NCBI GenBank assembly: GCA_043771685.1
Contig: JAYVGX010000034.1
Coordinates: forward strand, 11,690 to 75,689
Reading direction: 5' to 3'
Length of the DNA stretch: 64,000 bases
DNA from: Minisyncoccota bacterium
GTDB taxonomy: Bacteria; Patescibacteriota; Minisyncoccia; Phycocordibacterales; UBA9973
Shown: positions 1 through 64,000 of the stretch, in pieces
Numbering within the stretch: the stretch's first letter is position 1
How the letters are laid out: the number at the start of each line of letters is the position of its first letter
Translations under genes and position numbers: made by a program
Notes under the pieces: generated by a model
The model's database searches: none
Told to the model about the DNA's origin: nothing
The model's input: the letters and a program-made list of their open reading frames with translations, nothing else

Positions 1-947
1 ATTACAGGATCGAGCTCTTTTATATACAACCTTACCTTGTTGCGGTCTTCGTCGCACAATACAGCTGTCCCAAAACAAGCCAGAACATTGTAATTGTTAA
101 ACTCACCTATTAATTTATGTTCTAATCTTTCAGTAAAGTCAGCGTTGTCGTGCAAAGCATTCTCTTTATTTAAACTATAAAAATACTTTTTTGCTTTAGA
201 GTCTTTTAACATAAAGCTCCCATATTTATCATCCATATTCGACAAAGCAAAAGCCTCGGCTGGTAATTGGTCAAAGAACTTTTTCTTTGCCTCGGCATAA
301 TTCTCAAAAGTTTTGTGATAGTCTATATGATCATGAGTCAGATTAGTAAAGACTCCACCAGCAAAAGAAAGACCTGCAATTCTTTTTTGATCAATAGCAT
401 GAGAAGAGACTTCCATAAAAACGTACTCACAACCGTGATCAGCCATACGAGAAAGTATTTTGTTTAAAGTTATTGAATCTGGAGTTGTTCGCTCTGCGTC
501 TTGTATTTGATCATTTATTTTTATACAAACTGTACCTATGAGACCTACGCGCCAATCCATCTTGCGATAAAGTTGGTGCAATAATGTCGTCACTGTTGTT
601 TTACCATTGGTACCTGTCACACCGATGAGTTTCAACTTCTCTGTTGGAAAGTCATAGTACGCATGAGCAATGTGCCCAATTGCTTCATGAGTTGATCCCA
701 CGCGGATATATGTCACATCTGTATGGTATGCTATCAATTCTTTTTCGTGGACTATAACAGTTGCGCCATTTTCTATAGCACTCGATATAAAGTTATGCCC
801 ATCGACTTTGTCGCCAGCTAAAGCCACAAATAAACCACTTTCTTTGGCTTCATTAGAAGAAAGATAAATACCAGAAATTTCCCTCTCCAAAAAACCCTTT
901 ACTTCCAATGGGTTTATTTCACCAATTATGTCTTGCAGATGTTTCAT
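1..947 (-). CDS. murE: UDP-N-acetylmuramoyl-L-alanyl-D-glutamate--2,6-diaminopimelate ligase MurE. N-terminal part; the C-terminus runs off the window start.
   Basis: The reverse-strand translation starting at the ATG at 947 reads MKHLQDIIGEINPLEVKGFLERE...GVTGTNGKTT...HDHIDYH. These are Mur ligase ATP-binding and catalytic motifs. It is absent from the ORF track only because it is truncated by the window edge. Confidence 0.8.
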   Translation of the reverse strand, partial: MKHLQDIIGEINPLEVKGFLEREISGIYLSSNEAKESGLFVALAGDKVDGHNFISSAIENGATVIVHEKELIAYHTDVTYIRVGSTHEAIGHIAHAYYDFPTEKLKLIGVTGTNGKTTVTTLLHQLYRKMDWRVGLIGTVCIKINDQIQDAERTTPDSITLNKILSRMADHGCEYVFMEVSSHAIDQKRIAGLSFAGGVFTNLTHDHIDYHKTFENYAEAKKKFFDQLPAEAFALSNMDDKYGSFMLKDSKAKKYFYSLNKENALHDNADFTERLEHKLIGEFNNYNVLACFGTAVLCDEDRNKVRLYIKELDPV

Positions 948-1008
948 AATTAAATTTTAGCACGAAAACAACACAAAAGAAAACAGACAACTCTTGGCGA
1001 ATTGTCTG

Positions 1009-1584
1009 TTATTTTTGTAGCCACTTGTTGTATTCTTCTATTATTATTTGAGGGACACGTTCGATATTGTTTTCTGGTAAACCAGTATCGATGACGCAGT
1101 CGTAGTTAGTTTCATCTTGATGATCATTTATATCATACAAATCCTTATAACGTTTTCTTTCGCTTTCTAAACGAAAATTAATTGCATTCAAAATTGAATC
1201 TTTTGTATGAAAATTACCAGATTCATTTTGTCTGTTTTTGTTTTCTGTATCTTTCAAAATCCTTTCAGCTGCAATTTCTGGTTTTAATTTTAAAAAAACT
1301 TTAAAAGATTCTGGTATGAAGAACCAAGCTAAACGTCCATCGACAACTATATTTTCCATACTTACTAATTCTTTATTTGAATTATCTAAAATCTCGTCGA
1401 TACTTGGATCAGTTTCGGCCGCGATACTTAATTCATTTAGGGTAACTCCTCTTTCTTGAGCCAAGATTCTCATAAAATCACCAGTTGATTTATGAGTATA
1501 CGAAAGTAATGAAGCAACAGCTTTCCCGGTTGTTGATTTACCTGCTCCTAAATTTCCTGTGATTGTTATGATTTGTTTTTTCAT
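1009..1584 (-). CDS. Cytidylate kinase-like / P-loop NMP kinase family protein. The tracked ORF extends to 1668 but starts at a poorly supported Met; the likely start is MKKQIITITG.
   Basis: Walker A motif ITITGNLGAGKST at the N-terminus. The size and layout match the cytidylate_kin2-type small kinases common in reduced genomes. Confidence 0.55.
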   Translation of the reverse strand: MKKQIITITGNLGAGKSTTGKAVASLLSYTHKSTGDFMRILAQERGVTLNELSIAAETDPSIDEILDNSNKELVSMENIVVDGRLAWFFIPESFKVFLKLKPEIAAERILKDTENKNRQNESGNFHTKDSILNAINFRLESERKRYKDLYDINDHQDETNYDCVIDTGLPENNIERVPQIIIEEYNKWLQK

Positions 1585-1675
1585 ATAAAGATAATTAAAG
1601 TTTGAATTTCTTTTAAGAACAATAGCATAGAAAGTAGATATAGTCAAAAAGACTTTTTTTTGATACACTCATAAA

Positions 1676-2911
1676 ATGAAAATCCTTGCTATAGAAACAT
1701 CTTGCGACGAGACAGCTTTATGTATTGTCGAGATGAATCAAGAAAATAACCAAATAAATATAGAGATACAAGCCAATGAAATAGCATCCCAGATAGCACT
1801 CCATGCACAATACGGTGGTGTCTACCCTGCTATGGCTAAACGCGAGCACGTCAAAAACATTTACCCGATTTTAATCCAAGTTTTAAAAGAGAGTAACAAT
1901 TATTTTGAAAGTAAAGACAGTTTTAGTAAAGAGCAAACAGAAAAATTAAAAGAAATTCTAAACCACGAACAAGAATTGTGTGATTTAATTTTAAACTCGT
2001 CGAAATTAGAAAAACCAGACATAGACAACATCGCTGTGACTTATGGTCCAGGGCTCGAGCCAGCACTTTGGGTTGGAGTCAATTTTGCGCAAGCGCTTTC
2101 ATATATCTGGGATATACCACTTCTACCGGTCAATCACATGGAAGGTCATTTAGTTTCGAGTTTACTTCCAATTTACGAAAAAAATAAAAAAATAATTTTA
2201 AAAGAAATGCCAGAAAGTGCAATTGGCCTTTTGGTTTCTGGTGGTCATACACAAATAGTAAAAATAGAAAATAAAAACCAATACGAGATTATCGGACAAA
2301 CTGTCGACGATGCCGTCGGCGAGGCTTATGACAAGGTAGCGCGCATGCTCGAACTGCCTTATCCAGGAGGACCACAGATTTCAAGGCTGGCAGAGATGGG
2401 GCGAGAAGCTCCCCTCCTTATCGAGGAGGGGGTTGGGGGTGGTGATCTAAAAATTAATCACCACCCCGCCTTATCAGGCACCCCTCCTCGTCAAGGAGGG
2501 GGTATCAAATTCCCTCGCCCGATGCTTCACTCAGGTGATTATAATTTTTCTTTCTCAGGATTAAAGACTGCAGTGTTGTACTATATACGTGACAATGAAA
2601 TAAAAAATGAAGAAGACAAAGTAAATATAGCACTTGCTTTCGAAGACGCAGCTGTCGGCGTTCTCGTTTCAAAAACAATGCATGCATTAGAAGAAAATGG
2701 TGCGACTCATTTACTGCTCGGGGGTGGAGTCAGTGCTAATAAACATTTACGATCAGAACTTTTACAGAAATGTGGTGAATCTAATGTAACAATCTATGAA
2801 CCAGTCCGCGAAATAACCGGCGACAATGCTCTGATGATCGCAATGGCAGGATTTTTAAACCCACAAACAACAACACAAAAAGTCACAGCGCAAGGTAATT
2901 TGTCTTTGTAA
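1676..2911 (+). CDS. tsaD: tRNA N6-adenosine threonylcarbamoyltransferase TsaD (Kae1/YgjD family), carrying a ~36-aa in-frame GC-rich insertion.
   Basis: MKILAIETSCDETALCIV, HMEGHL, VSGGHTQ and DFSFSGLKTAV motifs. The insertion REAPLLIEEGVGGGDLKINHHPALSGTPPRQGGGIK lies between the conserved AEMG and FPRPM segments. Confidence 0.9.
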   Translation: MKILAIETSCDETALCIVEMNQENNQINIEIQANEIASQIALHAQYGGVYPAMAKREHVKNIYPILIQVLKESNNYFESKDSFSKEQTEKLKEILNHEQELCDLILNSSKLEKPDIDNIAVTYGPGLEPALWVGVNFAQALSYIWDIPLLPVNHMEGHLVSSLLPIYEKNKKIILKEMPESAIGLLVSGGHTQIVKIENKNQYEIIGQTVDDAVGEAYDKVARMLELPYPGGPQISRLAEMGREAPLLIEEGVGGGDLKINHHPALSGTPPRQGGGIKFPRPMLHSGDYNFSFSGLKTAVLYYIRDNEIKNEEDKVNIALAFEDAAVGVLVSKTMHALEENGATHLLLGGGVSANKHLRSELLQKCGESNVTIYEPVREITGDNALMIAMAGFLNPQTTTQKVTAQGNLSL

Positions 2912-2940
2912 AAACCCTTTTAAAATGTTATATTTTATAC

Positions 2941-5118
2941 ATGCCTGAATACAAAGAACCAAATATTGATAAGAAATTTCTAAAACCATACGACGCCAAT
3001 GAAACTGAAAAAAGGATTTATGAACTTTGGGAGCAAAGTGGTCTATTCAACCCAGATGTATGTGTAGAAAAAGGTCACACTAAAGGTGATGCACTTCCCT
3101 TTACTATCATCATGCCTCCAGCTAATGCCAATGGAAATCTACACGCAGGACACGGTTTAGTTATGACTATCGAGGACATCATCACTCGTTATAAACGCAT
3201 GCAAGGATATAAAGCACTTTGGTTACCGGGACTCGACCATGCTGGTTTTGAAACTCAAGTTGTTTATGAAAAAAAATTAGAAAAAGAAGGACGCTCTCGT
3301 TTTGGTATGGATCGAAATGATTTATACAAAGAAATTTTAGATTTCACAAAAACTAATTCTGTAAATATCCAATCACAGATCCGTGATATGGGTGCTTCTT
3401 GTGATTGGTCACGCGAACAATTCACACTCAATGACAATATAATTAAAACAGTTTACAGTACGTTTAAAAAACTAGAAAACGATGGTCTACTTTATCGTGG
3501 TAAAAAAATAGTGTCTTGGTGTAGTAAACATCAAACATCATTTTCTAATTTGGAAATACTAGATGAAGAAAGAATAGAACCATTTTATTATTTAAAATAC
3601 GGACCATTCATAATAGCTACATCTCGTCCTGAAACAAAGTTCGGTGACAAATACGTTGTCATGCACCCAGACGACACTCGCTATAACCAATACGAACATG
3701 GACAACAATTAGAATTGGAATGGATCAATGGTCCTATCACGACAACTGTTATAAAAGACGAAAGTGTCGACATGGAATTTGGGACTGGAGTCATGACCAT
3801 CACCCCGAACCACGACCAAACAGACTTTGAAATCGCTCAGAGATACAACTTGGACCACGAACAAGTAATAGATGATAACGGTAAATTATTAAACATAGCA
3901 GGCGAATTCTCAGGTTTACATATAAATAAAGCCCGACCTCTTATAATAGAGAAACTGCAATCAAAAGGACTTGTGGATAGAATCGATGAGAACTATAAGC
4001 ATGTAGTCCGAACTTGTTATAAATGCAATACAATTATAGAACCACAAATAAAAAGTCAGTGGTTTATAAATATGAAGCCATTAGCAGAAAAAGCTCTCGA
4101 GAAAATAAACGCTGATGAAATAAAATACATACCTGAGCATTACAAGAAAGTAAGCGTTGCTTGGCTTGAAAATATAATGGATTGGAATATCTCTCGTCAG
4201 ATTGTTTGGGGTATACCGATACCAGCGCAAATATGTGACAGTTGTGATACAGGCTATGTAGACCTAGACAATACTATAAAAACTTGTAAAAAATGTGGCA
4301 AAGAAACAAGAGCAGATGTAGACACTTTTGATACTTGGTTCTCGTCTGGTCAGTGGCCTTATGCGACTCTTGGTTTTCCTGATAATCCAGACTTTAAAAA
4401 TTATTATCCGACCGATGTTATGGAGACAGCCGGAGAAATTATTTTCTTTTGGGTTTCTCGGATGATCATGCTCGGACTTTATGTTACAGGAGAACTCCCT
4501 TTCAAAACTGTTTACTTGCATGGATTAGTCCTTGATGCAAAAGGTAAAAAGATGAGTAAAAGTAAAGGTAATGTTATAAGCCCTTTAGACTTAACAGCCA
4601 AATACGGTACCGATGCATTTCGAATTGGTTTGATAGTTGGAAATACTCCTGGAACTTCCCTTGCACTTTCTGAAGACAAGATACGAGCTTATAAAAACTT
4701 TGCTAACAAGCTCTGGAACATAACTCGCTTTGTTTTAAGTTCAACAGAAGATGTCAAAATAGATTATGATTTTATAAATTATTCTGAAAATGATAAAAAT
4801 TTGATAAAAGAAAGAGATGAACTGATAAATGAATTAACAAAAGAAATGGATGAATTCAAATTCTATATTGCTGCCGAGAAAACATATCATTATATTTGGG
4901 ACACTTATGCAAGTACGATACTCGAAGAAAGTAAAAAGATATTTGAAGATACTAGTGATGAAAATAAAGTTTCTCGCCAGCAATTCTTGCTTCACACTCT
5001 AGAAAAGATTTTAATAATATTGCATCCTTTTATGCCATTTGTCACAGAAGAGATATGGCAAACGTGGAAAAACAACAACAGTATTTTAATGGTCCAGAAA
5101 TGGCCACAAAATAAATAA
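2941..5118 (+). CDS. valS: Valine--tRNA ligase. Short form of 725 aa that lacks the usual C-terminal coiled-coil extension.
   Basis: Class I HIGH-type region PPANANGNLHAGH, then ITRYKRMQGYKALWLPGLDHAGFETQ, DTFDTWFSS and KMSKSKGNVI. All match ValRS signatures. Confidence 0.85.
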   Translation: MPEYKEPNIDKKFLKPYDANETEKRIYELWEQSGLFNPDVCVEKGHTKGDALPFTIIMPPANANGNLHAGHGLVMTIEDIITRYKRMQGYKALWLPGLDHAGFETQVVYEKKLEKEGRSRFGMDRNDLYKEILDFTKTNSVNIQSQIRDMGASCDWSREQFTLNDNIIKTVYSTFKKLENDGLLYRGKKIVSWCSKHQTSFSNLEILDEERIEPFYYLKYGPFIIATSRPETKFGDKYVVMHPDDTRYNQYEHGQQLELEWINGPITTTVIKDESVDMEFGTGVMTITPNHDQTDFEIAQRYNLDHEQVIDDNGKLLNIAGEFSGLHINKARPLIIEKLQSKGLVDRIDENYKHVVRTCYKCNTIIEPQIKSQWFINMKPLAEKALEKINADEIKYIPEHYKKVSVAWLENIMDWNISRQIVWGIPIPAQICDSCDTGYVDLDNTIKTCKKCGKETRADVDTFDTWFSSGQWPYATLGFPDNPDFKNYYPTDVMETAGEIIFFWVSRMIMLGLYVTGELPFKTVYLHGLVLDAKGKKMSKSKGNVISPLDLTAKYGTDAFRIGLIVGNTPGTSLALSEDKIRAYKNFANKLWNITRFVLSSTEDVKIDYDFINYSENDKNLIKERDELINELTKEMDEFKFYIAAEKTYHYIWDTYASTILEESKKIFEDTSDENKVSRQQFLLHTLEKILIILHPFMPFVTEEIWQTWKNNNSILMVQKWPQNK

Positions 5119-5119
5119 T

Positions 5120-5803
5120 ATGCAATTTGAAATACAAACTATAATTTACGCAATCCTCGGTGGTGCACTACCAGCTATTGGATGGTTGTGGTTTTGGATA
5201 CATCAAGAAGACGAGAATCATGAGCCACTGGGGCTTATAGTAATGTCTTTTATTGTGGGCTCTCTACTGGTATTTTTTGCTATTGCCTTAGAACGATTTA
5301 CTTTTAATCTAGGCATACAAGGAACAGCTCAAATAATAGTCTGGGCTGCAATCGAAGAACTTTTGAAGCTAGCTGGTTTTGCTGTTATTATGTATGGACA
5401 TAGTTCCATAGACGAACCTATCGATTATCCGATGTATCTAATCGCTGTTGCTCTAGGTTTTGCTGCTCTTGAGAATGTGCTTTATTTACTTAAACCAGAA
5501 CTAGGTGTAGGAACTATCGTTAGTTTGTTTACTGGTAATTTAAGATTCCTTGGATCAACTCTTTTACACGCGATAGCGAGCTCGATGATTGGTAGTGCCA
5601 TCGCTCTATCTATTTATCTAAATAAAAACCGTGCTCTTTATTTATTTTTTGGAATAACTGCTGCTATAGTATTGCATAGTGTCTTTAATTTTTTTATAAT
5701 GGATGTAAGCGGCAAAAACTTTCTTTCTGTTTTTGGTTTTCTTTGGATTGTCGCGATTATAAATATTTTAATTTTTGAAAAATTAAAACGCATAGGATCT
5801 TAA
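5120..5803 (+). CDS. PrsW-family intramembrane protease-like membrane protein.
   Basis: Polytopic membrane protein with the PrsW/CPBP-like motifs EELLK (EExxK), FAALEN (FxxxEN) and a conserved His-containing helix. Confidence 0.45.
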   Translation: MQFEIQTIIYAILGGALPAIGWLWFWIHQEDENHEPLGLIVMSFIVGSLLVFFAIALERFTFNLGIQGTAQIIVWAAIEELLKLAGFAVIMYGHSSIDEPIDYPMYLIAVALGFAALENVLYLLKPELGVGTIVSLFTGNLRFLGSTLLHAIASSMIGSAIALSIYLNKNRALYLFFGITAAIVLHSVFNFFIMDVSGKNFLSVFGFLWIVAIINILIFEKLKRIGS

Positions 5804-5823
5804 TCTTTATTATAAAATAATAT

Positions 5824-6327
5824 ATGTCAAATAAAAAATCTTTTTTTGAAAGAATAACAGGTAGTATGAAAATGAGCGACGAAGACGAGAGCGATGTCGA
5901 AGCTATCTACGGAAATAGTAAAAAGTTAAATATTATCGAGAAAGAAAATCCATCTACTCATAATCATAATGAAATTTCAGAGAATAACTGGGACGAAGAA
6001 GCTGAACTTACTTGCGATCTTTATGACACTCCAAATGAAATAATTGTTCAGACAATGGTTGCTGGTGTTTCTCCTGAAAATTTATCTATTAACATAACTC
6101 GCGATAGTATAACCATCCGTGGTAAACGTGAAGACACACGATCTGGATCATCTATTAACTTTTTTATACAAGAACTGTACTGGGGTTCTTTTGCTCGAAA
6201 AATAGACCTTCCAGATGAAATAGACCCAGACCAATGTGAAGCTATAGAAAAGCACGGCTTATTGATAGTCAAGATGCCAAAGATAGATAAAAACAGAGAA
6301 ACAAAAGTAAAGATTAAATCTATATAA
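5824..6327 (+). CDS. Hsp20/alpha-crystallin family small heat-shock protein.
   Basis: Alpha-crystallin domain: DLYDTPNEIIVQTMVAGVSPENLSINITRDSITIRGKRE...GSFARKIDLPDEIDPDQCEAIEKHGLLIVKMPK. Confidence 0.8.
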   Translation: MSNKKSFFERITGSMKMSDEDESDVEAIYGNSKKLNIIEKENPSTHNHNEISENNWDEEAELTCDLYDTPNEIIVQTMVAGVSPENLSINITRDSITIRGKREDTRSGSSINFFIQELYWGSFARKIDLPDEIDPDQCEAIEKHGLLIVKMPKIDKNRETKVKIKSI

Positions 6328-6332
6328 GACGA

Positions 6333-6354
6333 AACCGCCTAAGGCGGTTTTTTG
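6333..6354 (+). terminator. Rho-independent terminator after the hsp20 gene.
   Basis: Stem CCGCC/GGCGG with a small loop, followed by TTTTTT. Confidence 0.7.
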
Positions 6355-6436
6355 GTAATTGAAAGATATAGCTTAGGGCGTTAGTGTTCTGTAATCACAG
6401 ATACTTTTATACTCTGCCGCGAAAGTGCGTTGGCAC

Positions 6437-6604
6437 TTTCTCTCAAGCACAAACAAAGACTTGATCTCGCATAATTTTCTGGTGAAAATTTGCACGATCC
6501 CGTCTCGCGCCGTCGCGCTCCGACTTTCAAGTCTGCCGCGAAAGTGAAATTGTTCACTTTCTCTCAAGCACAAACAAAAAAAAAGAGCTTACGCTCTTTT
6601 TTTT
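6437..6604 (-). repeat. Two ~48-nt direct repeats, each with an internal hairpin (GAAAGTG-loop-CACTTTC). An A-run/GAGCTTACGCTC/T-run bidirectional terminator sits immediately 3' of tRNA-Phe.
   Basis: Repeat unit TTTGTTTGTGCTTGAGAGAAAGTG..CACTTTCGCGGCAGA occurs twice (about 6546-6593 and 6413-6460, minus sense). It contains the tRNA acceptor 5' heptamer GCTTGAG. The hairpin GAGCTTACGCTC at 6585-6596 is flanked by A and T runs. Confidence 0.6.
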
Positions 6605-6609
6605 GTTTG

Positions 6610-6683
6610 TGCTTGAGGGCAGACTTGAACTGCCGACATCTCCCTCTTCAGGGGAGCGCTCTACCAACTGAGCTACTCAAGCA
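6610..6683 (-). tRNA. tRNA-Phe (anticodon GAA). CCA is not encoded.
   Basis: Minus-strand sequence GCTTGAGTAGCTCAGTTGGTAGAGCGCTCCCCTGAAGAGGGAGATGTCGGCAGTTCAAGTCTGCCCTCAAGCA. It folds as 7-bp acceptor, D-arm, anticodon loop CTGAAGA and T-arm GGCAG/TTCAAGT/CTGCC. Confidence 0.8.
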
Positions 6684-6828
6684 TTATTAATTTAAACTTA
6701 TACATTACTTTTATATCACGAATTGCTTTTTCTACCAAAACAGCTACTCAAGCATATAATATTTCTTTCATTTAAAAACAACTTATATTTTAAAAACTGC
6801 GTTATTTACCAAAACAACTACTCAAGGA
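6684..6828 (-). repeat. Two tandem degenerate copies of the tRNA-Phe 5' portion (pseudo-tRNA remnants) at ~72-nt periodicity.
   Basis: CTACCAACTGAGCTACTCAAGCA (6661-6683, genuine tRNA) recurs as CTACCAAAACAGCTACTCAAGCA (6734-6756) and TTACCAAAACAACTACTCAAGGA (6806-6828). Each copy is followed by AT-rich sequence instead of the anticodon and T arms. Confidence 0.6.
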
Positions 6829-6846
6829 AATCAAACTAATTCTATT

Positions 6847-7164
6847 TTAATTACTCAATTCTTCTAATAATTTCATTTGAGATTCTTTTAAATCTTGGAC
6901 TGATGATTGTGATGTTCCATCTCCTCCTGTGTATGCATCCAAAACTCCATTAAAGTTTGGCAATATAGACTTGATAAAATATCCTGCTCCAATAAAAGAA
7001 AGAATGATAAATGTCCAATACACAGCACGTGAAATCATATTTATCTTATGACCACGAACAAGCACCTTTAACATATTGTTATTTTCTTTGGCTATTTGGA
7101 CTTCCTCTTTTAAGAGCATTTTTGTTTCTTCATCCATTAGGTCTAATATAGCATATTTAGACAA
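6847..7164 (-). CDS. Hypothetical small membrane protein of 105 aa.
   Basis: Clean ORF with one predicted TM helix (VYWTFIILSFIGAGYFI). No recognisable family. Confidence 0.35.
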   Translation of the reverse strand: MSKYAILDLMDEETKMLLKEEVQIAKENNNMLKVLVRGHKINMISRAVYWTFIILSFIGAGYFIKSILPNFNGVLDAYTGGDGTSQSSVQDLKESQMKLLEELSN

Positions 7165-7212
7165 AAAATAAAAGGCAGTAGTATACTGCCTTTATTGTTA
7201 AATAATGTTTCT

Positions 7213-7506
7213 TTATACAATACTCATTTCGTATGTTGAGTTTTCAGTTTCGATAAAGAATTCTTTTTCGTTTTTTTTAACCACTGTAACAACCATACTT
7301 GTTACAGGATGTTCAAAATTCTGTTGTTCACCATACTTATTTTTTAGAATTCGAAGACACCTTATTGGTGATCCTACGCCTCCACTGTAAAAAACAAATA
7401 GTCTGTGTTTTTTCTTAGCTTTTACTGGTTTTTGATTTTGTCTTGCTAATCTAATTAGCAAAACTTCCGTTCCTGTTGGAACGATCAAAGATGGCATTTT
7501 TTCCAT
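7213..7506 (-). CDS. Hypothetical protein. The likely start is MEKMPSL; the tracked ORF extends to 7617 across a terminator.
   Basis: Open frame with stop at 7213; start chosen at MEKMPSL (7506), downstream of the 7541-7592 hairpin/T-run. No family recognised. Confidence 0.3.
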   Translation of the reverse strand: MEKMPSLIVPTGTEVLLIRLARQNQKPVKAKKKHRLFVFYSGGVGSPIRCLRILKNKYGEQQNFEHPVTSMVVTVVKKNEKEFFIETENSTYEMSIV

Positions 7507-7540
7507 AATTAAATAAGGGTTTAGAATTTTTTTAAAAGAA

Positions 7541-7592
7541 CAAAAAAAACTAGTCTTAAAGTTTTGAGGCTTAAAGACTAGTTTTTGATAAA
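7541..7592 (-). terminator. Bidirectional rho-independent terminator downstream of the tRNA-Arg and HTH gene transcription unit.
   Basis: AAAAAAAACTAGTCTTAAAG...CTTAAAGACTAGTTTTTG: a long stem flanked by an A-run and a T-run. Confidence 0.5.
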
Positions 7593-7854
7593 ATTTTGTG
7601 GAGAGAAATGTTAGCAAAAATCAGTCTTCAAGTTTAAAATACACACCACTTTACGTGTACAATTTTTAAACAGACTAATATTTTTCAAATTTCTTAACAT
7701 ATTTTTATTGTTACATAATGACTCAAACAAGTCAACGAATTTTCCACAAGTGTGTTTATTGTACCAAGCTCGAACCTATTTCCAAAATCGCTAATGTGCC
7801 ACTCGCGGAGCGCGTCCCACCTTCTGGCTTTGAAAAAGCCGTTGAGTTCTGTGT

Positions 7855-7929
7855 TGGTGCCATCGACAGGAATCGAACCTGTATTTAGGGCTTAGGAGTC
7901 CCTCGTTCTATCCATTGAACTACGACGGC
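7855..7929 (-). tRNA. tRNA-Arg (anticodon CCU). CCA is encoded.
   Basis: Minus-strand sequence GCCGTCGTAGTTCAATGGATAGAACGAGGGACTCCTAAGCCCTAAATACAGGTTCGATTCCTGTCGATGGCACCA. Cloverleaf with anticodon loop CTCCTAA and T-loop TTCGATT. Confidence 0.8.
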
Positions 7930-7933
7930 ATTT

Positions 7934-8551
7934 CTATAAAGATTTTTTTATTTCTTTTATTAAACTCATTATTAATTTAAAATAATATTCTGATTTTGTT
8001 ACTCTAACACGACACATACCATACTTCAATTTACCTTCTTTTTTACCGTAAAGAACATTAACATTCAATATTTGATTTAATGGTATCTTTAAAAGATTAG
8101 CCCAATATTTTCTAACGACATCTTTATCTAAATCAGAATAAACACGTAAAGTAATTCTTAAGTCTTCTTTTTGAACTCCAATTTCTTCTAGGCATTTAAT
8201 GAAAATTCTGATCAAATCTGGGTCACTATTAACCAAGTTTAATTCTTTCTTGTTGCCTTCTCCCCAATACAAACACGACAAAATAAAAAGTAAATCCCTA
8301 TTTTTTATATTACCGATTAAATTTTTAGCATTTAATTCAGAATCCTGCCATTTTTTAAAAGAACGAACCTTACTACCTCCTTGTTTGTCTTTCAAAATTT
8401 GAATATATTTTGGTAAAACTACTACCTCTTGAATATACCTATGTATAGTTGCATTACCTCTATTTGTTAATTTTCTTATTTCTGGCAAACTGTGACCCGT
8501 TTGTCTTAATTTTATTATATATTCAATTTCTACATTGTTAAGCCTTTTCAT
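7934..8551 (-). CDS. HTH-domain protein with a possible single-motif LAGLIDADG-like endonuclease core. Tentative.
   Basis: N-terminal HTH (LPEIRKLTNRGNATIHRYI). The central segment LLFILSCLYWGEGNKKELNLV resembles the LAGLIDADG motif (LLxxxxGLxxGDG). The gene abuts tRNA-Arg. Confidence 0.35.
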   Translation of the reverse strand: MKRLNNVEIEYIIKLRQTGHSLPEIRKLTNRGNATIHRYIQEVVVLPKYIQILKDKQGGSKVRSFKKWQDSELNAKNLIGNIKNRDLLFILSCLYWGEGNKKELNLVNSDPDLIRIFIKCLEEIGVQKEDLRITLRVYSDLDKDVVRKYWANLLKIPLNQILNVNVLYGKKEGKLKYGMCRVRVTKSEYYFKLIMSLIKEIKKSL

Positions 8552-8611
8552 AAACTAATTATAACAGAAAATACACTACCATACTAGGACGATAGTGTAC
8601 TTTCTGTTTAC

Positions 8612-8851
8612 CTATTCTGTTATACCCAATAGTTCTACTATCTTTGGTTTATTGAAACCAACTATAACATTATTTTTAATTAATATAACTGGTACACCCA
8701 TTTGGCCACTTTTTTCAATCATCTCTTTTCTTTTTTCTGGATTCTCACCAACATTGAAGTCCTCGAACTCTACTCCTTTTTCTTTAAAGAAATCTTTTGC
8801 CATGTGACAGAAATGACATGAATTTGTACTGTATATTGTTACTTTTTCCAT
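8612..8851 (-). CDS. Glutaredoxin-like protein (NrdH/Grx fold).
   Basis: VTIYSTNSCHFCHMAKDFF...GVPVILIKNNVIVGF: thioredoxin-fold CxxC redox protein of 79 aa. Confidence 0.7.
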   Translation of the reverse strand: MEKVTIYSTNSCHFCHMAKDFFKEKGVEFEDFNVGENPEKRKEMIEKSGQMGVPVILIKNNVIVGFNKPKIVELLGITE

Positions 8852-8919
8852 AAAATTTTTACCTTGCGGTCTTATTATTAATCTCTATTTATTATAGCAT
8901 ACGAGTCAAGCATACTAAA

Positions 8920-9297
8920 TTATTTTTTAAACATCCTTTTTGCAAAACCCCAGAAACTATGATCTATAACCTCTTCTTGAGCTTCTGAGGTTGTTTGTTG
9001 TGAATCTACGATAGCTACAACTTTTTCACCAGCGAAGGCGACCTTATATTTATCACGAATTGACTCCTCTATCCCTATATCAGTTTTTAATTTATCAATA
9101 TCTTTATTTAACAAGTCCTCTCTTTTTGCCAATAAGTCTAATTGATTAACAACCATTGCCTTTTTGCGGGTTGTTTCTTTTTCTTTTTTAACCAAAACAA
9201 ATAAATTATAAGAAAATACTATTATAACAATCAATATAAAGAAAAAAAACGGACTTGAGTGGTAGAAATGGTTCTTTTGATTTTGCTTGAATTTTGT
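8920..9297 (-). CDS. Septum formation initiator (FtsB/DivIC-like) protein.
   Basis: One N-terminal TM helix followed by a coiled-coil (LDLLAKREDLLNKDIDKLKTDI), typical of FtsB/DivIC. The start is set at MTKF. Confidence 0.45.
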   Translation of the reverse strand, partial: TKFKQNQKNHFYHSSPFFFFILIVIIVFSYNLFVLVKKEKETTRKKAMVVNQLDLLAKREDLLNKDIDKLKTDIGIEESIRDKYKVAFAGEKVVAIVDSQQTTSEAQEEVIDHSFWGFAKRMFKK

Positions 9298-9435
9298 CAT
9301 AAAAAGTACTATAATTATATCATGTTTTTCAGCAAACGTAATCAAAAAAGAATGCACAAAATATTCGCAGTAATCTCTGTTATAGTTATAATCAGTATGG
9401 TTTTACTGTATTCTGCGGCTTCTTTCTTCTAATAA

Positions 9436-11250
9436 TTAACGGTCCCCACTTCTCATCATCTTGAGGAATACATCGTGAGAGATATTTATCTTTGCATTTG
9501 CCTGCAAACGTTTTTTACCTTTCTTTTGCTTCTCTAGTAACTTCTTCTTACGACTCACATCCCCTCCTCCGACAACTTTACTACCGTGCATAAGCACGTC
9601 TTTACGAAACGCTGACACAGACTCTGAGGAGATGATACGCCCCAATGCTTTGCCTTGGATCTTGAAATTAAATTGTTGGCGAGGGATAATATTTTTTAGT
9701 TTCTCTACTTGAAATTTGGCTTCTTCTTCGACTTTGCGACGTGATATAACTTGGGTAAATGCAGGCATGACCTCATCGGCGACTATTATGTCGAGCCTAA
9801 CAACATCGGCGTCTTTGTAGTCAGTGATCTGGTACGAAATAGAAGCATAGCCAGAAGTTATACTTTTCATATCATCGAAAAAGTGGCGCATTAGTTCACG
9901 CAGTGGCATCGTAAGTTCAATGGTCGAACGATTATCACCAAAGTTCTCTGTAGTCTTTACAATTGCATCGTGGTCAAAGAAAAACGGCATGAGGACGCTA
10001 GTATAAATAGATGGAGTGATAACTTTAGCATCTACCCATGGTTCGCTTACGCGGTTAGCATTGCCATCGTCTGGGAAAAGGTGTGGTGAATAGACTATTT
10101 CTTCTTTACCATTTTTTAATGTAACTTTATAAATAATAGACGGTAAAGTAACAATCAGTTCGAGGTCAAACTCACGATGAAGTCTCTCGGTGATTATTTC
10201 TAAATGTAGCATCCCAAGAAATCCACAACGGAAACCTCGGCCTAGTATACCGGAGGCTTCTTCTTCATAAGAAAAAGACGAGTCCGATAAACGTAAACGT
10301 GACAAGGCTTGTTTTAAATTCGTAAAATCATCCTGACTTTCCGGATAAACCGAAGCCCAAACAACTGGACTTGGGTTCATATAACCAGGCAAAGGCATAA
10401 CTGGTCTCTTTGCATAAGTTATAGTATCACCGACAGAGGCTATTCCTGGTTTTTTGATACCAGTTACAACATAACCAATTTCACCAGTAGATAGACTGTC
10501 TTTGGGTATTTCACTTGGCGAGAAAACTCCGACTTCGAGTGCAATAAATTTTTCTTCTGAAACAGCAAACAACAGTTGCTCACCTTTTTTGAAACTTCCT
10601 TCTATGACACGAATATAAACTATAACTCCGCGATGGTTGTCGTATTTGAAATCGAAAACCAAAGCCGATGCTTTATTTTGAATAATTTCATATTCTTTTG
10701 GGGCTGGGACTCTTTTTACAACTTCAGCTAGCAATTCTTTTACACCCTCACCTGTGCGTCCTGAAACAGCCATGATAGTGTCGGGGTCAATGTCGAGCAA
10801 TACTGCAACCTCCATCTTTACTTCGTCTACTCGTGCCAAAGGTGAGTCGATTTTTGAAACAACAGGTATGATAACGAGCCCGAGTTCTCGAGCTAGATTG
10901 AGAGTTGTCAGAGTTTGTGCTTGGACACCCTGAGTCGCATCTACGAGCAATATAGAGCCTTCTACCGCCTTTAGAGCCCGCGAGACTTCGTAGGAGAAGT
11001 CCACGTGCCCGGGTGTGTCGATAAGGTTTAAAATAAACTTTTCATTACCAATTTGGTAGTCCATTCTAACGGGCTGCATCTTGATTGTGATACCACGCTC
11101 ACGCTCAAGTTCCATCGAGTCGAGAACTTGGTCTTTCATTTTGCGTTTTTCGATAGTACCAGTGAGTTCTATCATGCGATCGGCAAGAGTCGATTTCCCA
11201 TGGTCAATATGGGCTATAATTGTGAAATTCCTAATAGATTTTGTATCCAT
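9436..11250 (-). CDS. lepA: Elongation factor 4 (LepA).
   Basis: IRNFTIIAHIDHGKSTLADRMI, DTPGHVDF and the characteristic LepA C-terminal domain. 604 aa. Confidence 0.95.
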   Translation of the reverse strand: MDTKSIRNFTIIAHIDHGKSTLADRMIELTGTIEKRKMKDQVLDSMELERERGITIKMQPVRMDYQIGNEKFILNLIDTPGHVDFSYEVSRALKAVEGSILLVDATQGVQAQTLTTLNLARELGLVIIPVVSKIDSPLARVDEVKMEVAVLLDIDPDTIMAVSGRTGEGVKELLAEVVKRVPAPKEYEIIQNKASALVFDFKYDNHRGVIVYIRVIEGSFKKGEQLLFAVSEEKFIALEVGVFSPSEIPKDSLSTGEIGYVVTGIKKPGIASVGDTITYAKRPVMPLPGYMNPSPVVWASVYPESQDDFTNLKQALSRLRLSDSSFSYEEEASGILGRGFRCGFLGMLHLEIITERLHREFDLELIVTLPSIIYKVTLKNGKEEIVYSPHLFPDDGNANRVSEPWVDAKVITPSIYTSVLMPFFFDHDAIVKTTENFGDNRSTIELTMPLRELMRHFFDDMKSITSGYASISYQITDYKDADVVRLDIIVADEVMPAFTQVISRRKVEEEAKFQVEKLKNIIPRQQFNFKIQGKALGRIISSESVSAFRKDVLMHGSKVVGGGDVSRKKKLLEKQKKGKKRLQANAKINISHDVFLKMMRSGDR

Positions 11251-11287
11251 TTGTATATCTTAACAGAAAAATGCTTAAAAATAAAGG

Positions 11288-13054
11288 CTACTCTATAAAC
11301 CCACCAACTTGGTGATTCCATAAGTCTGCATAGTCGCCGCCGCGGGCTATGAGATCGGCATGAGTTCCCTGTTCGGTTATTTTTCCATCTTCGAGAACTA
11401 TGATGCGATCCATTTTAGAAATTGTAGAGAGTCTGTGGGCGATGACGATTGTGGTTTTATTTTTCATCAATTCATCAAAAGCTTTTTGAATGTATGTCTC
11501 GCTTACACTATCAAGCGACGATGTTGCTTCGTCTAAAATAAGTATTGGAGCGTCTTTTATCATCGCGCGAGCGATAGCTACACGCTGTCTTTCACCACCA
11601 GAGAGTTTGACCCCACGTTCACCAACATATGTTTCGTATTTGTAAGGTAACTTTTCGATAAAGTCATGAGCATAGGCTTTCTTTGCAACTTCTATAACAT
11701 CCTCATCTGTTGCATTGTCTTTCCCATAAGCAATGTTTTCGCGAATTGTCCTGTGAAATAAAATTGATTCTTGTGGTACATAAGAAATAACAGAACGTAA
11801 ATCATCTTGAGTCACATTGCGGATATCTTGTCCGTCGATAGTTACACCTCCAGCAGATACATCAGAAAAACGCAGTATCAAATTAGTAAAAGTAGACTTA
11901 CCTGCACCCGAGTGGCCAACCAAACCAATTCTTTCGCCAGGTGCAATATCTATAGAAAAGTTCGAAAATACTTCTTGTCCATTTTTATAAGAAAAAGAAA
12001 CATTGTTGAAAACCAAATGGCCTTTGGTCATATTTAATTTCTCTGGATTTTTAGGGTCCTCGATATCTGGAACTGTTTCAAATATTTCGACAACCTCTTT
12101 CATTTCTGCTGCAGATTTTGTAAACTTCATCATAGCATTACTTAAATCCCAAAGTTTCTCATAAATAGTAATCATATATGTTTGTATCAAAACTACTGTT
12201 CCTGTACTTATTTGACCCTTAAGCCAAAGCTTTATAAGTAAATACAATAATAAACTTAATGTTATAGAACCAAAAAGAGCCTGAGCTATTTCTATTTTTC
12301 CTCCAAAAAACCAAGCTTTTTTACTTTTAGTTTCTGCCTGAGTTGTTATTTCTCTAAATTTTTCTTTTTCATTTTTTTTTGCAGAAAATATTTTAACTGC
12401 TAACATATTGCCAAAGACATCAGATAATCTACCACTTAATTTTGAATCACTTGTAGATTCATCAGCATCATAAATAATTTTCGTTTTTAAGAATAAAATT
12501 ATTATAAGAATATAAATAAAAACAAAAAGAGAGAAAACGACACAAGCTTGTTTTGATTGATTATACAAAACAAAAAACATACCTATGAATGCAATCAAGG
12601 TTCCATAAAACTGATAGATCAATATATCAAACATTGTTTCAAATGATCGCACAAAACGATTAGATTTTGTTACTAAAGAACCAGCGAACGTGTTGGCAAA
12701 AAATGTTTGTGAATTATTTGTGATTTTACTAAAAGAAAAGTTGCGTAATTCTTTTATAACTTTTATTTCAAAATCATAAATCATAAACTTTCCTAATCTT
12801 GAAATTAAGGTTAAAGAAAAATTTATTATTACAATTATAAGAACTAAATTAAGCAGAGTAGGTTCTAGTAGTAAACGATTCATCTCATCCACAGATGAAG
12901 ATAAATTATCTATGATTCTTTTAAAGAAAATTGGCTTAATAACATTTTCCAATAAAGCTCTTATTCCGAATAATAGAAAAGAACCATAAAACAAAAACTT
13001 GTATTTTCGCATAGACGGCCAGACGTATTTAAATATAGAGCGAAATAATGACAT
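11288..13054 (-). CDS. ABC transporter permease/ATP-binding fusion (MsbA/exporter type).
   Basis: Six-TM N-terminal half. C-terminal half has Walker A GHSGAGKST, the ABC signature LSGGERQRVAIARAM, and Walker B ILILDEATS. Confidence 0.85.
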   Translation of the reverse strand: MSLFRSIFKYVWPSMRKYKFLFYGSFLLFGIRALLENVIKPIFFKRIIDNLSSSVDEMNRLLLEPTLLNLVLIIVIINFSLTLISRLGKFMIYDFEIKVIKELRNFSFSKITNNSQTFFANTFAGSLVTKSNRFVRSFETMFDILIYQFYGTLIAFIGMFFVLYNQSKQACVVFSLFVFIYILIIILFLKTKIIYDADESTSDSKLSGRLSDVFGNMLAVKIFSAKKNEKEKFREITTQAETKSKKAWFFGGKIEIAQALFGSITLSLLLYLLIKLWLKGQISTGTVVLIQTYMITIYEKLWDLSNAMMKFTKSAAEMKEVVEIFETVPDIEDPKNPEKLNMTKGHLVFNNVSFSYKNGQEVFSNFSIDIAPGERIGLVGHSGAGKSTFTNLILRFSDVSAGGVTIDGQDIRNVTQDDLRSVISYVPQESILFHRTIRENIAYGKDNATDEDVIEVAKKAYAHDFIEKLPYKYETYVGERGVKLSGGERQRVAIARAMIKDAPILILDEATSSLDSVSETYIQKAFDELMKNKTTIVIAHRLSTISKMDRIIVLEDGKITEQGTHADLIARGGDYADLWNHQVGGFIE

Positions 13055-13114
13055 CTATAAAATATACCAAAAAAAGCTTAAAAAGCAAAGCTTATTTAAA
13101 AAGACAATCTTAAA

Positions 13115-14797
13115 CTAAAGTTCTTTCTGTTCTGGAGCTATAACCCGACCACGCCAGAATTTGTGACTTAGAGTATCGATTAAATCGAATAATTCTTTGT
13201 TTTTCATGAGAGCCAGAATTATAACACCCAATCCTATACCAATGAGTCCTGAAAAGAGACCTTGCAACAAGATACCGTAACCAGTATTTATATCTAGTAT
13301 ATTATCTAAAATCCCCAACATAACATAAGAAGTCGTACCCATCACAACAGAAGCAACTGCACTCTGCAAGAAGCTCTGGAACAACTCAGACGAATGATAT
13401 GGGAAGAAATCTTTTTTGAAATAAATCCAAAGTAAAATAAAATTTAAAAAAGAACCGATACTATACGCCAATGGTAAAGCCAGGAGTTTAGTACCTGAAA
13501 CGTGCTGAACTCTCAATAAGGATTCTAGGTTAGAAAGAATAAATGGATAATTTTCAAAAATAAATAGGAATAGAAAAGCGAAAATTATAATCATAATAGA
13601 AGAAAATACACTTATTAGAAGTGGTTTTTTTGTATTTCCTGAAGCATAGTATGAACGAACCAACAACAAAACTAAACTTTGAGTAACTAAAGACACTATA
13701 AACAATGCTACAGCTGCAGCTGTTAAACGTGTGTCTGACCAAGAGAATCTCTGCGAGCCCAGAACTACACGTACTATCTGTGCACGCAAAACAGCGAGTA
13801 ATGCGATTATAGGTAATGACCAGAAAATAATACTCCTTGCAGTAGAAACTATTTGTTTAACAAAAGCATCCATGTCTTTATTGGAAAATGATTTAACTAA
13901 TACAGGAAAAGCTGCTACAGAATAAGAAATACCGATAATGCCGACAGGTACTGATTGTAGATTATAAGAAAAAGTAAAAAGAGAAATAGAACCAGGTACT
14001 AATAATGAAGCAAGAGATATCAGAACTATAAATACTAAACTCGTACAAGACAAAGCAACAGTTCTAGGGAAAGAAGTTCTGACAACTTTATAAATTTCTG
14101 TCCAAGATATTTTACTAGTAAATAATGGGAAAAAGCCATGCGAAATAATCACAGGTATCTGTATAGATAAATGCAACAAAGCACCGATAACCACACCAAA
14201 TGCGAGTCCTGTAACACCTAGTTTTGGATATAGATAAGCTACACCAAACAATATTCCTAAGTTATAAAAAACGGGCGACAAAGAGAATACAAAGAAATTT
14301 CTAAATAGTTGAGTAACCGTTCCGAGCATATTAGAAAGTCCGATAAATATAGGAGACAAAAGCATGATACGACTGATTTTGATTAATAAAACAAGTTGTT
14401 CATTATTAAAACCTGGAGCAACTAGTGGTGCGATGTACGGCATCAAAATAGCTATTACAATACTCGCAATTAACATGAAAACCATATAAACAGTAAAAAT
14501 ACTATTTAGAAAAATCCGAGCTTTATCATTATTTTTATCGTCAATACGATCAACCAAGAAAGGCAACAATACAGTCACTGAAGCCAGCGATGCGACAGAT
14601 ATGTATAGGAAATCAGGAATTCTAAATGCAGCATAATAAACATCTAAAATAGGTCCTGATCCTATACTGTTCACCAACATTCTGTCACGTATTAGACCTA
14701 GAATTTGAGAAAGCAGAGAGAAAATTCCAAGCACTAAAGCAGCCTCACCTATCGGACCTTGCTTGCTGTTAAAAAATTTTATAAAACGCTTTACCAT
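13115..14797 (-). CDS. murJ: Lipid II flippase MurJ (MviN family).
   Basis: N-terminus GEAALVLGIFSLLSQILGLIRDRMLVNSIGSGPILDVYYAAFRIPDFLY. 560-aa polytopic MOP-family protein. Confidence 0.85.
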   Translation of the reverse strand: MVKRFIKFFNSKQGPIGEAALVLGIFSLLSQILGLIRDRMLVNSIGSGPILDVYYAAFRIPDFLYISVASLASVTVLLPFLVDRIDDKNNDKARIFLNSIFTVYMVFMLIASIVIAILMPYIAPLVAPGFNNEQLVLLIKISRIMLLSPIFIGLSNMLGTVTQLFRNFFVFSLSPVFYNLGILFGVAYLYPKLGVTGLAFGVVIGALLHLSIQIPVIISHGFFPLFTSKISWTEIYKVVRTSFPRTVALSCTSLVFIVLISLASLLVPGSISLFTFSYNLQSVPVGIIGISYSVAAFPVLVKSFSNKDMDAFVKQIVSTARSIIFWSLPIIALLAVLRAQIVRVVLGSQRFSWSDTRLTAAAVALFIVSLVTQSLVLLLVRSYYASGNTKKPLLISVFSSIMIIIFAFLFLFIFENYPFILSNLESLLRVQHVSGTKLLALPLAYSIGSFLNFILLWIYFKKDFFPYHSSELFQSFLQSAVASVVMGTTSYVMLGILDNILDINTGYGILLQGLFSGLIGIGLGVIILALMKNKELFDLIDTLSHKFWRGRVIAPEQKEL

Positions 14798-14800
14798 TTA

Positions 14801-17131
14801 TTAATTTTTTTGAGTTGTTTTTTCAGTTGTCTTTTCTACGACAGGTTCTGGAGGATTTGAGATTGATCTAATAGCTTCTTTTACATCAGCATTTTCTGGC
14901 TCAATATCTTCTAAGATTTTAAATTGTTCCAGAGCTTTACCATTTGAATTTGTTTTTTGATACGCTTTACCTAACATGAAACGAGCATTTGAGTTGTTTC
15001 TATTTAAGAAAACTGCATTTTCAAACGCAACCACAGCTTCTGAGTAAGATCCATCAGCATAACGTAATTGTCCACTTTGGAAGTAAAGGTTGGATTCAGA
15101 TGGGAAATAGTAAATTGCTGTATCTATCTGTTCAATAGCACCCTTTATATTATTTTGATTTACAAAAATTTGAGCTTTTAGGATTAGAGCATCTGCATAA
15201 TTTGGTTTTATTTGTAGGGCTTGGTTGATAAATTCAATCGCTTTATCTGTATTTGAATTACTAAATTCTAATCTAGCGAGACTTAAAATAATATTTGGAT
15301 TATTTGGAGAAAGTACTAATGCTTTATTGTAAGCATCGACTGAATTTTCGTAACTTTTTTCAATTTTTAATTGAGATAAACTAGCGTACAGATTACCCAA
15401 ATTAAGATGATTTAGGTATTGTTTTTTATCATTAGTTACAGCGAGTTTAGCACTATACTCTGATTGACTAACTAATTGTTGGACGCTAGTTTTTATACGA
15501 TCAGCAGAAATTTCTTTATTATTTAAAATAAAACCAATCTGAGATAGATATATTTGTGAAAGTGATCTAAGATAAGTATCTTTATTATCTAGGACGAATG
15601 CATTATTTTGCATAATTACAGCCTTGTCGAGACCTTCAGCACTGTTTTCGACATTTACACTTTGTGCAAAATACATAACAGAAACAAATTTTTTTGCATA
15701 TGTATAAGTTAAGAAGATTGTTCCAATAATTAGAATCATCAATAATAGTATAGAGAAGAAGCTATGTCTTGGGTCATCTAAGAAAGAAAACTTTATCACA
15801 GGAATACTTTTATTGTAAACAAGCATACCGATCAAGACTCCACTCGATAAGAATGCAATCATGAGCATCGTTACATTTGGTGTGTAGATGATACAAATAA
15901 TCCAAGAATATATAACGGTCAACAGTAAACTCAATAAGAAATAATTATTTAAACTATCTTTATAAGAAACTTTCATAAATTTAAATCCTCTGTAGAGAAT
16001 GGACAATATAAAGATCAAGAAAGCTACTGCACCGAGAACTCCAACGGTCGATAGTAGTGTTGGTAAAAATCCAAAACCAAAAGAAAAATCATTATTCCAA
16101 AATGGTGTAAGGTATATATCCATAGGACGCCACTTTGCCCAGTCGATAATAAAAGTATTTGGACCAGTTCCTAATACAGGATTATAGAGGAATGCTTTAT
16201 AAGCAACATGACTAGTTGAACTGATGTTTGGACGAATATCTATATTTGGAATTGGAATATATTTATTTGTAAAAGAAGATATATTTGTTCCTCCCACAAT
16301 AAACACGAAACAAATCAATATTGAAATCATAGCTACGAATGGGAACTTCTTTTTATTCTCTCCACCATGAAAGATAGCTACACCTGCTTGCTGGAAAGAA
16401 ATACTATAAACAAGTAACACAACAGAGAAGATACCTATTAGAATCCAAACAAAAGAAATATTTATAATAGCTAAGAATACAAAAGACGAAACTAGTAGGA
16501 AATACTGTAGAAACTTAAAGATACCTTTACTCTTTAGTAGATCGATAGTATAAACACACAACAATGCTATCAATCCGAAGAATATAGCGAAGTCTGTCCA
16601 TGTCCCAAATAAATTACCATAGCTCACACTTCTTAGGAAGTTGCCAAAAATACCTGGTTTAATTAAATTACCGAGAATCAAAATTATCTCGAATAGTACT
16701 AAAACAGCAGCACTAGCAAAAAGTGAGATCTGGAAATACCAAAGTCTCCTTTCTGTTTGGAAATAAGTAGCAGACAAGAAGAATACCAAGAACATAATCA
16801 ACATTGAAGAAAAAGTTCCGACTTCGAAACCACTACCAAAAAAAGATAGATTTTTAGAAACAGAGAAGAATGACGAAATCAAGAAGATCAAAGGGATAGC
16901 TAATCCAAATAACACTGATCTATCCCGTGGTATATGAAAAACTCCTTCACCTAATCTAGCTACTAACCAAAAACAAAGAGAGATAGTTATCCCTATTGAA
17001 AAGAAAAATCCTTTCGCTGCAAAAAGTGACATCGAGGAATAAGGCAAGAAGAAGAAGATAGAGATAAACACTGTTGCGAATAGTGAGACGAAAGAGAGTT
17101 TATTAATAAATGATATTGTTTTTTTTTCCAT
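14801..17131 (-). CDS. Polytopic membrane protein with an O-antigen ligase/Wzy-like N-terminal region and C-terminal TPR repeats.
   Basis: About 12 predicted TM helices, followed by soluble TPR-like repeats (NPNYADALILKAQIF..., AIEQIDTAIYYFPSESNLYF...). The start is taken at MEKKTISF. Confidence 0.5.
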   Translation of the reverse strand: MEKKTISFINKLSFVSLFATVFISIFFFLPYSSMSLFAAKGFFFSIGITISLCFWLVARLGEGVFHIPRDRSVLFGLAIPLIFLISSFFSVSKNLSFFGSGFEVGTFSSMLIMFLVFFLSATYFQTERRLWYFQISLFASAAVLVLFEIILILGNLIKPGIFGNFLRSVSYGNLFGTWTDFAIFFGLIALLCVYTIDLLKSKGIFKFLQYFLLVSSFVFLAIINISFVWILIGIFSVVLLVYSISFQQAGVAIFHGGENKKKFPFVAMISILICFVFIVGGTNISSFTNKYIPIPNIDIRPNISSTSHVAYKAFLYNPVLGTGPNTFIIDWAKWRPMDIYLTPFWNNDFSFGFGFLPTLLSTVGVLGAVAFLIFILSILYRGFKFMKVSYKDSLNNYFLLSLLLTVIYSWIICIIYTPNVTMLMIAFLSSGVLIGMLVYNKSIPVIKFSFLDDPRHSFFSILLLMILIIGTIFLTYTYAKKFVSVMYFAQSVNVENSAEGLDKAVIMQNNAFVLDNKDTYLRSLSQIYLSQIGFILNNKEISADRIKTSVQQLVSQSEYSAKLAVTNDKKQYLNHLNLGNLYASLSQLKIEKSYENSVDAYNKALVLSPNNPNIILSLARLEFSNSNTDKAIEFINQALQIKPNYADALILKAQIFVNQNNIKGAIEQIDTAIYYFPSESNLYFQSGQLRYADGSYSEAVVAFENAVFLNRNNSNARFMLGKAYQKTNSNGKALEQFKILEDIEPENADVKEAIRSISNPPEPVVEKTTEKTTQKN

Positions 17132-17194
17132 ACAAATACTATGATAATTTTTATTTATAATTGATTTTATTATACTACACAAATAATTTTAAAA

Positions 17195-19606
17195 CTACAC
17201 TACAATGTTAATAAGTCGATCTTTTACATAAATCACTCTTTTAACTTCTTTTTCTTTGGTCCAGCTAATTATCGTTTCATTATTTAGAGCTTGTTTTTTA
17301 ACCTCTGCTTCACTTGTGTCTTTTGGTATCAATATTTCTGCTCTAACTTTTCCATTAACTTGGATAATGATTTTTATCTCTTCATCTACTATTTTCTTAC
17401 TATCGAACTTTGGCCACGGACTTTTATGAATTGACTTCTTTTCACCTGTATCATGCCACATCTCTTCTGTTACATGTGGGGCAAAAGGTGCAAGGATTTG
17501 TAATAATTTCTTGAAATCATTTACAGATAAATTTTTGGTTTTTTCAAATTCATTTACGAAAACCATCAAACTAGAGACCGCGGTATTGAAACTCATGCTT
17601 TCGATGTCTTCTCCTACTTTTTTTATTGTTTTGTGTAAAACTTTTTCTAAATTTGAATCTGTTTTATTTTTTTTATTTAAAACTTGTTCTTGAATTTTCC
17701 AAACTTTTTCTAAAAAACGACGTGGGCCAATCAAACTTTCCATAGACCAAGAAACTGATTGATCAAAAGGACCCATAAACATCTCGTATAAACGCAAGGT
17801 GTCGGCACCGTAATTATTTATTATTTCTTCAGGAGAAACAGTATTGCCGAGTGATTTAGACATCTTGCTACCACCTTCGGTTAATATCATACCGTGACTC
17901 GTACGTTTCGCATATGGTTCAGATGTCGGGACTAATTTTAGATCATATAAAAATTTATGCCAGAAACGAGAATAGAGTAAGTGCAATGTCGTATGTTCCA
18001 TACCACCGTTATACCAAGACACTCCATTTTTTAACCAATAAGACAAAGCTTTTTTACTGGCAAATTCTTTTTTATTTTTAGGATCAGCATAGCGTAAATA
18101 ATACCAAGAGCTTCCTGCCCAATTTGGCATTGTATCAGTCTCACGCTTGGCAGGGCCTTTACAGACAGGGCATTTCACATTGACCCATTTATCCATAATA
18201 GCCAAGGGGCTTTCACCATTATCTGTCGGTACATAGGACTTTACTTTAGGAAGTGTTACAGGTAAATCTTTTTCTGGTACAGGAACATAGCCTTGACTGT
18301 CGGGGTCTGTTAGAGCACATTTTTCACAGTGTATTATTGGTATCGGTTCACCCCAGTAGCGTTGTCTTGAAAAGACCCAATCACGAAGTTTGAATTTCGT
18401 AACAATTTTTCCATTTACTTTTTCTGTTATCTCTTTTGCATCAACTAAAGGCTCATCGATAATTGGCAAATTGTATTTTGTAGCAAACCGTAAATCGCGA
18501 TCATCGTGTTTTGGTACTCCCATAACAGCTCCTGTACCATAACTTGCCAATACATAGTCTGCAATCCACACAGGAACAACTCCCCCATTTGCAGGGTTTA
18601 TAGCATTTACACCTTGAAGTACGATACCAGTCTTTTCTTTATCTTCTGCTGTACGATCGAGCTCAGATCTCTTGTTTGCACTTTTCAAATATTTCTCTAC
18701 ATCATTCCAATTCTTTATATTAGATTTTAATTTTTCTACCAATTCATGCTCTGGAGCAAGTACGACATAAGTCACACCAAACAAAGTGTCAGCACGAGTT
18801 GTAAATACTTTTATTTTATCATCACTGTCTTTTATTTTAAATTCTATCTCACTACCGATACTTTTCCCTATCCAATTACGTTGTTGGATTTTTATTTTTT
18901 CTAGATAATCTACACCATCTAAATCACTATCTAATCTATCAGCGTATTTTGTAATAGCAAGCATCCATTGTTCTTTTTCTTTCTTTGTAGTCTCACCACC
19001 ACAACGCTCGCAGTGCCCGTTTACTACTTCTTCATTAGCGAGACCTATCTTACAATTTATACACCAATTGATAAGTGTTTTAGTTTTATAAGCGAGGCCT
19101 TTCTTATACAATTGGAGAAATATCCATTGAGTCCATTTAAAATAAGCCGGATCTGTAGTGTTTATTTCCCTATCCCAATCAAAACCGAAGCCAACAGATT
19201 TTAATTGCTTTCGAAAAGTATCAGTATTTTGTTTTGTCACTTTTTCTGGTTGGATACCAGTTTTTATAGCGTAGTTTTCTGTTGGTAAACCAAAAGCGTC
19301 CCAGCCTATCGGGTATAAAACATTGTACCCTTCCATCCGACGCTTACGTGTGATGATATCCATCGCTGTGTTACTGCGTATATGTCCTACGTGAAGTCCT
19401 GCTCCAGACGGGTACGGGAATTCTATAAGTCCAAAAAATGCTTTTCCTTTCGTGCTATTTTTAACAGAATAAGTTTTTTTCTTATCCCACTCGCGTTGCC
19501 ACTTTTTTTCGATCTTTGTATGGTTATACTCTTTCTGCTTGCCCGTCCGTAGCTTTGCGGAGGCGGGCCACTTTTTTTCTATTTTTTTATGATCGTAGTT
19601 TTTCAT
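17195..19606 (-). CDS. leuS: Leucine--tRNA ligase, with an unusual duplicated N-terminal extension.
   Basis: FPYPSGAGLHVGHIRSNTAMDIITRKRRMEGYNVLYPIGWDAFGLPTEN, CP1 editing domain, KMSKSLGN. Confidence 0.9.
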   Translation of the reverse strand: MKNYDHKKIEKKWPASAKLRTGKQKEYNHTKIEKKWQREWDKKKTYSVKNSTKGKAFFGLIEFPYPSGAGLHVGHIRSNTAMDIITRKRRMEGYNVLYPIGWDAFGLPTENYAIKTGIQPEKVTKQNTDTFRKQLKSVGFGFDWDREINTTDPAYFKWTQWIFLQLYKKGLAYKTKTLINWCINCKIGLANEEVVNGHCERCGGETTKKEKEQWMLAITKYADRLDSDLDGVDYLEKIKIQQRNWIGKSIGSEIEFKIKDSDDKIKVFTTRADTLFGVTYVVLAPEHELVEKLKSNIKNWNDVEKYLKSANKRSELDRTAEDKEKTGIVLQGVNAINPANGGVVPVWIADYVLASYGTGAVMGVPKHDDRDLRFATKYNLPIIDEPLVDAKEITEKVNGKIVTKFKLRDWVFSRQRYWGEPIPIIHCEKCALTDPDSQGYVPVPEKDLPVTLPKVKSYVPTDNGESPLAIMDKWVNVKCPVCKGPAKRETDTMPNWAGSSWYYLRYADPKNKKEFASKKALSYWLKNGVSWYNGGMEHTTLHLLYSRFWHKFLYDLKLVPTSEPYAKRTSHGMILTEGGSKMSKSLGNTVSPEEIINNYGADTLRLYEMFMGPFDQSVSWSMESLIGPRRFLEKVWKIQEQVLNKKNKTDSNLEKVLHKTIKKVGEDIESMSFNTAVSSLMVFVNEFEKTKNLSVNDFKKLLQILAPFAPHVTEEMWHDTGEKKSIHKSPWPKFDSKKIVDEEIKIIIQVNGKVRAEILIPKDTSEAEVKKQALNNETIISWTKEKEVKRVIYVKDRLINIVV

Positions 19607-19625
19607 ATCTATATTATATACTATA

Positions 19626-20465
19626 TTACAAATCTTTTTCCAAACAAAATCTTGGTATATAACCCTTATTAATCATTTGTGTTATTTCATGTTCTCCTAT
19701 TTCATTATTTTTATATATTTCAATTACATTAGGCGTGTCTATATTTAAAGCTTGCTTCCATTTGTCACCATAATTTTCATCATTTCTCCATTGTTTATTT
19801 ACAATGTATTCGTCTTTCATATACTTACGAGTTGAATGCCAAACTTTTATTAATTCATAATTATCTTTATCTTTTAAATTTGATACACCATCCTTATACT
19901 CAAAATAATCATCCGGATTTGCTATTTTTTCTCCTCTTAATTTAAAATTATTTTTCTTTAACCACTCTGTTACAGATGGTTGTGAAGTATAGGCCTCTAT
20001 ACCTTTTGCATTAGTTATGCTATTCATTTTAAGAATTTTAAAATATTCCTCTGCTTTTTTAAGAAAATCTGTTCCAGAAATATTTAAATCGTCTTTTGAT
20101 TTTATAAACCTATGCTTCATTTTCCAATAAACTTCTCCTTTTGTATTTGGGACACTCTCTTTGAAACGAAGAGAAGCTGAGACTTTGTAATTCTTTAAAT
20201 TTTTGTAATTTTCAACTAAAGAAAAATCAATTTTAGTTTCTAGTTTATCTTCCTCTTTAAATCCGTATACATAATAACAGAAATTTTCTGATAATTTTTT
20301 CACATACAAAACATCCAATTCATCAGTTTCAGTATGATTTTTAAACTGTTCTAAAACATCTTTTTCATCAAAGGGTTTCATAAATTCATCATGAATCTTT
20401 TGTTTTTCAATCTCTTCTGAAGTTTTATTATTTTCTATCTTTGGTATATCGGGTTTAAGATTCAT
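19626..20465 (-). CDS. Hypothetical protein of 279 aa, Lys/Glu/Tyr-rich.
   Basis: Clean ORF with no confidently recognised family. See the finding on a possible R/ST(R)/ExE motif arrangement. Confidence 0.4.
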   Translation of the reverse strand: MNLKPDIPKIENNKTSEEIEKQKIHDEFMKPFDEKDVLEQFKNHTETDELDVLYVKKLSENFCYYVYGFKEEDKLETKIDFSLVENYKNLKNYKVSASLRFKESVPNTKGEVYWKMKHRFIKSKDDLNISGTDFLKKAEEYFKILKMNSITNAKGIEAYTSQPSVTEWLKKNNFKLRGEKIANPDDYFEYKDGVSNLKDKDNYELIKVWHSTRKYMKDEYIVNKQWRNDENYGDKWKQALNIDTPNVIEIYKNNEIGEHEITQMINKGYIPRFCLEKDL

Positions 20466-20474
20466 AAAAATGAA

Positions 20475-21032
20475 TTATTGATTAAACTTCTTCACTGCAA
20501 GCCAGATGAGTGCACCGAGAGCAAAACCGAGGATTAGAACTTTTATAAGTTTGTCGGCACTGTTCCAATAACGCATAGATGCGATAATCAGTGACAATAC
20601 TCCACCCCACGAAAATGCAAGTGGTAAGACGGACACAGTTACAAAAGCACCAGCTATCAACGACAGGACCCCTAGCACAACAAGAGTAATAAATACATTT
20701 CTGTCATAAATCTTGCGGGCTTCATCATAATTTTTTTGATTTGTATAGTTTGCATCACAATAACCTTTAATTTCATCTTTTTGCATCTTACTATCTATTA
20801 GGACAGGTTGCTGGTAAGTATTTGCATTCCACTGACCACCGATAACCAAACATTCATCTTGAGTTTGTATTTCTTTTACGATTTGAGTTGATTTAAAATA
20901 ATCATTGTAATCTGGCTCATTGTATATAAATGAAATAGCATAATTAAAAAACATATTCATTACGATGACGATGCCGACAGTAATTGCTATTTTTATAAAC
21001 TTGTTAGTTTTATTTTGTGTATTTTGTTCCAT
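20475..21032 (-). CDS. Hypothetical membrane protein of 185 aa.
   Basis: N-terminal TM helix and two C-terminal TM helices. No family recognised. Confidence 0.4.
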   Translation of the reverse strand: MEQNTQNKTNKFIKIAITVGIVIVMNMFFNYAISFIYNEPDYNDYFKSTQIVKEIQTQDECLVIGGQWNANTYQQPVLIDSKMQKDEIKGYCDANYTNQKNYDEARKIYDRNVFITLVVLGVLSLIAGAFVTVSVLPLAFSWGGVLSLIIASMRYWNSADKLIKVLILGFALGALIWLAVKKFNQ

Positions 21033-21072
21033 ATGCTTTAAAGTATATCAAAAAAGTGTTACAATAGGAAAT

Positions 21073-21648
21073 ATGCAAAAAGAAAGAAAAACAATAAATA
21101 AATTGGAAAGATTCTCAATCTTAGCTACGCGTTGGATAGGATCACTCGAATCACTTATTTTCCATACTATATTTTTTATGGGAATTTTTTCTCTGACTTT
21201 TTTTGGTGTTGCTATCGAGAAAGTTTTACTTATTGTAACTACTATTGTGTCTTATGAGGCTATATACTTATCTATATTTATACAAATGTCTGTAAATCGT
21301 CAAGCTCGTAAATTGAAAGCCGTAGCTCGTGATCTAGAAGAAATTCAAGAAGATGTGGAGGAGATCCAAGAAGACGTTGAGGAAATCCAAGAAGACGTTG
21401 AGGGTATCGAAAAAGATGTGGAGGAGATACAAGAAGACGTCGAGAGTATCGAAAAAGATGTCGAGGAGATACAAGAAGACGTCGAAGAAATAAATGAAGA
21501 ATCTGAAGAAGAAGAAAAAATAGAAGAAGAAGAAGATAAAAAACACGACCAAATGATGAGTCGTATCGAAGACACCTTGGGTAAACTCATAAATGAAATA
21601 ACAGAACTAAAAAAACAAGAGAAAAAAGTTACCAGATCTAAAAAGTAA
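21073..21648 (+). CDS. DUF1003-like two-TM membrane protein with a C-terminal acidic tandem-repeat tail.
   Basis: ERFSILATRWIGSLESLIFHTIFF...YEAIYLSIFIQMSVNRQA resembles the DUF1003 core; this is from memory, not a search. It is followed by (EEIQEDVE)n repeats. The start is chosen at MQKERK to avoid overlap with the upstream gene. Confidence 0.45.
   Translation: MQKERKTINKLERFSILATRWIGSLESLIFHTIFFMGIFSLTFFGVAIEKVLLIVTTIVSYEAIYLSIFIQMSVNRQARKLKAVARDLEEIQEDVEEIQEDVEEIQEDVEGIEKDVEEIQEDVESIEKDVEEIQEDVEEINEESEEEEKIEEEEDKKHDQMMSRIEDTLGKLINEITELKKQEKKVTRSKK
21334..21525 (+). repeat. Eight tandem copies of a 24-bp coding repeat (GAAGAAATCCAAGAAGACGTTGAG-like).
   Basis: Direct reading of 21334-21525: consecutive 24-mers differing at a few wobble and substitution positions, encoding EEIQEDVE / GIEKDVEE units. 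Confidence 0.8.
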
Positions 21649-22228
21649 TTTTTACACCCCCCTGTCTTAAAACATTGAATTTATTATTTTTGTACTCTAC
21701 TAGAGTACTAGGCTTGGCGTCTCTCGTCCCAACACAAATATAGCAGTCTACACTGGTACCAAAATACTTTTTGGCTTCAGATCTTTTTTTTGCATGTGGC
21801 ATGCCTTGAGGGTTAGCGCTTGGGGCAAGTAACGGACCAACTGTTTGTATTAAATTAAATAGATTTTTATTTCTCTTTGGTATCATTCGGAAAGCGATAG
21901 TCCCTAGACCACGGTGCAGGTATTTTAAATCTTTTAGTATTTTTTTATCTTCTATTGGTAGGATAACACTTAGTTTCCCAGGCCAAAAATTCCGAAGGAA
22001 TTTTTGGCCCTCTTCTCCTAATTGCACTCCAAACTTTTTCAAATTCTCGAAACTGTTTACAAGTACGATACACGCTTTACCTTCATCACGACCTTTTATT
22101 TTATAAACTCTCTCTACAGCCTTTTTCGAATATGCAGAACAAACAAGCCCATAAATAGTATCGGTTGGTATTACAACAACAGCATCCTTTTTTAAAACAC
22201 CCGCAACATTTCCCCAATCGTTTTTCAT
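21638..22228 (-). CDS. tsaC: L-threonylcarbamoyladenylate synthase (TsaC/YrdC/Sua5 family).
   Basis: VVVIPTDTIYGLVCSAYSKKAVERVYKIKGRDEGKACIVLV: YrdC-fold signature. Confidence 0.8.
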   Translation of the reverse strand: MKNDWGNVAGVLKKDAVVVIPTDTIYGLVCSAYSKKAVERVYKIKGRDEGKACIVLVNSFENLKKFGVQLGEEGQKFLRNFWPGKLSVILPIEDKKILKDLKYLHRGLGTIAFRMIPKRNKNLFNLIQTVGPLLAPSANPQGMPHAKKRSEAKKYFGTSVDCYICVGTRDAKPSTLVEYKNNKFNVLRQGGVKITF

Positions 22229-22231
22229 ATT

Positions 22232-22576
22232 CTATATATTATTTATCTTTACTGCTACGATAAAGTCGTTTTGGGACAGGCCGTTGATAGCGTGGGTAGA
22301 TAAATTTATAGTTACAAATTTATAATTAGTTAAGTGTATGTCTGGATGATGACCTTCAGATTCGGCGATACAGCCAACTTTATTCGCAAAAGACAAACCT
22401 TCAACGAAATTTTTAAATTCAAACTTTTTAGAGATACTTTTGGCGTCGTCTGAAAGAATCCAGTCTTTGACGTGGAAATTTATCATCGCCTCGGCATCAG
22501 CCTTACTTAAAGGATCTACTCCGCCCTCGCACGGTATACATTTTTCATTTAATAAATTCATCCTACTATTATACAA
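22232..22576 (-). CDS. Pterin-4a-carbinolamine dehydratase (PCD/DCoH).
   Basis: Diagnostic E-x-HHPD motif (ESEGHHPDIHLTNY). 114 aa. Confidence 0.8.
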   Translation of the reverse strand: MYNSRMNLLNEKCIPCEGGVDPLSKADAEAMINFHVKDWILSDDAKSISKKFEFKNFVEGLSFANKVGCIAESEGHHPDIHLTNYKFVTINLSTHAINGLSQNDFIVAVKINNI

Positions 22577-22582
22577 TAAAAA

Positions 22583-22620
22583 AAGCGCTAATGGAAGTTA
22601 GCGCCTTTCTTTTTAATTTA
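22583..22620 (-). terminator. Bidirectional hairpin terminator.
   Basis: GCGCTAA-loop-TTAGCGC flanked by an A-run and T-run (AAAAAGCGCTAATGGAAGTTAGCGCCTTTCTTTTT). Confidence 0.5.
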
Positions 22621-22785
22621 ATGAATATTTAATATCCATTTTTTTAATTTTTACTGTTATGGAAAGGTTCTTTACTTCTTGATAACTAGTGTCATCGTTT
22701 ATAATACAAACCTCACCAGTTTTTGGATCTCTTAAAAGAAATATTCTCATATTTTTAGAATTTAAAGTTTAAAAAATTTATTTTA

Positions 22786-23082
22786 TTAAAACAAAGCATA
22801 TTGAGAAGAAATCTCGATCATACTTTCTACGATTTTCTTTTTTTTGTCACGTCTTTTTTGTAGATAAATCTCTACAAATGACATCCATTTTTCAGGATCA
22901 AATCTTAAATAATCTGGTTTATTATTTAAGACTATTCGAGTCCATGGTTCTCCTTTGATTTTTAGTCTTTTTTGTTTGTAATAACAATTTAAGATTTCTT
23001 GAATCCTATCGTGAGCATCCCTTACGTTTACAAGAATTTGATGATACTGGACATCATCCAGTATCAATTTCCGTCTTTTCAT
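22786..23082 (-). CDS. Hypothetical basic protein of 98 aa.
   Basis: Clean ORF, no family recognised. It borders the IS-relic noncoding stretch. Confidence 0.3.
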   Translation of the reverse strand: MKRRKLILDDVQYHQILVNVRDAHDRIQEILNCYYKQKRLKIKGEPWTRIVLNNKPDYLRFDPEKWMSFVEIYLQKRRDKKKKIVESMIEISSQYALF

Positions 23083-23258
23083 TTTTCATATATTTAAAGT
23101 GAAAAAATCTATTTTCTTAAATATAACACACAGACAATATATGTCAATCTTATTGACGCGAATTCTAACCTGAAACGCAACACTTCATCTGGCACTCATC
23201 TACTGGCAATGTACTCACACATATACCTCAAAGGAGAAACCATACCAAGGATTAGCAT

Positions 23259-23366
23259 ATATGAAAATTCATTTAAAACAAGGCGAGAAAGATAGATAAG
23301 AAGAAGATTTTAGATGAATTTAGTGCTACAACTGGGTATCATAGAAAGTTAGCAATCAAAAAGTAA
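23259..23366 (+). mobile_element. Short relic of a transposase N-terminus, disrupted by a stop and frameshift.
   Basis: MKIHLKQGEKDR* then, in the +1 frame, KKILDEFSATTGYHRKLAIKK*. The ILDEF...TGYHRK segment resembles the N-terminal HTH region of DDE transposases (from memory; family not assigned). It lies in a 500-bp ORF-free AT-rich region. Confidence 0.35.
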
Positions 23367-23612
23367 AGATTTACAAATGACACCATATACTAAAGAAAGA
23401 TAGTTTTGCGGGAAAACACAATAATCTAATCAAAAAAAATAAACCAATATTTTAATCAAAAAAATACAGAAAGATTCAGAGTACTACTTATGATATACTT
23501 CGTGTATTAAAAATAATTGAGCCAAAATTAATTCTTGGTAACATTATTAGGTGAGGTAATGAGTAAATAAATTAAAAGCAGTTTATATATTTATATACAA
23601 ACTGCTTATATT

Positions 23613-24299
23613 TTAAGTTAATCGTTTTTTACATTCATACAAATAATCTACAAATCTCAAACTATTACTTTTAACAGAAGGATCAAAAATAACAGCCGGT
23701 ACTTCAAAGAAACCGACAGATGGATGAACTTCCTCCCAAAACTCAATAGTTGTCTTTATGCATGCAATAGAAAATTTTAAAGCATTTTTTTTAGGAACAG
23801 ATGCCCAAACAACAGGATTACCCCATGGTAATAAATAAGGAACATGAAAATACGATCCATCATTACTTACTAATGTTTTCCCAGATTCAGGAAATCCTGG
23901 CAAGAAATGTCGTACATAAGATTCATTTAAAATATCACTAAAATTATATAGTGACTCTACTACTACTCCCAACTTATTTAAAATCTCTTTTCCTTGACCA
24001 AAGACAACTCCAGCTATAACTTTCTTAAAAAATACATCCATTATTTTTGCTGTTTCAATCAACTCTTTACAATCTTGACCACTAAATACAATATCGTCAA
24101 GTAAAGTATGCTCGTAGTACAACCCTAAGTTTCTAAGCTGAGAAGGTAAATCATTGTATCCATACTTAGGAAGTTGAACGTCAATTTTTTTAAAATTTTG
24201 GTCAATTCCACGAGTAAGCTTTAGAGAAAAAGGGCTTACAATCTTATCAGAAAAAGCGTCTGTCCGCACAACCACATCTCGAGGCGAAACTTTTGTCAT
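23613..24299 (-). CDS. Hypothetical protein of 228 aa.
   Basis: Clean ORF; no family recognised from sequence alone. Confidence 0.4.
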   Translation of the reverse strand: MTKVSPRDVVVRTDAFSDKIVSPFSLKLTRGIDQNFKKIDVQLPKYGYNDLPSQLRNLGLYYEHTLLDDIVFSGQDCKELIETAKIMDVFFKKVIAGVVFGQGKEILNKLGVVVESLYNFSDILNESYVRHFLPGFPESGKTLVSNDGSYFHVPYLLPWGNPVVWASVPKKNALKFSIACIKTTIEFWEEVHPSVGFFEVPAVIFDPSVKSNSLRFVDYLYECKKRLT

Positions 24300-24646
24300 C
24301 CAGTTAGTTATTTATTTTTCAAAAAGCAAAACCGTGTTACCTGAAATAAATTTTTCACAATGCATATAAACACTTTGTGAAATATAACGGGCAATAATAT
24401 CCCTTAAATGATAATCCCCAAACCTTGACATAGTCCTTACGTCTTCAGTTATTACAAATAATTTTTGCATACTTTATTTATTTATTTTATAAAAATAAAA
24501 GCATATATTGTTCCATTTTGTCAAATACACCGCCATGAATTTGACAAAATAAAAAACCACCCCTCCAAATGGTGATGACTTCGTGTTTATCCGTCAGAAG
24601 TAAATAATTTAACAGGAAATTAAATTCCAAGTAGTTCAAAACATTC

Positions 24647-25152
24647 TTAAGTAAGTGGTAAGGTTGAAATCTTATCACACTTGTCGAGATATTCTGAATC
24701 ACCATTTATAACCCCAAATTGTTTAACTAATTTTGAATCAAGAAAATCTTGAATACTGTTTCCGATCATTATCTTTTCAAATTCAATATGTTCTTTGCAA
24801 AGATAAAGAACGATTTGTTTCTTGCTACTCGAATCAATATGAACAATAAGTATCCCATACTTCATGTTTAAATCGAAATGAAGTTGTACGCCATATTCTT
24901 TTACTTTTTCCAAAAAAAGATTGGATTTCTTTTAATTGAATTTCGTGAACCTTTGATATTACATTTTTCTGCCCACCTCTTCATTGTTGGCATTGGTGAA
25001 TCTGAGCACAATCCTACAATATTACCCTGTTCTTGAAACAGACGGAATTTTTCTTGAACAACATCATGAGGCAATGTTAGTTCATAAGATTTGCCTATCA
25101 ATGTGGAATCAAGGTCAAAAATTACTATTTTCTTCATCTTACTGGTATACAT
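24647..25152 (-). pseudogene. HAD-superfamily hydrolase interrupted by a -1 frameshift at a T7/A7 homopolymer.
   Basis: The N-terminal piece has HAD motif I (IVIFDLDSTL). It ends ...IKRNPIFFWKK*; the rest (LEKVKEYGVQ...IGNSIQDF) continues in another frame. Adding one T to the T7 run at 24911-24917 fuses them as ...NPIFFLEKVKEYG... Confidence 0.55.
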
Positions 25153-25295
25153 GATTTTATTTTTTAAATGAACGATTTTAGAAATCCAGCATGGATTTCC
25201 TTTAAATATAAAGCTAATATACTAAACCAATTAATCCAAATTTATTTGGTGTAAAAATTTATATCTAAAAAACACTCTTACCTTTCAAAATTTGT

Positions 25296-25950
25296 CTATT
25301 TGTTAATGACAAATACATCATAAATTGCATTATCTTTATTGTAATATGCTGCCCACTCACGATCACCATAAGAAAAATGCCACCATTCCCCCTCAAAAGG
25401 CGCAAATCCTTGCCTTAATAATAAATCTCTAAGAAGTGCTCTATTTTGAATCTGTTCATTTGTTAGACCTTCAGCGTAAGTTTTTATTAAATTACTAGAA
25501 AAATCTGCAATTTTACACCCCCATATCAAACACTCCGTTTTTATCTTCAATAGTTATATCTACTGCTCCACCAGTTGAGTGCCCAGCAACATCAGGGTGC
25601 GCAGTTAGTAAGTGAGTCTTAAAGATTAATTCAATCTCTGTTATGTTTGGATATTTCTCAGACATTTCTTTTTTACGTGTTTCAAAATAAGCATTTTGAA
25701 TATAGGGGTGCCTATATCCATAGGCGATACGAAAGAATGCACCTGGGCTTATTTGTTGCAATTTTTCTTGAGCTAGTTTTAGTTTAGAAATAACACTTTC
25801 TCGTAAATAAAATTTATCTCCTAGTAGTGGAATCATATCTAATTTATAATACTCACACCTTATACTAGGTACTAACTCTTGAACAACCAACATTTTTTCA
25901 TTAGATTCCATGATGGGTATATTTAATAGTTGTTCTATTGTTGTAATCAT
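25296..25950 (-). pseudogene. VanX/DdpX-type D-Ala-D-Ala dipeptidase (M15D), frameshifted at a G5/C5 homopolymer.
   Basis: The upstream piece has Zn-ligand motif HPDVAGHSTGGAVDITI and ends GVFDMGV*. The downstream piece has EWWHFSYG. Removing one G from the run at 25517-25521 gives the contiguous FDMGCKIADFSSN (DMGxxFD motif). Confidence 0.6.
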
Positions 25951-26028
25951 ATCTTATACAATAGCATTTTTTAGCAAAAAAATAAATAAAAATCCCTCTA
26001 TTTTGATTGCTCAAAATAGAGGGATAAT

Positions 26029-26532
26029 TTAACTTATATTACCGTATAGGTAAATTCTCTGCTTACTTACAGAGGCAATCTCGTCCGGATTTTCTTCTAC
26101 ATTTTGCACAACACCCTGAAGTTCAATAGCTCCTAAAATGTTTAGATACAACCTTTTTGAATTTGAATCATCTTTAGCTGTACGCATGATGTAGTTAGTG
26201 AATCCAATTTGTTTTGCATATTGAATTCTCTTTTTAACCAACTCTACACCGATATGAAAATCAGATTTACGAAACAAGCTTAATACCCCAAGTTCAGACA
26301 TATAAAACGTTTTGTCTAAAACAAACGGTAACTCATGTTGTGTTTTCAAAAAGTCAAAAATCTTTTTGTCTTTTACAACAGGAATAGCTCCACCAAAACC
26401 AACAACATTGTCTTTATTTAACGCTATAAAAAGACAACCCTCATTGATGTGGAAATTCCAAACATGTTCCTCCACCCAATGATCTCTGTATTCTTCAAAG
26501 TAAGGTGCTTCAGAAAATACATCCTTGTACAA
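26029..26532 (-). CDS. Hypothetical protein of 167 aa, possibly an acyltransferase fold. Weak.
   Basis: Clean ORF; no convincing motif. Confidence 0.25.
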   Translation of the reverse strand: MYKDVFSEAPYFEEYRDHWVEEHVWNFHINEGCLFIALNKDNVVGFGGAIPVVKDKKIFDFLKTQHELPFVLDKTFYMSELGVLSLFRKSDFHIGVELVKKRIQYAKQIGFTNYIMRTAKDDSNSKRLYLNILGAIELQGVVQNVEENPDEIASVSKQRIYLYGNIS

Positions 26533-26556
26533 AGAAATGAACTTATCTTTGTATAT

Positions 26557-27234
26557 TTAATTTAAGTCAAAGACTTGCACATACTGAACTGCCTCTTTCT
26601 CCTCAAATACAATATCCATTGCACTTTCTAAAACAACACTATCGTTTGCGATTGTAGCAACAATGTCTTGTCCAGAAGGTTGTGTAATTTTTTGTACACC
26701 TGTAGTAGCAGAAACAGCAATTGTGCCAGACCCGCAAGCTGTTTCGTAGAAAAAAGTATCTATACTTCTAACCCAAACAACTGGATCAATTTTTACACTA
26801 TCAGCATTTTGCTTAATCCAAATCACACCAACGGCATCTTTGTCTTGAAGTTTTAAAGACTGAGTAATTTGCTTATGAATAACTTCATATTCTTTTGGAA
26901 AATCAGCCTTGATCACAACATGTACAATTCCTCCCAAATCAACGAGTGTTGCTGTTGATCCTTCAACTGAAACTTCTCGTTTTAAAACTGGAAGGCCTTT
27001 AAATTCACAGCGAATATAATTATCATCTATAACCCTAGACTGGACTACCCCAGCGTACCCAGACATAGTAAAACTATTTTCTGGCTTATTGGTAATCTGA
27101 CTAATCACAATTGCTGCAGAACGAGCTGCGTTTCCACAAAACTCTCCTCCACTCATTTCAAAGTGGAATTCTCCGTTGGAACTTTGAAGTAAAAAACCAG
27201 TTTGCTCTACTCCATATTTTTCAGTTTCAAGCAT
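26557..27234 (-). CDS. dapF: Diaminopimelate epimerase-like protein (DapF/PhzF fold), apparently missing the canonical N-terminal strand.
   Basis: Both catalytic cysteine motifs are present (EMSGGEFCGNAARSA and YETACGSGTIA). The reading frame stays open upstream to the hisS stop (27344) but contains no ATG/GTG/TTG. Confidence 0.5.
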   Translation of the reverse strand: MLETEKYGVEQTGFLLQSSNGEFHFEMSGGEFCGNAARSAAIVISQITNKPENSFTMSGYAGVVQSRVIDDNYIRCEFKGLPVLKREVSVEGSTATLVDLGGIVHVVIKADFPKEYEVIHKQITQSLKLQDKDAVGVIWIKQNADSVKIDPVVWVRSIDTFFYETACGSGTIAVSATTGVQKITQPSGQDIVATIANDSVVLESAMDIVFEEKEAVQYVQVFDLN

Positions 27235-27343
27235 TAACTCACCACCAAACCTTTCATAGTTTTTTCTTGTGAGCTGGTTTTTGATTGTTCGAATCGCTGT
27301 TGGATTTCCCCCTGCAGCGTTAATTACATATAAGTCTTCATTG

Positions 27344-28666
27344 TTAAAATATTTTTAATGTTAAAGAATTTAATTGAATTGTTTTTTGTTCTCGATTTTT
27401 CTGATTTTTCAGATTGACCGAATTGTTTTCTTGTTCAGTGGTGCCTACTACTATCGTATAATCATAGCCCAGTTTATCTGCATACGCAAATTGATCACCA
27501 AGTTTTGATTTACCACCAGTATACACCTCACAAACAAGTCCAAGACTGCGAACAATGTTTGCAACTTTGAAAGCATACGCATTTGCAATACTATCCTGAA
27601 TCAGAACTATTACTTTTTTAGTCTGATTTGGGATAATAAAATCCATTGATTGCAAGGCGGAAACCAATCGGTCTACTCCGACACTTGCACCCACTGCTGG
27701 CAATGCTCTCACTCCAAAGCTTTCTACTAGTCCATCATATCGTCCACCTGAATACACAGAACCGAATTGTGGTGCGTCTACTAGATTGGTTTCAAAAACC
27801 ATTCCAGTGTAGTAAGCAAGTCCACGGATAATAGACATGTCGAATTCTACTTCAGTTACTCCGCAAGCCTCAAGGGTATTTGCAACTGCTTGAAGATCAT
27901 TTATTGCTTCTTTTGCTTCTTGGATTTCTCCGCAAGAACTTTTGATTTTAGCCAAAACTTCAATAGGATTTCCAGTGGTAGCTCCAAAGTCAATGAGGGC
28001 AAGTGCAGAAGCTTCAGAAAGTCCAATTTGAACAAGAGATGCTAAAAGTAGATTAGTCGAAACCTTGTCGCGTTTATCAAGCTCTATTAAAACAGCACGA
28101 AGTTTATCATCTGCAAAACCAAAAAGTTTTGGTAAGCAGTCGAGCAATTTTCGGGTGTTTGTACGAATGATAAATTTACCATTACCTACAATAGCGTTCA
28201 TAGTGTCACACATACAAAGCAAGACTTCGATGTCACTTGCAATATTGGCAGAACCAACAATGTCTACATCAAATTGGTCAAATTGTCGATATCGCCCTCG
28301 CTCTATCTGAGCAGTTTCTCCGCGAAATACGGGTCCAAACACCGACCTTTTAAAGGGTAGTGCAAGCTCACTCATGTGGTCTACCACATAGCGCGCAAGT
28401 GGAACAGTCTGATCAAAACGAAGAGACAAACTTTGAGCTGTACCAGTCTTGCGCTCTTTCGAAGGCGAAACTGAATAGAGATTGAAGTCTGTAACTTCAC
28501 CAGAGAGAGTCTCAGTAAATTCTACGAGAGGTGTCTCAATAGGCAAAAAGCCGTATTTTTTATAAACACTTGCAATAGTATATACGAGCCAGTCTTTAAA
28601 GGCTGAATCTTTTGGTGATAAGTCTCGTAATCCGCTTGGAATTCCCATTGATTTTCTTTTTTTCAT
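27344..28666 (-). CDS. hisS: Histidine--tRNA ligase.
   Basis: Class II motifs (LRDLSPKD..., FRGETAQ, GGRYDGL) plus a C-terminal anticodon-binding domain. 440 aa. Confidence 0.85.
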   Translation of the reverse strand: MKKRKSMGIPSGLRDLSPKDSAFKDWLVYTIASVYKKYGFLPIETPLVEFTETLSGEVTDFNLYSVSPSKERKTGTAQSLSLRFDQTVPLARYVVDHMSELALPFKRSVFGPVFRGETAQIERGRYRQFDQFDVDIVGSANIASDIEVLLCMCDTMNAIVGNGKFIIRTNTRKLLDCLPKLFGFADDKLRAVLIELDKRDKVSTNLLLASLVQIGLSEASALALIDFGATTGNPIEVLAKIKSSCGEIQEAKEAINDLQAVANTLEACGVTEVEFDMSIIRGLAYYTGMVFETNLVDAPQFGSVYSGGRYDGLVESFGVRALPAVGASVGVDRLVSALQSMDFIIPNQTKKVIVLIQDSIANAYAFKVANIVRSLGLVCEVYTGGKSKLGDQFAYADKLGYDYTIVVGTTEQENNSVNLKNQKNREQKTIQLNSLTLKIF

Positions 28667-28805
28667 TTGTTCTTTTTTTTAGATTATTTAATTTACAAAA
28701 TATACTCACTTTAAACATAAGATGTATTTTTTTAGATGTCAAAATTCTGTACTCGTCCCCCAATAATCAGAATTCCCCATTATTCTAATTTTTTTAATCA
28801 AATTT

Positions 28806-29321
28806 TTAAATACTAAACCCCATTATCATTGGTATGATCATTATTCCTAAAACTAGTAGTAACATTATAAATTTTGCGATAGCTTTATTTAATTTAGTTT
28901 GATTAAAGTTTTTATACCCAGCATAAACACCATGCAAACCTAAAATATCATCAATACCTTTAACCTGAACTATTTGAAAAAAAGGTAATTTTGATAAAAA
29001 ATAAATAAAAGCTGAATATGTAATCATAAAAATTACTATTATTTTTAACATTATATATTCATATACTTCATGAATAAATTGTATTTCAATATTAATATAA
29101 TAAAAATAAAATATCAGATCAATAATCAATCCAGCAAGTGAAACAAAAATTAAAATAAAATTTATCTTTGATATAGGCTTTGTTTCTGTTTTAGGTAGTT
29201 TTTGTATTTTCTTTCCTGTTTTAATTCTCATAAAAATAGAACCAACTACTAAAAGTATTAATATAATTCTTATTGTAATAATTAAAAAATTTTCCATTGT
29301 AATATTATACCTTAAATTCAA
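28806..29321 (-). CDS. Hypothetical Ile-rich polytopic membrane protein.
   Basis: 4-5 predicted TM helices. It overlaps the ychF start by 17 nt. Confidence 0.3.
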   Translation of the reverse strand: MNLRYNITMENFLIITIRIILILLVVGSIFMRIKTGKKIQKLPKTETKPISKINFILIFVSLAGLIIDLIFYFYYINIEIQFIHEVYEYIMLKIIVIFMITYSAFIYFLSKLPFFQIVQVKGIDDILGLHGVYAGYKNFNQTKLNKAIAKFIMLLLVLGIMIIPMIMGFSI

Positions 29322-30414
29322 TTACATCGCCATCTTTAACAATATACTCTTTGCCTTCGGTGCGAACTTTGCCTTTCAACCGTGCCTCACCATAAGAACC
29401 AGCGTCTAATAAGTCGCTCCAGAAAACTATTTCAGCTCTGATAAATTTGTCTTTAAAATCGGTATGGATGGCTTGGCCTGCAACTGGTGCGGTGCTACCT
29501 TTGGCTATTGTCCACGCGCGAGTTTCCTCGACTCCGGTTGTAAAATATGTATCGAGCCCTAGTAATTTGTAACAACCAGAAATCAGGTCATTTATACCGT
29601 CATGCTCACCACCGAGTTCACGACGAAACATTTCTTTTTCTTCACCTTCGAAGTCTTTTAGTTCGTCTTCGATTTTTGCATCGATGAGTATAAACTGTGA
29701 GCCACTTTTTAAAATGTCATCAGTAAGTTCTTTGAAATACTCTGGCTTTTCTTCATCGAGATTTTTCACTCCAGCTTTTTTATTTAGACCATAGATCATC
29801 GGCTTCATTGTTAACAAATTCAATTGTTTTACTTTCTTTAATTCTTCTTCTGTTGTTTCAACAATATTTGCCAACTTACCTTGTTCTAAAATTTGTTCGA
29901 TTCGCTTTAGAACAGTTTCTTCTATGATAGCCTCTTTGTCGCCTCTTTTTACGTCTTTTTGTAAATTGTTTATTCTCTTGGTGACAGTTTCGAAATCGGC
30001 AAGTATTAGCTCCAAGTTTATAACAGTCATATCTCGCACTGGGTCTACATTGCCGTAAACGTGAGCTATCTCGGTTGCACCGCCAGCAATCGGGAAAAGA
30101 CGCACCATGTGTAGGATGGCATCCGTTTCTCGGATATTTGAGAGGAATTTATTACCTAGGCCTTCACCTTTACTTGCACCCTCGACGAGCCCTGCGATGT
30201 CGACGAATTCTACAACGGCTGGTATCGTCCGATTGGTTTTTGAAAAGTCTGCGAGTTTATATAGTCGGTCATCAGGCACAGGAACTATACCAACAGATGG
30301 GTCGATAGTACAGAAAGGATAGTTTTCTGCTGGAACACTCTTTTTTGTAAGCGCATTGAACAATGTCGATTTACCGACATTTGGAAGACCTACGATTCCT
30401 ATAGATAGTGACAT
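29305..30414 (-). CDS. ychF: Ribosome-binding ATPase YchF (Obg-family).
   Basis: IGIVGLPNVGKSTLFNALT G1 motif and a C-terminal TGS domain (...GKEYIVKDGDVIEFKV). Confidence 0.9.
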   Translation of the reverse strand: MSLSIGIVGLPNVGKSTLFNALTKKSVPAENYPFCTIDPSVGIVPVPDDRLYKLADFSKTNRTIPAVVEFVDIAGLVEGASKGEGLGNKFLSNIRETDAILHMVRLFPIAGGATEIAHVYGNVDPVRDMTVINLELILADFETVTKRINNLQKDVKRGDKEAIIEETVLKRIEQILEQGKLANIVETTEEELKKVKQLNLLTMKPMIYGLNKKAGVKNLDEEKPEYFKELTDDILKSGSQFILIDAKIEDELKDFEGEEKEMFRRELGGEHDGINDLISGCYKLLGLDTYFTTGVEETRAWTIAKGSTAPVAGQAIHTDFKDKFIRAEIVFWSDLLDAGSYGEARLKGKVRTEGKEYIVKDGDVIEFKV

Positions 30415-30465
30415 CCCAATAATATACCAAAATACAACGCAAAAGTCACATTTTAAATAAAGGTT

Positions 30466-30499
30466 GTATTGTATTTTTTAATTTTGTCTTGTATAATTA
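30466..30499 (+). promoter_or_regulatory. Putative sigma70-like promoter for the adenosine deaminase-like gene. Near-leaderless.
   Basis: TTGTAT..17 nt..TATAAT (30494-30499), with the ATG at 30509. Confidence 0.25.
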
Positions 30500-30508
30500 A
30501 ATTTTGAA

Positions 30509-31441
30509 ATGAACGAATTAAAGACACTAAAGAAAGCAAATTTCCATTTACATCTCACTGGAGCTTTAACTGCGGATGATTTAAGATATTTATCTAAAAT
30601 TACAAAGATTGATATATCCTTATTCGAACCACTGGAAAATAAGTATATATTCCAAAATAATACTATTTGGGATATAGCAAAAAAAATTATATCCACAGAA
30701 AAAGGCCTGTGCGAGGCAATTAAATTAGTCTTACAAAGAGAGGTAGATGATAATGTAATATATGTCGAAATAACAATAAATCCATTTGGTTTAATACATA
30801 GGGGTATGAAAATACCTTCTATTATTAATGGAATAAAATTAGGTTGTGCTTTTGGAGAAACTATAGGAATAAAATGTAAGATTAAATTTGGAATTAATAG
30901 AAAAGATGGAATTGAATCTGTTCAAGCAGTAAATGAAGTGTTCAACGCTTGTCCTGAAGATTTACGACTTTGCATTGATCTTAATGGCAATGAAAGAAAG
31001 TACCCAACAATATTATTTTTAAATGATTTTAAAAAGCTTATAGCTAACAAAATACCTGTAAGTTTACATGTAGGAGAATTTATAGGATTAAACCATTCTC
31101 TATTAAATACTGTCAACATCAAACCAAAAAGAATAGCCCATGCAGTAGCATTCCAAGATCACCCAAAAATATTGAATAAAATTTTAAAAAATAAAATACT
31201 AATAGAATTATCCCCTATCTCAAATAATAAAACTGGATCAATAAAAAATATTCAGGATCACCCAATCAAGGAATTAATCCGAAAAAATGTTCTCATAGGT
31301 ATAGGAAGCGATGACCCTGCTTTCTTTAAATCCTCAATGACACTAGAACTTGAAGCGATTCATTTAATGGGAATACCAATCGCTAAAATTATTGAAGTAA
31401 ACAATAAAAGCCTAGAAATAGCTGGTATTCAGCTATTATGA
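30509..31441 (+). CDS. Adenosine/adenine deaminase family metal-dependent hydrolase.
   Basis: HLHL (HxH metal site), SLHVGE (HAGE), IAHAV and SDDPAFF (TDDP) motifs in canonical order. Confidence 0.7.
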   Translation: MNELKTLKKANFHLHLTGALTADDLRYLSKITKIDISLFEPLENKYIFQNNTIWDIAKKIISTEKGLCEAIKLVLQREVDDNVIYVEITINPFGLIHRGMKIPSIINGIKLGCAFGETIGIKCKIKFGINRKDGIESVQAVNEVFNACPEDLRLCIDLNGNERKYPTILFLNDFKKLIANKIPVSLHVGEFIGLNHSLLNTVNIKPKRIAHAVAFQDHPKILNKILKNKILIELSPISNNKTGSIKNIQDHPIKELIRKNVLIGIGSDDPAFFKSSMTLELEAIHLMGIPIAKIIEVNNKSLEIAGIQLL

Positions 31442-32167
31442 TTTTTTAAAATCATAATATACTTTTGAGTCTAATTCGTTTAAAAAATTTAAAACTTTAT
31501 TTTTGACTTTCAAAGAAGAAAGCCCACTACCATAATTTTTCATTTTTAATTTTAATAGTTCCTTTGCTTTAATTTTTAAATTTAAGTTTCTATCAAATAC
31601 ATCACATATATCATCCCTATTCTTAGGAAGAATGTCATAAAAAGCAAGTGCATAAATAGTACTACTTAAAGAAAGTTTCAATAGTCTTCTTTTAAGAATG
31701 TCTTCATCTAAAGAAGAAATCATAAGCTTTCGTGCATTGTACTTTAATGAGTTTATTACTTTTATACATTCTTCCTTGAGTTCATAATCAGAAAAAATAT
31801 TATCATCAAATAATTTTTTTCCATATATCAATTTACCATACATTAGAATCTCCTTTTGAATAAAAACAGCTCTATTATTATGCCAAAATAATTTATCTCG
31901 TGTACCAATCATTTCATCAACAGTATGAATACTAATATCCAATTTTATTCCGTTATTTTTGTATTTTTGATTTAGCGTTTTTATAAATTCCAAATTATTA
32001 ACACTTAATTTTTTTTCAAAAACAATAATAAGATCGATATCACTCAGGCTTCCGAAAGCTTTATATAGAGTACTTCCATATACATATATAGAAACGATAT
32101 TGTGAAGAGAATTAAGTAAATCTGTCTTTAGAAGGTCTAGTATTTTAATTCTTTGTTTGATATTCAT
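31436..32167 (-). CDS. Pol-beta-superfamily nucleotidyltransferase (minimal NTase with helical C-terminal domain; KNTase/Lnu/LicD-like).
   Basis: YVYGSTLYKAFGSLSDIDLIIVF matches the GS-x(9-13)-DxD NTase signature. Confidence 0.55.
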   Translation of the reverse strand: MNIKQRIKILDLLKTDLLNSLHNIVSIYVYGSTLYKAFGSLSDIDLIIVFEKKLSVNNLEFIKTLNQKYKNNGIKLDISIHTVDEMIGTRDKLFWHNNRAVFIQKEILMYGKLIYGKKLFDDNIFSDYELKEECIKVINSLKYNARKLMISSLDEDILKRRLLKLSLSSTIYALAFYDILPKNRDDICDVFDRNLNLKIKAKELLKLKMKNYGSGLSSLKVKNKVLNFLNELDSKVYYDFKKS

Positions 32168-32172
32168 AATAT

Positions 32173-32658
32173 CTATATCAAATTATCTTTAATTGCTTTC
32201 AAAATCATTGGCTTGGCAATAGGAGATATTTTTACATTATCCAAATCTTGGATATCTACAAATTGAGATCCTAAAGAATCTTCTCCGTCGGCACCAATCT
32301 TAATATCATCAGAAAAAAGTGATACTAGAAAATACGTTCCCGTATGATGAAAGTTGAGTAGAACTTCTTTCGCAGTTTTATATTCACAAAAATATTCATT
32401 CATACTCAAAAAATTCAAATCTTTAATTTCACAACCAACTTCTTCGATAAATTCTCTCCTTAATGCCTGTTCTAGAGTTTCATTTTTTTCTATCTTACCT
32501 CCAGGCAGATCAAACATTCCTTCATAAGGGCCTCTACTTTTTTTTATAAGTAACACCTTTAAATTTTTTATATAAATTCCATACACTCCCACATGTGCCC
32601 ACAATTCTAGTTCTTTATTCATATTTTTGAAAATTAGTTTTAATACTCTCTTTTGCAA
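32173..32658 (-). CDS. NUDIX hydrolase.
   Basis: Nudix box GGKIEKNETLEQALRREFIEEVG. Confidence 0.75.
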   Translation of the reverse strand: MQKRVLKLIFKNMNKELELWAHVGVYGIYIKNLKVLLIKKSRGPYEGMFDLPGGKIEKNETLEQALRREFIEEVGCEIKDLNFLSMNEYFCEYKTAKEVLLNFHHTGTYFLVSLFSDDIKIGADGEDSLGSQFVDIQDLDNVKISPIAKPMILKAIKDNLI

Positions 32659-33697
32659 TTCTTGTCAAATTTGTAATTGTATTTTTAGCCAAGAAAGAAA
32701 TTCTATCTTGCTCCTTATCATCAAGCAACTGAACTTTAAAAATACAGTTAATGAATTCAAGTTGATTATTGTACAAAAAACCATTATTATTATTAAAAAT
32801 TAAATCCATATGCCCCTCTACATTTGAAACTATCGGAATCACCCCTGCTTGCATTGCTTCTATTAAAGAAAATGGTAACCCCTCTATTACGCTATTTGAA
32901 ACAAAGAACTTAGAAACCAATAAGTAAGACATAACTTCTTCTGGAGATATTCTTCCTAAGAAATTAACAGTTGGATATTTTTTTCTAAGCTTCGTCAACT
33001 CCCTGCCATCACCTATCATAATTATTTTATCTAACATATTTAGGATTTTAAAAATGTCCAACAGTTGATAGACCCCTTTATCCCTAACCATCCTTCCAAC
33101 ATAGATAAATTCATATTTTTTTTTCTTCTCAAACGAGGCAACCTCTATAACTTTAAAATTTGGACATAAAATAATTTTTTCTGGTGGTACTTTGTATTTT
33201 TTATTTAATAAATAACATTCTGATGGTCCGCATGCTAAATAATAATCTGTATTCTTGTATAATAGTTTTTCAAAAAGAAATTCTATAAGTTGATGGAATC
33301 TTTTCTTACGTTTAATACCTATACACTGTGGGGCATGGTAGTAATTTTTAATTAATTTTCTGTTGTACAAAAAACGACATATTTTCCCTGAATATTCTGT
33401 AAAACTAATTACAATATCGGGTTTATTATTCTTAAAAAACCTCCCAAGATAAAAAACATCGGACAAAATATAATGAAGTTTTCGGCGAAGTGGTAAATGA
33501 ATAATTTTACCGTATTTTATTAAAATTTGCTCATGCTCAATTTGCTGTTCTCCGTATCTATTTCTACTTTTTTCTGGAAAAATAAAATTCAATTCAAATC
33601 CCAAATTTTTTAATTCTGGCGATAAAACAAGAATCGCCTGAAAAATACCAACATATGGACATTCAGTTATTATAAAAATCTTATTTTTCTTCTTCAT
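32615..33697 (-). CDS. Family-1/GT4 glycosyltransferase.
   Basis: C-terminal EGLPFSLIEAMQAGVIPIVSNVEGH motif typical of GT-B retaining glycosyltransferases. Confidence 0.7.
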   Translation of the reverse strand: MKKKNKIFIITECPYVGIFQAILVLSPELKNLGFELNFIFPEKSRNRYGEQQIEHEQILIKYGKIIHLPLRRKLHYILSDVFYLGRFFKNNKPDIVISFTEYSGKICRFLYNRKLIKNYYHAPQCIGIKRKKRFHQLIEFLFEKLLYKNTDYYLACGPSECYLLNKKYKVPPEKIILCPNFKVIEVASFEKKKKYEFIYVGRMVRDKGVYQLLDIFKILNMLDKIIMIGDGRELTKLRKKYPTVNFLGRISPEEVMSYLLVSKFFVSNSVIEGLPFSLIEAMQAGVIPIVSNVEGHMDLIFNNNNGFLYNNQLEFINCIFKVQLLDDKEQDRISFLAKNTITNLTRIAKESIKTNFQKYE

Positions 33698-34562
33698 ATA
33701 GTGAAAAAATATATGCTAAATCTTTTTGAACTTCTAATTCATAGCCTTCGGGTTTTCTTTTCACAAAAGCAGCGCAATGTTCTAGTGGAATAATTGGAAG
33801 AAATATTGATATTTTCTTTTCTAATTCATCTTTAGAAATTTTTGTGTTATGAGCATATTTATCTACTATTTCTCTTAATACGAGACCCTTATCCATTCCA
33901 TGCTGCACAACACAATCATAAATTAGTTTGGCTAAATCTTGAGCTGGATCACTAATATTTGAATACTCCCAATCTATTAAACTCGGTTTTCCTTCTTCTG
34001 GAACAAGAAGATGCCTTAATCTTAAATCTCTATGAACTATAGAGAAATATTTTGTTGCGAGCTTGTCAATTTTTGCAAGTATCCACTCAGAAACTTCCCT
34101 GTCTAAATCAAAACTCCCACTTACCGTTTCTATTCTATCTCCGGTAAATTTTCTTACATACGAATTATATTCACTAGCTTTTGTTCTAGTTCTTAAAACT
34201 GGTTGATCAGTTTTAATTAGTGAATGTAGCTCAGAAGCACTCTCTATTAAATAAGCAAGAACTTCTTCTTTTGTAGGTTGTTTTTTTACATCAACATATT
34301 CCATTTTTATATAACCCTCATCAACAGATGCTGATTTAACTTCTGGAACCCTAAAAGAGTCTAAAGACGTAAATAAAGTATTTGTCAGCCAACTTATTTC
34401 ATTTCTCATCTCATAACTATTAGGAATATGAGCTTTAATTAAATAAACTAATCCATTTTCTTCAACTCGTCTTGTCTCATGCCATTGTTTAAAATTTTCC
34501 ATATCTAGTATAGATATTAACACAAAAATATAATCGTGTAAATATGTTGTACTGTTAACCAT
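33681..34562 (-). CDS. Choline/ethanolamine-kinase-like phosphotransferase (APH/ChoK fold, LicA-like).
   Basis: Brenner-type HRDLRLRHLLV and the IDWEYSNISDP motif (IDxEYS characteristic of choline kinases/APH). Confidence 0.55.
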   Translation of the reverse strand: MVNSTTYLHDYIFVLISILDMENFKQWHETRRVEENGLVYLIKAHIPNSYEMRNEISWLTNTLFTSLDSFRVPEVKSASVDEGYIKMEYVDVKKQPTKEEVLAYLIESASELHSLIKTDQPVLRTRTKASEYNSYVRKFTGDRIETVSGSFDLDREVSEWILAKIDKLATKYFSIVHRDLRLRHLLVPEEGKPSLIDWEYSNISDPAQDLAKLIYDCVVQHGMDKGLVLREIVDKYAHNTKISKDELEKKISIFLPIIPLEHCAAFVKRKPEGYELEVQKDLAYIFSLYEEEK

Positions 34563-34809
34563 ATGAGGTGATATCCGAATATATTCAACCCCTTGGAATT
34601 ACCTGAAATTATTTAAGGCTAAAGGTATAATTGAAAGCTCTTATCTTTTACGGAATATTTTTTAAACCCATAATCTACGGCTCTTTGCAATGGAGACGGA
34701 ATCTTTATAGTAAAGGAGAATGGAATAGAATGTCGAGGTACATCTTGACTGTACCTATAAATAGTGACATCAGTCTAATATATCAGAAATAAAGGGTTTT
34801 TCAAAATAC

Positions 34810-35790
34810 CTACTTTAACATCTGAGTTACGAGCGCAGTCATTTGGTCTTTTTTGTTTGGATTACTTTCAGCGATGAGCAATGTAAGCGCGGTCAAGCTG
34901 GCAGGGTTAATATTGCGAGATTTTTTAGCACGGGCTTTACGTAAAAACCAAATAAATGAAAAAGCTCCGGAACGCTTGTTCCCGTCTACATACGGATGAT
35001 TTTTGACCATAAAATAAAGTAAGTGTGATGCCTTTTCTTCGATACTTGGATACACATCTTTACCACCAAATGATTGCATAACATTACCTACGATACCTTC
35101 GACGCTTCCAGTATTTCTTTCTTGTGCAAAGATATCGGTAGCTTCATCTTTTCTCAAAAGTTCATTTCGAAAGCTTGAAATAGCTTGGGTTAATTCTTCC
35201 CCATTTAGTTTAACTGATTTTTTAGTTGTACCGATACTTTCTAAATTGTCGTGGTCATATGCATCCAGTGATACCCACGTAGATGAGAATTCTTTCACTA
35301 ATTCTAGTATTGCCTTTGGATCGAGAGTGACGTGTTCAGGTAGTAGATTCTGAATATCGCCTACTGCTTTCATAAAAGAATCATAATTCTTTCCAATCTG
35401 CTTGCGGTTTATTGTGTAGCCTTTGGTGATATGTTCTTTCAATGTTTTAGTAGCCCAGATGCGAAACTGAGTACCTATTACAGAGTTAATCCTATATCCA
35501 GTAGCGATAATCAAGTCTAAATTATATAATTTTACAGTTCTTTTGATTTCTCTTGAGCCCTCAATTTGAACTTGTAAGGATTCCTTACAAGTTGCTTTAC
35601 TACTTAATTCTCCATCCTTATAAATATTATTAATATGCAAAGTTATGTTTTGCGGAGTAACATCAAACATTTGAGCTATCTGCGCCTGCGTAGCCCAAAG
35701 TGTCTCGTGCGAAAAATCCCCACGGAGCTCGAGTGCCCCATTTTTAGCTTGATAGATTATCAACTCTTTATTTTTTGTAATCTTTTTCAT
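34810..35790 (-). CDS. RhuM-family N-terminal domain fused to a C-terminal Fic/Doc domain.
   Basis: N-terminus LDLIIATGYRINSVIGTQFRIWATKTLKEHI is the RhuM signature. C-terminus NHPYVDGNKRSGAF is the Fic/Doc motif HPFx(D/E)GN(G/K)R. Confidence 0.7.
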   Translation of the reverse strand: MKKITKNKELIIYQAKNGALELRGDFSHETLWATQAQIAQMFDVTPQNITLHINNIYKDGELSSKATCKESLQVQIEGSREIKRTVKLYNLDLIIATGYRINSVIGTQFRIWATKTLKEHITKGYTINRKQIGKNYDSFMKAVGDIQNLLPEHVTLDPKAILELVKEFSSTWVSLDAYDHDNLESIGTTKKSVKLNGEELTQAISSFRNELLRKDEATDIFAQERNTGSVEGIVGNVMQSFGGKDVYPSIEEKASHLLYFMVKNHPYVDGNKRSGAFSFIWFLRKARAKKSRNINPASLTALTLLIAESNPNKKDQMTALVTQMLK

Positions 35791-35891
35791 AAATTTACTT
35801 ATCCCACAGTGAGCATCTTTCCGTGTAGTCAGCTTGCTCTACTACTGCAATTATACCATTTTTGTTATCGTAAATCACTACGGATAATAAA

Positions 35892-36173
35892 CTATTGGTT
35901 AACTTTAACTACGAGTCCTATGCTTGCTAACATATCTGCAACTCTTTCACAACTTTCCTTATCTCCTTCGTAAACTTTAGCGCTACCGAATTGATCTACC
36001 ACATATGCATAATGAGATGCTGTGTCACTTGAACATCCGATAGCACACATTAGTTGTTCTATCACATCATCAAAAGTATGACAATTACAATTAAAAAGAA
36101 TCACATTCCAGATCAATTCTGGTTTTATCGAGGTTATTGTTTTTAGATTAATTTTAGTTATCGTTTCAGACAT
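35892..36173 (-). CDS. clpS: ClpS-like Clp-protease adaptor, 4 nt downstream of hsdR.
   Basis: IWNVILFNCNCHTFDDVIEQLMCA...ASHYAYVVDQFGSAKVYEGDKESCERVADML aligns to the ClpS core (YKVILLNDDYTPMEFV...AVH..G.A.C.V...E.AE.KV). Confidence 0.55.
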   Translation of the reverse strand: MSETITKINLKTITSIKPELIWNVILFNCNCHTFDDVIEQLMCAIGCSSDTASHYAYVVDQFGSAKVYEGDKESCERVADMLASIGLVVKVNQ

Positions 36174-36176
36174 ACA

Positions 36177-39100
36177 CTATGCGGGTTGAAATTCTCTATA
36201 AACACGGACTGTTTCCATATAAATAGATTCTATTAAGCGTTCTGTCTGCATTACTTCGGTGATTCCTTTTTGAATCAAAAGAAGTCTTACATTCTGACGA
36301 ATACGAGCTTTGATGGTTTCGTTGTTTGTCCAATCAATAGTTAAGTCTCTACGAATACGCTTCGTAAGTTCCTTAACAAAGTCTTTTATATCTATTCCTG
36401 ACTTTTTAAGATCAGGGTCTGTTTGTAAGGTGTCGTAGAAAGTTATCTCTTCAGGTGAAAGTCCGAGCGAATGGCTTTCTTCATCAAGTTTCTTGATTTC
36501 ATCTGCAATCCCAAGGAGTTGTTTAATTACCTCCGCTGAACTAATAATATTATTCTCATACTTCTCAATAACTTTTTTTAGTAAATCAAGCATAGTCTCG
36601 TAACGAGCTTTATTATTTTTTGAACGAGCTTTAATTTCAGTTTCCAGCAATTTTCTTGTTGCGTCTATAGCAAAATTTTTGAATTTTACATTTTTTATTT
36701 CTTCCTCAAATTTTTTATCAAAAATTGATATTTGTTTTGTATTTTTACCTTCACCAAACAAATTAATAACCCCTTCTGCTTGCATAGATTGATCAAGTAA
36801 ATTTCTTATCGCACTCTCAGCCTCTTCAGGGAAAATGGTTCCAGGAATATAACCTATTTTTTTAATATATTCTTTTATCGCTTGGTAGAAAGTAATATTT
36901 GATGAAAATACCAAAGCTTTTTCGTCAGGCATAATTGATGCGTGAAGTTTCGAAATAAGTGAGACAAGTTCAAAATATTTCATTTTTCTATCATCTGATA
37001 AAACAGAATTATTTGAGATAACACATTCACTTGCTTCTTGTAAAAGTAGAGAAAGTTCCTGACCACTTTTTTGTTTATATGAATTAAAATTTAGATTACC
37101 AAAATAACCTTTTATCTTTTCATCAAGTTCTTGTATTTTTTGAACAACATCGTCAACTTGAATAATCGCATTCTGATCAATCTTTCCATCATACATCGAT
37201 AGTGCTTTCTTTAAATTTTCTGCAAGTCCAATATAATCCACGATCAATCCAGCTGGCTTATCTTTATGTACTCTGTTTACACGAGCAATTGCCTGCATGA
37301 GACCATGATTCTTTAATGGTTTATCAAAATACATTGTATGTACGCTTGGTACATCAAAGCCGGTAAGCCACATATCACAAACTATAACAAGACGTAATGA
37401 GTCTTTATTGCTTTTAAATCTCTTTTCAAGATTTTTAGTATTACGTTCTTTTTGCATAGAATCTTTATACTCATCGCTATTTGAAATTACCACAGCACAC
37501 TCTGGGGCATCCTTAATTTTTTGTATTTCTTGATATAAAGATACCGCAATTCTACGACTCATAGTTACAATCATACCCTTGCCTTCAATTGGTCTTTGAT
37601 TAAAATGCTGTACAATATCTTTTGCAATTTGTTCAATGCGACTCTGCGTACCAACAACTTTTTCAAGAACAGTCCATTCTTTTTGAATTTTTGTTTTTTC
37701 CTCTATAACAATATCACCAAGAAGTTCATCAAATAATGAATTTATGTCTTCTTTTGCAATACCGAGTGGTACGAGTCGTGCTTCATAAATAATATCGACG
37801 GTAGCACCATCTTTAACTGCTTCACTTAATTTATATTCACTAACAATATTACCGAAGACTCGCTGTGTATTCTGACCATCTTCTTTCGCAACAGGTGTAC
37901 CAGTAACAGCCAAGAAACTTGCTTGGGGTAATGCTTTTCGTACGTTTCCAGCAAGTCCGCTATATTGTGTACGGTGAGCTTCGTCAGCAAGAACAATAAT
38001 ATTTTCTCTTTGTGAGAAATAACTAAATTCTTCTTTATAGTCTTGAAATTTTTGAATTGTTGAAAAAATAAGCCTACTAATTCCATTATCAAGTTGCTTA
38101 ATCTGGTCACGTAAATCAAGAATACTTCCTGCTCGATGAGATACATCCTTGTACCCAACTCGTGCGAAAAGTTTTGAAAGCTGGTCATCAAGGTCTTCAC
38201 GATCAGTCAAAAATAGATATGCAGGACTTTTAAGTTCCTCAATGTTCTTAGTCTTATTCACATAGAAAACCATAGAGAGTGATTTGCCAGATCCTTGTGT
38301 GTGCCAAAAAACCCCAATCTTATGATCTTGTTCTCCACGCACTGCACGGAGTGTACTTTCAACCGTTGTATTTACTCCATAGTACTGATGGTACAAACAC
38401 ATCTTTTTTGTAAATGTTACCGCTTCACCATCTCCATCTGCTTCAAAAACAAAGAAGTTTTGCAAAACATCCAACAGTCGTGTTCGATCAAATAATCCTT
38501 TAGCTAGTACTTCTAGTTGATTAGTATTCTTTGGTGCGTCAGTAGGGGTTGTAATACCTTTCCATGTTCCATATCTTTCCCATGAAGATGAAATGGTTCC
38601 GTGTCGCGCGTTAATAAGATCGGAAAGACCGATAACTTGATTATATAAAAATAGTTTTGGTATTTCTTTCTTATATCTTTCTACTTGTCTGTATGCTTCA
38701 CCAATTGTAGCTCCACCGTGTACAGCGCTCTTTAATTCAAAAAGACCGATAGGTAATCCATTAATGAAAACAACTACATCAAGACGACAAGTAGAATCTA
38801 TTCCCTGAACTGTAAACTGTCTTACGGCTAAAAACTCATTTGAATCTGGATTATTAAAATCAACAAGTTTTACTAGGTCAGTTTTTTCTTCTTCGTTTCC
38901 ACGCCAAGAAGTTTTCTTGCCATTCACAAGCCATGAGTAAAATTCTTTATTACCAAGCATTAGATCATTGTGATGATAATCTGCAATATCTTTTACCACC
39001 ATTTCTGCTTGCTCTGCAGGAAGTGATGGGTTGATTCTACGAATAGCACCAAGGAGTCTGTCTTTCAAAACAACACCTCGAAAATCCTCACGCTCTGCAC

Positions 39101-39209
39101 GAGGTTGCCCAGGATTTATGTCTGGGCCATATACATACTCATAACCCTGACCTTGTAGCCATTCGATGAGAGATTGTTCTGTTAAGTTGTTTTCGTTTAG
39201 TGTGTTCAT
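36177..39209 (-). CDS. hsdR: Type I restriction enzyme R subunit.
   Basis: 1010 aa. N-terminal nuclease domain, SF2 helicase motifs (TQGSGKSL; DEAHRTQYS), and a type I R C-terminal domain. Confidence 0.9.
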   Translation of the reverse strand: MNTLNENNLTEQSLIEWLQGQGYEYVYGPDINPGQPRAEREDFRGVVLKDRLLGAIRRINPSLPAEQAEMVVKDIADYHHNDLMLGNKEFYSWLVNGKKTSWRGNEEEKTDLVKLVDFNNPDSNEFLAVRQFTVQGIDSTCRLDVVVFINGLPIGLFELKSAVHGGATIGEAYRQVERYKKEIPKLFLYNQVIGLSDLINARHGTISSSWERYGTWKGITTPTDAPKNTNQLEVLAKGLFDRTRLLDVLQNFFVFEADGDGEAVTFTKKMCLYHQYYGVNTTVESTLRAVRGEQDHKIGVFWHTQGSGKSLSMVFYVNKTKNIEELKSPAYLFLTDREDLDDQLSKLFARVGYKDVSHRAGSILDLRDQIKQLDNGISRLIFSTIQKFQDYKEEFSYFSQRENIIVLADEAHRTQYSGLAGNVRKALPQASFLAVTGTPVAKEDGQNTQRVFGNIVSEYKLSEAVKDGATVDIIYEARLVPLGIAKEDINSLFDELLGDIVIEEKTKIQKEWTVLEKVVGTQSRIEQIAKDIVQHFNQRPIEGKGMIVTMSRRIAVSLYQEIQKIKDAPECAVVISNSDEYKDSMQKERNTKNLEKRFKSNKDSLRLVIVCDMWLTGFDVPSVHTMYFDKPLKNHGLMQAIARVNRVHKDKPAGLIVDYIGLAENLKKALSMYDGKIDQNAIIQVDDVVQKIQELDEKIKGYFGNLNFNSYKQKSGQELSLLLQEASECVISNNSVLSDDRKMKYFELVSLISKLHASIMPDEKALVFSSNITFYQAIKEYIKKIGYIPGTIFPEEAESAIRNLLDQSMQAEGVINLFGEGKNTKQISIFDKKFEEEIKNVKFKNFAIDATRKLLETEIKARSKNNKARYETMLDLLKKVIEKYENNIISSAEVIKQLLGIADEIKKLDEESHSLGLSPEEITFYDTLQTDPDLKKSGIDIKDFVKELTKRIRRDLTIDWTNNETIKARIRQNVRLLLIQKGITEVMQTERLIESIYMETVRVYREFQPA

Positions 39210-39213
39210 AAAT

Positions 39214-39789
39214 TTATTTTCCAGTTCCGCTTCTTATCGTTTCAATTATTTGAGTTGTTGGCACAGGACTATTCCCGTTTTTAAGATACCCAGTTTCCTG
39301 AACATCAAACATTGTTCTTGTAACCTGTAATAAGATTGCATTCTTTGTCTCTGCGTCATTATCAGATTCCGTACCTCTTACAGAGTCTAAAATTCTTTGA
39401 TGGGAATTAAGAATCAATTGTCTATGTTTATTTATATAATACATGTTCATTTCAGCAGAATAATTTCTAGAGAAGTGGGCGACCAAGTAACCTCCCGCAG
39501 AAATGATCACTAATTTTAATAAAACATTTTGTTCTAAAATTGTATTCCAAATTCTTTGAAAGAAAGTTCCATCACCATCTATGGATAACTGTTTCCCAAA
39601 AACGAATATACAAGCCATAAGGGCTGTAAAAATAAGTGAGCTAAACATTCCTAGTGAATTCTTATCAGCCTTCTGTTTATTACCCAAAAAAGAGTATTTT
39701 TTGAAACTGAATATTTTCCATCTAAATAAATTAAACCCTTCTTCTGTGAATTCACCCTCAGCCATTCTTTCAAATTCTCTACCGTACAA
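39214..39789 (-). CDS. Hypothetical two-TM protein, likely the C-terminal portion of a frameshifted larger gene.
   Basis: TM hairpin LGMFSSLIFTALMACIFVFG ... LLKLVIISAGGYLVAHF. The frame stays open upstream to 39881 without a start codon. Confidence 0.4.
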   Translation of the reverse strand: MYGREFERMAEGEFTEEGFNLFRWKIFSFKKYSFLGNKQKADKNSLGMFSSLIFTALMACIFVFGKQLSIDGDGTFFQRIWNTILEQNVLLKLVIISAGGYLVAHFSRNYSAEMNMYYINKHRQLILNSHQRILDSVRGTESDNDAETKNAILLQVTRTMFDVQETGYLKNGNSPVPTTQIIETIRSGTGK

Positions 39790-39881
39790 TCTAACTTCTT
39801 GACCTTCTGCGATTGTTCCACTAACTTCTACTGACTTCTGAACTTTTTTAGTTAATTCATTTACAGTTTTAAGATTGTCCT

Positions 39882-40286
39882 CTAATTCTTTAGATTTTTT
39901 TCTAAATCTTTTTGTCTAACATCGTTTGCTGGATCTGCAAATTGTAAATAAGTTAAAATTGGATTTAATTGAGATATAATAGATTCTTCCTTTTGTCTTA
40001 CGAAAGCTAATTTTGATTCTCTTTGATTTACATCACTGTAACTATCAATAATTTGTGAATTAAGTTCAGAGATTAGGTTAGTCAAAACATTCTCAAAAGT
40101 TCTCTCATAATTAGGAATCTGTTCTAGTGTTAGTTTATAGCTAAAAATTCTATCGATGATAGTTTTTATTCTTTGTAAATTAGGTTCAATGCTTGTTAAC
40201 TCACCAGCTTCTCCAAGGTTATTTCTAAGAAGTTTTTGCCAATCCAAGTTCTTGTATTTTTCTATGATTTCTTGATTTATTGCCAT
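39882..40286 (-). CDS. Hypothetical helical protein of 134 aa, likely the N-terminal portion of the same frameshifted gene.
   Basis: Ends ...QKDLEKNLKN* just after an A7 tract. An A8 tract would read through as ...QKDLEKKSKELEDNLKTVNELTKK... into the 39214-39789 frame. Confidence 0.4.
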   Translation of the reverse strand: MAINQEIIEKYKNLDWQKLLRNNLGEAGELTSIEPNLQRIKTIIDRIFSYKLTLEQIPNYERTFENVLTNLISELNSQIIDSYSDVNQRESKLAFVRQKEESIISQLNPILTYLQFADPANDVRQKDLEKNLKN

Positions 40287-40291
40287 AAAAT

Positions 40292-41527
40292 TTAAATTAA
40301 TTTTGCTAATAATTGATCTCTCGACTGTTTAAGATTTTTAGATTCATTTTGTATAACATTCATCATTTGAAAAAGAGGTTTTATTTTTTTAATAAATTCA
40401 CCAAAAATTTCTTTTTCAGGAACAGTAATTTTTATATTCTTGATTGTTTTTGAATTAACGGCTGTTGCAATCGATGAAGTACTTCCTAATGAATCATAGT
40501 TATAACTTTTCATTATAAGGTATAGATATTCTGTAGATATAAACGAGCCATCTCTAATCTTGAGATGAGCGATTGCTTCATTTGATAACATTTCTTCTGT
40601 CGTAATAGCAACCTTACCCATAGTCAACTTAAAACTAACAACTAATGTCCCCTTAGGGATTATGGGGATATTAAATTTATTAACCGCTTCTCGGGTCAGA
40701 CATTCATCGGTATGTGATATAAAAATACCTCCAACTCCGAGATCTCTAATAGAGATCCATTTTATATCTTTAGGATTTTTTGAAAACCATTCTTGTTCCT
40801 GCCTTGGAGGAGTTCTTCCAATTGAAATATCACATATATTATCAAGACTATCAATTGTCCATCCCTCAGGAATTTCTCCCATCTCGCTCTCAATCATTTT
40901 CACTTTTTCATATCCAGGAAATTTGAAATTCACAAACCATTCATTAAAAATAGTCTGAGCAGTAAGTTCGAGATTTTTAATTATTATATTATTATTTTCA
41001 ATCTTTGAATCATATGCATTTAAGATTGAAGCAATTTTTTCCTGAGTCTCAAAATCTGGAATATAGAATGTATAATCTCGCAACTGACCTAAGGATACAT
41101 TTTTTATTGTGCTACCGTTAGCATTACTGTCTATGTGTTTTTGAAATCTCTGATCTAGTAAAACATAATACATATAATCTAAAACAAACTCCCTCTTCAC
41201 ATTAATATAACAAGCACTTTTACCAAGAATACATTTTTCACCTCTATATTTTGCCAAATTACCGATTGTCCCATTAATTGATAGCAAGAGCGTTTCTGTG
41301 CCTAAATCTTTTTTATGTTTTAGGTACTCTGACTCGCTAATTCTTTTGGTTTCTTTCTTAATTGAAATGTGCCCATTGTCCAAATTATTACCATTAATAA
41401 AATAGAATTCACCATTATCCTCATATTGAGGAGTTCCGTGCAACCCATCTCCAATTCTAATTGCAATATCAGCTAATGTAACTTCTTTTCTTTTAGTCTT
41501 ATTTATTTGTTCTAATAATTTACTCAT
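40292..41527 (-). CDS. hsdS: Type I restriction-modification specificity subunit.
   Basis: Two target-recognition domains, each followed by conserved helical repeats (...LGQLRDYTFYIPDFETQEKIASILN...; C-terminal ...LKQSRDQLLAKLI). Confidence 0.85.
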   Translation of the reverse strand: MSKLLEQINKTKRKEVTLADIAIRIGDGLHGTPQYEDNGEFYFINGNNLDNGHISIKKETKRISESEYLKHKKDLGTETLLLSINGTIGNLAKYRGEKCILGKSACYINVKREFVLDYMYYVLLDQRFQKHIDSNANGSTIKNVSLGQLRDYTFYIPDFETQEKIASILNAYDSKIENNNIIIKNLELTAQTIFNEWFVNFKFPGYEKVKMIESEMGEIPEGWTIDSLDNICDISIGRTPPRQEQEWFSKNPKDIKWISIRDLGVGGIFISHTDECLTREAVNKFNIPIIPKGTLVVSFKLTMGKVAITTEEMLSNEAIAHLKIRDGSFISTEYLYLIMKSYNYDSLGSTSSIATAVNSKTIKNIKITVPEKEIFGEFIKKIKPLFQMMNVIQNESKNLKQSRDQLLAKLI

Positions 41528-41531
41528 ATAT

Positions 41532-42428
41532 TTATTCTTTAAATTTCATCCTAATATCCCTATCCAAAGGCAGTTGTTTTAAAAATGTCAGTATTTCTTG
41601 TTGTGTCGGTTTTTTGACATTAGTAACAAAATAATCTTTTTGGAAAATCGGCTTTCCCTTCACTGCACACTCGTCTACTAGAGATTCAATAAACTCTGCG
41701 GGAACAGCGTCAAATGACAAGAGGGCGGTGATAAGCACATATTCATGAAATGCTTCAGCATCTTCAATTTCAACTTTTATGCGTGTAGAAATTGCTCTCA
41801 GCGTCTTGATAAATGAGATTGCTGATTGTTTTTTAAAATTAAAATTCTTTTCAAATACGCATACGATAAAAAAGCGCATTTTGTTATTTTTTCCTCCTGA
41901 GGAGCTACCAATTAATGATTCACTTTCCCAGAGTTGATCCTCAACCATATCTACAACACCAGCTTTCTCATTCCAAACAAAGTTTCTATCATCTGAAATA
42001 GTATCCCTGATAATTCCAAATGTACTTTCTTTTTGTATTCCACATTCCTTAATAACAAAGGTATGCATTCGTATAAGTGTTTGAATAGTCATATCCGCCT
42101 GTTTTCGAGCAAATCTTTTTGATTCTTCATCTTGTAACTCAATCTCACCAGCAGAAACGACATATCCAAACTTGTCGCGATTTTCAGCATGATCAAGAAG
42201 TTGTAGTATCGGTTCGTCATCTAAAAATTGTTTTCGATTTTTCTTTATATACTCAAATGTAAAAGGATTTATTTCTGCTTCAACCACGAGAAAAACTCGA
42301 CTAATACTATCGTCTAAAATTCTCGTTTCTTCAGATAAACGAACTTGCGAATACGGACCGTCCTCACCCCACATTTTTTTGTAATCTGTTTGTGTGAGCT
42401 TTTTCTGTTGTTTGTTATCGTTTTTCAT
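41532..42428 (-). CDS. Hypothetical cytoplasmic protein of 298 aa embedded between rhuM and hsdS.
   Basis: Clean ORF tightly packed in the hsd operon (4-nt and 2-nt gaps). No family recognised. Confidence 0.4.
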   Translation of the reverse strand: MKNDNKQQKKLTQTDYKKMWGEDGPYSQVRLSEETRILDDSISRVFLVVEAEINPFTFEYIKKNRKQFLDDEPILQLLDHAENRDKFGYVVSAGEIELQDEESKRFARKQADMTIQTLIRMHTFVIKECGIQKESTFGIIRDTISDDRNFVWNEKAGVVDMVEDQLWESESLIGSSSGGKNNKMRFFIVCVFEKNFNFKKQSAISFIKTLRAISTRIKVEIEDAEAFHEYVLITALLSFDAVPAEFIESLVDECAVKGKPIFQKDYFVTNVKKPTQQEILTFLKQLPLDRDIRMKFKE

Positions 42429-42429
42429 A

Positions 42430-43551
42430 TTATTTTTTATTTTTTTGAACTGTCAACTTTTTGTTGATACTTGATTTTTCCAAAAGTTTTTTTACTTCTT
42501 TGTCAAAATCAGAAATATGTTTTTTATCTTGCTCTACTCGATATTTTTCGTATTCTTGTAATGCTAGTGCTTCCGCCACTTCGTGACTAATTTTTCCATT
42601 ATCTTGTAATATTTGTTCCTCATTAAATTTCAAAAATGAATCGAGTTTTTTCACCCAATCTTTCATTTTCATGAGTATCCCTTTCTTTGCCTGTATTTCT
42701 GCATAGTCCAAATACATAGTCACAATTCTATTAAGAAAATCTAGTTCTTTTTCTTGTAAGTAATTTTTTGCTATAATTACATCATTTTCACGAATAAGAC
42801 CATTTGGTGAATTCTTCCAACTCATCAAGCCAATATTTTCTTTTTTACTACTAACTCTACTATAAACAATCTCTGCAGCGGTTTGACCCGTAATTGCAAA
42901 GTGTAATTTATTTTGTACGGTAGCAAAAAACAGTTTCGTTATTTTATTAGTAGGATCATAGTCTGCACTACATTGTGAATAAATATCAGTAACTTTCTGA
43001 TACATACGCCTTTCACTTGATCGAATGTTTCTTATTCTCGCAAGTTGTTCTTCAAAATAATCAATACCGAAAATAGTATCAGTATTTTTAAGTCTCTCAT
43101 CGTCCATAGTAAAACCTTTGATAATGTATTCTTTTAATCTTTCTGTGGCCCAAATTCTAAATTGTGTTGCTTGTGAACTGTTTACACGATACCCAACTGA
43201 TAGGATAGCGTCTAAATTATAAAATTTTACAAACTGATTTTGTGTTTTTCCTACAATAGCTCCATGGATAGTGGTATGTTCCAAAATGGAACTAACCAGT
43301 TTTTCGTCTAATTCTCCACTTTCGAAAATATTCTTTAAGTGTTTAGTGATTGCTGGTCTTTGTACTCCAAAAAGGAGAGCTATTTTTTCTTGTGTCAGCC
43401 AGATATTTTCATCACGCAAAAATATATCTACTTTTACCTTTCCATTTGGTGTGGTGTAGAGCAGAAACTCTGTAAAACTATTATTTGGTACAATTTTTGT
43501 AATCTTTTTTTTCATATAATTAAAATCCAAGTTCTTTAAGATTTTTCTCAA
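42430..43551 (-). CDS. rhuM: RhuM-family protein.
   Basis: NLDAILSVGYRVNSSQATQFRIWATERLKEYIIKGF. It overlaps the hsdM 3' end by 32 nt. Confidence 0.75.
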   Translation of the reverse strand: MRKILKNLDFNYMKKKITKIVPNNSFTEFLLYTTPNGKVKVDIFLRDENIWLTQEKIALLFGVQRPAITKHLKNIFESGELDEKLVSSILEHTTIHGAIVGKTQNQFVKFYNLDAILSVGYRVNSSQATQFRIWATERLKEYIIKGFTMDDERLKNTDTIFGIDYFEEQLARIRNIRSSERRMYQKVTDIYSQCSADYDPTNKITKLFFATVQNKLHFAITGQTAAEIVYSRVSSKKENIGLMSWKNSPNGLIRENDVIIAKNYLQEKELDFLNRIVTMYLDYAEIQAKKGILMKMKDWVKKLDSFLKFNEEQILQDNGKISHEVAEALALQEYEKYRVEQDKKHISDFDKEVKKLLEKSSINKKLTVQKNKK

Positions 43552-45313
43552 TTTCTTTTTCTAATTCACGACCAACAGTAAAAGCTTCTCGAAGTTCACT
43601 TGAAAGTTTCTGCATTTTTTCTTCAAAAGAAATTCCATCATCTTCTACATCAGTAAGCCCAACATATCTGCCAGGAGTAAGAGTGTATCCGTTCTTTTTT
43701 ATTTCTTCTAGGTTGGCAGATTTACAGAAGCCTGAAATATCTTCATATTTCCCAGCCCCTGATTCTCCACGCCATGCACGGACTGTATCTGTAATTTTTG
43801 CAATCTGTTCTTTACTAAAGATAACTTGCTTGCGAGAAATCTGTTCAAATGTATCTCGTGCATCAATGAATAATGTTTCTCCCTTGCGTTTGCGAAAACG
43901 GTCACCATTTTTATTTTTAGATAAGAACCATAGAGACACGGGTAGTCCAACATTATAGAAAAGTTTGGATGGACAAGAGATGATGACATCTACCATATCA
44001 GCTTCAATAAGCTTTTGACGAATTTCTCCTTCTTTACCTGATACAGCAAGTGCTCCATTGGGCATAACGAATCCTGCCTGACCATTAGGTGAAAGGTGGT
44101 GAGCGAAGTGTTGTACCCAAAGAAAGTTTGCATTACCTGATGGAGGTGTTCCTAAAAATATTCTTGGATCATTGTCAGAAAGTTTTAATGGTTCCCATTC
44201 TGCGTTAAAGGGAGGGTTCGCAATTACGAAATCTGCCTGTAGGTGTGGGAACTTATCTTGATAGTAAGTATTACCAAGTTCAATCTTTCCAGAGAGTCCA
44301 CGAATAGCTAGGTTCATCTTGCAAAGGCGAAGTGTAGTTTGGTTGCTTTCTTGTCCACTAATAGCAAGTTTTGATGGATCCATTTTATGGTCTCGCAAAT
44401 ACTCACCCATAGATACAAACATTCCTCCACTGCCACAAGCAAAGTCTGCCACACGAGCATTTTCGTAAGGTTGAAGTATTTCAACAAGTAATTTAACGAT
44501 TGATCTTGGTGTAAAAAACTCGCCTCCACGCTTTCCCTCTGATGAAGCAAATTGACCTAGGAAGTATTCATAGATTCTTCCAAGAATATCTTTCTCCCGA
44601 TCAAAGTCATGATCAAAAGATATTTGTGAAAAAATATTAACAAGTTCACCAAGAACGGTATGATCAAGATTTACTTTTGTGTATACACGAGGTAGGACAT
44701 TTTCAAGTTGTACAGGATTATCTTTCTCAATCAACTCCATTGCGGTATCCAAAACCTTTCCGAGATCAGGACTCATGGTTTTTGTTTGCAAAAATTCCCA
44801 ACGAGATTTTTCTGGAACATAGAATACCCCTTCAGCTGTATAAAAATCTTTTGTTTCAAGAATAGACTTCCGAGCTTCTTCTGTTGGGACATAGAAGTCT
44901 TCATCCTTCGGGTCTTTAGTTTTTAAAGTTAGAACTTCACGCTGTTTATAAAATGAGTCTGATATATATTTCAAAAATAAAAGTCCAAGTACAATATTTT
45001 TATACTCGGACACGTCAACATTACCTCGTAATTTATCTGCCGCCATCCAAAGCTCTTTTTCAAAGCTGAGGTCGTGGTGTTGGTTTTTATCTAAAACTTT
45101 CTTTGTGACGCTCTTTTGCTGTTCACTAATACGATTCTGTATTTCTTCTGAGAGCGAAGCCTTTGGGATTAAGTAAGTTGGTTTAGAGGGGTCTCCTATA
45201 TTTTCAGCTGTAATTTCACCCTTTTTGATCTTTTGATGAACGGCTATACGGCTAATACCCAACATCTTTGCGAGTTGTGTAGGGGTTACAAATTGTGATT
45301 TATCGATTGACAT
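43520..45313 (-). CDS. hsdM: Type I restriction-modification N6-adenine methyltransferase subunit with an N-terminal HTH.
   Basis: HsdM N-domain, SAM-binding DFACGSGGMF, and catalytic FVIANPPFN. Confidence 0.9.
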   Translation of the reverse strand: MSIDKSQFVTPTQLAKMLGISRIAVHQKIKKGEITAENIGDPSKPTYLIPKASLSEEIQNRISEQQKSVTKKVLDKNQHHDLSFEKELWMAADKLRGNVDVSEYKNIVLGLLFLKYISDSFYKQREVLTLKTKDPKDEDFYVPTEEARKSILETKDFYTAEGVFYVPEKSRWEFLQTKTMSPDLGKVLDTAMELIEKDNPVQLENVLPRVYTKVNLDHTVLGELVNIFSQISFDHDFDREKDILGRIYEYFLGQFASSEGKRGGEFFTPRSIVKLLVEILQPYENARVADFACGSGGMFVSMGEYLRDHKMDPSKLAISGQESNQTTLRLCKMNLAIRGLSGKIELGNTYYQDKFPHLQADFVIANPPFNAEWEPLKLSDNDPRIFLGTPPSGNANFLWVQHFAHHLSPNGQAGFVMPNGALAVSGKEGEIRQKLIEADMVDVIISCPSKLFYNVGLPVSLWFLSKNKNGDRFRKRKGETLFIDARDTFEQISRKQVIFSKEQIAKITDTVRAWRGESGAGKYEDISGFCKSANLEEIKKNGYTLTPGRYVGLTDVEDDGISFEEKMQKLSSELREAFTVGRELEKEIEKNLKELGF

Positions 45314-45359
45314 GTGTTAAGTATAGCATAATATCTCGAATAATGCAACTTAACACATG
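45311..45359. promoter_or_regulatory. 12-bp perfect inverted repeat (CATGTGTTAAGT..25 nt..ACTTAACACATG) spanning the hsdM start codon and 5' leader.
   Basis: Direct reading. The left arm includes the hsdM ATG (minus-strand sense). Confidence 0.3.
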
Positions 45360-45373
45360 TAAAGTTACCAATT

Positions 45374-45862
45374 CTATTCTAAATAAGAGTCGAAGTATAT
45401 GGCGTGACAGGTGTATCCACCGGGGTTATTTACTAGGTAGTCTTGATGGTAGTCTTCGGCTTTGTAGAAAGTGCCGAGTTGCTCGAGAGTGGTCACCACT
45501 TTATCATTCCAGCGTTTTGAATTGTTTACAATATTTATAAAATCCTCCCCTTCCTTTTTCTCTTCCTCGTTCCCATAAAATATCGCAGAGCGATATGAAG
45601 TACCCTTGTCATTGCCTTGTTGATTTAAAGTTGTCGGATTATGAATCTGAAAGAAAAAGTCCAAAAGATTTTTATATGATGTTTTTGTCGGATCATATTC
45701 TATCTCTACTGCTTCGGCATGACCGGGATGATTCTCATAACTTGGGTTATTATTTTCCCCTCCAGTGTAACCGACTTCGGTATTTACTACTCCTGGTTGT
45801 TTACGAATCAAATCCTCCAGCCCCCAGAAACATCCACCTGCGAGTATTATTTTTTTATTCAT
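45374..45862 (-). CDS. msrA: Peptide methionine sulfoxide reductase MsrA.
   Basis: [11 protein letters not shown] active-site motif. Confidence 0.9.
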
Positions 45863-46220
45863 CTGATTTACCTGAAATAAACTTCATCGATATTGAATTC
45901 ACACAATGACGAATATTCTTTTCTGTTAATCCTTCACCAGTGAACAAATGACCTAAATGTCCACCGCATTTTTTACAAGTTATTTCTGTACGCATACCAT
46001 CCTTGTCTACACTTTTATGAACTGCTCCGGTTATCTCATCATCGAAACTAGGCCAGCCACAAGTAGACTCGAATTTACTATGAGAATCATATAATGGGGC
46101 ATCACACTGTCTACAGACATATACGCCATTTTCTTTATTGTTTACGTATTCTCCTGTGAATCGAGCTTCTGTGCCTTTATCTAAAATAATTCTTTTTTCT
46201 TCTGCTGTTAGTTCGTTCAT
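45855..46220 (-). CDS. msrB: Peptide methionine-R-sulfoxide reductase MsrB.
   Basis: CxxC zinc motifs (CRQCDAPL; [12 protein letters not shown]) and the catalytic GWPSF region. Confidence 0.9.
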
Positions 46221-46245
46221 ATATTTTTTTTATTATTTATAAATA

Positions 46246-48048
46246 TTATTTAAATAAATAGAGATATTTTTCATATCCTTCTTTTGTCATTTCTTCTTTG
46301 GGGATAAATTTAAGTGAAGCTGAATTCGTGCAGAATCGACGTCCACCCTCCTCTTTGGGACCATCTAAAAATAGATGTCCGACGTGACCTGCGTCACTAC
46401 GTATCTCTGTGCGAGTAGTCGAGAGTGAATTGTCCTCGTGCATCGTCACAGAATCGTCATCTATAGTTTTCCAAAAGCTCGGCCAACCTGTACCTGAGTC
46501 GTACTTGTGTGTACTAGAAAATAGTGGTTTGCCTGTGACTTTATCAACATAGATTCCATGGGCTTTGTTGTCCCAGTATGCATTCTTGAACGGTGATTCT
46601 GTGCCCCCTTCGGCTACAATATGGTATGCCAATGGGTCCAAATTTTTTAGCATCTCTGCTATCTCTTCATGAGTGTAATCGTAATCGCCTCTCTTTTGTG
46701 TAGTGCTCTTTACAGCACTTTTTGTCTGTTCAGATTGTAGAAACTTTATCGCAGCGTCTTTCGCCCATGTCTCTTCTATAAATCCGGCTCGGCCTGAACC
46801 CTTCTTGTATCGCTCATAATGATCAGATGATTTCTTGTAATAATCTTGGTGATATTCTTCTGCTTTAAAGAACGTAGTGAATGGAAGTATCTCGGTTGCG
46901 ATAGGTTTATCGAACACACCACTTTTACCCAAGCGAATCTTAGCATCTTTGGCAATTATTCCTTGGTCTTCATTCTGGTAGAAAATAGCACTCGTGTATT
47001 GGAATCCGTTATCAGCAAACTGGCCCTTTGTATTGGTCGGATCTATATGAGACCAATAAATGTCCAAGATCTTCTCTGTTGAAATGATACTCGGATCGTA
47101 GGTCACCTGCACGGCTTCACGATGCGAAGTTGTACCCTTTACAACCTTTAGATACGATGCACTCATCTCATCTCCACCTGCATATCCAGAGACTGCATCT
47201 ATGACTCCATTTTCTTCTTGGAAGAATGCTTCTGTACACCAGAAGCAACCACCTGCAAGGGTGATAGTTTCTAATTCTTTGTTTGAAGCAGTACTTTCTT
47301 CTGGAGAATTATTTTTAGGAGCGAAACGCTCTATCAATTTATCTTCTAGCTTGATTGTCGCTCCATAACCAGAGTCTAGGATCAGAGTTTCTATCTTCTT
47401 GTCATATCCAGTAAGGACTGCCAGACCGACGAGGATAATGAGTACCCCAAATATTTTCTTTATTGTGCTTGTTGTTTGCATGTGTGTAGTCACCTTGTTT
47501 ATAATCTTCTGACCAAAATATGCGATCAGGAGAAGTGAAACTGCTAATCCTAAAGTAAATCCGACGAGATACAGTAGTCCTGTAGTAAGTGTAGCAGGTA
47601 GAACAGTAGCAATGATAAATAGATAAGTTGGAGAACAAGTAGTAAAGACTGGACCTAATGCAAGTCCGATGAGCATGTCCCCTTTGTAACTTTTATTTTG
47701 GTAACCTTCTCCAACGATTTTATTACTTGCAATACTTAGTTTGTTTACATATGGTATTCGTGCCCAAAGAGATGGAAATACAATAGCCGTACCAACAAGG
47801 ATGATCACTAGTCCTGAAAAGCTAGTCCAGAAAGATGGAGGGATGTCTATGAATAAGGTTGTCGCTTTTAAAAGTAATGTAAATAGTATGACAGAAAATG
47901 AAAGTGAACCTATAACAACAAATGATCTTTTTGAAATTCCTTTTGATCCAACTTCAGATGCACCTATAACTACAGGGAGTAACGGCAATATACACGGTGC
48001 AAGCACTGTAAATATTCCCGCTAAAATCGATATCAAAAAGAAAATCAT
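46246..48048 (-). CDS. Membrane-anchored triple fusion: CcdA/DsbD-like thiol-disulfide transporter TM domain, then MsrA, then MsrB.
   Basis: N-terminus LAPCILPLLPVVIG (CcdA Cys-containing TM), followed by ITLAGGCFWCTEAFF (MsrA), then C-terminal ...GTGWPSF...RSDAGHVGHLF (MsrB). Confidence 0.8.
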   Translation of the reverse strand: MIFFLISILAGIFTVLAPCILPLLPVVIGASEVGSKGISKRSFVVIGSLSFSVILFTLLLKATTLFIDIPPSFWTSFSGLVIILVGTAIVFPSLWARIPYVNKLSIASNKIVGEGYQNKSYKGDMLIGLALGPVFTTCSPTYLFIIATVLPATLTTGLLYLVGFTLGLAVSLLLIAYFGQKIINKVTTHMQTTSTIKKIFGVLIILVGLAVLTGYDKKIETLILDSGYGATIKLEDKLIERFAPKNNSPEESTASNKELETITLAGGCFWCTEAFFQEENGVIDAVSGYAGGDEMSASYLKVVKGTTSHREAVQVTYDPSIISTEKILDIYWSHIDPTNTKGQFADNGFQYTSAIFYQNEDQGIIAKDAKIRLGKSGVFDKPIATEILPFTTFFKAEEYHQDYYKKSSDHYERYKKGSGRAGFIEETWAKDAAIKFLQSEQTKSAVKSTTQKRGDYDYTHEEIAEMLKNLDPLAYHIVAEGGTESPFKNAYWDNKAHGIYVDKVTGKPLFSSTHKYDSGTGWPSFWKTIDDDSVTMHEDNSLSTTRTEIRSDAGHVGHLFLDGPKEEGGRRFCTNSASLKFIPKEEMTKEGYEKYLYLFK

Positions 48049-48049
48049 A

Positions 48050-48610
48050 TTATTTTATTTCTGATACTAATTTAGTGAGAGTTGGACTGCCACTCCACTT
48101 TTTAATTAAGTTGCCATCTTTGTCTACTTGAACCAATGTATGTTGATATGTCACACCGTATTTCTTCTTTAGATCTGTCTCTTTATCATAATCTAATTTC
48201 AAAATACTAACTCCTGCTGGAATAGAACTTATATTCTTTTCTATGTCGCCATTTAGACCTCTGCATGACGGACACCATGATGCGTGGAAGAATAGGACAA
48301 CATCACCAGTTTCTGCGCGGGCGAGCTTCTCGATTGCATACGCTTCATATGATCCTTTTACTACGTTATCATTTTTATCCATTGTGACTGTACTGTCTTT
48401 CATCGTTTCACTTTTTCCTTCCATTGTCTGGTTTTCCATCATTTTTTTATCTGCCGTTTCTTGTTGTTCCATTTTTTCCTTGGCCATCATTTCGGCATCT
48501 TTTTGTTCTACCATACGATTATTATTCCCCATTTTTGATATTCCAAACATTATTACTACTACGACAATTGCTGCCACGATACCCAACCTCGATACATTAT
48601 TAGCGCTCAT
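48050..48610 (-). CDS. Membrane-anchored thioredoxin-like protein (TlpA/ResA-type), the likely reductant partner of the CcdA-MsrAB fusion.
   Basis: Signal-anchor helix, then FFHASWCPSCRGL (WCxxC). Confidence 0.7.
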   Translation of the reverse strand: MSANNVSRLGIVAAIVVVVIMFGISKMGNNNRMVEQKDAEMMAKEKMEQQETADKKMMENQTMEGKSETMKDSTVTMDKNDNVVKGSYEAYAIEKLARAETGDVVLFFHASWCPSCRGLNGDIEKNISSIPAGVSILKLDYDKETDLKKKYGVTYQHTLVQVDKDGNLIKKWSGSPTLTKLVSEIK

Positions 48611-48705
48611 ATATTTTATATTTTTATTAATTATAATATATAAAGTATATATAATTTAAAAACAGATGTAAAGTCAACCTTACATTTAAACTGTGGATAA
48701 ATACT

Positions 48706-48987
48706 TTAGATTTTTTTATCGCTCTTTATATGAACACTTTTAAAAGAAGCTGTGATGAGTTTCATCTTGTCACTTCTTTTGAGATTTTTTATGCGAGCTT
48801 CTTCTTTTGATGCAGTGGATCGGTCTTTTAATTTCTTGGAATAAACTAATTTAACTGGTTGTCGAGCTGAAGTATACTTTGCTCCGAGTGTCTTGCCGTT
48901 GTGCTCTAAAACCCGTCTTTTTAAATCCGTAGTGATTCCAGTGTATAAAGTCCCATCAACGCATTTTAGAATATATAGGTGGTACAT
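48706..48987 (-). CDS. GIY-YIG nuclease family protein (UPF0213/YhbQ-like).
   Basis: YHLYILKCVDGTLYTGITTDLKRRVLEHN. Confidence 0.75.
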   Translation of the reverse strand: MYHLYILKCVDGTLYTGITTDLKRRVLEHNGKTLGAKYTSARQPVKLVYSKKLKDRSTASKEEARIKNLKRSDKMKLITASFKSVHIKSDKKI

Positions 48988-49019
48988 TGTTATGTATTAT
49001 AACACTTTAATTCTAAATC

Positions 49020-49522
49020 TCCCTACTGTCATACGCCCAGTGTAGGAGTGCTTGACGCTGACGAGGTCGACAAGATACATCGCCTACTCGACAATTTTTT
49101 ATTACTGCACCAACATGTCGACGAATTGCTATCCATCTTTTTATTTGTCTGTTGTCTTCTTTTTCTAATCTGCGTCACATATGATATCGAGCGTACCACT
49201 CAAACCATCCTCTAGGATCGTTTTCATTTATCCAACCCTTTTCGATCCAAACAGACATTGGTTGACTGGCATTTATATTGAAATAATTTAATTCTCTGTG
49301 CGCTTGTTTATCAACAGATAGTTTAGCTCGAGTAAACCAATCTTTGGGATATTCTGTTGGTTTATCAGAAAAATACACTCCCCCAAAAACACCGAGTGCG
49401 AGCATCTGTTTGGGCGTTAGGTCAGGTTTAAAATCTGATCGGAAATTCTTCCCGATTGGTTCGGTTAGGAAATAGACATAGTCTTTTTGAAATGAATTAT
49501 TTACAGTTATTTTCTTTTTCAT
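49020..49522 (-). pseudogene. Hypothetical gene with an in-frame TGA and a compositionally distinct (~48% GC) 3' portion.
   Basis: ORF 49175-49522 ends ...GWFEWYARYHM-TGA. The same frame continues RRLEKEDNRQIKRWIAIRRHVGAVIKN...RPRQRQALLHWAYDSRE to about 49020. Confidence 0.35.
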
Positions 49523-49540
49523 TGAGTATAAATTAGTTTT

Positions 49541-50836
49541 TTATTTGATCATATTTTTTGTAACTTTTGGCATATATAAAATAGGATCTAGATAAGCATT
49601 AACTGCGGCAATCGGCATAATAAATGTTTTACCTGAACAAGACAAACTAGGCACTGTCTTTACACTTGCTCCGTCAGAAGCATAAACTGTCACGTGTAGA
49701 TGTGGTCCAGTCGAGTGACCAGTATTCCCGGAGAGAGCCACTGTATCACCTGTATTAACTTTATCACCAGCTTTTACACTAACAGATGACAAGTGACCGT
49801 AAGTACTAGATAAACCATTATTATATTTTATAAAAACCCACTTACCAAAAGAAGCACCTTTGCAGTATTGATCTGTATCACCAGTACCCACAACGACACC
49901 ATCAGCCATAGACTTCACAGCTGTTCCAACGCTTGCACGAAAATCAACTCCACTATGTGAACCAGAAGCATACAGGCGTCTCGATGAAACAGTACGTCCA
50001 AATAACTGAGTTATTAATACGTTGCCTAATGGCCAGGAGAGGACTCCGCTTCCTTCGCTTGGCAAGGATTTAGGATTGAGAACAAATTTCAATTGTTCTT
50101 CGTACTTACGTAAACTTGATTCAAAGATATCTCTTTTTTTTATTTGTTCGGCTAATTGTTTTTTATAATTAGCTTCTTGGTTTTTTGTTTCCAAAAGCAG
50201 TGTATCTTTTTCTTTTTTTGTACTTTCTATTGCAGTAGTTTTTTCAATCAAAGTTTTCTGTAGGAGTGTCAGATTTTTCTGCTCAACTTCTTTTTTATCT
50301 TTAGAAATATCCATAACTTTAACGTCTTCTTTTATTCCTAACATATGGCGTCGGATACTTTCATTTATAAGTAAAGTATCGTTATACCCTTTACTAAAGA
50401 AAGAGAGTAACTTCCCACTGAATAATTTCTCTAATTCGTTCACTTCATCATTCTGATGCATATCATAAACCAAATTAGATAATGACTTTTTTGAAGAAAT
50501 TATGTTTTGGTTTTGAGTATCGATATTTTTTTCTAAACTTTTTATTACACTATTTGCTAGAGATATCTTTTTATTAGTTAGCTCTTTTTCTTTTAATAAT
50601 TTATTGCGAATTAGATTCAGTTCTGTAATGATTTTTTTTAGACTATTGGCTTCGACATTGGTTTTAGCTATTTGGTTTTCGTATTTTTTTATTTCAGTAT
50701 TGATTTTCTCGATTTGCTCATTGGTCTTGTTTATTTGATCCTGTAGCTCAGATGCTTCATCAGCAAAGACAGTATGATTCATAAAAAACATAAGAGAAAA
50801 AACCAGCACTATATTAAATATAATTTTTTTTAACAC
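49541..50836 (-). CDS. M23-family peptidase with an N-terminal coiled-coil (EnvC/LytM-like murein hydrolase).
   Basis: Signal peptide, long coiled-coil, C-terminal M23 motifs (HSGVDF...; GNTGHSTGPHLH). Confidence 0.8.
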   Translation of the reverse strand: MLKKIIFNIVLVFSLMFFMNHTVFADEASELQDQINKTNEQIEKINTEIKKYENQIAKTNVEANSLKKIITELNLIRNKLLKEKELTNKKISLANSVIKSLEKNIDTQNQNIISSKKSLSNLVYDMHQNDEVNELEKLFSGKLLSFFSKGYNDTLLINESIRRHMLGIKEDVKVMDISKDKKEVEQKNLTLLQKTLIEKTTAIESTKKEKDTLLLETKNQEANYKKQLAEQIKKRDIFESSLRKYEEQLKFVLNPKSLPSEGSGVLSWPLGNVLITQLFGRTVSSRRLYASGSHSGVDFRASVGTAVKSMADGVVVGTGDTDQYCKGASFGKWVFIKYNNGLSSTYGHLSSVSVKAGDKVNTGDTVALSGNTGHSTGPHLHVTVYASDGASVKTVPSLSCSGKTFIMPIAAVNAYLDPILYMPKVTKNMIK

Positions 50837-50851
50837 TTTATTATTATACTA

Positions 50852-52333
50852 TTATTTCGTCAATATTTCTATAGAAATGCTCAGTCTTTTTATCGTTTGT
50901 TCTTTTCCAAGAATCTCGGAAAGAGTGAATGGATCTGGACTTTTATCTAACCCTGATAAGGCATAGCGCATAGGCCACAACACATCCCCTCGTCCAACTT
51001 TTTCTGCAAAAGGAAAAATTATTTCTTTGATATTTTCTTTAGTAAATTCTTTCTCGTCTATTTTTTCTAGTAGAGAAATGAGTTCTGACATATAAGTTGC
51101 GAGAATGTTGTATTTATCATCTGACTCTAATTTAGAATTTTTGAAAAGTAAAAAATCTTTCTGATAAACAGGCTCGATGAAAAAGTAATTTAATTCACCA
51201 TTGTCTATCATGTCTACAACATCTTTACCTTTTGAAACACGTTCCATAACTATAGGAGTGATGTTGTGGAGCATGGTAGTTGTATAAGTTGGTAAAGACT
51301 TTATGTGTTCTGGAACAAACTTGGAAATAAAAATTTCTTTATCTTCGTAAGAGAGTTTCTTTAGATGCTCTCTATTGAACCAATCGAGTTTATCGGTATT
51401 GAAACCTCCACCGCTACGATTTATATTTGAAATATCAAATGCCTCTATGAATTCACTGGCACTCATTATCTCTCTTTCATCTCCTGGATTCCATCCTATA
51501 AATACAAGGAAATTCAGCATTGCCTCAGGCAAATATCCTTCTGCTTTATAGTCTAGGATGTCTTTTGCTCCGTCTCTTTTACCTAATTTCTTTTTACCAT
51601 CAGGAGCCATAATAGGTGGTAGAGTCACGAATAGAGGCGGAGTAATCTCTAGAGCTTCATACAAAGCAAGAAATTTAGGTGTTGAAGAAATAAATTCATC
51701 TGCTCTCATGATGTGAGTCACTCCCATTTCTAAATCGTCAATCATATGAGAAAGATTGTAAGTAGGATAACCATCACTTTTAATCAAAATGAAATCATCA
51801 AGTGCTTCTGGTCCAGCAGAAAGTTCTCCGTACACGAGATCATTCCAATGATATGATTTTATATTTGAAACCTTGAATCGAAGTGGTTGCGTACCGTCCC
51901 ACACAGGTGGATTCTCTGGTCTGTGATCTCTAAATAAAAATGGTCTCTTTTCTTCTTGAGCTTTTTGTCTGAAACCCTCCACTTCTTCTTGCGTGTACGG
52001 ATCCGCATATGCTAGTCCTTTATCTGCTAAAATCTGTGCATATTTCTTATATGTATCTAATCGCTCTGACTGAAGATAAGGCGCATTTGGACCACCTATG
52101 TCCACTCCTTCATCCCACTGAACTCCAATCCACTTTAATGATTCAACGATATGCTCAATCGAACCCTCTACTTCACGAGCCTTGTCTGTGTCTTCGATAC
52201 GTAGAATAAAGTCTCCTCCATTCTTTCTTGCGAAAGCCCATGCGAAAAGAGCTGTTCTAACACCTCCTATGTGTAAATAACCTGTTGGACTCGGAGCAAA
52301 ACGCGTTACGATTTTTTTATGATTATTGTTCAT
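50852..52333 (-). CDS. gltX: Glutamate--tRNA ligase.
   Basis: RFAPSPTGYLHIGGVRTALFAWAFARKNGGDFILRIEDTD and KMSK-like motif. Confidence 0.9.
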   Translation of the reverse strand: MNNNHKKIVTRFAPSPTGYLHIGGVRTALFAWAFARKNGGDFILRIEDTDKAREVEGSIEHIVESLKWIGVQWDEGVDIGGPNAPYLQSERLDTYKKYAQILADKGLAYADPYTQEEVEGFRQKAQEEKRPFLFRDHRPENPPVWDGTQPLRFKVSNIKSYHWNDLVYGELSAGPEALDDFILIKSDGYPTYNLSHMIDDLEMGVTHIMRADEFISSTPKFLALYEALEITPPLFVTLPPIMAPDGKKKLGKRDGAKDILDYKAEGYLPEAMLNFLVFIGWNPGDEREIMSASEFIEAFDISNINRSGGGFNTDKLDWFNREHLKKLSYEDKEIFISKFVPEHIKSLPTYTTTMLHNITPIVMERVSKGKDVVDMIDNGELNYFFIEPVYQKDFLLFKNSKLESDDKYNILATYMSELISLLEKIDEKEFTKENIKEIIFPFAEKVGRGDVLWPMRYALSGLDKSPDPFTLSEILGKEQTIKRLSISIEILTK

Positions 52334-52334
52334 A

Positions 52335-53462
52335 TTATTTTTCGTGAATCATAGCTAGTTGTATAATTTCTTTTGCTATTTCTTCTCCTGCATTTCGATT
52401 AGCAAAAGATTCTGCTTTTTCTTTCATTAATGATAATTTGTTCGGATTATCAAAGAGATCGTTTATATCGTTTTCAAAAACATGAGTTGTTAGATTGGAC
52501 TCTTCTATCACCTTGCAACAACCAGCACGAGCATACGAGTATGCATTTTTTCTTTGATGATCACCGTTTGATTGAGTGATCGGGATTATGATTGAAGGCA
52601 ATCCCCAAGACGCTATTTCAAAAATAGCAGATCCTGCGCGGGAAATCACTAAATCAGCAGAACCTGTTGCCATACGAGTAATTACATTATTCATATAAGG
52701 CAGTGCAACATAACGCCTAGAATAAGAAGAATTTGTTAGAACAAAACTTGATCTACCTTTTACATCTTCGAAATTCTTGACTCCAGTTTGATGAATGACT
52801 TGATATTTCTCTACTAAGTTAGGCAATGAATTTATAATTATATCGTTTATAATCTGTGCACCGCTTGAACCACCGATAATAAGTATCGTGGGAATGTCTT
52901 TGCTTAAATTAAAGTATTCATGTGAATTATTACTACCAGTTAGTAGTATTTCTTTACGAATAGGTTGACCAGTGAATGCTGTTTTTTCTTTTGGAAAATA
53001 CTCTGCTGCTTCGGGCCACGAAACAGCTATACGACGAGCAAATTTAGCTGTCCATAAATTTAAACGTCCAGGATATGAATCTGATTCGTGAAGTATAACA
53101 GGTATACGCAGTATACGAGCAGCAAACACTGCTGGAAAAGCAGCGTAACCACCTTTTGAGACAACTACGTCTGGATAAATAAAAAACATAGATATGAGTC
53201 CAAAAAACATTCCTGTTGCTGTTTTAAAATAATCTATAAAGTTACGGAAAGAAAAGTACAAACGCATTTTACCTGACGGGATCTGGACATAAGTAATACT
53301 ATTTTCAAAAAGCATACGTTTATCGTACGGTGAATCAGACATATAATATAACTTAATATCGATTATTTTTTCTTTCTCTGAAAATTCGATGATTTTTTGT
53401 GCTATAGCGATAAGTGGGTAGAAATGCCCACCAGTCCCCCCGCCTGTTAACAATATTTTCAT
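52335..53462 (-). CDS. murG: UDP-GlcNAc:undecaprenyl-PP-MurNAc-pentapeptide GlcNAc transferase.
   Basis: MKILLTGGGTGGHFYPLIAIA N-terminal G-loop; GT28 architecture. Confidence 0.9.
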   Translation of the reverse strand: MKILLTGGGTGGHFYPLIAIAQKIIEFSEKEKIIDIKLYYMSDSPYDKRMLFENSITYVQIPSGKMRLYFSFRNFIDYFKTATGMFFGLISMFFIYPDVVVSKGGYAAFPAVFAARILRIPVILHESDSYPGRLNLWTAKFARRIAVSWPEAAEYFPKEKTAFTGQPIRKEILLTGSNNSHEYFNLSKDIPTILIIGGSSGAQIINDIIINSLPNLVEKYQVIHQTGVKNFEDVKGRSSFVLTNSSYSRRYVALPYMNNVITRMATGSADLVISRAGSAIFEIASWGLPSIIIPITQSNGDHQRKNAYSYARAGCCKVIEESNLTTHVFENDINDLFDNPNKLSLMKEKAESFANRNAGEEIAKEIIQLAMIHEK

Positions 53463-53506
53463 ATAGTTCTTATTGTAACGTATTTTAAATAATAAAAAAA
53501 GGGTTA

Positions 53507-54619
53507 TTATTCTTTAGGTTTAGCTTTGGTTTGGAAGCGAGATATATTTAAAATTACACCCACCATAGCAAGAGAAAGAAGCAGAGATGTTCCTCCATGA
53601 GATATAAAAACTAAAGGTACGCCAGTTAATGGGAAAACTCCGATGATAGAAGCCATATTCATAAATGATTGAGCTGTTAGCATAGTAACAAAACCGATAA
53701 TGAGTAACCTCGAAAAAGAATCTGGCGCATTTCGTGCTATTTTATATCCACGTAAGAAGAAAATGACATATAGAAATATCACAAACAAACAACCCACGAA
53801 ACCAGTTTCCTCTCCTATGACTGCAAATATCGAGTCGCCTTGTGGTTCGGGTAGATAATTGAATTTCTGAACACTCTGACCTAATCCTCTACCTAAGGTT
53901 CCACCAGATCCGAGTGCGATAAGAGACTGTTGTAGCTGATATGAACTCGTACTACTGTTGGCACTAGGATCGATAAAAGTCTTCACTCTTTCCATTAAAT
54001 ATGGTTTTACTAAAACGAGAATCACGAACAAAACAACAGCCCCACCAAATAGACCCAGTATGTGTTTCCATGGTGCACCAGAAATAAAGAGCATGGTTAT
54101 CGCTGTTATCGTTATTAAAATTAGACTTTTTGTATCTGGTTGTTTTAATAAAACAACTCCTATAATAGAAAGCAATACTCCGAGTGGTACAATACTGAAA
54201 TTGAATTCTCTAACTCTATTACGTGCAAATGACAACCATGCAGCGAAATAAATAATAAAACCAATTTTCAAAAACTCCACAGGCTGAAATGAAAATCCTA
54301 ATACAGAAACCCACCGACGTGCTCCACCATGAGCGAAACCGAATCCTGGTACAAAAACCAAAAGAGTTACGATAATAGATGCTATGAAAAAGAAAAGTGA
54401 ATAATGTTTTAGAAATTTATAAGGTATCTTTAATGAAAAGTATAATGCGATAGAACCACCAACAAGACCAAAGATGAATTGGTTAAAAAGAACGCTATAA
54501 AACTTTGATTCATTGCGAGCAAGTATCCCCAGAGACGCACTAGTGAAAAAAATAACTCCTACAACAACAAGAGAAAGTGTTATGAAAAAGAAAATTTTAT
54601 CAATTTTTTTTATATTCAT
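53507..54619 (-). CDS. ftsW: SEDS-family peptidoglycan polymerase FtsW/RodA.
   Basis: Ten-TM SEDS protein sitting between mraY and murG as in the dcw cluster. Confidence 0.85.
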   Translation of the reverse strand: MNIKKIDKIFFFITLSLVVVGVIFFTSASLGILARNESKFYSVLFNQFIFGLVGGSIALYFSLKIPYKFLKHYSLFFFIASIIVTLLVFVPGFGFAHGGARRWVSVLGFSFQPVEFLKIGFIIYFAAWLSFARNRVREFNFSIVPLGVLLSIIGVVLLKQPDTKSLILITITAITMLFISGAPWKHILGLFGGAVVLFVILVLVKPYLMERVKTFIDPSANSSTSSYQLQQSLIALGSGGTLGRGLGQSVQKFNYLPEPQGDSIFAVIGEETGFVGCLFVIFLYVIFFLRGYKIARNAPDSFSRLLIIGFVTMLTAQSFMNMASIIGVFPLTGVPLVFISHGGTSLLLSLAMVGVILNISRFQTKAKPKE

Positions 54620-54620
54620 A

Positions 54621-55670
54621 CTAGCTAATCAGAAATAAAACAACTCCAAGGATGGCCGACATCAATCCTACAATCCAATACCTCATTGTAACTTTTGATT
54701 TACTCCAACCGATAGCTTCGAAATGATGATGCAACGGTGCAAATAAAAATACTTTCTTCCCATTTCTGAATTTACGTGAAGCAATTTGTAAAACATTAGA
54801 AACGACAGTTGCAAAAAGTGGTAGTGCTATAATTGGCAGAAGTAGTACTGTATCTGTAAGAAAAGCTATAACTGATAGAGTCATAGTGAGTCCCAACATA
54901 CCTGTTTCTCCCATATAAAAACGTGCCGGTGGTATATTGAACCATAAAAAAGAAAGGATACCTCCTGTAACAACAGAACAAAAAACACTTAAATTTATTT
55001 GATTATTAAAAAAAGCAATCAAAGCAAAGCTAGCGAAAACAGAGGCTAGTACACCACCAGAAAGTCCATCGATACCATCGATAACAGATGACGACCAGAC
55101 AGAAAGTGTGACTAAGATAAAAAACGGTATAAATAGAAAACCAAGTTCAATAAAACCCAAAAATGGTACGTACACACTAGATATTTCTAATTTATCAAAA
55201 AACCAAAATGAAATAAGAGTGCTGAATAAAACAATTATACTTACTTTTATATAACGCAATTTAATAGGATCTGTTGCCCAAGTTCCCCGCCCAAAAATCT
55301 GAATTAAATCATCCATTAACCCCAACAATGAAGCGATGATCAGAGTAAATAGTGGTACCAATGTTTGATCACGACTAATAAAATATAATTTTTCAGTAAT
55401 AGCGCTAGGTAATAGCATATACAAAAAACCAATTAAGAAAATGGTAAATACAACAGATAGCCAGATGATGATACCACCGACTCGTGGAGTGGATACTTCG
55501 GACTTGCTGTCGTGGAATCTCTGAATACTACCTGGAGCTATGTTTTCAGAACGTGATTTCTTTTTCCAAAGTTTATATTTATAAAAATAGTGAGTTGCAA
55601 TTGGCGTAATAGATATACCAATAATGAAAGCCACGACACTCGGTAAAAATATCTTTATTGCATTAGTCAT
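54621..55670 (-). CDS. mraY: Phospho-N-acetylmuramoyl-pentapeptide transferase.
   Basis: DDLIQIFGRG... and VIDGIDGLSGG motifs. Confidence 0.9.
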   Translation of the reverse strand: MTNAIKIFLPSVVAFIIGISITPIATHYFYKYKLWKKKSRSENIAPGSIQRFHDSKSEVSTPRVGGIIIWLSVVFTIFLIGFLYMLLPSAITEKLYFISRDQTLVPLFTLIIASLLGLMDDLIQIFGRGTWATDPIKLRYIKVSIIVLFSTLISFWFFDKLEISSVYVPFLGFIELGFLFIPFFILVTLSVWSSSVIDGIDGLSGGVLASVFASFALIAFFNNQINLSVFCSVVTGGILSFLWFNIPPARFYMGETGMLGLTMTLSVIAFLTDTVLLLPIIALPLFATVVSNVLQIASRKFRNGKKVFLFAPLHHHFEAIGWSKSKVTMRYWIVGLMSAILGVVLFLIS

Positions 55671-56208
55671 TGTTTATTTGTTGTAAAGTTTCTTCTAATT
55701 GTTGACGGATTTTTTCAAAATTTGGCAAGTCCTCGATACTAGACGCTCCCATAAAAGTAAGCGCTTCGATACTTGGTTTGTATAGAACCTTGCGACTATC
55801 AGTGCTGTCGATGTAACGTTCTATCAATCCACGGACAACGAGGTTACGCAATATAAAACCAGAATTAACTCCACGTATATAGTCTATCTCACTACGAGCA
55901 ACTCCATTTTTATACATAACAATAGACAAAGTTTCCAGAGCTGAACGAGTCAACTCTTTTGTAATTTCGTCTTTACGGATTGATTCGATAGTCGGTCCTA
56001 GTTCTTTAACTATACCCAGAACAACTTCGTCTTCGTGACGTACTAAAACCAAACCTCTGTTTTGTAAATTGTTTTCTAGAATCAATAAACTTTTTTCTAT
56101 CTCTTCTATTTCAACATTTAAAAGTTCCGCCAATTTTTTGATTTTGACATTTTCGCCTTTATAAAAAAGCAGGCCTTCTATTTTTTGTTCTAAAGTTATT
56201 TCATTCAT
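55663..56208 (-). CDS. scpB: Segregation and condensation protein B.
   Basis: Tandem winged-helix ScpB pattern (IEGLLFYKGENVKIKKLAELL...; LETLSIVMYKNGVARSEIDYIRGVNS). Confidence 0.8.
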   Translation of the reverse strand: MNEITLEQKIEGLLFYKGENVKIKKLAELLNVEIEEIEKSLLILENNLQNRGLVLVRHEDEVVLGIVKELGPTIESIRKDEITKELTRSALETLSIVMYKNGVARSEIDYIRGVNSGFILRNLVVRGLIERYIDSTDSRKVLYKPSIEALTFMGASSIEDLPNFEKIRQQLEETLQQINND

Positions 56209-56217
56209 ATTTTTGTG

Positions 56218-56295
56218 CTTGATAAGTAATATTAAAATTTTTTGTGTCTGGTGACTTACCCCGAGGACCGAAAAATTTTAATATTACTTATCAAG
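56218..56295. repeat. 25-bp perfect inverted repeat with a 28-nt GC-rich loop, exactly filling the scpA-scpB intergenic space.
   Basis: Left arm CTTGATAAGTAATATTAAAATTTTT (56218-56242), loop TTGTGTCTGGTGACTTACCCCGAGGACCG, right arm AAAAATTTTAATATTACTTATCAAG (56271-56295). The right arm overlaps the scpA stop codon. Confidence 0.8.
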
Positions 56296-57064
56296 ATAAT
56301 TCCTTTACAATTTCCTGCTTATTAATAGTAATGTCATCAAAAGAGTTATTCTGAACTACGTCTAGTATACCCTCACGTACCAATTCTAGCATAGCCAAGA
56401 AAGAAACGATAACGTGAACTTTTGCTTCAGCACTGTCGCGCGCACCAAAGCTTTTTGAAAAATCTTTGAAAGAAGTATTCATAGCACTCTGGATTCTTTC
56501 GGTTAAATTATTTATAACTTCATCTATATTTATAACTTTTTTTATTTCAATTTGAGGTAGTTGAACTTCTTTTTTAGGGGCGTTTTTAAGTACGTCTTCG
56601 ATCGAGATTGCAATTGTATTTACTGTCATTTGACTATCTGGAGAAAATATAGGCTCAGACCAAACACGATCAACAGGAGTAAATATTATTTGAGTACCGA
56701 AATTATTTTTAATTTCAACGCTTGCATTTTTAATTATCTGATAGAGCTTGAGTCTTTGTTCTAGATCAACTATCTTTTCTTTTTCATCATTTGTTAATTC
56801 TAAGTTAGGTAATAATGATTTAGATTTTATGAGTATCAGAGTCGCTGCAATTAAAACGAAATAAGATATATCGGCGATGCGTTTTTCTTGAGGAATATCA
56901 ACTAATTTCTTAACATACGATATATATTCTTCTGTGACTTGAGCAAGCGTTATGTCATTAACAAAAAGCTTGCGTGCCTCTACGAGACTCAGCAATAATT
57001 CCAACGGCCCTTCAAATGAAGGTTGTTTTATACTATATACCGAGATTTTTTCCTCTTCTTGCAT
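56291..57064 (-). CDS. scpA: Segregation and condensation protein A.
   Basis: FEGPLELLLSLVEARKLFVNDITLAQVTEEY: ScpA N-terminal signature. Confidence 0.8.
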   Translation of the reverse strand: MQEEEKISVYSIKQPSFEGPLELLLSLVEARKLFVNDITLAQVTEEYISYVKKLVDIPQEKRIADISYFVLIAATLILIKSKSLLPNLELTNDEKEKIVDLEQRLKLYQIIKNASVEIKNNFGTQIIFTPVDRVWSEPIFSPDSQMTVNTIAISIEDVLKNAPKKEVQLPQIEIKKVINIDEVINNLTERIQSAMNTSFKDFSKSFGARDSAEAKVHVIVSFLAMLELVREGILDVVQNNSFDDITINKQEIVKELS

Positions 57065-57095
57065 CTTTTGATTATAACAGGATAACGGTGGTATT

Positions 57096-57132
57096 CAAAA
57101 TAAAAAGCCTGGGACACATTTGTCTCAGGCTT
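57096..57132 (-). terminator. Hairpin terminator after the IMP-cyclohydrolase-like gene.
   Basis: AGCCTGGGACA..TGTCTCAGGCT stem flanked by A- and T-runs. Confidence 0.5.
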
Positions 57133-57149
57133 TTAGCGCTATGTAAACA

Positions 57150-57737
57150 TTATTCTATTTTATAAGTTCCTAAAACTGTATCGAAACTTAGCCCATCGAA
57201 AAAATTGGCAATATTAGCATCATACTCTGCTAGTACTTTAAAAGTATTTCTAGATCCTTCTAATCTCATATTTAAAGTAGAATAGCCATTTTGATAGCTC
57301 AATTTTGTAATAAATTTATCATAACCCTCTGCACTTGCTGTTGGTATAGTCATAACCTCTAGATAACGAGTAGCACCAGATTTTAAAGCAAAAGGACCAA
57401 GGACATCAATATGAATTCTACATTCTTCAATGGTAACACCTTCTTTTCTGACTAATTTATCAAATGGATATAGGTCCACTATAACCAAATCGATAGACGA
57501 TAAGCCGCCATCTGTTTCTGGTATACCAGTATATCCTGATACTAGTATAATTTTTCCATCCCGCACATCTAAAGGAAAATATATTTCAAGATGAGAATAA
57601 GTTCCTCCGCTTGAAAAAATAGTTACCTGGCGACAAATTTTAAATAGAGCATCCACCAGCATAACAATATTTTTTTTGTCATGCACATCAATAAATACAT
57701 TTTTAATATGCACGAGATTTTTTACCTCTCTAATCAT
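57150..57737 (-). CDS. Stand-alone MGS-like domain related to the PurH IMP-cyclohydrolase N-terminal domain.
   Basis: TIFSSGGTYSHL...VSGYTGIPETDGG...IDLVIVDLYPF resembles PurH IMPCH motifs (STGGTA..., TGFPE..DG, DLVVVNLYPF). 195 aa only; no AICAR-transformylase domain. Confidence 0.45.
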   Translation of the reverse strand: MIREVKNLVHIKNVFIDVHDKKNIVMLVDALFKICRQVTIFSSGGTYSHLEIYFPLDVRDGKIILVSGYTGIPETDGGLSSIDLVIVDLYPFDKLVRKEGVTIEECRIHIDVLGPFALKSGATRYLEVMTIPTASAEGYDKFITKLSYQNGYSTLNMRLEGSRNTFKVLAEYDANIANFFDGLSFDTVLGTYKIE

Positions 57738-57838
57738 AATTTATTTTATTTAATTTTTAGAAAATCAATTTAATTTATTGAAATACTACACTATTATAAT
57801 ATTTTGTAAAGAATAAAAGTTTTCCACAGTTTATATAG

Positions 57839-57876
57839 GTACTTTAGTTGACTAAAGTACTTTACTTTGCTAAAGT
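57839..57876. promoter_or_regulatory. Operator-like palindrome GTACTTTAGTTGACTAAAGTAC plus an adjacent half-palindrome ACTTTGCTAAAGT, upstream of and overlapping the yerC-like gene start.
   Basis: 10-2-10 inverted repeat at 57839-57860, closely resembling the E. coli TrpR operator GTACTAGTTAACTAGTAC. A second partial copy lies at 57864-57876. Confidence 0.55.
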
Positions 57877-57884
57877 GGTTATAT

Positions 57885-58244
57885 ATGAAATTTGATTGGG
57901 ATACAAAAGAAAATAAACAATTTTTAAATGCAATACTTTCACTTGAAAACAAGACTGAAGCCAAGTCTTTTCTTCGCGACCTCATGACCGAAGGCGAGAT
58001 AGTTGAATTTGGCAAAAGACTCGAGGCCGCTCGCCTACTCTCTAATGATACACAGTACGCTCTGATCATAGAGCGTACTGGTCTTTCCTCTACAACTATC
58101 GCCCGCATTTCTAAATGGCTCAGAGGCTCTCTTGGTGGTTACCGCATGATCCTTTCTCGTACCAACAATCTTAAAAATGAAATAAATAACAAGCATCATA
58201 ACAATCCTTCAAAAATTCAGAGAGGATTGCCTTTGACGCGTTAA
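57885..58244 (+). CDS. TrpR-like YerC/YecD family DNA-binding protein.
   Basis: GLSSTTIARISKWLRGSLGGY matches the YerC/YecD (Trp-repressor-related) HTH. The tracked ORF begins at an upstream TTG (57867); ATG 57885 is preferred. Confidence 0.65.
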   Translation: MKFDWDTKENKQFLNAILSLENKTEAKSFLRDLMTEGEIVEFGKRLEAARLLSNDTQYALIIERTGLSSTTIARISKWLRGSLGGYRMILSRTNNLKNEINNKHHNNPSKIQRGLPLTR

Positions 58245-58265
58245 TATTAAAACGTATTCGAATAT

Positions 58266-58297
58266 AACCCCTTCTGAATTTACAGAAGGGGTTTTTA
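58266..58297 (+). terminator. Rho-independent terminator after the yerC-like gene.
   Basis: CCCTTCTG-loop-CAGAAGGG followed by GTTTTT. Confidence 0.65.
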
Positions 58298-58322
58298 ATT
58301 ATTAAAATTAATTTAGAAAAAT

Positions 58323-58874
58323 ATGAAAACAAATAAAAAGTTACAAATAGCAATCATAGGTTCAGCTGGTAAAGACGACTATTTTGGAAATAATGGTGGT
58401 TCAGATAGTCTAATGGAAAAATTAGCAGAAGAAATAGGTTTTTTATTAGCACAAAAAAACATAATAGTTGTTACTGGTGGTAAAAGTGGAATTATGAATT
58501 TTGCCTCCTTGGGTGCTAAAAAAGGAGGTGGAACAACTATCGGCGTTATAAAGGGTAAAAACAGATTTACATCAAATGAATATACTGATGTTGAAGTAAT
58601 CTCTGGGATGGAAGCAGATGGTTTGGATGAAGTGCTTATTTCTTTTATGAGTGATGGATGCATCGTTATAGGTGGTGGAGCAGGTACGCTTCAAGAAGTA
58701 GCTTTGTTTTACAGAAACAACAAACCAATAGTAGTTTTAGGAGGAAGCGGTGCTTGGGCAGATAAATTAAGTGAAATAGATTTTTTAGATGAAAGGAAAA
58801 GAATAAAAATAATAACAGCTTTAAATGCAGAGGATTCTGTAGATAAAATAATAGAAAGTATAAATTTATGTTAA
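58323..58874 (+). CDS. LOG-family (TIGR00725/SLOG-type) Rossmann protein, predicted nucleotide N-glycosidase/nucleotide-binding.
   Basis: VTGGKSGIMNFASLGAKKGGGTTIGV and IGGGAGTLQEVAL correspond to the LOG GGGxGxM and PGGxGTxxE motifs. Confidence 0.7.
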   Translation: MKTNKKLQIAIIGSAGKDDYFGNNGGSDSLMEKLAEEIGFLLAQKNIIVVTGGKSGIMNFASLGAKKGGGTTIGVIKGKNRFTSNEYTDVEVISGMEADGLDEVLISFMSDGCIVIGGGAGTLQEVALFYRNNKPIVVLGGSGAWADKLSEIDFLDERKRIKIITALNAEDSVDKIIESINLC

Positions 58875-59011
58875 AAAATTATTTAAATAAAAATAATAAC
58901 CATAGTAACTCATTTTTCTTAAAAGAAATTGGGGTGTATTTAATATTTTAATGTAAATCAATTTCTTTTTGGAAAATCCAGAAAGTAATTGTACATTAAA
59001 AAATAAATAAA

Positions 59012-59704
59012 ATGGAATTTGAAAATCAAATATCAAATGCGGATCTAGTTTTAATTATTGATGAATCTCTTTCTAAAGAAGAAATAGACTATTTAGAAAA
59101 AATTGAAACAAAAAATGAAGGCATAATTAAATGTTTAGTTTTTGACAAAATGGTAAGTAAATTAGAAACATTACTTATATCTGACCTACTTTTACATAAC
59201 TTTAATCCAAAAAATACTTTGCTTGTTTATCCAGGAAATGGAGGTAAGGATATTATGGATAAGTTAGATTTAAGTTACACCCATCCTTCAACAAATGTAC
59301 CAGCAAAAAGATTGTGGCAACCAGGACAAGACCCTGTAGTTTGTACATGGGAAGTTTTACCAGAAAGACATATATTAACAAATATTGAAACTGTAGTAGT
59401 TATTGATGATGTTATAAGTTCTGGTAAAACAATAGAGCAATTGTATGTACGCAATATTTGGAAATTTCCAAAAGCAAAGTGGCATGCTTTATCTTTAGTC
59501 GGTAGACCCAAAAAAATAAAAGGATATGATTATCTGTATACCTTAAATTTAATTACAAATAGTAAATGCCCTGAGAAGAAAATTCCTATAAATTCAATAT
59601 CAACTTTTATAGAGGATAAGAAAATTTGTATAGATTATGCATTAAGAAATATTAAAAATCCTAATATTTTTATTGATTTTTTTGATTCTTTAAAAGACCA
59701 TTAA
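59012..59704 (+). CDS. Type I phosphoribosyltransferase-domain protein with a ~110-aa N-terminal extension.
   Basis: PRPP-binding loop VVVIDDVISSGKT. Confidence 0.6.
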   Translation: MEFENQISNADLVLIIDESLSKEEIDYLEKIETKNEGIIKCLVFDKMVSKLETLLISDLLLHNFNPKNTLLVYPGNGGKDIMDKLDLSYTHPSTNVPAKRLWQPGQDPVVCTWEVLPERHILTNIETVVVIDDVISSGKTIEQLYVRNIWKFPKAKWHALSLVGRPKKIKGYDYLYTLNLITNSKCPEKKIPINSISTFIEDKKICIDYALRNIKNPNIFIDFFDSLKDH

Positions 59705-59711
59705 CAAAAAA

Positions 59712-59750
59712 AATCCCTCTCAATATATTGAGAGGGATTTTATTATTTTT
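59712..59750 (+). terminator. Bidirectional rho-independent terminator.
   Basis: TCCCTCTCAAT-AT-ATTGAGAGGGA stem followed by TTTTATTATTTTTTT. Confidence 0.7.
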
Positions 59751-59760
59751 TTATAAAAAA

Positions 59761-59788
59761 TTAGTACTTTAGTTAACTAAAGTACTAA
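59761..59788. promoter_or_regulatory. Second copy of the TrpR-operator-like palindrome: a 28-bp perfect palindrome TTAGTACTTTAGTTAACTAAAGTACTAA.
   Basis: Core GTACTTTAGTTAACTAAAGTAC is identical to the 57839-57860 site except for the central dinucleotide. Confidence 0.5.
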
Positions 59789-59834
59789 GTAAAAAATAGC
59801 TGTATTTAAAATAAAGCAGGCTTGTCAAGTAGAA

Positions 59835-60287
59835 TTAAGCTTTTATTTTCAAAGCTAATTTAGCTAAAGTTTCATCATCGGCGCGTTTGTAGTCATGAGA
59901 GGAAATATAACCTTTGTATTGGTCAAAGTAGAGATCTGGACCACCACTGTGAATACGCCATTCTTCACCTTTTGTACCGTGCATTGGAAAAAGCTTGGCG
60001 TGGGCATGATTAACTCCAAAGCCTTCAAATATCATACCTGTACGTCCTACATCGTCTAGTTTATCGTCTAGTAACTTCCCTACTTTTTTAGCAACTATTA
60101 CTAAATCTGTTAATACTTTGTCGTCTAAATCAAAGGCGTAACTGTCATAATGTTTTTTGGGTATAACCACAGAAAAACCTTCGGTATTCGGAAAGATAGA
60201 AAGAAAAGCCAGATGATTTTCATCTTCGTATATTTTGTGGCTTGGCGCCTCCCCTTTTACAATTTTACAAAAAATGCAATCGTCCAT
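59835..60287 (-). CDS. HIT-family (histidine-triad) nucleotide hydrolase/transferase.
   Basis: N-terminus CIFCKIV...NHLAFLSIFPNTEGFSVVIPKKH and His-motif region GVNHAHAKLFP. Confidence 0.65.
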   Translation of the reverse strand: MDDCIFCKIVKGEAPSHKIYEDENHLAFLSIFPNTEGFSVVIPKKHYDSYAFDLDDKVLTDLVIVAKKVGKLLDDKLDDVGRTGMIFEGFGVNHAHAKLFPMHGTKGEEWRIHSGGPDLYFDQYKGYISSHDYKRADDETLAKLALKIKA

Positions 60288-60297
60288 AAAATTTAAA

Positions 60298-61686
60298 CTA
60301 TTTTTTGACTTGAATATTTAATTCTTGTAATTGAACATTTGTCATTGCACTCGGTGCTCCCATCATGAGATCACGCCCTTCACCTGTTTTTGGAAAAGCT
60401 ATAACTTCACGAATATTTGGTTCATTTTCTAGTAACATAACTATGCGATCTACTCCGACAGCACAACCACCGTGAGGAGGTGCACCGAACTCAAATGCAT
60501 GAAGCATATGTCCGAAACGAGCTTCAATCATTTCTTTTTCCATGCCTAGTATTTCAAATATTTTATTCTGTAAATCTCTTTGATGAATACGAATAGAACC
60601 ACCCCCGAGTTCATAACCGTTTAGCACTATGTCGTATGCATTCGCGCGCGCAGACAATGGGTCTGATTCTAGTAAATGTGCGTCCTCTGTTTTAGGAGAA
60701 GTAAATGGGTGATGAACTGCTTGGATGATACCATCTTTGGTTTTTTCAAACATAGGAAAGTCGACAACCCAACAGAAAGCAAGTAAATCTGGGTCTTCTT
60801 TATCATTACGTAAGTCTGGTTTCTCGTTGCCGTATTTTTCCATTGACTCAGCATAAGTTAAACGAGGGAAAGGAATCTCTTGGATTTTTTTATTTGGATA
60901 AACATTTTGCACCATTTCGATAAAAATCTTTTCTGTGTAAGCAATAATGTCTTCTTGTTCTATAAATGACATCTCGTAGTCAAGTTGTGTAAACTCTGGT
61001 TGGCGATCACCTCTTGTGTCTTCGTCACGCATACAACGAGCAATTTGAAAATACTTTTCGAAACCAGCAACCATCGCCAATTGTTTGAATTGTTGTGGTG
61101 ATTGAGGTAAGACATAGAAATTGCCAGGCTCGATACGTGAAGGTATAACATACTCACGAGAGCCTTCTGGTGTACCTTTTGTCATCATCGGTGTTTCGAT
61201 TTCGACAAAGTCACTGTCGTGCATGTAACTGCGGAAAAAAGTTATGATTTTATCACGCATACGGATATTTTTCTGTAGACGTTCTGAACGTAAATCCAAG
61301 TAACGGTATTTCATACGGATGTCTTCGCCAACTTCACGTGTATCAGTGTCTATTGGAAAAGGCATTGTTTCGGCTTTATTTAATACCTCTATCCCCGTTA
61401 TTTCCATCTCTATATCTCCATTGAGAACTCCTACTTTTATATTTCTTTCTGGGCGAGCATTTACTATGCCTGTGACTTTTAGCACCCACTCTGTGCGGAC
61501 TTCTTTAACTTGTTCTATTGCTTCCGTATGATTTGGAAGTACAACACCTTGAACCTTGCCAGTCATGTCGCGTATATCCATAAAAACCATCTTGCCTTGA
61601 TCGCGACGTACATCTACCCAACCACAAACAAAAACCTCTTCCCCAGCATGTTTATTCAAATCTTTAATATAAATTCTGTTTTTCAT
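60298..61686 (-). CDS. aspS: Aspartate--tRNA ligase, short archaeal/eukaryote-like type (462 aa).
   Basis: OB-fold N-domain, flipping-loop [11 protein letters not shown], motif 2 [24 protein letters not shown], motif 3 GGCAVGVDR. Confidence 0.85.
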
Positions 61687-61725
61687 AAAATATTTTTTAA
61701 CTCGCGATAATACGGAGTAAGTTAA

Positions 61726-61938
61726 TTAATGTACAAGTTTCCCTAAAATTTCACACGGCTGTCCTATAATAAAACATAAAACTACAAGTATCCAATAAAA
61801 AGGAGCGAATGCATAAAACAATATCGGGTCTTTGTGTCGCAACGGTATGTACCATGCATGAACTTTCATATAGAGCATACTCAAAGGAATATTGATGATA
61901 TTTAGTATTATTAATAAAATCGAAGCTATGTATTTCAT
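61726..61938 (-). CDS. Hypothetical small two-TM membrane protein (70 aa).
   Basis: ORF with two hydrophobic helices; no family recognised. Confidence 0.25.
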   Translation of the reverse strand: MKYIASILLIILNIINIPLSMLYMKVHAWYIPLRHKDPILFYAFAPFYWILVVLCFIIGQPCEILGKLVH

Positions 61939-61943
61939 ATATT

Positions 61944-62999
61944 TTAAAAATAATTAATTTTTAATGCTTCTCTTACTTGTAACATTGTTTTCTCTGCATG
62001 AATACGAGCTTGTTTTGTACCATCTTCTAAAATTCTCATAACAGCATCTTTGTCTTTCTCTAATTCTTGTCTTTTATTACGAATCGGAGAAATAATATTT
62101 TCTAAAACTTCTATTAATCTCTTTTTGATCACAACATCACCGAGACCGCCTTTTTTATAATCTTGTTTCAACTTTTCTATCTCTTCTTTATTTTCATCAA
62201 AAATATCTAAATAAGTAAATACAACGTTGCCTTCAACTCTCCCAGGGTCATCTACATGAATATGATTTGGATCAGTGTACATAGACATAACTTTATCTTT
62301 TATTTCTTCATAACTATCTGAAAGATAAATGGCATTGTTTAGGGACTTACTCATTTTAGCATTACCATCAACTCCTACGAGACGTGGCGTATCACCAACG
62401 ACACCATTTATTTTTGGAAAAATATTTACATTATATATAGAGTTAAATTTCTTTACTATATCGTTTGCTTGTTCTATCACAGGCATCTGGTCTATCCCTA
62501 CTGGTACAGTGTTGGCACAACAGAACAAAATATCGGCAGCTTGCGAAATTGGATAATTTAAAAATCCCATAGGTATTCCTTTTTCAATACTATCTTCACT
62601 TTCATTTTCTTCTAAACGAGAATTTAAATTGAACCCTTTTTCCTTTGCTTCTGTTTTAATAGTCGGATTATGAGAGAGCTGTTGTAGAGTAACCAAGTTC
62701 ATGAATAGAACTGTCAGTTCTGCAATTTGTGGAACTTCACTTTGGATAAACATCGTAGTTTTTTTAGGATCAACACCACAAGCCAGATTATCGAGTACTA
62801 CTTCCAAAACATTGTCACGGATTTTTTGTGGGTTATTGGCATTGTCAGTGAGTCCTTGGATGTCAGCGATCATATAAAAAGATTTTGAAGCTTGATCTTG
62901 AAGTTTGATACGGTTACCGATTGAACCAACAAAATGACCCAAGTGGAGCCTGCCAGTTGGTCTGTCGCCTGTTAATACTATAGTTTCTTGATTTGACAT
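61944..62999 (-). CDS. trpS: Tryptophan--tRNA ligase.
   Basis: LTGDRPTGRLHLGHFVGS (HIGH-type), KMSKS (AKMSKSLNN); size and spacing fit TrpRS rather than TyrRS. The start is chosen at MSNQE. Confidence 0.7.
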   Translation of the reverse strand: MSNQETIVLTGDRPTGRLHLGHFVGSIGNRIKLQDQASKSFYMIADIQGLTDNANNPQKIRDNVLEVVLDNLACGVDPKKTTMFIQSEVPQIAELTVLFMNLVTLQQLSHNPTIKTEAKEKGFNLNSRLEENESEDSIEKGIPMGFLNYPISQAADILFCCANTVPVGIDQMPVIEQANDIVKKFNSIYNVNIFPKINGVVGDTPRLVGVDGNAKMSKSLNNAIYLSDSYEEIKDKVMSMYTDPNHIHVDDPGRVEGNVVFTYLDIFDENKEEIEKLKQDYKKGGLGDVVIKKRLIEVLENIISPIRNKRQELEKDKDAVMRILEDGTKQARIHAEKTMLQVREALKINYF

Positions 63000-63099
63000 A
63001 CTTTTATAATACCAAAAAATTAGACTTTTGCACATATTACCAACAGTTTTGTCCTCTTTGCAATATAGGCAATATTTTTCTACGTGCTACAATAAAAAA

Positions 63100-64000
63100 A
63101 TGTCAGACAAAAAACTACACATTCGTATACCACCACAAAGCCTCGATTCAGAGAAAGCTGTTCTTGGTTCTATCATGCTACGCCCAGGAGCGCTACACGA
63201 GATCAACGACATAATAAGTTCTGATTCTTTTTATGCAACAAAACACGGAGACATCTACACTGCGATGGTGGAGTTATCTAGTCGTGGTGAACCTATAGAT
63301 ATTTTGTCCGTTTCAAATAAACTCACACTACAAGGCAAGCTCGATGCTATCGGTGGTGCAAGTTATTTAGGCGAATTAACAAACAGTGTTCCTGCCTCAA
63401 CAAATATAAAATACTACGCTGACTTGGTTATCAAAAAACATTTACTTAGAAAGATTGTTGATGCAGGGACAGATATTTCTGAACTTGGTTTCCGTGAAGA
63501 TATCGAAGACGTTTTTGAAGTCCTCGACCAAGCAGAAAAAAGAATGATGGGTATAAATAGCAATATGTCAGGGCATGCTTTTACATCATTGAAACAAAGT
63601 TTACCTGAAGCTTATGATCGTCTAGAAAAACTTCACGAAAAGAAAGGTGAACTTCGTGGTGTCCCAACTGGTTTCAAAGACCTCGATGCTTATTTATCTG
63701 GATTGCAAAAATCTGATTTGATTATTCTAGCTGCTCGTCCGTCTATGGGTAAGACAACACTGGCTCTCGACATCGCTCGTCAAGCAGCACTCACAAATGG
63801 AACACCAACTGTTATATTTTCTCTCGAAATGAGTACACAGCAACTAGTAGACAGATTGCTCGCTGCTCAATCAAAAGTAAATGCATGGTCACTTCGTACT
63901 GGAAACTTGCATTCAGAAAACGAATTTGCAAAGATACGTGACTCACTAGATAGTTTAGCGAAAGCTCCAATCTTCATAGACGATATGGCTGGTAACTCTA
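63100..64000 (+). CDS. dnaB: Replicative DNA helicase DnaB. N-terminal ~300 aa; continues past the window end.
   Basis: LDSEKAVLGSIMLRPGALHEI (DnaB N-domain), Walker A ILAARPSMGKTTLALDIA, and FSLEMS. Confidence 0.9.
   Translation, partial: MSDKKLHIRIPPQSLDSEKAVLGSIMLRPGALHEINDIISSDSFYATKHGDIYTAMVELSSRGEPIDILSVSNKLTLQGKLDAIGGASYLGELTNSVPASTNIKYYADLVIKKHLLRKIVDAGTDISELGFREDIEDVFEVLDQAEKRMMGINSNMSGHAFTSLKQSLPEAYDRLEKLHEKKGELRGVPTGFKDLDAYLSGLQKSDLIILAARPSMGKTTLALDIARQAALTNGTPTVIFSLEMSTQQLVDRLLAAQSKVNAWSLRTGNLHSENEFAKIRDSLDSLAKAPIFIDDMAGNS

Follow-up and report, generated by a model that had tools for sequence, protein, structure and literature searches.

The locus described here raises the question of why a GC-rich segment composed of hairpin motifs lies within the coding sequence of tsaD. 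GC content is 33.7% in the window (the whole 64-kb stretch of DNA analysed) and 38.7% in the rest of tsaD. At positions 2405-2505 it is 56%, slightly short of the ~60% claimed in an initial reading of the letters made without database searches (hereafter the sequence-only reading). Features of the locus are as follows.

1676..2911, + strand: tsaD (t6A synthase subunit), ORF of 411 aa, host gene of the element (ORF list)
2403..2508, + strand: whole repeat element, core 2408-2503, as defined by family covariance model R1 (110.6 bits, E 1e-24)
2405..2497, + strand: codons for residues 244-274 (EAPLLIEEGVGGGDLKINHHPALSGTPPRQG), 31 aa without counterpart in solved TsaD structures (PDB alignment)
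2411..2431, + strand: hairpin H1, CCCCTCCT-TATCG-AGGAGGGG, 8 bp (motif match, family covariation)
2435..2446, + strand: G-tract GGGGGTGGTGAT, comprising the tail of the left unit and the 5′ arm of H2 (invariant in the family)
2436..2467, + strand: hairpin H2, GGGGTGGTGAT-N10-ATCACCACCCC, 11 bp (motif match; 93% paired in the family)
2468..2479, + strand: mini-hairpin H3, GCCT-TATC-AGGC, 4 bp (family covariation)
2481..2501, + strand: hairpin H4, CCCCTCCT-CGTCA-AGGAGGGG, 8 bp (motif match, family covariation)

The tsaD segment is an insertion

The window ORF matched E. coli TsaD (4WQ5/4YDU; E 1e-69) and retains every family-invariant residue. Its homologs contain Pfam domain PF00814 and are called TsaD in their source records. 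The element lies inside this ORF with the frame intact and without stops. In the PDB alignment, query residue 243 (chain residue 191) was followed directly by query residue 275 (chain residue 193). AlphaFold gave pLDDT values <50 and no secondary structure at residues 247-274, and the remainder of the model was confident (mean pLDDT 88; most 10-residue blocks 90-98). The insert is thus predicted by the model to be a disordered excursion of a TsaD surface loop. An empty site was found in a relative whose tsaD is 90% identical to the window gene at the nucleotide level (P0002; L001/L002). The comparison with the closest empty-site relative gave a net gain of 27 aa (33 aa replace 6). Because the segment is absent from E. 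coli TsaD, is modelled as a disordered loop and is missing from the 90%-identical relative, it is an insertion and not native TsaD sequence.

The sequence-only reading had claimed a stop-free, in-frame segment within ORF 1676-2911, and this claim held. Its count of 36 added residues did not; the values were 31 aa (244-274) relative to E. coli TsaD and 27 aa net relative to the empty-site relative. Its expectation that the insertion would prove lineage-specific among TsaD orthologs was met, since P0002 is empty and solved structures lack the segment, and the proposed surface location was supported by the predicted disordered excursion. The idea would have been refuted had close relatives encoded the same residues by AT-rich codons; relatives with the same peptide encode it by the same GC-rich hairpin DNA.

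Several samples together yielded 12 independent contigs that encode an identical 411-aa protein. The element in the window and that in L003 were identical at 95/96 nt; third-codon differences numbered 0/32 in the element, compared with 23.5% of such positions elsewhere in the gene (P about 2e-4). TsaDs of several divergent Patescibacteria carried similar peptides at this loop. The loop is occupied in lineages ~50% identical in protein, and partly old vertical inheritance is therefore possible. Two element sites were present within tsaD itself in L006 and L007, and in other TsaDs this loop carried insert families unrelated to the element.

Only one of the six reading frames was open across the window copy, as read from the sequence. 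In the family, the translated frame was open in 40/45 copies and the other five frames in 2-20 of 45; all 32 full copies located in ORFs ≥100 aa used the same frame. We infer from the frame, without proteomics, that the insert is translated as an extra loop. The in-frame, stop-free state presumably reflects survivorship rather than a function for TsaD.

Hairpin architecture of the element

The motifs listed in the sequence-only reading were all confirmed: CCCCTCCT-N5-AGGAGGGG at 2411-2431 and 2481-2501, and GGGGTGGTGAT-N10-ATCACCACCCC at 2436-2467. Its description of a triple hairpin was only partly correct; the three hairpins are present, and a fourth (H3, 2468-2479) had been missed. CCCCTCCT-N5-AGGAGGGG occurred twice in the window, 70 nt apart from start to start, with 0 occurrences expected (100 dinucleotide shuffles). 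The fold of 2390-2530 had an energy of -81.8 kcal/mol (z = -8.0), and none of 200 shuffles was equally stable.

Covariance model R1 was built from 42 Patescibacteria copies. Across the family, 96% of cells were paired and 26 cells were changed on both sides; 0/500 shuffles reached that. H1 showed no variation among the 42 members (99.7% of cells paired), and its stem is identical in other phyla. H3 showed compensatory changes at 3/4 pairs (e.g. GTCC..GGAC, GCCC..GGGC, GGCT..AGCC), and H4 showed a compensatory C-G/U-A switch at one pair (UA 34, CG 7). This covariation supported the four local hairpins and their maintenance at the nucleic-acid level. G-U pairs on the sense strand numbered 59 vs 23 A-C mismatches, most G-U cells coming from one inherited column.

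The element consists of two inverted ~36-nt units, each comprising a hairpin CCCCTCCT..AGGAGGGG, a 3-nt linker and GGGGGTGGTGAT. The tails of the units pair as H2, and H3 lies within the right unit, which is formed by H4 and the C-tract at 2457-2467 and is inverted relative to the left unit. Units start with ..CT-CCCCTCCT and finish with GGTGAT. The flanks TTTxCT and GARRAAA lengthen the terminal complementarity, and inverted terminal repeats are present. In relatives, the H2 loop holds a DUF559 ORF or other nested inserts; a KsgA homolog (P0126) has a small insert nested there.

Two larger pairings were considered and rejected. Long-range H1-H4 pairing appeared in the minimum-free-energy fold of the window copy; it was rejected for the family because the compensatory change in H4 breaks it (34/42 copies unpaired at the switched pair). 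An outer stem, GGGGCGAG/CTCGCCC, around the insert falls within codons conserved in TsaD itself (..GR.. and FPRP), and other copies do not preserve it; we regard it as a coincidence. A search of the window against Rfam 15 yielded only two tRNAs at gathering thresholds, and permissive thresholds gave only far-sub-threshold miRNA-hairpin matches at the element.

A dispersed repeat family and its DUF559 neighbours

The sequence-only reading had proposed searching for the hairpin motif elsewhere. Motif and R1 searches revealed no second copy in the 64-kb window (the second-best R1 match scored just 10.8 bits), which holds a single copy; further copies were found in relatives only. A scan of Patescibacteria metagenomes revealed at least 122 instances (40 doublets and 82 singlets). 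Of these sampled instances, 63 were in-frame within ORFs ≥100 aa, and the 63 host ORFs matched 55 Pfam families (e.g. KsgA, TopA, MnmA, PheT, MurB, PurD, Tgt), many functionally unrelated to TsaD. Some copies were in intergenic spacers. Copy density reached 3-4 per ~10 kb in L145, L237 and L179, and within-contig copy pairs were 95% and 90% identical vs a between-locus median of 74%.

KsgA provided a second filled/empty pair (L143/L267 filled vs L266 empty). In both pairs the element replaces 6-18 nt of fast-evolving linker without duplication, the exact ends being uncertain. The longest common flank substring was 4.36 vs 4.27 in shuffled pairs, a test likewise limited by uncertain element ends; neither a target-site duplication nor a defined target was found at the element flanks. 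These findings indicate a large dispersed repeat family in housekeeping genes of Patescibacteria (CPR), apparently undescribed in that no prior description was found in the searchable literature. The sequence-only reading had stated that such families were not described outside Rickettsia-like contexts. This was too strong for the kind of element, because intragenic in-frame small repeats, the RU elements, have been reported in enterobacteria (Delihas 2007, PMC2759123).

Other searches were less informative. A 40-aa insert-peptide profile run against a 5.8-billion-protein set gave only 2 matches of 809 candidates and missed even known TsaD carriers, probably through low-complexity/bias filters. 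Viral contigs gave 13 matches, mostly sphingomonad-type copies in high-GC contigs and several of them chance G-rich matches, with no Patescibacteria-type copy and no DUF559. BLAST of the window element against phages gave no match, and BLAST of a sphingomonad composite against plasmids gave one partial record; both results are uninformative.

The unit formed by H1 and the G-tract was also found beyond Patescibacteria, among others in Sphingomonadales, Acidobacteriota and Ignavibacteriota. Genes for DUF559 (Vsr-like) endonucleases are flanked by paired units in these three groups as well as in Patescibacteria. DUF559, a domain whose function is unknown, is very widespread and has a Vsr-like PD-(D/E)XK fold. 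In all fetched loci, 22/25 DUF559-like ORFs had an H1-like hairpin within 300 nt, on both sides in 17. The loci had been chosen for containing the motif; the search pattern did not include DUF559, yet the sample is not unbiased. The DUF559 ORFs are nested between two units or H2 arms, match Pfam PF04480 (E 1e-28 to 2e-36) and carry an EIDGxxH motif. Patescibacteria and sphingomonad DUF559 proteins are just 40% identical, whereas the stems are identical. In DUF559-bearing relatives, the GGTGAT of the G-tract precedes the DUF559 ATG by 3-5 nt, and the orientation of flanking units varies between orthologous loci. DUF559 itself is evidently not hopping in Patescibacteria, because it occupies conserved syntenic positions there (glyS-DUF559-M16 peptidase, metG-DUF559-tatD). 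The 64-kb window contains no DUF559 gene, and the genes flanking DUF559 in relatives (metG-tatD, glyS-M16) were not found in it; the window copy has no ORF and an H2 loop of 10 nt. By analogy with RAYT genes flanked by REPs, the DUF559 endonuclease (Vsr-like PD-(D/E)XK) could be the cognate enzyme of the repeat. We rate this inference slightly below an even chance; adjacency to units does not prove catalysis, binding or cleavage data are lacking, and these DUF559 proteins are not known to act on the hairpins of the repeat.

Origin of the element and alternative explanations

The tsaD segment is likely one copy of a dispersed, selfish, non-autonomous palindromic repeat whose translation product is a harmless loop. 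Comparison of filled and empty sites suggests that it inserted into a variable TsaD linker, flanked by the 'YPGGP..LAE..R' helix and the 'FPRPM' motif, and displaced a few AT-rich codons. It may persist because the loop tolerates insertions and one frame is usually stop-free; from that frame we infer that transcription and translation of the element yield a disordered, Gly/Pro-rich loop of ~31 aa that TsaD tolerates. Near-identity between lineages may be kept by recent spread, gene conversion or selection on the element itself. DUF559 could act as the cognate nuclease, as RAYT does for REPs. A transposition event was not directly observed.

A bolder reading, which we consider more doubtful than not and for which there are no activity data, is that DUF559 proteins are cognate nucleases of cross-phylum REPIN-like hairpin repeats, and thus a second, independently evolved enzyme-repeat partnership beside RAYT/REP. 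The conserved unit, CCCCTCCT..AGGAGGGG plus GGGGGTGGTG, would be the recognition target of the nuclease, which might nick H2 hairpins that contain a G-T pair and are extruded on single-stranded DNA, in the manner of Vsr at T:G mismatches. Repeats would then be copied by repair into further sites, leaving no target duplication but deleting a little of the target. The survivors visible in gene-dense Patescibacteria would be in-frame loops in essential proteins such as TsaD.

The resemblance to Rickettsia palindromic elements (RPEs) proposed in the sequence-only reading held as an analogy. RPEs are likewise palindromic repeats of ~100 nt (range about 100-150 nt) that lie in-frame within coding sequences of a reduced genome; their translation adds surface segments that essential proteins tolerate, as inferred for the present element, and their presence varies among close relatives. 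Unlike RPEs, the tsaD element is GC-rich in an AT-rich genome, belongs to a different host phylum, is a defined doublet of units, and is part of a family with relatives in several other phyla and a DUF559 association. Because the host is a member of Patescibacteria, and in the absence of sequence homology data, the element is at most an RPE analogue. The REP/REPIN-RAYT system shares short GC-rich hairpin units that occur as singlets and as inverted doublets folding into a larger hairpin, and a small nuclease gene flanked by units; in Patescibacteria this gene is at conserved positions, as are single-copy, vertically inherited RAYTs. However, the flanked gene encodes a DUF559 (PF04480) PD-(D/E)XK protein and not an HUH Y1 (IS200/IS605-like) transposase. 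REP units end in a conserved GTAG or CGTC tetranucleotide tag (Di Nocera 2013, PMC3733652), and neither is present in the invariant columns of the new family. REPs are extragenic and species-specific, whereas many copies of the new family are intragenic and in-frame, and its unit sequence is conserved across phyla.

MITEs (enterobacterial RU, Correia, ERIC) are also small and non-autonomous, with inverted ends, a stable fold and occasional intragenic copies with an open frame. In contrast to MITEs, the new family shows no detected target-site duplication, as far as its uncertain ends allow, and is not known to have a parent IS with a DDE transposase; its longer relatives carry the DUF559 endonuclease, of another fold, and not a transposase. 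GC-rich hairpin modules are known to invade AT-rich genomes, including coding regions, as GC clusters, 'byp' and double-hairpin elements of fungal mitochondria. Byps are organellar, frame-breaking and bypassed; the tsaD element keeps the frame, and translation is its simplest reading. One member of the Vsr/DUF559/EDxHD clade, I-Bth0305I (PDB 3R3P), is a bona fide homing endonuclease of a group I intron (Steczkiewicz 2012, PMC3424549). The nested DUF559 ORFs with EIDGxxH resemble this clade; however, the tsaD element has no intron or intein context and no ORF. A Caulobacter DUF559 protein has been proposed for Vsr-like mismatch repair (PMC12907096).

The strongest alternative accepts a real, dispersed repeat but denies that DUF559 is its enzyme. 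Spread would be due to an IS200/IS605- or RAYT-type single-strand transposase, recombination/repair copying or replication template switching, and DUF559 would be a frequent neighbour or cargo using the hairpins as its ribosome-binding site or terminators. It is supported by the lack of DUF559 in the window, the fixed syntenic positions of Patescibacteria DUF559 genes, the Shine-Dalgarno-like position of GGTGAT before the ATG and the differing unit orientation among orthologous loci; hairpin ends without target-site duplication are, moreover, typical of IS200/IS605-type elements. Against it, no transposase-like ORF was noticed beside units in ~1.5 Mb of fetched loci (not searched systematically), the unit flanks DUF559 in at least 3 phyla despite a protein identity of only 40%, and the REP tag is absent. 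On balance it is less likely than not. A role of the hairpins in mRNA (ribosome pausing, transcript stability or processing) would make the element a recruited cis-regulatory RNA module and not a passenger; this is unlikely, though compatible with the main explanation. The very stable fold, the covariation and the excess of sense-strand G-U over A-C favour it, and GGAGG and CCUCC arms are SD-like and anti-SD-like, respectively. However, dozens of unrelated genes contain the module, as do intergenic spacers and the surroundings of DUF559 genes, which argues against a gene-specific role; most G-U cells trace to one column, and no Rfam family matched.

The remaining alternatives are weaker. If the insert were a lineage-specific functional extension of TsaD (e.g. 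a partner-binding loop), its GC content would follow from Gly/Pro/Arg codons. Similar peptides in the same loop of divergent TsaDs and the consistently kept frame fit this idea. It is nevertheless very unlikely, given the 90%-identical relative without the segment, the same DNA in ORFs of 55 Pfam families, the predicted disorder, compensatory changes that preserve hairpins while the peptide changes, frozen third-codon positions, and unrelated insert families in the same loop of other TsaDs. Still less probable is an untranslated segment, removed like an intron or skipped by ribosomes as in yeast mitochondrial 'byp' or phage T4 gene 60. It rests only on analogy: GC-rich hairpin clusters in AT-rich coding sequence resemble byp elements. 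A segment that is removed would not need an open frame, so the single frame of all 32 full ORF copies, open in 40/45, argues against it; no Rfam intron or ribozyme matched, a group I or II intron would take more than ~100 nt, and the 31 aa (93 nt) lack intein motifs. An assembly artefact or chimera at the repeat is conceivable in a metagenome-assembled genome, in which repeats can mis-join contigs; it is all but excluded by the 12 independent contigs, the intact ORF collinear with homologs on both sides and the insertion in relatives. Also dismissed were a DNA-uptake sequence, for which the element is too long and too rare, and an intein or self-splicing intron, on grounds of size (93 nt/31 aa) and the absence of Rfam intron matches and intein blocks.

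Under the preferred reading of a dispersed palindromic repeat, the family accounts for unusual low-complexity stretches rich in Gly/Pro, and for differences in length, among Patescibacteria proteins; lengths of close homologs range over 342-457 aa for TsaD and 252-353 aa for KsgA. Such inserts distort annotation, alignment and structure prediction. They also provide a natural tolerance map of which loops of essential enzymes accept insertions, and filled/empty polymorphisms in co-occurring populations are markers for strain-level population genetics. The link to the repeat family gives DUF559, among the commonest uncharacterised bacterial domains, a testable hypothesis. In-frame colonisation by palindromic repeats is not confined to Rickettsia, but recurs in another reduced, gene-dense lineage.

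Insertion of a hairpin element into tsaD

The ORF that encloses positions 2405-2505 is a bacterial TsaD: its homologs, mostly from Patescibacteria/CPR, have PF00814 and are called TsaD by their sources, and E. coli TsaD structures matched it at E 1e-69. The features are as follows.

1676-2911, + strand: tsaD ORF, 411 aa
2411-2431 and 2481-2501, + strand: hairpins H1 and H4, both copies of motif CCCCTCCT-N5-AGGAGGGG
2436-2467, + strand: hairpin H2, motif GGGGTGGTGAT-N10-ATCACCACCCC
2468-2479, + strand: H3, a small fourth hairpin, GCCT-TATC-AGGC

The sequence-only reading had claimed the H1/H4 motif twice and the H2 motif once; both claims held, with exact positions. Its count of three hairpins held only in part, H3 having been overlooked, as did its ~60% GC in a ~33% GC gene: GC content was 56% in 2405-2505, vs. 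38.7% in the remainder of tsaD and 33.7% in the window. The H1/H4 motif had two matches, vs. none in 100 shuffles, and region 2390-2530 folded at -81.8 kcal/mol (z = -8.0). A family covariance model, built from 42 copies, found the tsaD copy as sole match in the window (110.6 bits; next best 10.8). Rfam search revealed no family match for the element. A perfect hairpin at 58268-58291 (CCCCTTCTG-AATTTA-CAGAAGGGG) is unrelated and, at 10.6 bits, a non-member; it is possibly a terminator. The valS-like ORF (2941-5118) has just 725 aa, as in relatives L002 and L007. Its 29-nt spacer from tsaD (2912-2940) contains no gene; in relatives, a minus-strand gene of 123-146 aa lies between tsaD and valS (L001:11170-11541, L002:1422-1793, L003:11223-11663).

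The E. coli TsaD alignment covered residues 108-243 and 275-395. Because it stops at 243 and resumes at 275, residues 244-274 (31 aa) have no E. coli counterpart. The AlphaFold model had mean pLDDT 88, with most 10-residue blocks at 90-98 outside the insert and C-terminus; residues 247-274 precisely were predicted at pLDDT <50, without secondary structure. The insert was present in homolog P0001 (92% aa identity) and absent from P0002, though the latter is a close relative (85% aa; gene 90.4% nt identical). The empty tsaD allele has six AT-rich codons (TNSASQ) where the filled allele has 33, a net gain of 81 nt. The three tsaD lineages are roughly equidistant (90.4, 88.9, and 88.6% nt identity), and the window's nearest is the empty one. 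Between the window and relative L003, 95/96 element positions were identical; third-codon positions differed at 0/32 in the element vs. 23.5% in the remaining gene (P about 2e-4). The element is thus near-identical in a diverged gene, and is therefore younger or much more constrained than the gene. An assembly artefact was ruled out because 12 contigs, taken from several samples in a single metagenome series, encode the identical protein.

A second ~33-aa segment without E. coli counterpart (residues ~75-107; about 1898-1996) had a high-confidence helical prediction; it is the insertion site of the second element copies in P0004 and P0018.

Structure and dispersal of the family

The element is an inverted doublet of two units. 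The left unit consists of H1, a 3-nt linker, and GGGGGTGGTGAT; the right unit consists of ATCACCACCCC, H3, and H4; H2 is the pairing between their tails. In a 42-copy alignment, the four local hairpins were paired in 96.2% of cells (register-shifted controls, 51-68%), and 26 cells had changed on both sides, a number reached in 0/500 shuffles. H3 showed covariation at 3/4 pairs while the peptide varied, and H4 a joint C-G/U-A switch (7 vs. 34 sequences). H1 and the G-tract (5' arm of H2) were invariant across the family alignment. Structural covariation shows that the hairpins are preserved at the level of the nucleic acid. H1-H4 pairing, seen in the minimum-free-energy fold of the window copy, was rejected: it fails at the H4 switch position, unpaired in 34/42 sequences.

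TsaDs from more distantly related Patescibacteria (about 50% aa identity) had this same element in the same loop, and L006 and L007 an additional copy elsewhere in tsaD. A metagenome scan with a left-half pattern (CTCCTT-N3-GAGGAGGGG-N3-GGGGGTGGTG) and a genome-collection scan (GAGGAGGGG-N3-GGGGGTGGTG) each revealed at least 120 loci. Counts are samples, not censuses, and all loci were ascertained through the repeat motif.

Placement of 122 metagenome instances
Full four-hairpin elements (n=40): 32 in ORFs ≥100 aa, in one shared frame (..PLLxEEGVGGGD..TPPxKGGE..); 8 outside long ORFs
Half units, H1 + G-tract alone (n=82): 31 in ORFs in the full-element frame; 9 in another frame; 42 outside long ORFs

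Host ORFs (63) matched 55 Pfam families, including MnmA, PheT, TopA, KsgA, MurB, PurD, FtsK, NadE, Tgt, LepA, and MurI. The translated frame was free of stops in 40/45 full copies and the other five frames in 2-20/45; it is the sole frame able to survive within genes. With the covariance model, some lineages showed multiple copies on one contig (four in 10 kb in L145, three in L237), and some same-contig pairs were mutual closest relatives (95% and 90% identity vs. a between-locus median of 74%). KsgA provided a second filled/empty pair: the element is present in L143/L267, and L266 (89% aa identical) has codons NKNKIT instead. These findings demonstrate that the insertion is polymorphic, that the element is dispersed through many genes with only one usable reading frame, and that copies are near-identical across diverged hosts.

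Hosts in the genome-collection scan included Patescibacteria (Nomurabacteria, Paceibacterota, Saccharibacteria, Portnoybacteria), many Sphingomonadales (several contigs per genome), Acidobacteriota (Terriglobia), Ignavibacteriota, and others. The complementary arm upstream, not part of the search pattern, was present in nearly all matches, and the complete doublet recurred in Sphingomonadales, Acidobacteriota, Ignavibacteriota, and others. In many sphingomonad copies (L012, L015, L024, L036, L037, L077, L088, others), a further conserved module, GCTGCGACTAGG-(variable small hairpin)-CAAGTCTCGC, separates the C-tract (3' arm of H2) from H4; Patescibacteria copies lack this module.

At one PurD position (L072 vs. 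L162), one genome has a full element (..EEGVGGGDSKENHLVLKDTPPSKGGEED-IVIFHAGT) and the other only '..EEGGGGGD-IVIFHAGT'; halves may have arisen from doublets via internal deletion, or doublets from halves. A T-run (GGTGATTTTTTTT) directly follows several intergenic single units (L130, L244, L169, L188, and others), suggesting that some may also act as terminator-like signals.

In other genomes, the KsgA and TsaD loops also carry in-frame inserts of different, unrelated families; they are permissive loops that accumulate insertions. About 19/120 top TsaD homologs have other 20-35-aa inserts at ~244-274 (P0008, P0036, P0060, P0015, P0052/58, P0066, P0072, P0120; L265:3001-4146), one family being '..GSLAQxDEAS..ADGNxxP'. 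Hairpins are also abundant in the DNA of the P0036 insert (-45 kcal/mol across 162 nt). The TsaD loop appears to be a collecting place for several repeat families. In Patescibacteria KsgA (RsmA), multiple in-frame inserts occur at several sites, and length varies between 252 and 353 aa as a result (P0126, P0127/P0131, P0133/P0137, P0188/P0200; L158:993-1883); the inserts include other hairpin-type families ('LPLPSLPLAKGEV..' and 'NPLLISPFAGGEDTPMIRGAGG'), N-terminal tandem 'ARAKKALGQKT' repeats, and, in P0126, a small insert nested within the element's H2 loop.

Association with DUF559 genes

Units were spaced 368-495 nt apart in four sphingomonad loci and one Kapaibacterium locus, and the interval is a DUF559 ORF (PF04480, E 1e-28 to 2e-36; PDB 3HRL, E 4e-15; EIDGxxH motif present). 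Among all fetched loci, 22/25 DUF559-like ORFs had an H1-like hairpin ≤300 nt away, 17 on both sides; 13/25 were in low-GC, Patescibacteria-type loci. Patescibacteria composites (e.g., L248, L219) have the order (H1-GGGGTGGTGAT)-ATG..DUF559..-(ATCACCACCCC-H4), with GGTGAT 3-5 nt ahead of the start codon. GGTGAT is complementary to the 16S rRNA 3' tail. DUF559 proteins from Patescibacteria and from sphingomonads share 40% identity, whereas the stems that flank them are identical. Patescibacteria DUF559 genes occupy conserved syntenic positions (glyS-DUF559-M16 peptidase; metG-DUF559-tatD-rpsF-ssb), at which flanking-unit orientation differs. Units are thus physically associated with DUF559 genes across phyla, in loci ascertained by motif. 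The 64-kb window contains no DUF559 gene and one copy of the element.

A published classification groups VSR, DUF559, and DUF2726 in a single clade, together with a group I intron homing endonuclease (PMC3424549). That DUF559 is the cognate nuclease of the repeat is an inference without biochemical data, put forward as possible but somewhat less likely than not.

Comparison with known repeats and proposed origin

The sequence-only reading's analogy to Rickettsia palindromic elements held on functional behaviour, which is alike. Anatomically the element resembles REPINs and MITEs. The arrangement of units at DUF559 genes is the one known for REP/REPIN repeats that flank a single-copy RAYT gene, with a Vsr-like PD-(D/E)XK nuclease in the place of RAYT. 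The element fails the defining tests of REP/RAYT: it has neither an HUH transposase nor a GTAG/CGTC tag, and it is not extragenic. Of the MITE tests, it fails that of a transposase parent, and no target duplication was detected, with exact element ends uncertain. Full-text literature searched contained no description of the family; coverage was incomplete, and prior description is not excluded. The family is apparently undescribed.

No target duplication was seen at element flanks, and in both filled/empty pairs (TsaD, KsgA) the element takes the place of a few target-linker codons. We speculate that this pattern would be more consistent with copying templated by break repair than with DDE-type transposition. 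We infer, without expression data, that the element would be translated. It would be a selfish, non-autonomous repeat, whose copies in essential genes would be the survivors: those in-frame, in disordered loops.

What the first reader, a model, noticed from the sequence alone, without database searches (positions are those of the whole stretch)
34810..45374. Type I restriction-modification island carrying five non-canonical embedded genes
All genes are on the minus strand and tightly packed. hsdM overlaps a RhuM gene. Next come an unknown 298-aa ORF, then hsdS, then a two-TM ORF that is frameshifted at an A7 tract. Then come hsdR, a ClpS-like adaptor 4 nt after hsdR, and a RhuM-Fic/Doc fusion. 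Canonical type I loci are hsdM-hsdS-hsdR only. Extra genes between hsd genes are a recognised hotspot for anti-phage and abortive-infection modules; PrrC and RloC are classic examples sitting between hsdS and hsdR. Here every non-hsd slot is filled. Two of the occupants have no recognisable family.
Basis: partly seen in the sequence, partly recalled or inferred. Interest (0 to 1): 0.75.

Follow-up and report, generated by a model that had tools for sequence, protein, structure and literature searches.

The report
Restriction operon packed with accessory defence genes
An intact type I restriction-modification operon in an uncultured ultra-small (Patescibacteria) bacterium carries five extra genes; two belong to known candidate toxin families and three to undescribed families that keep turning up beside restriction enzymes, so the kind of locus is known but some of its parts are new.

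Summary
Window 34810-45313 (minus strand) reads hsdM | RhuM | 298-aa unknown | hsdS | two-TM gene broken at an A7 tract | hsdR | ClpS-like | RhuM_N-Doc. The first seven genes are 1-5 nt apart.

Two small corrections. The hsdM/RhuM overlap exists only with the longest-ORF TTG start; an ATG 4 nt after the hsdM stop is more likely. The hsdR-ClpS gap is 3 nt.

Embedded defence genes in type I loci are a published theme (PrrC, TgvAB, 'guilt by embedding'). RhuM and RhuM-Doc are already catalogued candidates.

Three things are new:
1. The two-TM protein is one 357-aa gene. An otherwise near-identical contig has A8 and is intact. Its family lies inside type I operons in 15 of 24 non-redundant loci, in two different slots. 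A sister strain has a distant superfamily member in the same slot.
2. The ClpS-fold protein lacks the N-degron residues. Its homologues follow restriction-enzyme genes of type I, II, III and DpnI-type systems.
3. The 298-aa protein joins an unknown, mobile N-domain to a catalytically dead IS200/IS605 TnpA-like domain. It recurs next to PemK, NYN, Bro-N, Fic and RM genes.

Functions are inferred, not shown. Verdict: a new variant of a known kind; interest moderate to high.

The parts
43520..45313 (-). hsdM, 597 aa: N-terminal HTH_17, then HsdM_N and N6_Mtase. The motifs FACGSGGMF and NPPF can be read directly in the translation.
45307..45363 (-). Inverted repeat (16-nt arms, 25 nt apart) bracketing a sigma70-like promoter TTGCAT-17-TATACT. 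The hsdM ATG lies in the right arm, about 7-9 nt after the -10, so the mRNA is probably leaderless. This is a putative operator for the HTH of HsdM.
   Evidence: the same geometry is conserved upstream of orthologous HTH-HsdM genes in L007, L051 and L055
42430..43515 (-). RhuM family gene (PADLOC candidate PDC-S05). Probable ATG start at 43515 (361 aa); the longest ORF reaches a TTG at 43551.
41532..42428 (-). 298-aa two-domain protein. The N-domain (about residues 10-130) is strongly conserved, of unassigned fold, and occurs in other architectures. The C-domain (about residues 180-290) has an IS200/IS605 TnpA-like fold but lacks HUH and the catalytic Tyr.
40292..41527 (-). hsdS, 411 aa, two target-recognition domains. 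A sister strain carries a different TRD2 from window position ~40859 onward.
39214..40286 (-). Two-TM gene in the hsdS-hsdR slot, split here into ORF134 and ORF191. The intact product is 357 aa: helical/coiled-coil N-part, TM 210-236 and 255-273, and a conserved cytoplasmic C-module (GGYLVAHFSRNYSAEMNMYY.NKHRQ..LNSHQRIL ... TGYLK).
39895..39901 (-). A7 tract causing the frameshift. It is A8 (intact gene) in contig L012, which is otherwise near-identical, and A7 in L013, L015 and L016.
36177..39209 (-). hsdR, 1010 aa: HSDR_N nuclease (D...ELK), SWI2/SNF2 motor (GSGKS, DEAH) and a T1RH-like C-terminal domain.
35892..36173 (-). ClpS-fold protein, 93 aa, 3 nt after hsdR. An invariant ILFNCNCHTFD motif replaces the N-degron pocket of ClpS.
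34810..35790 (-). RhuM N-terminal domain fused to a Fic/Doc domain with a Doc-type motif, HPYVDGNKR (PADLOC candidate PDC-S23). A 101-nt spacer upstream suggests its own promoter.

Best explanation
This is an intact, probably self-regulated type I restriction-modification operon (hsdM-hsdS-hsdR) in a Patescibacteria (Parcubacteria/Taylorbacteria-like) genome. It serves as a scaffold for a layered defence.

Shown: restriction and modification are encoded by complete HsdM, HsdS and HsdR. Five accessory genes are co-oriented, and all but the last are packed 1-5 nt apart.

Inferred mechanism:
1. RM is the first line of defence.
2. The 357-aa two-TM protein sits in the same slot as the anticodon nuclease PrrC. 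I propose it is an RM-coupled membrane effector. Its cytoplasmic coiled-coil would contact the RM complex and hold it inactive. When a phage disables or overloads restriction, it would disturb the membrane and abort the infection. In this window it is OFF because an A8 tract has lost one base. The same strain exists with A8, which suggests phase-variation-like switching or recent counter-selection of a costly effector.
3. RhuM and RhuM_N-Doc (kinase-type Fic motif) are toxin-type second-line effectors, as proposed earlier for R-M operons.
4. The ClpS-fold protein is a restriction-enzyme-associated factor. My preferred guess is a regulator or adaptor that controls the level of the restriction subunit by proteolysis (a form of restriction alleviation), using a remodelled, possibly metal-binding pocket in place of the N-degron pocket.
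5. The 298-aa protein uses a dead TnpA-like domain to bind single-stranded or hairpin nucleic acid. It acts as a sensor or neutralising partner of neighbouring toxins (PemK, NYN, RhuM/Bro-N).
For: Complete hsd genes with catalytic motifs.

Two-TM family:
- Full-length homologues exist.
- hsdS->TM->hsdR with 3-6 nt gaps in L007, L008, L049-L053, L055-L057 and L060-L062. A divergent branch (~36% identity) lies between hsdM and hsdS (L064, L065, L067-L070). In total 15 of 24 non-redundant loci are in type I operons.
- In a sister strain (97-98% flank identity) the slot holds a 430-aa protein with the same coiled-coil + 2TM + tail architecture. It aligns to the superfamily profile at 86% probability, E=5e-6.
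- The superfamily is large (2,459 representatives). Distant members show weak DUF6161, DUF2207_C and SLATT_1 matches. One distant relative is a stand-alone cassette in a Vibrio plasmid array that also holds Hhe and AbiH.

A-tract: A7/A8 polymorphism on an otherwise near-identical 20.9-kb background.

RhuM and RhuM-Doc: full-length PADLOC matches and a prior proposal that they are toxins in R-M operons (PMC3710099).

ClpS-like: its homologues lie after a MutH-like type II enzyme (L076), after type III Res genes (L077, L023), after DpnI (L021/L022), and in one case after an S49 ClpP-class protease (L079).

None of the three families was found in IMG/VR viral contigs or PLSDB plasmids.
Against: - No experiment supports any of this; every functional step is inferred from position and fold.
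- Three well-flanked homologues are not in RM loci (L058, L059, L073), and many related type I operons lack the gene, so it is not obligatorily RM-coupled.
- The gene is broken in 4 of 5 same-strain assemblies, which fits decay as well as switching. The A8 tract is interrupted in several orthologues.
- The different restriction-enzyme types next to ClpS-like genes argue against one specific protein-protein interaction. Whether the genome has ClpA/ClpC was not checked.
- The 298-aa family also has housekeeping-like neighbours in some loci, and its N-domain fold is unassigned.
Confidence: 0.55

Rival explanations
1. Passive hotspot. The accessory genes are independent selfish or stand-alone cassettes (toxin-antitoxin-like or single-gene defences) that accumulate in a permissive, co-transcribed site. 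They have no functional coupling to restriction.
For: Slot contents are modular and do not co-vary across orthologous operons: NYN, PIN_12, Bro-N+DUF2130, DUF3800, HTH-M78, TIR, PemK and HNH all occur. The 298-aa family and some two-TM homologues also occur outside RM loci. A distant two-TM relative is a solitary cassette. Payne et al. find most embedded systems act independently.
Against: The two-TM family keeps its association with type I operons across about 36-90% sequence divergence and in two different slots. A distant superfamily member refills the same slot in a sister strain. ClpS-like genes track restriction-enzyme genes of four RM types.
Confidence: 0.3
2. The two-TM protein is not a toxin but a structural fourth subunit. 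It would tether the restriction complex to the cytoplasmic membrane, for example at sites of DNA entry in these DNA-scavenging episymbionts.
For: Tight, probably translationally coupled placement between hsdS and hsdR (4-5 nt gaps). A long cytoplasmic coiled-coil is typical of scaffolds. The cytoplasmic C-module is strongly conserved.
Against: The gene is dispensable: it is frameshifted in most assemblies of this strain and absent from related operons such as L001/L024. Homologues exist without RM neighbours (L058, L059, L073).
Confidence: 0.12
3. The A7 tract simply marks a decaying pseudogene, or, less likely, a homopolymer assembly error. It is not a switch.
For: Four of five same-strain assemblies carry A7. 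A8 is short for a contingency tract, and it is interrupted (A7G, A6) in orthologues L049, L007 and L053. No RNA structure follows the slippery A-run (z=-0.5).
Against: Both reading-frame halves are otherwise undamaged. The A8 allele sits on a background with 1 mismatch in 20.9 kb. An A8 tract is also present in the 89%-identical orthologue L050. A7 is reproduced by different assemblers and samples, which argues against an artefact.
Confidence: 0.35
4. The ClpS-like gene is the cell's ordinary ClpS adaptor for N-degron proteolysis and lies next to hsdR by chance.
For: Significant PF02617 match (E=1.6e-11). NCBI names some homologues ClpS.
Against: It scores far below all NCBIfam ClpS equivalog cut-offs (26 bits against 117-160). 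The residues equivalent to E. coli Asp35, Asp36 and His66 are Cys, Asn and Asp, within an invariant NCNCH motif. Only 27 homologue clusters were found, and 4 of 5 other distinct contexts are directly downstream of restriction-enzyme genes.
Confidence: 0.08

Closest known systems
EcoprrI-PrrC / RloC (anticodon nuclease embedded between hsdS and hsdR that guards a type I RM system)
   Same: The accessory gene occupies the same slot (hsdS -> X -> hsdR) in an hsdM-hsdS-hsdR operon, and the family as a whole associates with type I loci. In my proposal, the logic is also the same: a latent suicide effector released when restriction is inhibited.
   Different: There is no ABC-ATPase or HEPN domain. 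The protein is a coiled-coil + two-TM membrane protein with no detectable similarity to PrrC or RloC. The effector activity would be on the membrane rather than on tRNA. Coupling to RM is untested.
Guilt-by-embedding candidates (PADLOC PDC/HEC; Payne et al. 2024) and TgvAB embedded in the Vibrio cholerae type I RM operon
   Same: Defence genes sit inside a type I RM operon. RhuM (PDC-S05) and RhuM-Fic (PDC-S23) are direct full-length members of those candidate sets.
   Different: The two-TM, 298-aa and ClpS-like proteins match none of the 5,027 PADLOC models. Those catalogues were built on RefSeq, and these families appear confined to uncultured Patescibacteria-type genomes.
SLATT / DUF6161-type two-TM effectors of conflict systems
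   Same: Two TM helices are followed by a conserved cytoplasmic helical module, in a defence-locus context. A few distant superfamily members give weak SLATT_1 (1 of 97) and DUF6161 (7 of 97) matches.
   Different: The window protein and its close relatives give no such match even at E<=10. It has a long N-terminal coiled-coil, and it is associated with type I RM rather than with nucleotide-signalling or reverse-transcriptase systems.
ClpS (N-recognin adaptor of ClpAP/ClpCP), and ClpXP-dependent restriction alleviation of HsdR
   Same: ClpS fold family by Pfam. The gene is adjacent to the restriction subunit that, in E. coli, is controlled by Clp proteolysis (PMC4231737).
   Different: The N-degron-binding residues are replaced, and a Cys/His-rich motif takes their place. 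Restriction alleviation in E. coli uses ClpX, not ClpS. The association here spans type I, II, III and DpnI-type enzymes.
IS200/IS605 TnpA (Y1 HUH transposase) and REP-associated tyrosine transposases
   Different: HUH aligns to Y-V-L and the catalytic Tyr to a conserved Phe. There is no TnpB and there are no transposon ends. The domain is fused to an unrelated conserved N-domain.

Membership tests
Type I restriction-modification system | HsdM with N6-adenine methyltransferase domain and catalytic NPPF motif | tested here: met
   PF02384 E=4.8e-102 and PF12161; 'ANPPFN' and 'FACGSGGMF' are visible in the translation
Type I restriction-modification system | HsdS with two target-recognition domains | tested here: met
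   PF01420 matched in two stretches, full-length PADLOC Specificity_I E=1.9e-83. TRD2 is swapped in the sister strain.
Type I restriction-modification system | HsdR with nuclease, SF2 motor and C-terminal assembly domain | tested here: met
   TIGR00348 586 bits (cut-off 284.55), HSDR_N, SWI2_SNF2 and T1RH-like_C; GSGKS, DEAH and D...ELK are present in the sequence
Type I restriction-modification system | Restriction and methylation activity | not testable with these tools
   Would need methylome data or expression
PrrC/RloC RM-guard anticodon nucleases | Gene embedded between hsdS and hsdR of a type I locus | tested here: met
   Two-TM gene at 39214-40286, between hsdS and hsdR; the same slot is occupied in 10 other non-redundant loci
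PrrC/RloC RM-guard anticodon nucleases | ABC-ATPase N-domain plus HEPN nuclease C-domain | tested here: not met
   No Pfam or PADLOC hit; the AF2 model is all-helical with two TM segments
SLATT / DUF6161 two-TM effectors | Significant match to the family HMM | tested here: not met
   No hit for the window protein at E<=10. Among 97 distant superfamily members only 7 match DUF6161 and 1 matches SLATT_1, with best E about 1e-5. So: inconclusive for the superfamily, not met for this protein.
SLATT / DUF6161 two-TM effectors | Two TM helices followed by a conserved cytoplasmic module | tested here: met
   Hydropathy segments 210-236 and 255-273, and a conserved post-TM2 motif
ClpS N-recognin | ClpS fold/domain | tested here: met
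   PF02617 E=1.6e-11, 44.2 bits against a cut-off of 23
ClpS N-recognin | Equivalog-level score | tested here: not met
   NCBIfam ClpS models give 25-26 bits against cut-offs of 117-160
ClpS N-recognin | N-degron pocket residues (E. coli Asp35, Asp36, His66; roles recalled from the ClpS literature) | tested here: not met
   In the alignment with E. coli ClpS, NDDYT becomes NCNCH and His66 becomes Asp. This is invariant in 21 homologues.
ClpS N-recognin | Binding to ClpA/ClpC and presence of those partners in the genome | not tested
IS200/IS605 TnpA (HUH Y1 transposase) | TnpA fold | tested here: met
IS200/IS605 TnpA (HUH Y1 transposase) | HUH metal-binding motif | tested here: not met
   The profile alignment puts H-I-H of 2f4f and 2vhg opposite y-v-l, and no conserved His occurs in the domain
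IS200/IS605 TnpA (HUH Y1 transposase) | Catalytic tyrosine on the C-terminal helix | tested here: not met
   The Tyr of 2f4f (KKYIEEQ) aligns to the near-invariant Phe282
Fic/Doc toxins (PADLOC PDC-S23, RhuM_N-Fic) | Full-length HMM match and a Fic-type active-site motif | tested here: met
   PDC-S23 E=5e-110 over residues 6-326; PF02661 E=1.6e-9. The motif HPYVDGNKR is the Doc (kinase)-type variant with Lys in place of Gly, a classification recalled from the Doc literature.
RhuM (PF13310 / PADLOC PDC-S05) | Full-length HMM match | tested here: met
   PF13310 355.8 bits; PDC-S05 E=1.9e-139
Phase-variable (contingency) gene | Homopolymer tract in the coding region whose length varies within one clone | tested here: met
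   A7 in the window, L013, L015 and L016; A8 in L012, which differs by 1 mismatch over 20.9 kb
Phase-variable (contingency) gene | Reversible switching, and a tract maintained by selection | tested here: inconclusive
   A8 is kept in orthologue L050 but interrupted in L049, L007 and L053. Read-level ratios are not available.

The most novel reading that the evidence does not exclude
Patescibacteria carry at least two undescribed classes of restriction-system partners.
1. A membrane-spanning coiled-coil/two-TM protein family that is a genuine, exchangeable module of type I RM operons. It would act as a PrrC-like guard that kills through the membrane, and it would be switched by a homopolymer tract.
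2. A remodelled ClpS-fold protein with a Cys/His site in place of the N-degron pocket. It would be a general companion of restriction endonucleases of types I, II, III and IIM, and would link restriction control to proteolysis.
Alongside these sits a defence-island protein built on an exapted, catalytically dead IS200/IS605 transposase domain.
Probability: 0.3. Interest if true: 0.8.

Novelty: new variant of a known kind. Interest (0 to 1): 0.6.

Why it matters
Candidate Phyla Radiation bacteria have tiny genomes and face heavy phage pressure. A recent aquifer survey notes that their defences may include systems invisible to current detection tools (PMC12259885). This locus gives three concrete, testable candidates of that kind.

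If the two-TM family is RM-coupled, it would be a second, mechanistically different example of the PrrC 'guard the restriction enzyme' principle. If the ClpS-like family really acts on restriction enzymes, it would tie restriction control to a dedicated adaptor across RM types. So far that kind of control is known only as ClpXP-dependent alleviation in E. coli. The dead-TnpA protein would add a case of transposase exaptation into conflict systems.

If none of this holds, the locus is still a clean example of the known 'embedded defence gene' pattern in an under-sampled phylum.

Tried and rejected
- Programmed -1 frameshifting at the A7 allele. The run forms an A_AAA_AAU heptamer, and a -1 slip would give exactly the intact protein sequence. 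But the 95 nt downstream fold no better than shuffles (z=-0.5), so this is unsupported.
- Island borders. There is no tRNA nearby (tRNAs only at 6.6-7.9 kb), no flanking direct repeats and no GC anomaly. Nothing suggests a recent integrative element. The flanks are msrA/msrB and an APH-like kinase.
- The promoter/terminator scan of the region found no more sites than shuffles and was not used.
- Phage or plasmid origin. None of the three unknown families was found in IMG/VR or PLSDB.
- The sister-strain 430-aa protein showed no similarity to the close-family profile (BLASTP E=0.53; hhalign 1.7% probability). Homology emerged only with the broad superfamily profile.
- The 167-aa one-TM protein in the same slot of L001 is unrelated (hhalign 0.5% probability).
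- The AlphaFold-database fold library was not available, and fold searches accept only whole models, so the N-domain of the 298-aa protein could not be searched on its own and its fold stays unassigned.
- Cluster names for distant two-TM relatives were uninformative.
- Small ORFs around ClpS-like genes share no common family, apart from a short FtsK_gamma-like match between L023 and L077.

Full report
**What is in the sequence**

Between 34810 and 45313 all long ORFs are on the minus strand. HMM searches identify them as follows.
- hsdM, 43520-45313, 597 aa. It has HsdM_N and N6_Mtase, preceded by an HTH_17 domain.
- A RhuM-family gene. The longest ORF is 42430-43551.
- A 298-aa ORF, 41532-42428, with no hit in Pfam, PADLOC or NCBIfam.
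- hsdS, 40292-41527.
- Two short ORFs, 39882-40286 and 39214-39789, with no hits.
- hsdR, 36177-39209, a full-length TIGR00348 match.
- A 93-aa ClpS-domain protein, 35892-36173.
- A 326-aa fusion of a RhuM N-terminal domain with a Fic/Doc domain, 34810-35790.

The catalytic motifs of HsdM (FACGSGGMF, NPPF) and HsdR (D...ELK, GSGKS, DEAH) can be read in the translations, so the RM system looks intact. The gaps between genes are 4, 1, 4, 5, 4 and 3 nt, then 101 nt before the last gene.

The reported hsdM/RhuM overlap exists only if RhuM starts at the TTG of the longest ORF. An ATG 4 nt after the hsdM stop is what public gene calls use, and it fits the HMM alignments. GC content is unremarkable. 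There is no nearby tRNA and there are no flanking repeats.

**Where it comes from**

Exact and near-exact copies of the locus occur in several metagenome assemblies. Named homologues of the unknown proteins come from Patescibacteria (Parcubacteria, Candidatus Taylorbacteria, Paceibacterota). The flanks are housekeeping genes: msrA/msrB upstream, and an APH-type kinase and a glycosyltransferase downstream.

**The frameshifted two-TM gene**

Adding one A to the A7 tract at 39895-39901 fuses the two short ORFs into a 357-aa protein. Three observations show this is one gene.
- Homologues of 352-362 aa align over 100% of the length at up to 89% identity.
- Contig L012 differs from the window by one mismatch and one gap over 20.9 kb. 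It has A8 and an intact 357-aa gene.
- L013, L015 and L016 have A7, like the window.

The tract is also A8 in the 89%-identical orthologue L050, but it is interrupted in L049, L007 and L053. No RNA structure follows the tract. The break is therefore a real polymorphism within one strain. It is compatible with slipped-strand ON/OFF switching or with recent inactivation. An assembly artefact is unlikely, because different samples and assemblers reproduce A7.

**The context of the two-TM family is the strongest result**

- In L007, L008/9, L049-L053, L055-L057 and L060-L062 the gene lies directly after hsdS and before hsdR, usually with gaps of 3-6 nt. Sometimes another gene (DUF3800, HTH-M78) follows it.
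- In a divergent branch (about 36% identity; L064, L065, L067-L070) it lies between hsdM and hsdS.
- After removing duplicates, 15 of 24 loci are inside type I operons, 3 with long flanks are not, and 6 are too short to tell.
- A sister strain (97-98% identical flanks) diverges from window position ~40859, in the middle of hsdS. It has a different second target-recognition domain, and the slot holds a 430-aa protein with the same coiled-coil + 2TM + tail architecture.
- That 430-aa protein is not similar to the close family, but it aligns to a profile of 97 diverse superfamily members with 86% probability, E=5e-6.
- A profile search of 1.84 billion representatives finds 2,459 relatives at E<=0.001. 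A few distant ones give weak DUF6161, DUF2207_C or SLATT_1 matches.
- One distant relative is a solitary cassette among Hhe, AbiH and similar genes on a Vibrio plasmid.

The slot is the one occupied by PrrC in EcoprrI (background in PMC12707154). I therefore favour an RM-coupled membrane effector. This is an inference.

**The ClpS-like protein**

It passes the Pfam ClpS threshold but falls far below the NCBIfam ClpS equivalog cut-offs. Aligned with E. coli ClpS, an invariant ILFNCNCHTFD replaces ILVNDDYTPME, and His66 is Asp. Two further cysteines are conserved. The residues known to bind the N-degron are therefore gone, and a Cys/His cluster, possibly a metal site, stands in their place.

Only 27 homologue clusters were found. 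The other contexts I could read were:
- 2 nt after a MutH-like type II endonuclease (L076);
- after type III Res genes, with one or two small ORFs between (L077, L023);
- after DpnI (L021/L022);
- after an S49 ClpP-class protease, with an Eco57I-like gene 2.5 kb upstream (L079).

This recurrent placement downstream of restriction endonucleases of different types is, as far as the library I searched shows, undescribed. ClpXP-dependent degradation of HsdR is known (PMC4231737). A role in controlling restriction-subunit levels is my preferred guess, but it is untested.

**The 298-aa protein**

It has 114 homologues, all unnamed or from Patescibacteria. AF2 (pLDDT 82) gives two confident domains joined by a disordered linker.

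The N-domain is the more conserved half. It also occurs alone, fused to PRiA4_ORF3, or fused to a ~100-aa helical module on either side. Its fold could not be assigned.

Contexts in 25 species genomes and earlier loci:
- inside type I operons (L024, L025, L037, L039);
- 13-16 nt after a PemK toxin with no other antitoxin candidate (L003, L027, L034);
- beside NYN (L024, L032, L047), Bro-N (L026, L028) and Fic (L005, L039, L043);
- in some loci, beside housekeeping-like genes.

The family is associated with defence and toxin-antitoxin islands, not specifically with RM. A nucleic-acid-sensing or toxin-partner role is plausible but weakly supported.

**RhuM and RhuM_N-Doc**

Both match PADLOC candidate families over their full length. 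The Fic motif is HPYVDGNKR, the Doc-type variant. RhuM-like and DOC proteins in R-M operons, and their fusion, were described and proposed as toxins in 2013 (PMC3710099).

**Comparison with what is known**

Embedded defence genes in type I loci are established: PrrC and RloC, TgvAB (PMC11411939), and a large-scale 'guilt by embedding' catalogue (10.1101/2024.01.29.577857). The arrangement is therefore a known kind. What this locus adds is three families absent from Pfam, PADLOC and NCBIfam, with consistent genomic associations, in a phylum whose defences are poorly charted (PMC12259885). None of the three was found in viral contigs or plasmids.

**Verdict**

The locus is a new variant of a known kind. 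Interest is 0.6. It is limited because the phenomenon is known and no function is shown. It is raised by the RM-embedded two-TM family with strain-level cassette exchange and a homopolymer switch, and by the restriction-enzyme-associated ClpS-like family.

Noticed in passing
window 45307-45363 (minus strand), and upstream of hsdM in L007, L051, L055: A 16-nt inverted repeat (ACTTTACATGTGTTAAGT ... ACTTAACACATGTCAA) brackets a TTGCAT-17-TATACT promoter. The hsdM ATG sits in the right arm, about 7-9 nt after the -10, which implies a leaderless mRNA. HsdM has an N-terminal HTH_17 domain. The geometry is conserved in orthologous operons, suggesting the operon is autoregulated by HsdM itself.
   Followed up: partly
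window ~40859 (inside hsdS); L014, L017, L018, L019: A sister strain (97-98% identical flanks) has a recombination breakpoint in mid-hsdS. TRD2 is only 20-33% identical, and the downstream slot gene is replaced by a 430-aa coiled-coil/2TM protein. The L014 contig then ends in a reverse-strand Bax1-I gene, so whether that strain has hsdR is unknown.
   Followed up: partly
L003 7518-8858; L027 357-1687; L034 9518-10423: A conserved gene pair: a 155-aa PemK-family toxin is followed 13-16 nt later by a homologue of the 298-aa protein. No conventional antitoxin lies upstream on the same strand, so the 298-aa family may act as its antitoxin.
   Followed up: no
P0107-P0114; alignment A4: The N-domain of the 298-aa family occurs alone, fused to PRiA4_ORF3 (PF07929), or fused to a ~100-aa helical module with a DAWNYFPH motif on either side. 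It behaves as an independent mobile domain.
   Followed up: partly
window 43505-43512: An A8 tract lies immediately after the probable RhuM start codon (ATG AAA AAA AAG). It is not polymorphic among the same-strain contigs examined.
   Followed up: partly
window 38331-38355 and 43763-43787: A 25-nt near-repeat (88% identical) between hsdR and hsdM encodes a shared peptide, (T)(L/V)RA(V/W)RGE. This may be chance.
   Followed up: no
L078 (Vibrio tubiashii plasmid NZ_CP117031.1, 185621-202337): A distant relative of the two-TM superfamily is annotated as hypothetical. It sits in a one-gene-per-cassette array with Hhe, a HEPN-associated protein, a GIY-YIG nuclease and AbiH, which looks like an integron-type defence cassette array.
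   Followed up: no
L079 5948-7210: One ClpS-like homologue directly follows an NfeD/Peptidase_S49 (ClpP-class) protease gene rather than a restriction enzyme. This hints at a proteolysis link.
   Followed up: no
L001/L024, L025, L037, L053, L055, L060: Related Patescibacteria type I operons carry many other embedded genes: NYN, PIN_12, DUF3800, TIR, PemK, Bro-N+DUF2130, HTH-M78 peptidase+DUF4411, HNH, and several small proteins with no family (165, 167, 151 and 144 aa). The 165-aa protein twice follows the 298-aa homologue.
   Followed up: partly
window 46246-48048: A 600-aa fusion protein of a DsbD-type membrane domain with MsrA and MsrB domains lies just upstream, next to separate msrB (45855-46220) and msrA (45374-45862) genes. 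This gives three methionine-sulfoxide-reductase genes in a row.
   Followed up: no

Follow-up and report, generated by a model that had tools for sequence, protein, structure and literature searches.

ClpS is the textbook bacterial N-recognin, and in its canonical form an acidic loop binds the free alpha-amino group of the substrate. In proteobacteria, clpS and clpA are linked in an operon. Restriction alleviation in E. coli involves the ClpXP-dependent degradation of the HsdR subunit of EcoKI (work of the Murray laboratory); the process depends on ClpX, is not known to require ClpS, and has no known adaptor gene next to hsd. The hsd, mrr and mcr genes of E. coli form the immigration control region, a chromosomal defence-island hotspot.

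The gene described here encodes a small ClpS-like protein and directly follows hsdR of a type I restriction-modification (R-M) operon in the 64-kb window, i.e. the whole stretch of DNA that was analysed. With the ClpS proteins of E. coli, Caulobacter, M. smegmatis and plants (ClpS1), which are N-end-rule adaptors of ClpAP or ClpCP, it shares the PF02617 domain, the alpha/beta core, a disordered N-terminal extension, residue N34 and, for the most part, acidic residues in helix 3 that align with E79 and E82. It differs from them at four pocket positions (D35→C, D36→N, T38→H and H66→D), in its equivalog scores (about 26 bits, against 117–160), in that clpA or clpC is never adjacent, and in its location beside defence islands of Patescibacteria. 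The ClpS-homology domain (N-domain) of UBR1 and UBR2 is a second point of comparison. That of UBR2 has in common with the present protein the pattern F-N-x-x-x-H-T-[FY]-x-x-V-I and a Cys aligned to C47, but the UBR proteins keep the acidic N-D-E and carry the domain within E3 ligases of ~1,750 aa, whereas here it forms a stand-alone protein of 93 aa with C-x-C.

The likeness to EcoKI alleviation is conceptual only, namely a Clp protease that controls a type I subunit against self-restriction, and contact between the ClpS-like protein and HsdR is hypothetical in the present case. The immigration control region is similar in that variable cassettes occupy a fixed site by conserved genes and are exchanged without an integrase or tRNA; it is unlike the present site in that the conserved anchor here is the ClpS-like gene, and in that the association spans deeply diverged clades of Patescibacteria. 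In the literature on ClpS in connection with R-M systems or defence islands, Patescibacteria and restriction endonucleases, neither the association nor the clade with the Cys-x-Cys-His (CxCH) loop was found described.

The reading preferred here, to which a probability of about 0.5 is given, is that a ClpS homologue with a remodelled pocket has been passed on vertically and lies at the margin of a defence-island hotspot, where in this genome it is co-expressed with hsdR.

The ClpS-like gene and its neighbours in the window

The features listed next are all on the minus strand.

29305–30414: ychF, first gene of a core block (ychF, Sua5, DUF1003, leuS, TPR) syntenic with locus L012
34810–35790: RhuM-N/Fic-Doc fusion, 326 aa, 101 nt downstream of the ClpS-like gene (Pfam RhuM and Fic; PADLOC PDC-S23, E 5e-110)
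35892–36173: ClpS-like gene of the CxCH type, ATG start, 93 aa and stop codon (Pfam PF02617); residues 1–17 form the disordered N-terminal extension and residues 21–93 the ClpS core
36078–36092: codons of the NCNCH loop (N28-C29-N30-C31-H32), located by HMMER columns and the family alignment
36174–36176: spacer TGT, 3 nt, between the hsdR stop codon TAG and the ATG of the ClpS-like gene
36177–39209: hsdR, type I restriction subunit, 1010 aa (TIGR00348, 586 bits, E 8e-176)
39214–40286: two ORFs of 134 and 191 aa, located between hsdS and hsdR and of unassigned function (matching neither Pfam nor PADLOC)
40292–41527: hsdS, type I specificity subunit, 411 aa (PADLOC Specificity_I, E 1.9e-83)
41532–43551: a 298-aa ORF and a RhuM-family gene (373 aa; PF13310, E 1.4e-106), inserted between hsdM and hsdS
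42430–43551: the RhuM gene of the type I operon
43520–45313: hsdM, type I methyltransferase, 597 aa (N6_Mtase, E 4.8e-102, and HsdM_N)

The type I operon thus reads hsdM, RhuM, 298-aa ORF, hsdS, the 134- and 191-aa ORFs, and finally hsdR; the 298-aa ORF between the RhuM gene and hsdS matched nothing in Pfam or PADLOC. On the coding strand the junction of hsdR with the ClpS-like gene is ...CCCGCA TAG TGT ATG TCT.... An earlier note on this DNA had placed the ClpS-like gene 4 nt downstream of hsdR, and while the adjacency is correct, the distance is 3 nt. A promoter and terminator scan gave no site above shuffled expectation at this boundary. Because the spacer is so short and promoter-like and terminator-like sites are absent from the junction, co-transcription of the two genes is the natural reading and their co-expression is almost certain; translation of the ClpS-like gene is probably coupled to that of hsdR as well, as the same note had proposed. 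A terminator was also looked for in the 101-nt gap 3' of the ClpS-like gene, and none was found. The RhuM-N/Fic-Doc fusion beyond this gap is a candidate defence gene. A plus-strand ORF (35635–35973) that overlaps the ClpS-like gene was taken as spurious.

Those large ORFs of the window that were scanned encode aminoacyl-tRNA synthetases, LepA, MurJ, an ABC transporter, TsaD and a TPR protein, and none of them a Clp ATPase. The island itself has no bounding tRNA, integrase or att-like repeat: the sole tRNA genes of the window are 28 kb away, and the direct repeats considered as borders were only short coding similarities among RhuM N-termini. With neither tRNA nor att-like repeat at its borders, there is no sign of site-specific integration.

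A divergent member of the ClpS family

The protein matches the Pfam ClpS family (PF02617) over residues 21–82 with 44.2 bits (gathering cutoff 23, E 1.6e-11), and 27 homologues of 53–96% identity were collected. An AlphaFold2 model based on these homologues (mean pLDDT 82.9; residues 21–93 above 90) has the ClpS alpha/beta fold of three strands and three helices. When this model was compared with the PDB by Foldseek, the top 38 matches were all ClpS chains (probability 1.0, rmsd 0.9–1.5 Å), the best being those of E. coli (2wa8), M. smegmatis (9b1p) and Arabidopsis ClpS1 (7d34), with 0.9 Å to each of the last two. Among proteins of solved structure, the one that matches best in sequence is UBR2, with its ClpS-homology domain (E 1.3e-4). 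The ClpS fold assigned in the earlier note is therefore well founded. All four NCBIfam ClpS equivalog models failed, with scores of 26.1 bits (cutoff 158), 25.6 (160), 24.9 (117) and 15.2 (86), and a PADLOC scan of the protein matched no model. It is a divergent but genuine member of the ClpS family, and not a canonical equivalog.

Ahead of the core, roughly 17–20 residues are predicted to form a disordered extension. Residues 1–17 have a pLDDT below 50 and are poorly conserved, as would fit the flexible extension that ClpS uses for hand-off to the unfoldase. The ClpA-contact residues E79 and E82 of E. coli ClpS presumably correspond to E73 and E76, and K84 to V78; E73 and E76 are mostly conserved across the family alignment. 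By homology, the protein may still be an adaptor or cargo receptor for an unfoldase of the ClpA/ClpC type. As to Clp components in candidate-phyla-radiation (CPR) organisms, the only genes that the literature search yielded were those of the TM7x host.

The remodelled pocket

Residues 28–37 of the ClpS-like protein are NCNCHTFDDV, and in the HMMER columns this segment stands opposite NDDIHNFTYV of Plasmodium ClpS and NDEVHTYEQV of UBR2. In the former comparison C29, N30 and C31 face D, D and I of NDDIH, and D60 faces the Plasmodium His. In what we take, from an alignment of our own, to be the E. coli numbering, N34 is kept as N28, and the replacements are D35→C29, D36→N30, Y37→C31, T38→H32, M62→A56 and H66→D60. 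The NCNCH loop is invariant in all 27 homologues; across the family alignment the pattern L-F-N-C-N-C-H-x-F-D-x-V-I and C47 do not vary, while C75 and D60 vary only rarely. When 1.84 billion cluster representatives were searched with a profile, 776 relatives were obtained at E ≤ 1e-3, 223 of them at E ≤ 1e-10. Among 177 proteins compared for the motif (the best 150 of the 776, plus the 27 homologues), [N/D]-C-x-C-H was the signature, occurring as NCNCH (39), NCDCH (12), NCYCH (7), NCECH (6) and others. Members from Elusimicrobia still have His at the position equivalent to His66.

An altered pocket had been proposed before from the loop of this one protein, and the wider comparison bears this out: the loop differs from that of canonical ClpS, is invariant throughout the clade, and has lost the acidic residues that recognise the N-degron. 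Because the Asp and His binding residues are exchanged for Cys/Cys/His and Asp, the cargo chemistry is likely to be different and may be metal-assisted. A preprint on the ClpS of M. smegmatis describes how the corresponding Asp is salt-bridged to the amino terminus of the substrate and how a bridging metal ion is bound by the corresponding His (10.1101/2024.06.12.598358). Residues C29, C31, H32 and D/H60 could together form a putative site in the pocket. Such a thiol/His pocket, possibly with the help of a metal, would read a signal other than the classical Leu/Phe/Tyr/Trp N-degron. The clade-wide replacement of the acids that bind the amino group by an invariant Cys-x-Cys-His, which implies this change of cargo chemistry, has apparently gone unexamined.

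A structural zinc site made up of the four Cys residues C29, C31, C47 and C75 was also considered and judged unlikely, as C47 is Val in one subgroup of Elusimicrobia, and as a sister clade keeps C47 and C75 yet has neither C29 nor C31.

Relatives outside the Patescibacteria

GTDB genomes and JGI metagenomes were scanned, and the subsequent ORF and HMM analysis separated two groups. One, the CxCH group, is represented in Patescibacteria (Paceibacteria, Nomurabacteria, and MAGs labelled Taylorbacteria or Saccharibacteria) and in Elusimicrobia. The sister group occurs in Balneolaceae, Ignavibacteria and Melioribacteraceae, with an acidic pocket of the form [N/D]-D-[D/E/N]-x-H-T-F-D-E-V-I. Its members are 37–47% identical to the ClpS-like protein (tblastn), begin the helix with the same H-T-F-D-x-V-I, have equivalents of C47 and C75, and in some cases are encoded next to ychF, but they retain the acidic pocket residues and His66, both of which are missing here. 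Their genes stand in fixed housekeeping contexts, either miaA-purS-ClpS-purQ or ClpS-ychF, and no R-M genes were found within 10 kb of the sister-clade loci. In Elusimicrobia, the CxCH gene follows rplM-rpsI, or lies after a SpoU methylase gene and before genes for an SDR protein and a pseudouridine synthase, while in the MAGs labelled Taylorbacteria or Saccharibacteria the order of a TPR gene followed by the ClpS-like gene is conserved. That the contexts are lineage-specific and conserved in this way (Elusimicrobia, the TPR type, and purS/purQ or ychF in the sister clade) favours vertical descent, and the CxCH clade appears to have been inherited vertically in Patescibacteria and Elusimicrobia. 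IMG/VR viral contigs were searched for homologues with a phage anti-restriction gene in mind, and none was present.

The earlier note had pointed out that an adjacency to clpA in relatives would make the position next to hsdR coincidental. No such linkage emerged: no Clp/Hsp100 ATPase was found near the ClpS-like gene in the window or in 175 further loci by a crude motif test (ORFs of at least 500 aa with a Walker A motif and the signature DE[IV]EKA). The same absence of clpA and clpC is expected if the protein is not a protease adaptor at all, and instead has a Cys-x-Cys-His site on a fold of the ClpS/L7-L12 type for metal or redox sensing linked to translation or the ribosome, in which case its position after hsdR would be irrelevant. 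Cys/Cys/His signatures are typical of metal ligands, and the mycobacterial work describes the metal in the ClpS pocket and cites a link to the zinc-dependent turnover of a ribosome hibernation factor (10.1101/2024.06.12.598358). Neighbours outside the Patescibacteria are related to translation (rplM-rpsI, SpoU RNA methylase, RluA-type pseudouridine synthase and MnmG/GidA), and ychF, which adjoins genes of the sister clade, also lies near the ClpS-like gene in the window and in L012. Such support from gene neighbours for a ribosomal role is circumstantial, however, and although the fold also matches the C-terminal domain of L7/L12, that match is far weaker than the one to ClpS (Foldseek E ~5e-3 against ~1e-5; rmsd 2.2–2.6 against 0.9 Å). 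The disordered N-terminal extension typical of ClpS and the acidic helix with E73 and E76 are retained as well. A role other than that of an adaptor is therefore considered improbable.

What stands upstream in Patescibacteria

Proteins of at least 60% identity to that of the window, together with those of L097 and L098, form a Paceibacteria-type clade with 16 distinct contexts, of which 14 are informative. The genes found upstream of the ClpS-like gene are as follows.

Window and L036 (a near-identical locus): type I HsdR, directly abutting
L003: N6_N4 MTase and MutH-like nuclease, with a 2-nt gap
L005 and L012: type III mod/res, then an acidic 43-aa ORF and a wHTH gene
L001: DpnI-like gene and three small ORFs; after the ClpS-like gene come MazE, HTH, Fic and Fic
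L089: SNF2, DUF4391, MTase and Res/RE_endonuc
L090: HsdR-like gene (29% identity to HsdR of the window), YgjP-like gene, PDDEXK_1 and acidic 43-aa ORF
L175: ResIII and Eco57I, 1336 aa
L176: type III Res, T5orf172, DUF2779 and acidic 43-aa ORF
L011: GmrSD, PIN, PDDEXK_1 and acidic 43-aa ORF
L097: Shedu SduA, NucS-like gene, PDDEXK_1, acidic ORF and S49 peptidase
L098: DNA MTase
L133: type IIG RM and S, then a truncated ClpS-like gene of 54 aa
L093: hsdM, hsdS and Fic on the opposite strand, 1.4 kb upstream

The context of L008 was ambiguous. In a second clade of Patescibacteria, less than 50% identical to that of the window and with a TPR gene preceding the ClpS-like gene, seven of the nine informative loci have HsdR, HsdM with Fic, an EcoRI-type MTase, GmrSD-HNH, AbiEii or other MTases upstream; for the most part these genes are on the opposite strand, with others, including the TPR gene, between them and the ClpS-like gene. 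As a raw count, restriction or defence genes thus occur within about five genes upstream in 12 of 14 Paceibacteria-type and seven of nine TPR-type contexts (~19/23), and among them are R-M systems of types I, II, IIG, III and IV, Shedu, Abi and Fic.

All ORFs of all loci were also screened by phmmer with 22 R-M/defence queries. Ten Patescibacteria loci extend for 8 kb or more on either side of the gene, and of these eight have R-M homologues upstream (within 7.4 kb) and none has any downstream; since the queries came from upstream neighbours, self-hits are circular, but cross-hits and the empty downstream flanks are not. The same queries gave no R-M/defence match in the Elusimicrobia loci or in ~70 loci of the sister group. 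An association with defence islands is hence seen in Patescibacteria and not in the members from Elusimicrobia that have the same motif.

These contexts bear directly on the proposal, made in the earlier note, that the protein is an adaptor dedicated to HsdR (or to a toxin of the island, here the neighbouring Fic/Doc) and delivers it to a Clp protease. The 3-nt spacer to hsdR, the like arrangement in the near-identical L036, the HsdR-like genes upstream in L090 and L103, and the Fic/Doc genes near the ClpS-like gene in the window, L001, L093 and L013 could all be accounted for in this way. Yet an HsdR-like gene is upstream in those loci only (window/L036, L090 and L103), and the other orthologues, of 60–78% identity, follow systems of type II (MTase and MutH-like nuclease), IIG, III or IV (GmrSD, DpnI-like) or Shedu instead. 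Two of the proteins are 91% identical with different systems in front of them (L010 and L011), and the pocket motif is invariant whichever system adjoins. Because the neighbouring systems are too diverse, a function specific to HsdR is unlikely; the proposal is largely refuted by the comparison of contexts and keeps only a very slight probability. The link is with the variable defence island as a whole, and not with HsdR.

Turnover of the island beside a retained gene

The closest comparison is with L012, which shares with the window the order ClpS-like gene, ychF, Sua5, DUF1003, leuS and TPR, in the same orientation relative to the ClpS-like gene (identities of 73.5% for YchF and 74% for LeuRS). 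Upstream of the ClpS-like gene, the window has the type I system and L012 a type III system. Other loci show the same pattern to different extents. L181 and L012 have in common the ClpS-like gene followed by metK, and L089, L176 and L093 share the downstream gene while their upstream defence islands are unrelated. In L010 and L011, which carry wholly different systems, homology is confined to the ClpS-like ORF ±2 nt, both flanks being unrelated; over this ORF the identity is 84.8% for DNA and 91% for protein, and purifying selection evidently acts on it. Related genomes therefore retain the ClpS-like gene, and often the downstream flank too, while the upstream island is replaced. On the upstream side of the islands, a conserved anchor was not found among the loci compared. 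In the window, L001 and L010 the ClpS-like gene is not at a clean border but inside variable DNA, as it is followed there by further genes of an accessory or defence-like kind.

On the preferred reading, the ClpS-like gene of Patescibacteria would mark the downstream edge of a hotspot whose contents (R-M types I–IV, Shedu, Abi, Fic/Doc, PIN/MazE/PemK) are exchanged while the gene itself is kept, the type I hsdM-hsdS-hsdR operon being the probable present occupant in the window. As the gene is kept while the island varies, its adjacency to hsdR reflects the position of the island and not a partnership specific to HsdR. The ClpS-like gene marks a site in Patescibacteria that gains and loses R-M systems of all types, Shedu and toxin-antitoxin modules, and if the link is positional, it becomes a landmark for mining new defence systems in CPR genomes.

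The association holds across two clades of Patescibacteria that are less than 50% identical and share no other synteny, which is not easily put down to an accident of position alone. Two independent contexts, L003 and the window, also have spacers of 2 and 3 nt, respectively, to the last nuclease gene. The persistence of the association in both clades and the abutting nuclease genes, together with the ~19/23 contexts and the strict polarity of the R-M genes (8/10 loci upstream, 0/10 downstream), would suit a generic post-translational controller of defence islands, in which the CxCH protein recognises restriction or defence nucleases, or some feature shared by them, and hands them to a Clp-type protease, and so limits self-restriction when a new system arrives or methylation lapses. 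The ClpXP-dependent degradation of HsdR in E. coli is a general precedent. Against this, members from Elusimicrobia with the same NCNCH pocket are found in ribosomal or housekeeping contexts without R-M matches, and the R-M genes of the TPR clade are mostly on the opposite strand with genes in between. The nucleases are structurally unrelated and have no evident common degron. There is moreover no PADLOC model, no phage homologue in IMG/VR and no report found in the literature. Generic control is accordingly regarded as possible but doubtful. A functional link of this kind, if true, would mean that proteolysis provides a further, new level of control over restriction enzymes in organisms with a heavy dependence on R-M systems and DNA uptake.

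The acidic ORF and the partner families

Seven Paceibacteria-type lineages carry a conserved acidic ORF of 43 aa, in which 18 of the 43 residues are D or E, and in most of them it is located directly upstream of the ClpS-like gene; the window lacks it. From its composition, the product could resemble a DNA mimic. This regular adjacency is a further point in favour of a generic controller. A tentative suggestion is that CxCH proteins are an unrecognised generic accessory of Patescibacteria defence islands, i.e. adaptors that tune the stability of many unrelated nucleases, possibly in a metal- or thiol-dependent manner and possibly together with the acidic 43-aa protein. For organisms dependent on DNA uptake, this would amount to a built-in 'restriction alleviation' module.

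The fusions and neighbours of the ClpS-like protein point elsewhere, as they involve TPR, ankyrin and a 188-aa family rather than nucleases, which counts against generic control and hints at protein-interaction partners. These lineage-specific families, whether encoded next to the ClpS-like gene or fused to it, may act together with its product. Fusions to TPR (P0054) and to ankyrin repeats (P0076) were found, and in a third (P0080) the ClpS-like domain is joined to a homologue (36% identity, E 6e-32) of the 188-aa protein whose gene comes directly after the ClpS-like gene in L012.

Fusions and small neighbours of the ClpS-like proteins

The ClpS-like domain of the CxCH clade, which comprises the Patescibacteria and Elusimicrobia proteins with a CxCH loop, occurs in fusions with three types of partner (relatives P0080, P0054 and P0076), which have the look of Rosetta-stone fusions hinting at the proteins it works with. 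In P0080 the fused region is a homologue (E 6e-32) of a 188-aa protein whose gene (10270-10836) comes right after the ClpS-like gene in a relative's locus, L012, and the other two fusions are to TPR repeats (P0054) and ankyrin repeats (P0076).

An extremely acidic ORF of 43 aa (MDEEIFEIAKDNDLSLEEAEELQ..GLDADEALEV; 18 D/E residues and 1 basic) is conserved across seven Paceibacteria-type lineages. It lies immediately upstream of the ClpS-like gene in 4 of the 7, and one to two genes further upstream in the remaining three; the window lacks it. Its product might act as a partner, or might mimic a substrate or DNA.

Acidic 43-aa ORF, with coordinates within each relative's locus
L005: 5589-5720
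L090: 2562-2693
L093: 4573-4704
L176: 4949-5080
L011: 5672-5800
L181: 141-272
L097: 3268-3423, variant form

The type I operon of the window and its flanks

Two RhuM-family genes lie within or adjoining the hsdM-hsdS-hsdR operon, in which three further ORFs are embedded, none of them (0/3) with a Pfam or PADLOC match. A 17-nt repeat, TTTTTTGTAATCTTTTT, is found at the 5' ends of three island genes.

Genes within or adjoining the type I operon of the window
34810-35790: RhuM-family gene with a fused Fic/Doc domain (candidate PDC-S23/PDC-S05 in PADLOC)
39214-39789: ORF, 191 aa
39882-40286: ORF, 134 aa
41532-42428: ORF, 298 aa
42430-43551: RhuM-family gene, between hsdM and hsdS

Between the ClpS-like/Fic region and ychF is a run of accessory-looking genes (30509-34562). 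Scanning covered two of them, a phosphotransferase of the APH type and a glycosyltransferase (GT1/GT4); the other ORFs, Nudix-like, nucleotidyltransferase-like and deaminase-like (the last on the + strand), were assigned by eye, their roles being guesses. The run is missing from the syntenic relative L012, which suggests variable DNA on both sides of the ClpS-like gene in the window.

Directly upstream of hsdM is a redundant methionine-sulfoxide-reductase cluster (45374-48610). Besides msrA and msrB as separate genes, it encodes a 600-aa fusion of DsbD-TM, MsrA and MsrB and a protein with a thioredoxin domain.

Gene neighbourhoods in other lineages

In the sister clade, which keeps an acidic pocket, the ClpS-like gene stands between purS and purQ in Balneolaceae (L043, L044, L050 and other loci), and is immediately followed by ychF in Ignavibacteria/Melioribacteraceae (L088 and other Ignavibacteria/Melioribacter loci). 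To our knowledge, clpS is not usually located at either site.

At locus L133 (10001-10165) a ClpS-like gene truncated to 54 aa follows a type IIG R-M and S-subunit pair; it is likely a pseudogene, judging from sequence, as no continuation was found in any reading frame. In L177 a CxCH ClpS-like gene is preceded, at a distance of 3 kb, by a Pup-ligase gene (PafA-like, PF03136; 3408-4802), and the contig also encodes a PemK toxin; the lineage may thus have a further system for tagging proteins for degradation. The directly upstream neighbour of the ClpS-like gene in two lineages is an NfeD/S49 serine peptidase (L008, 5020-5889; L097, 3427-4341), the two sharing 58% identity.
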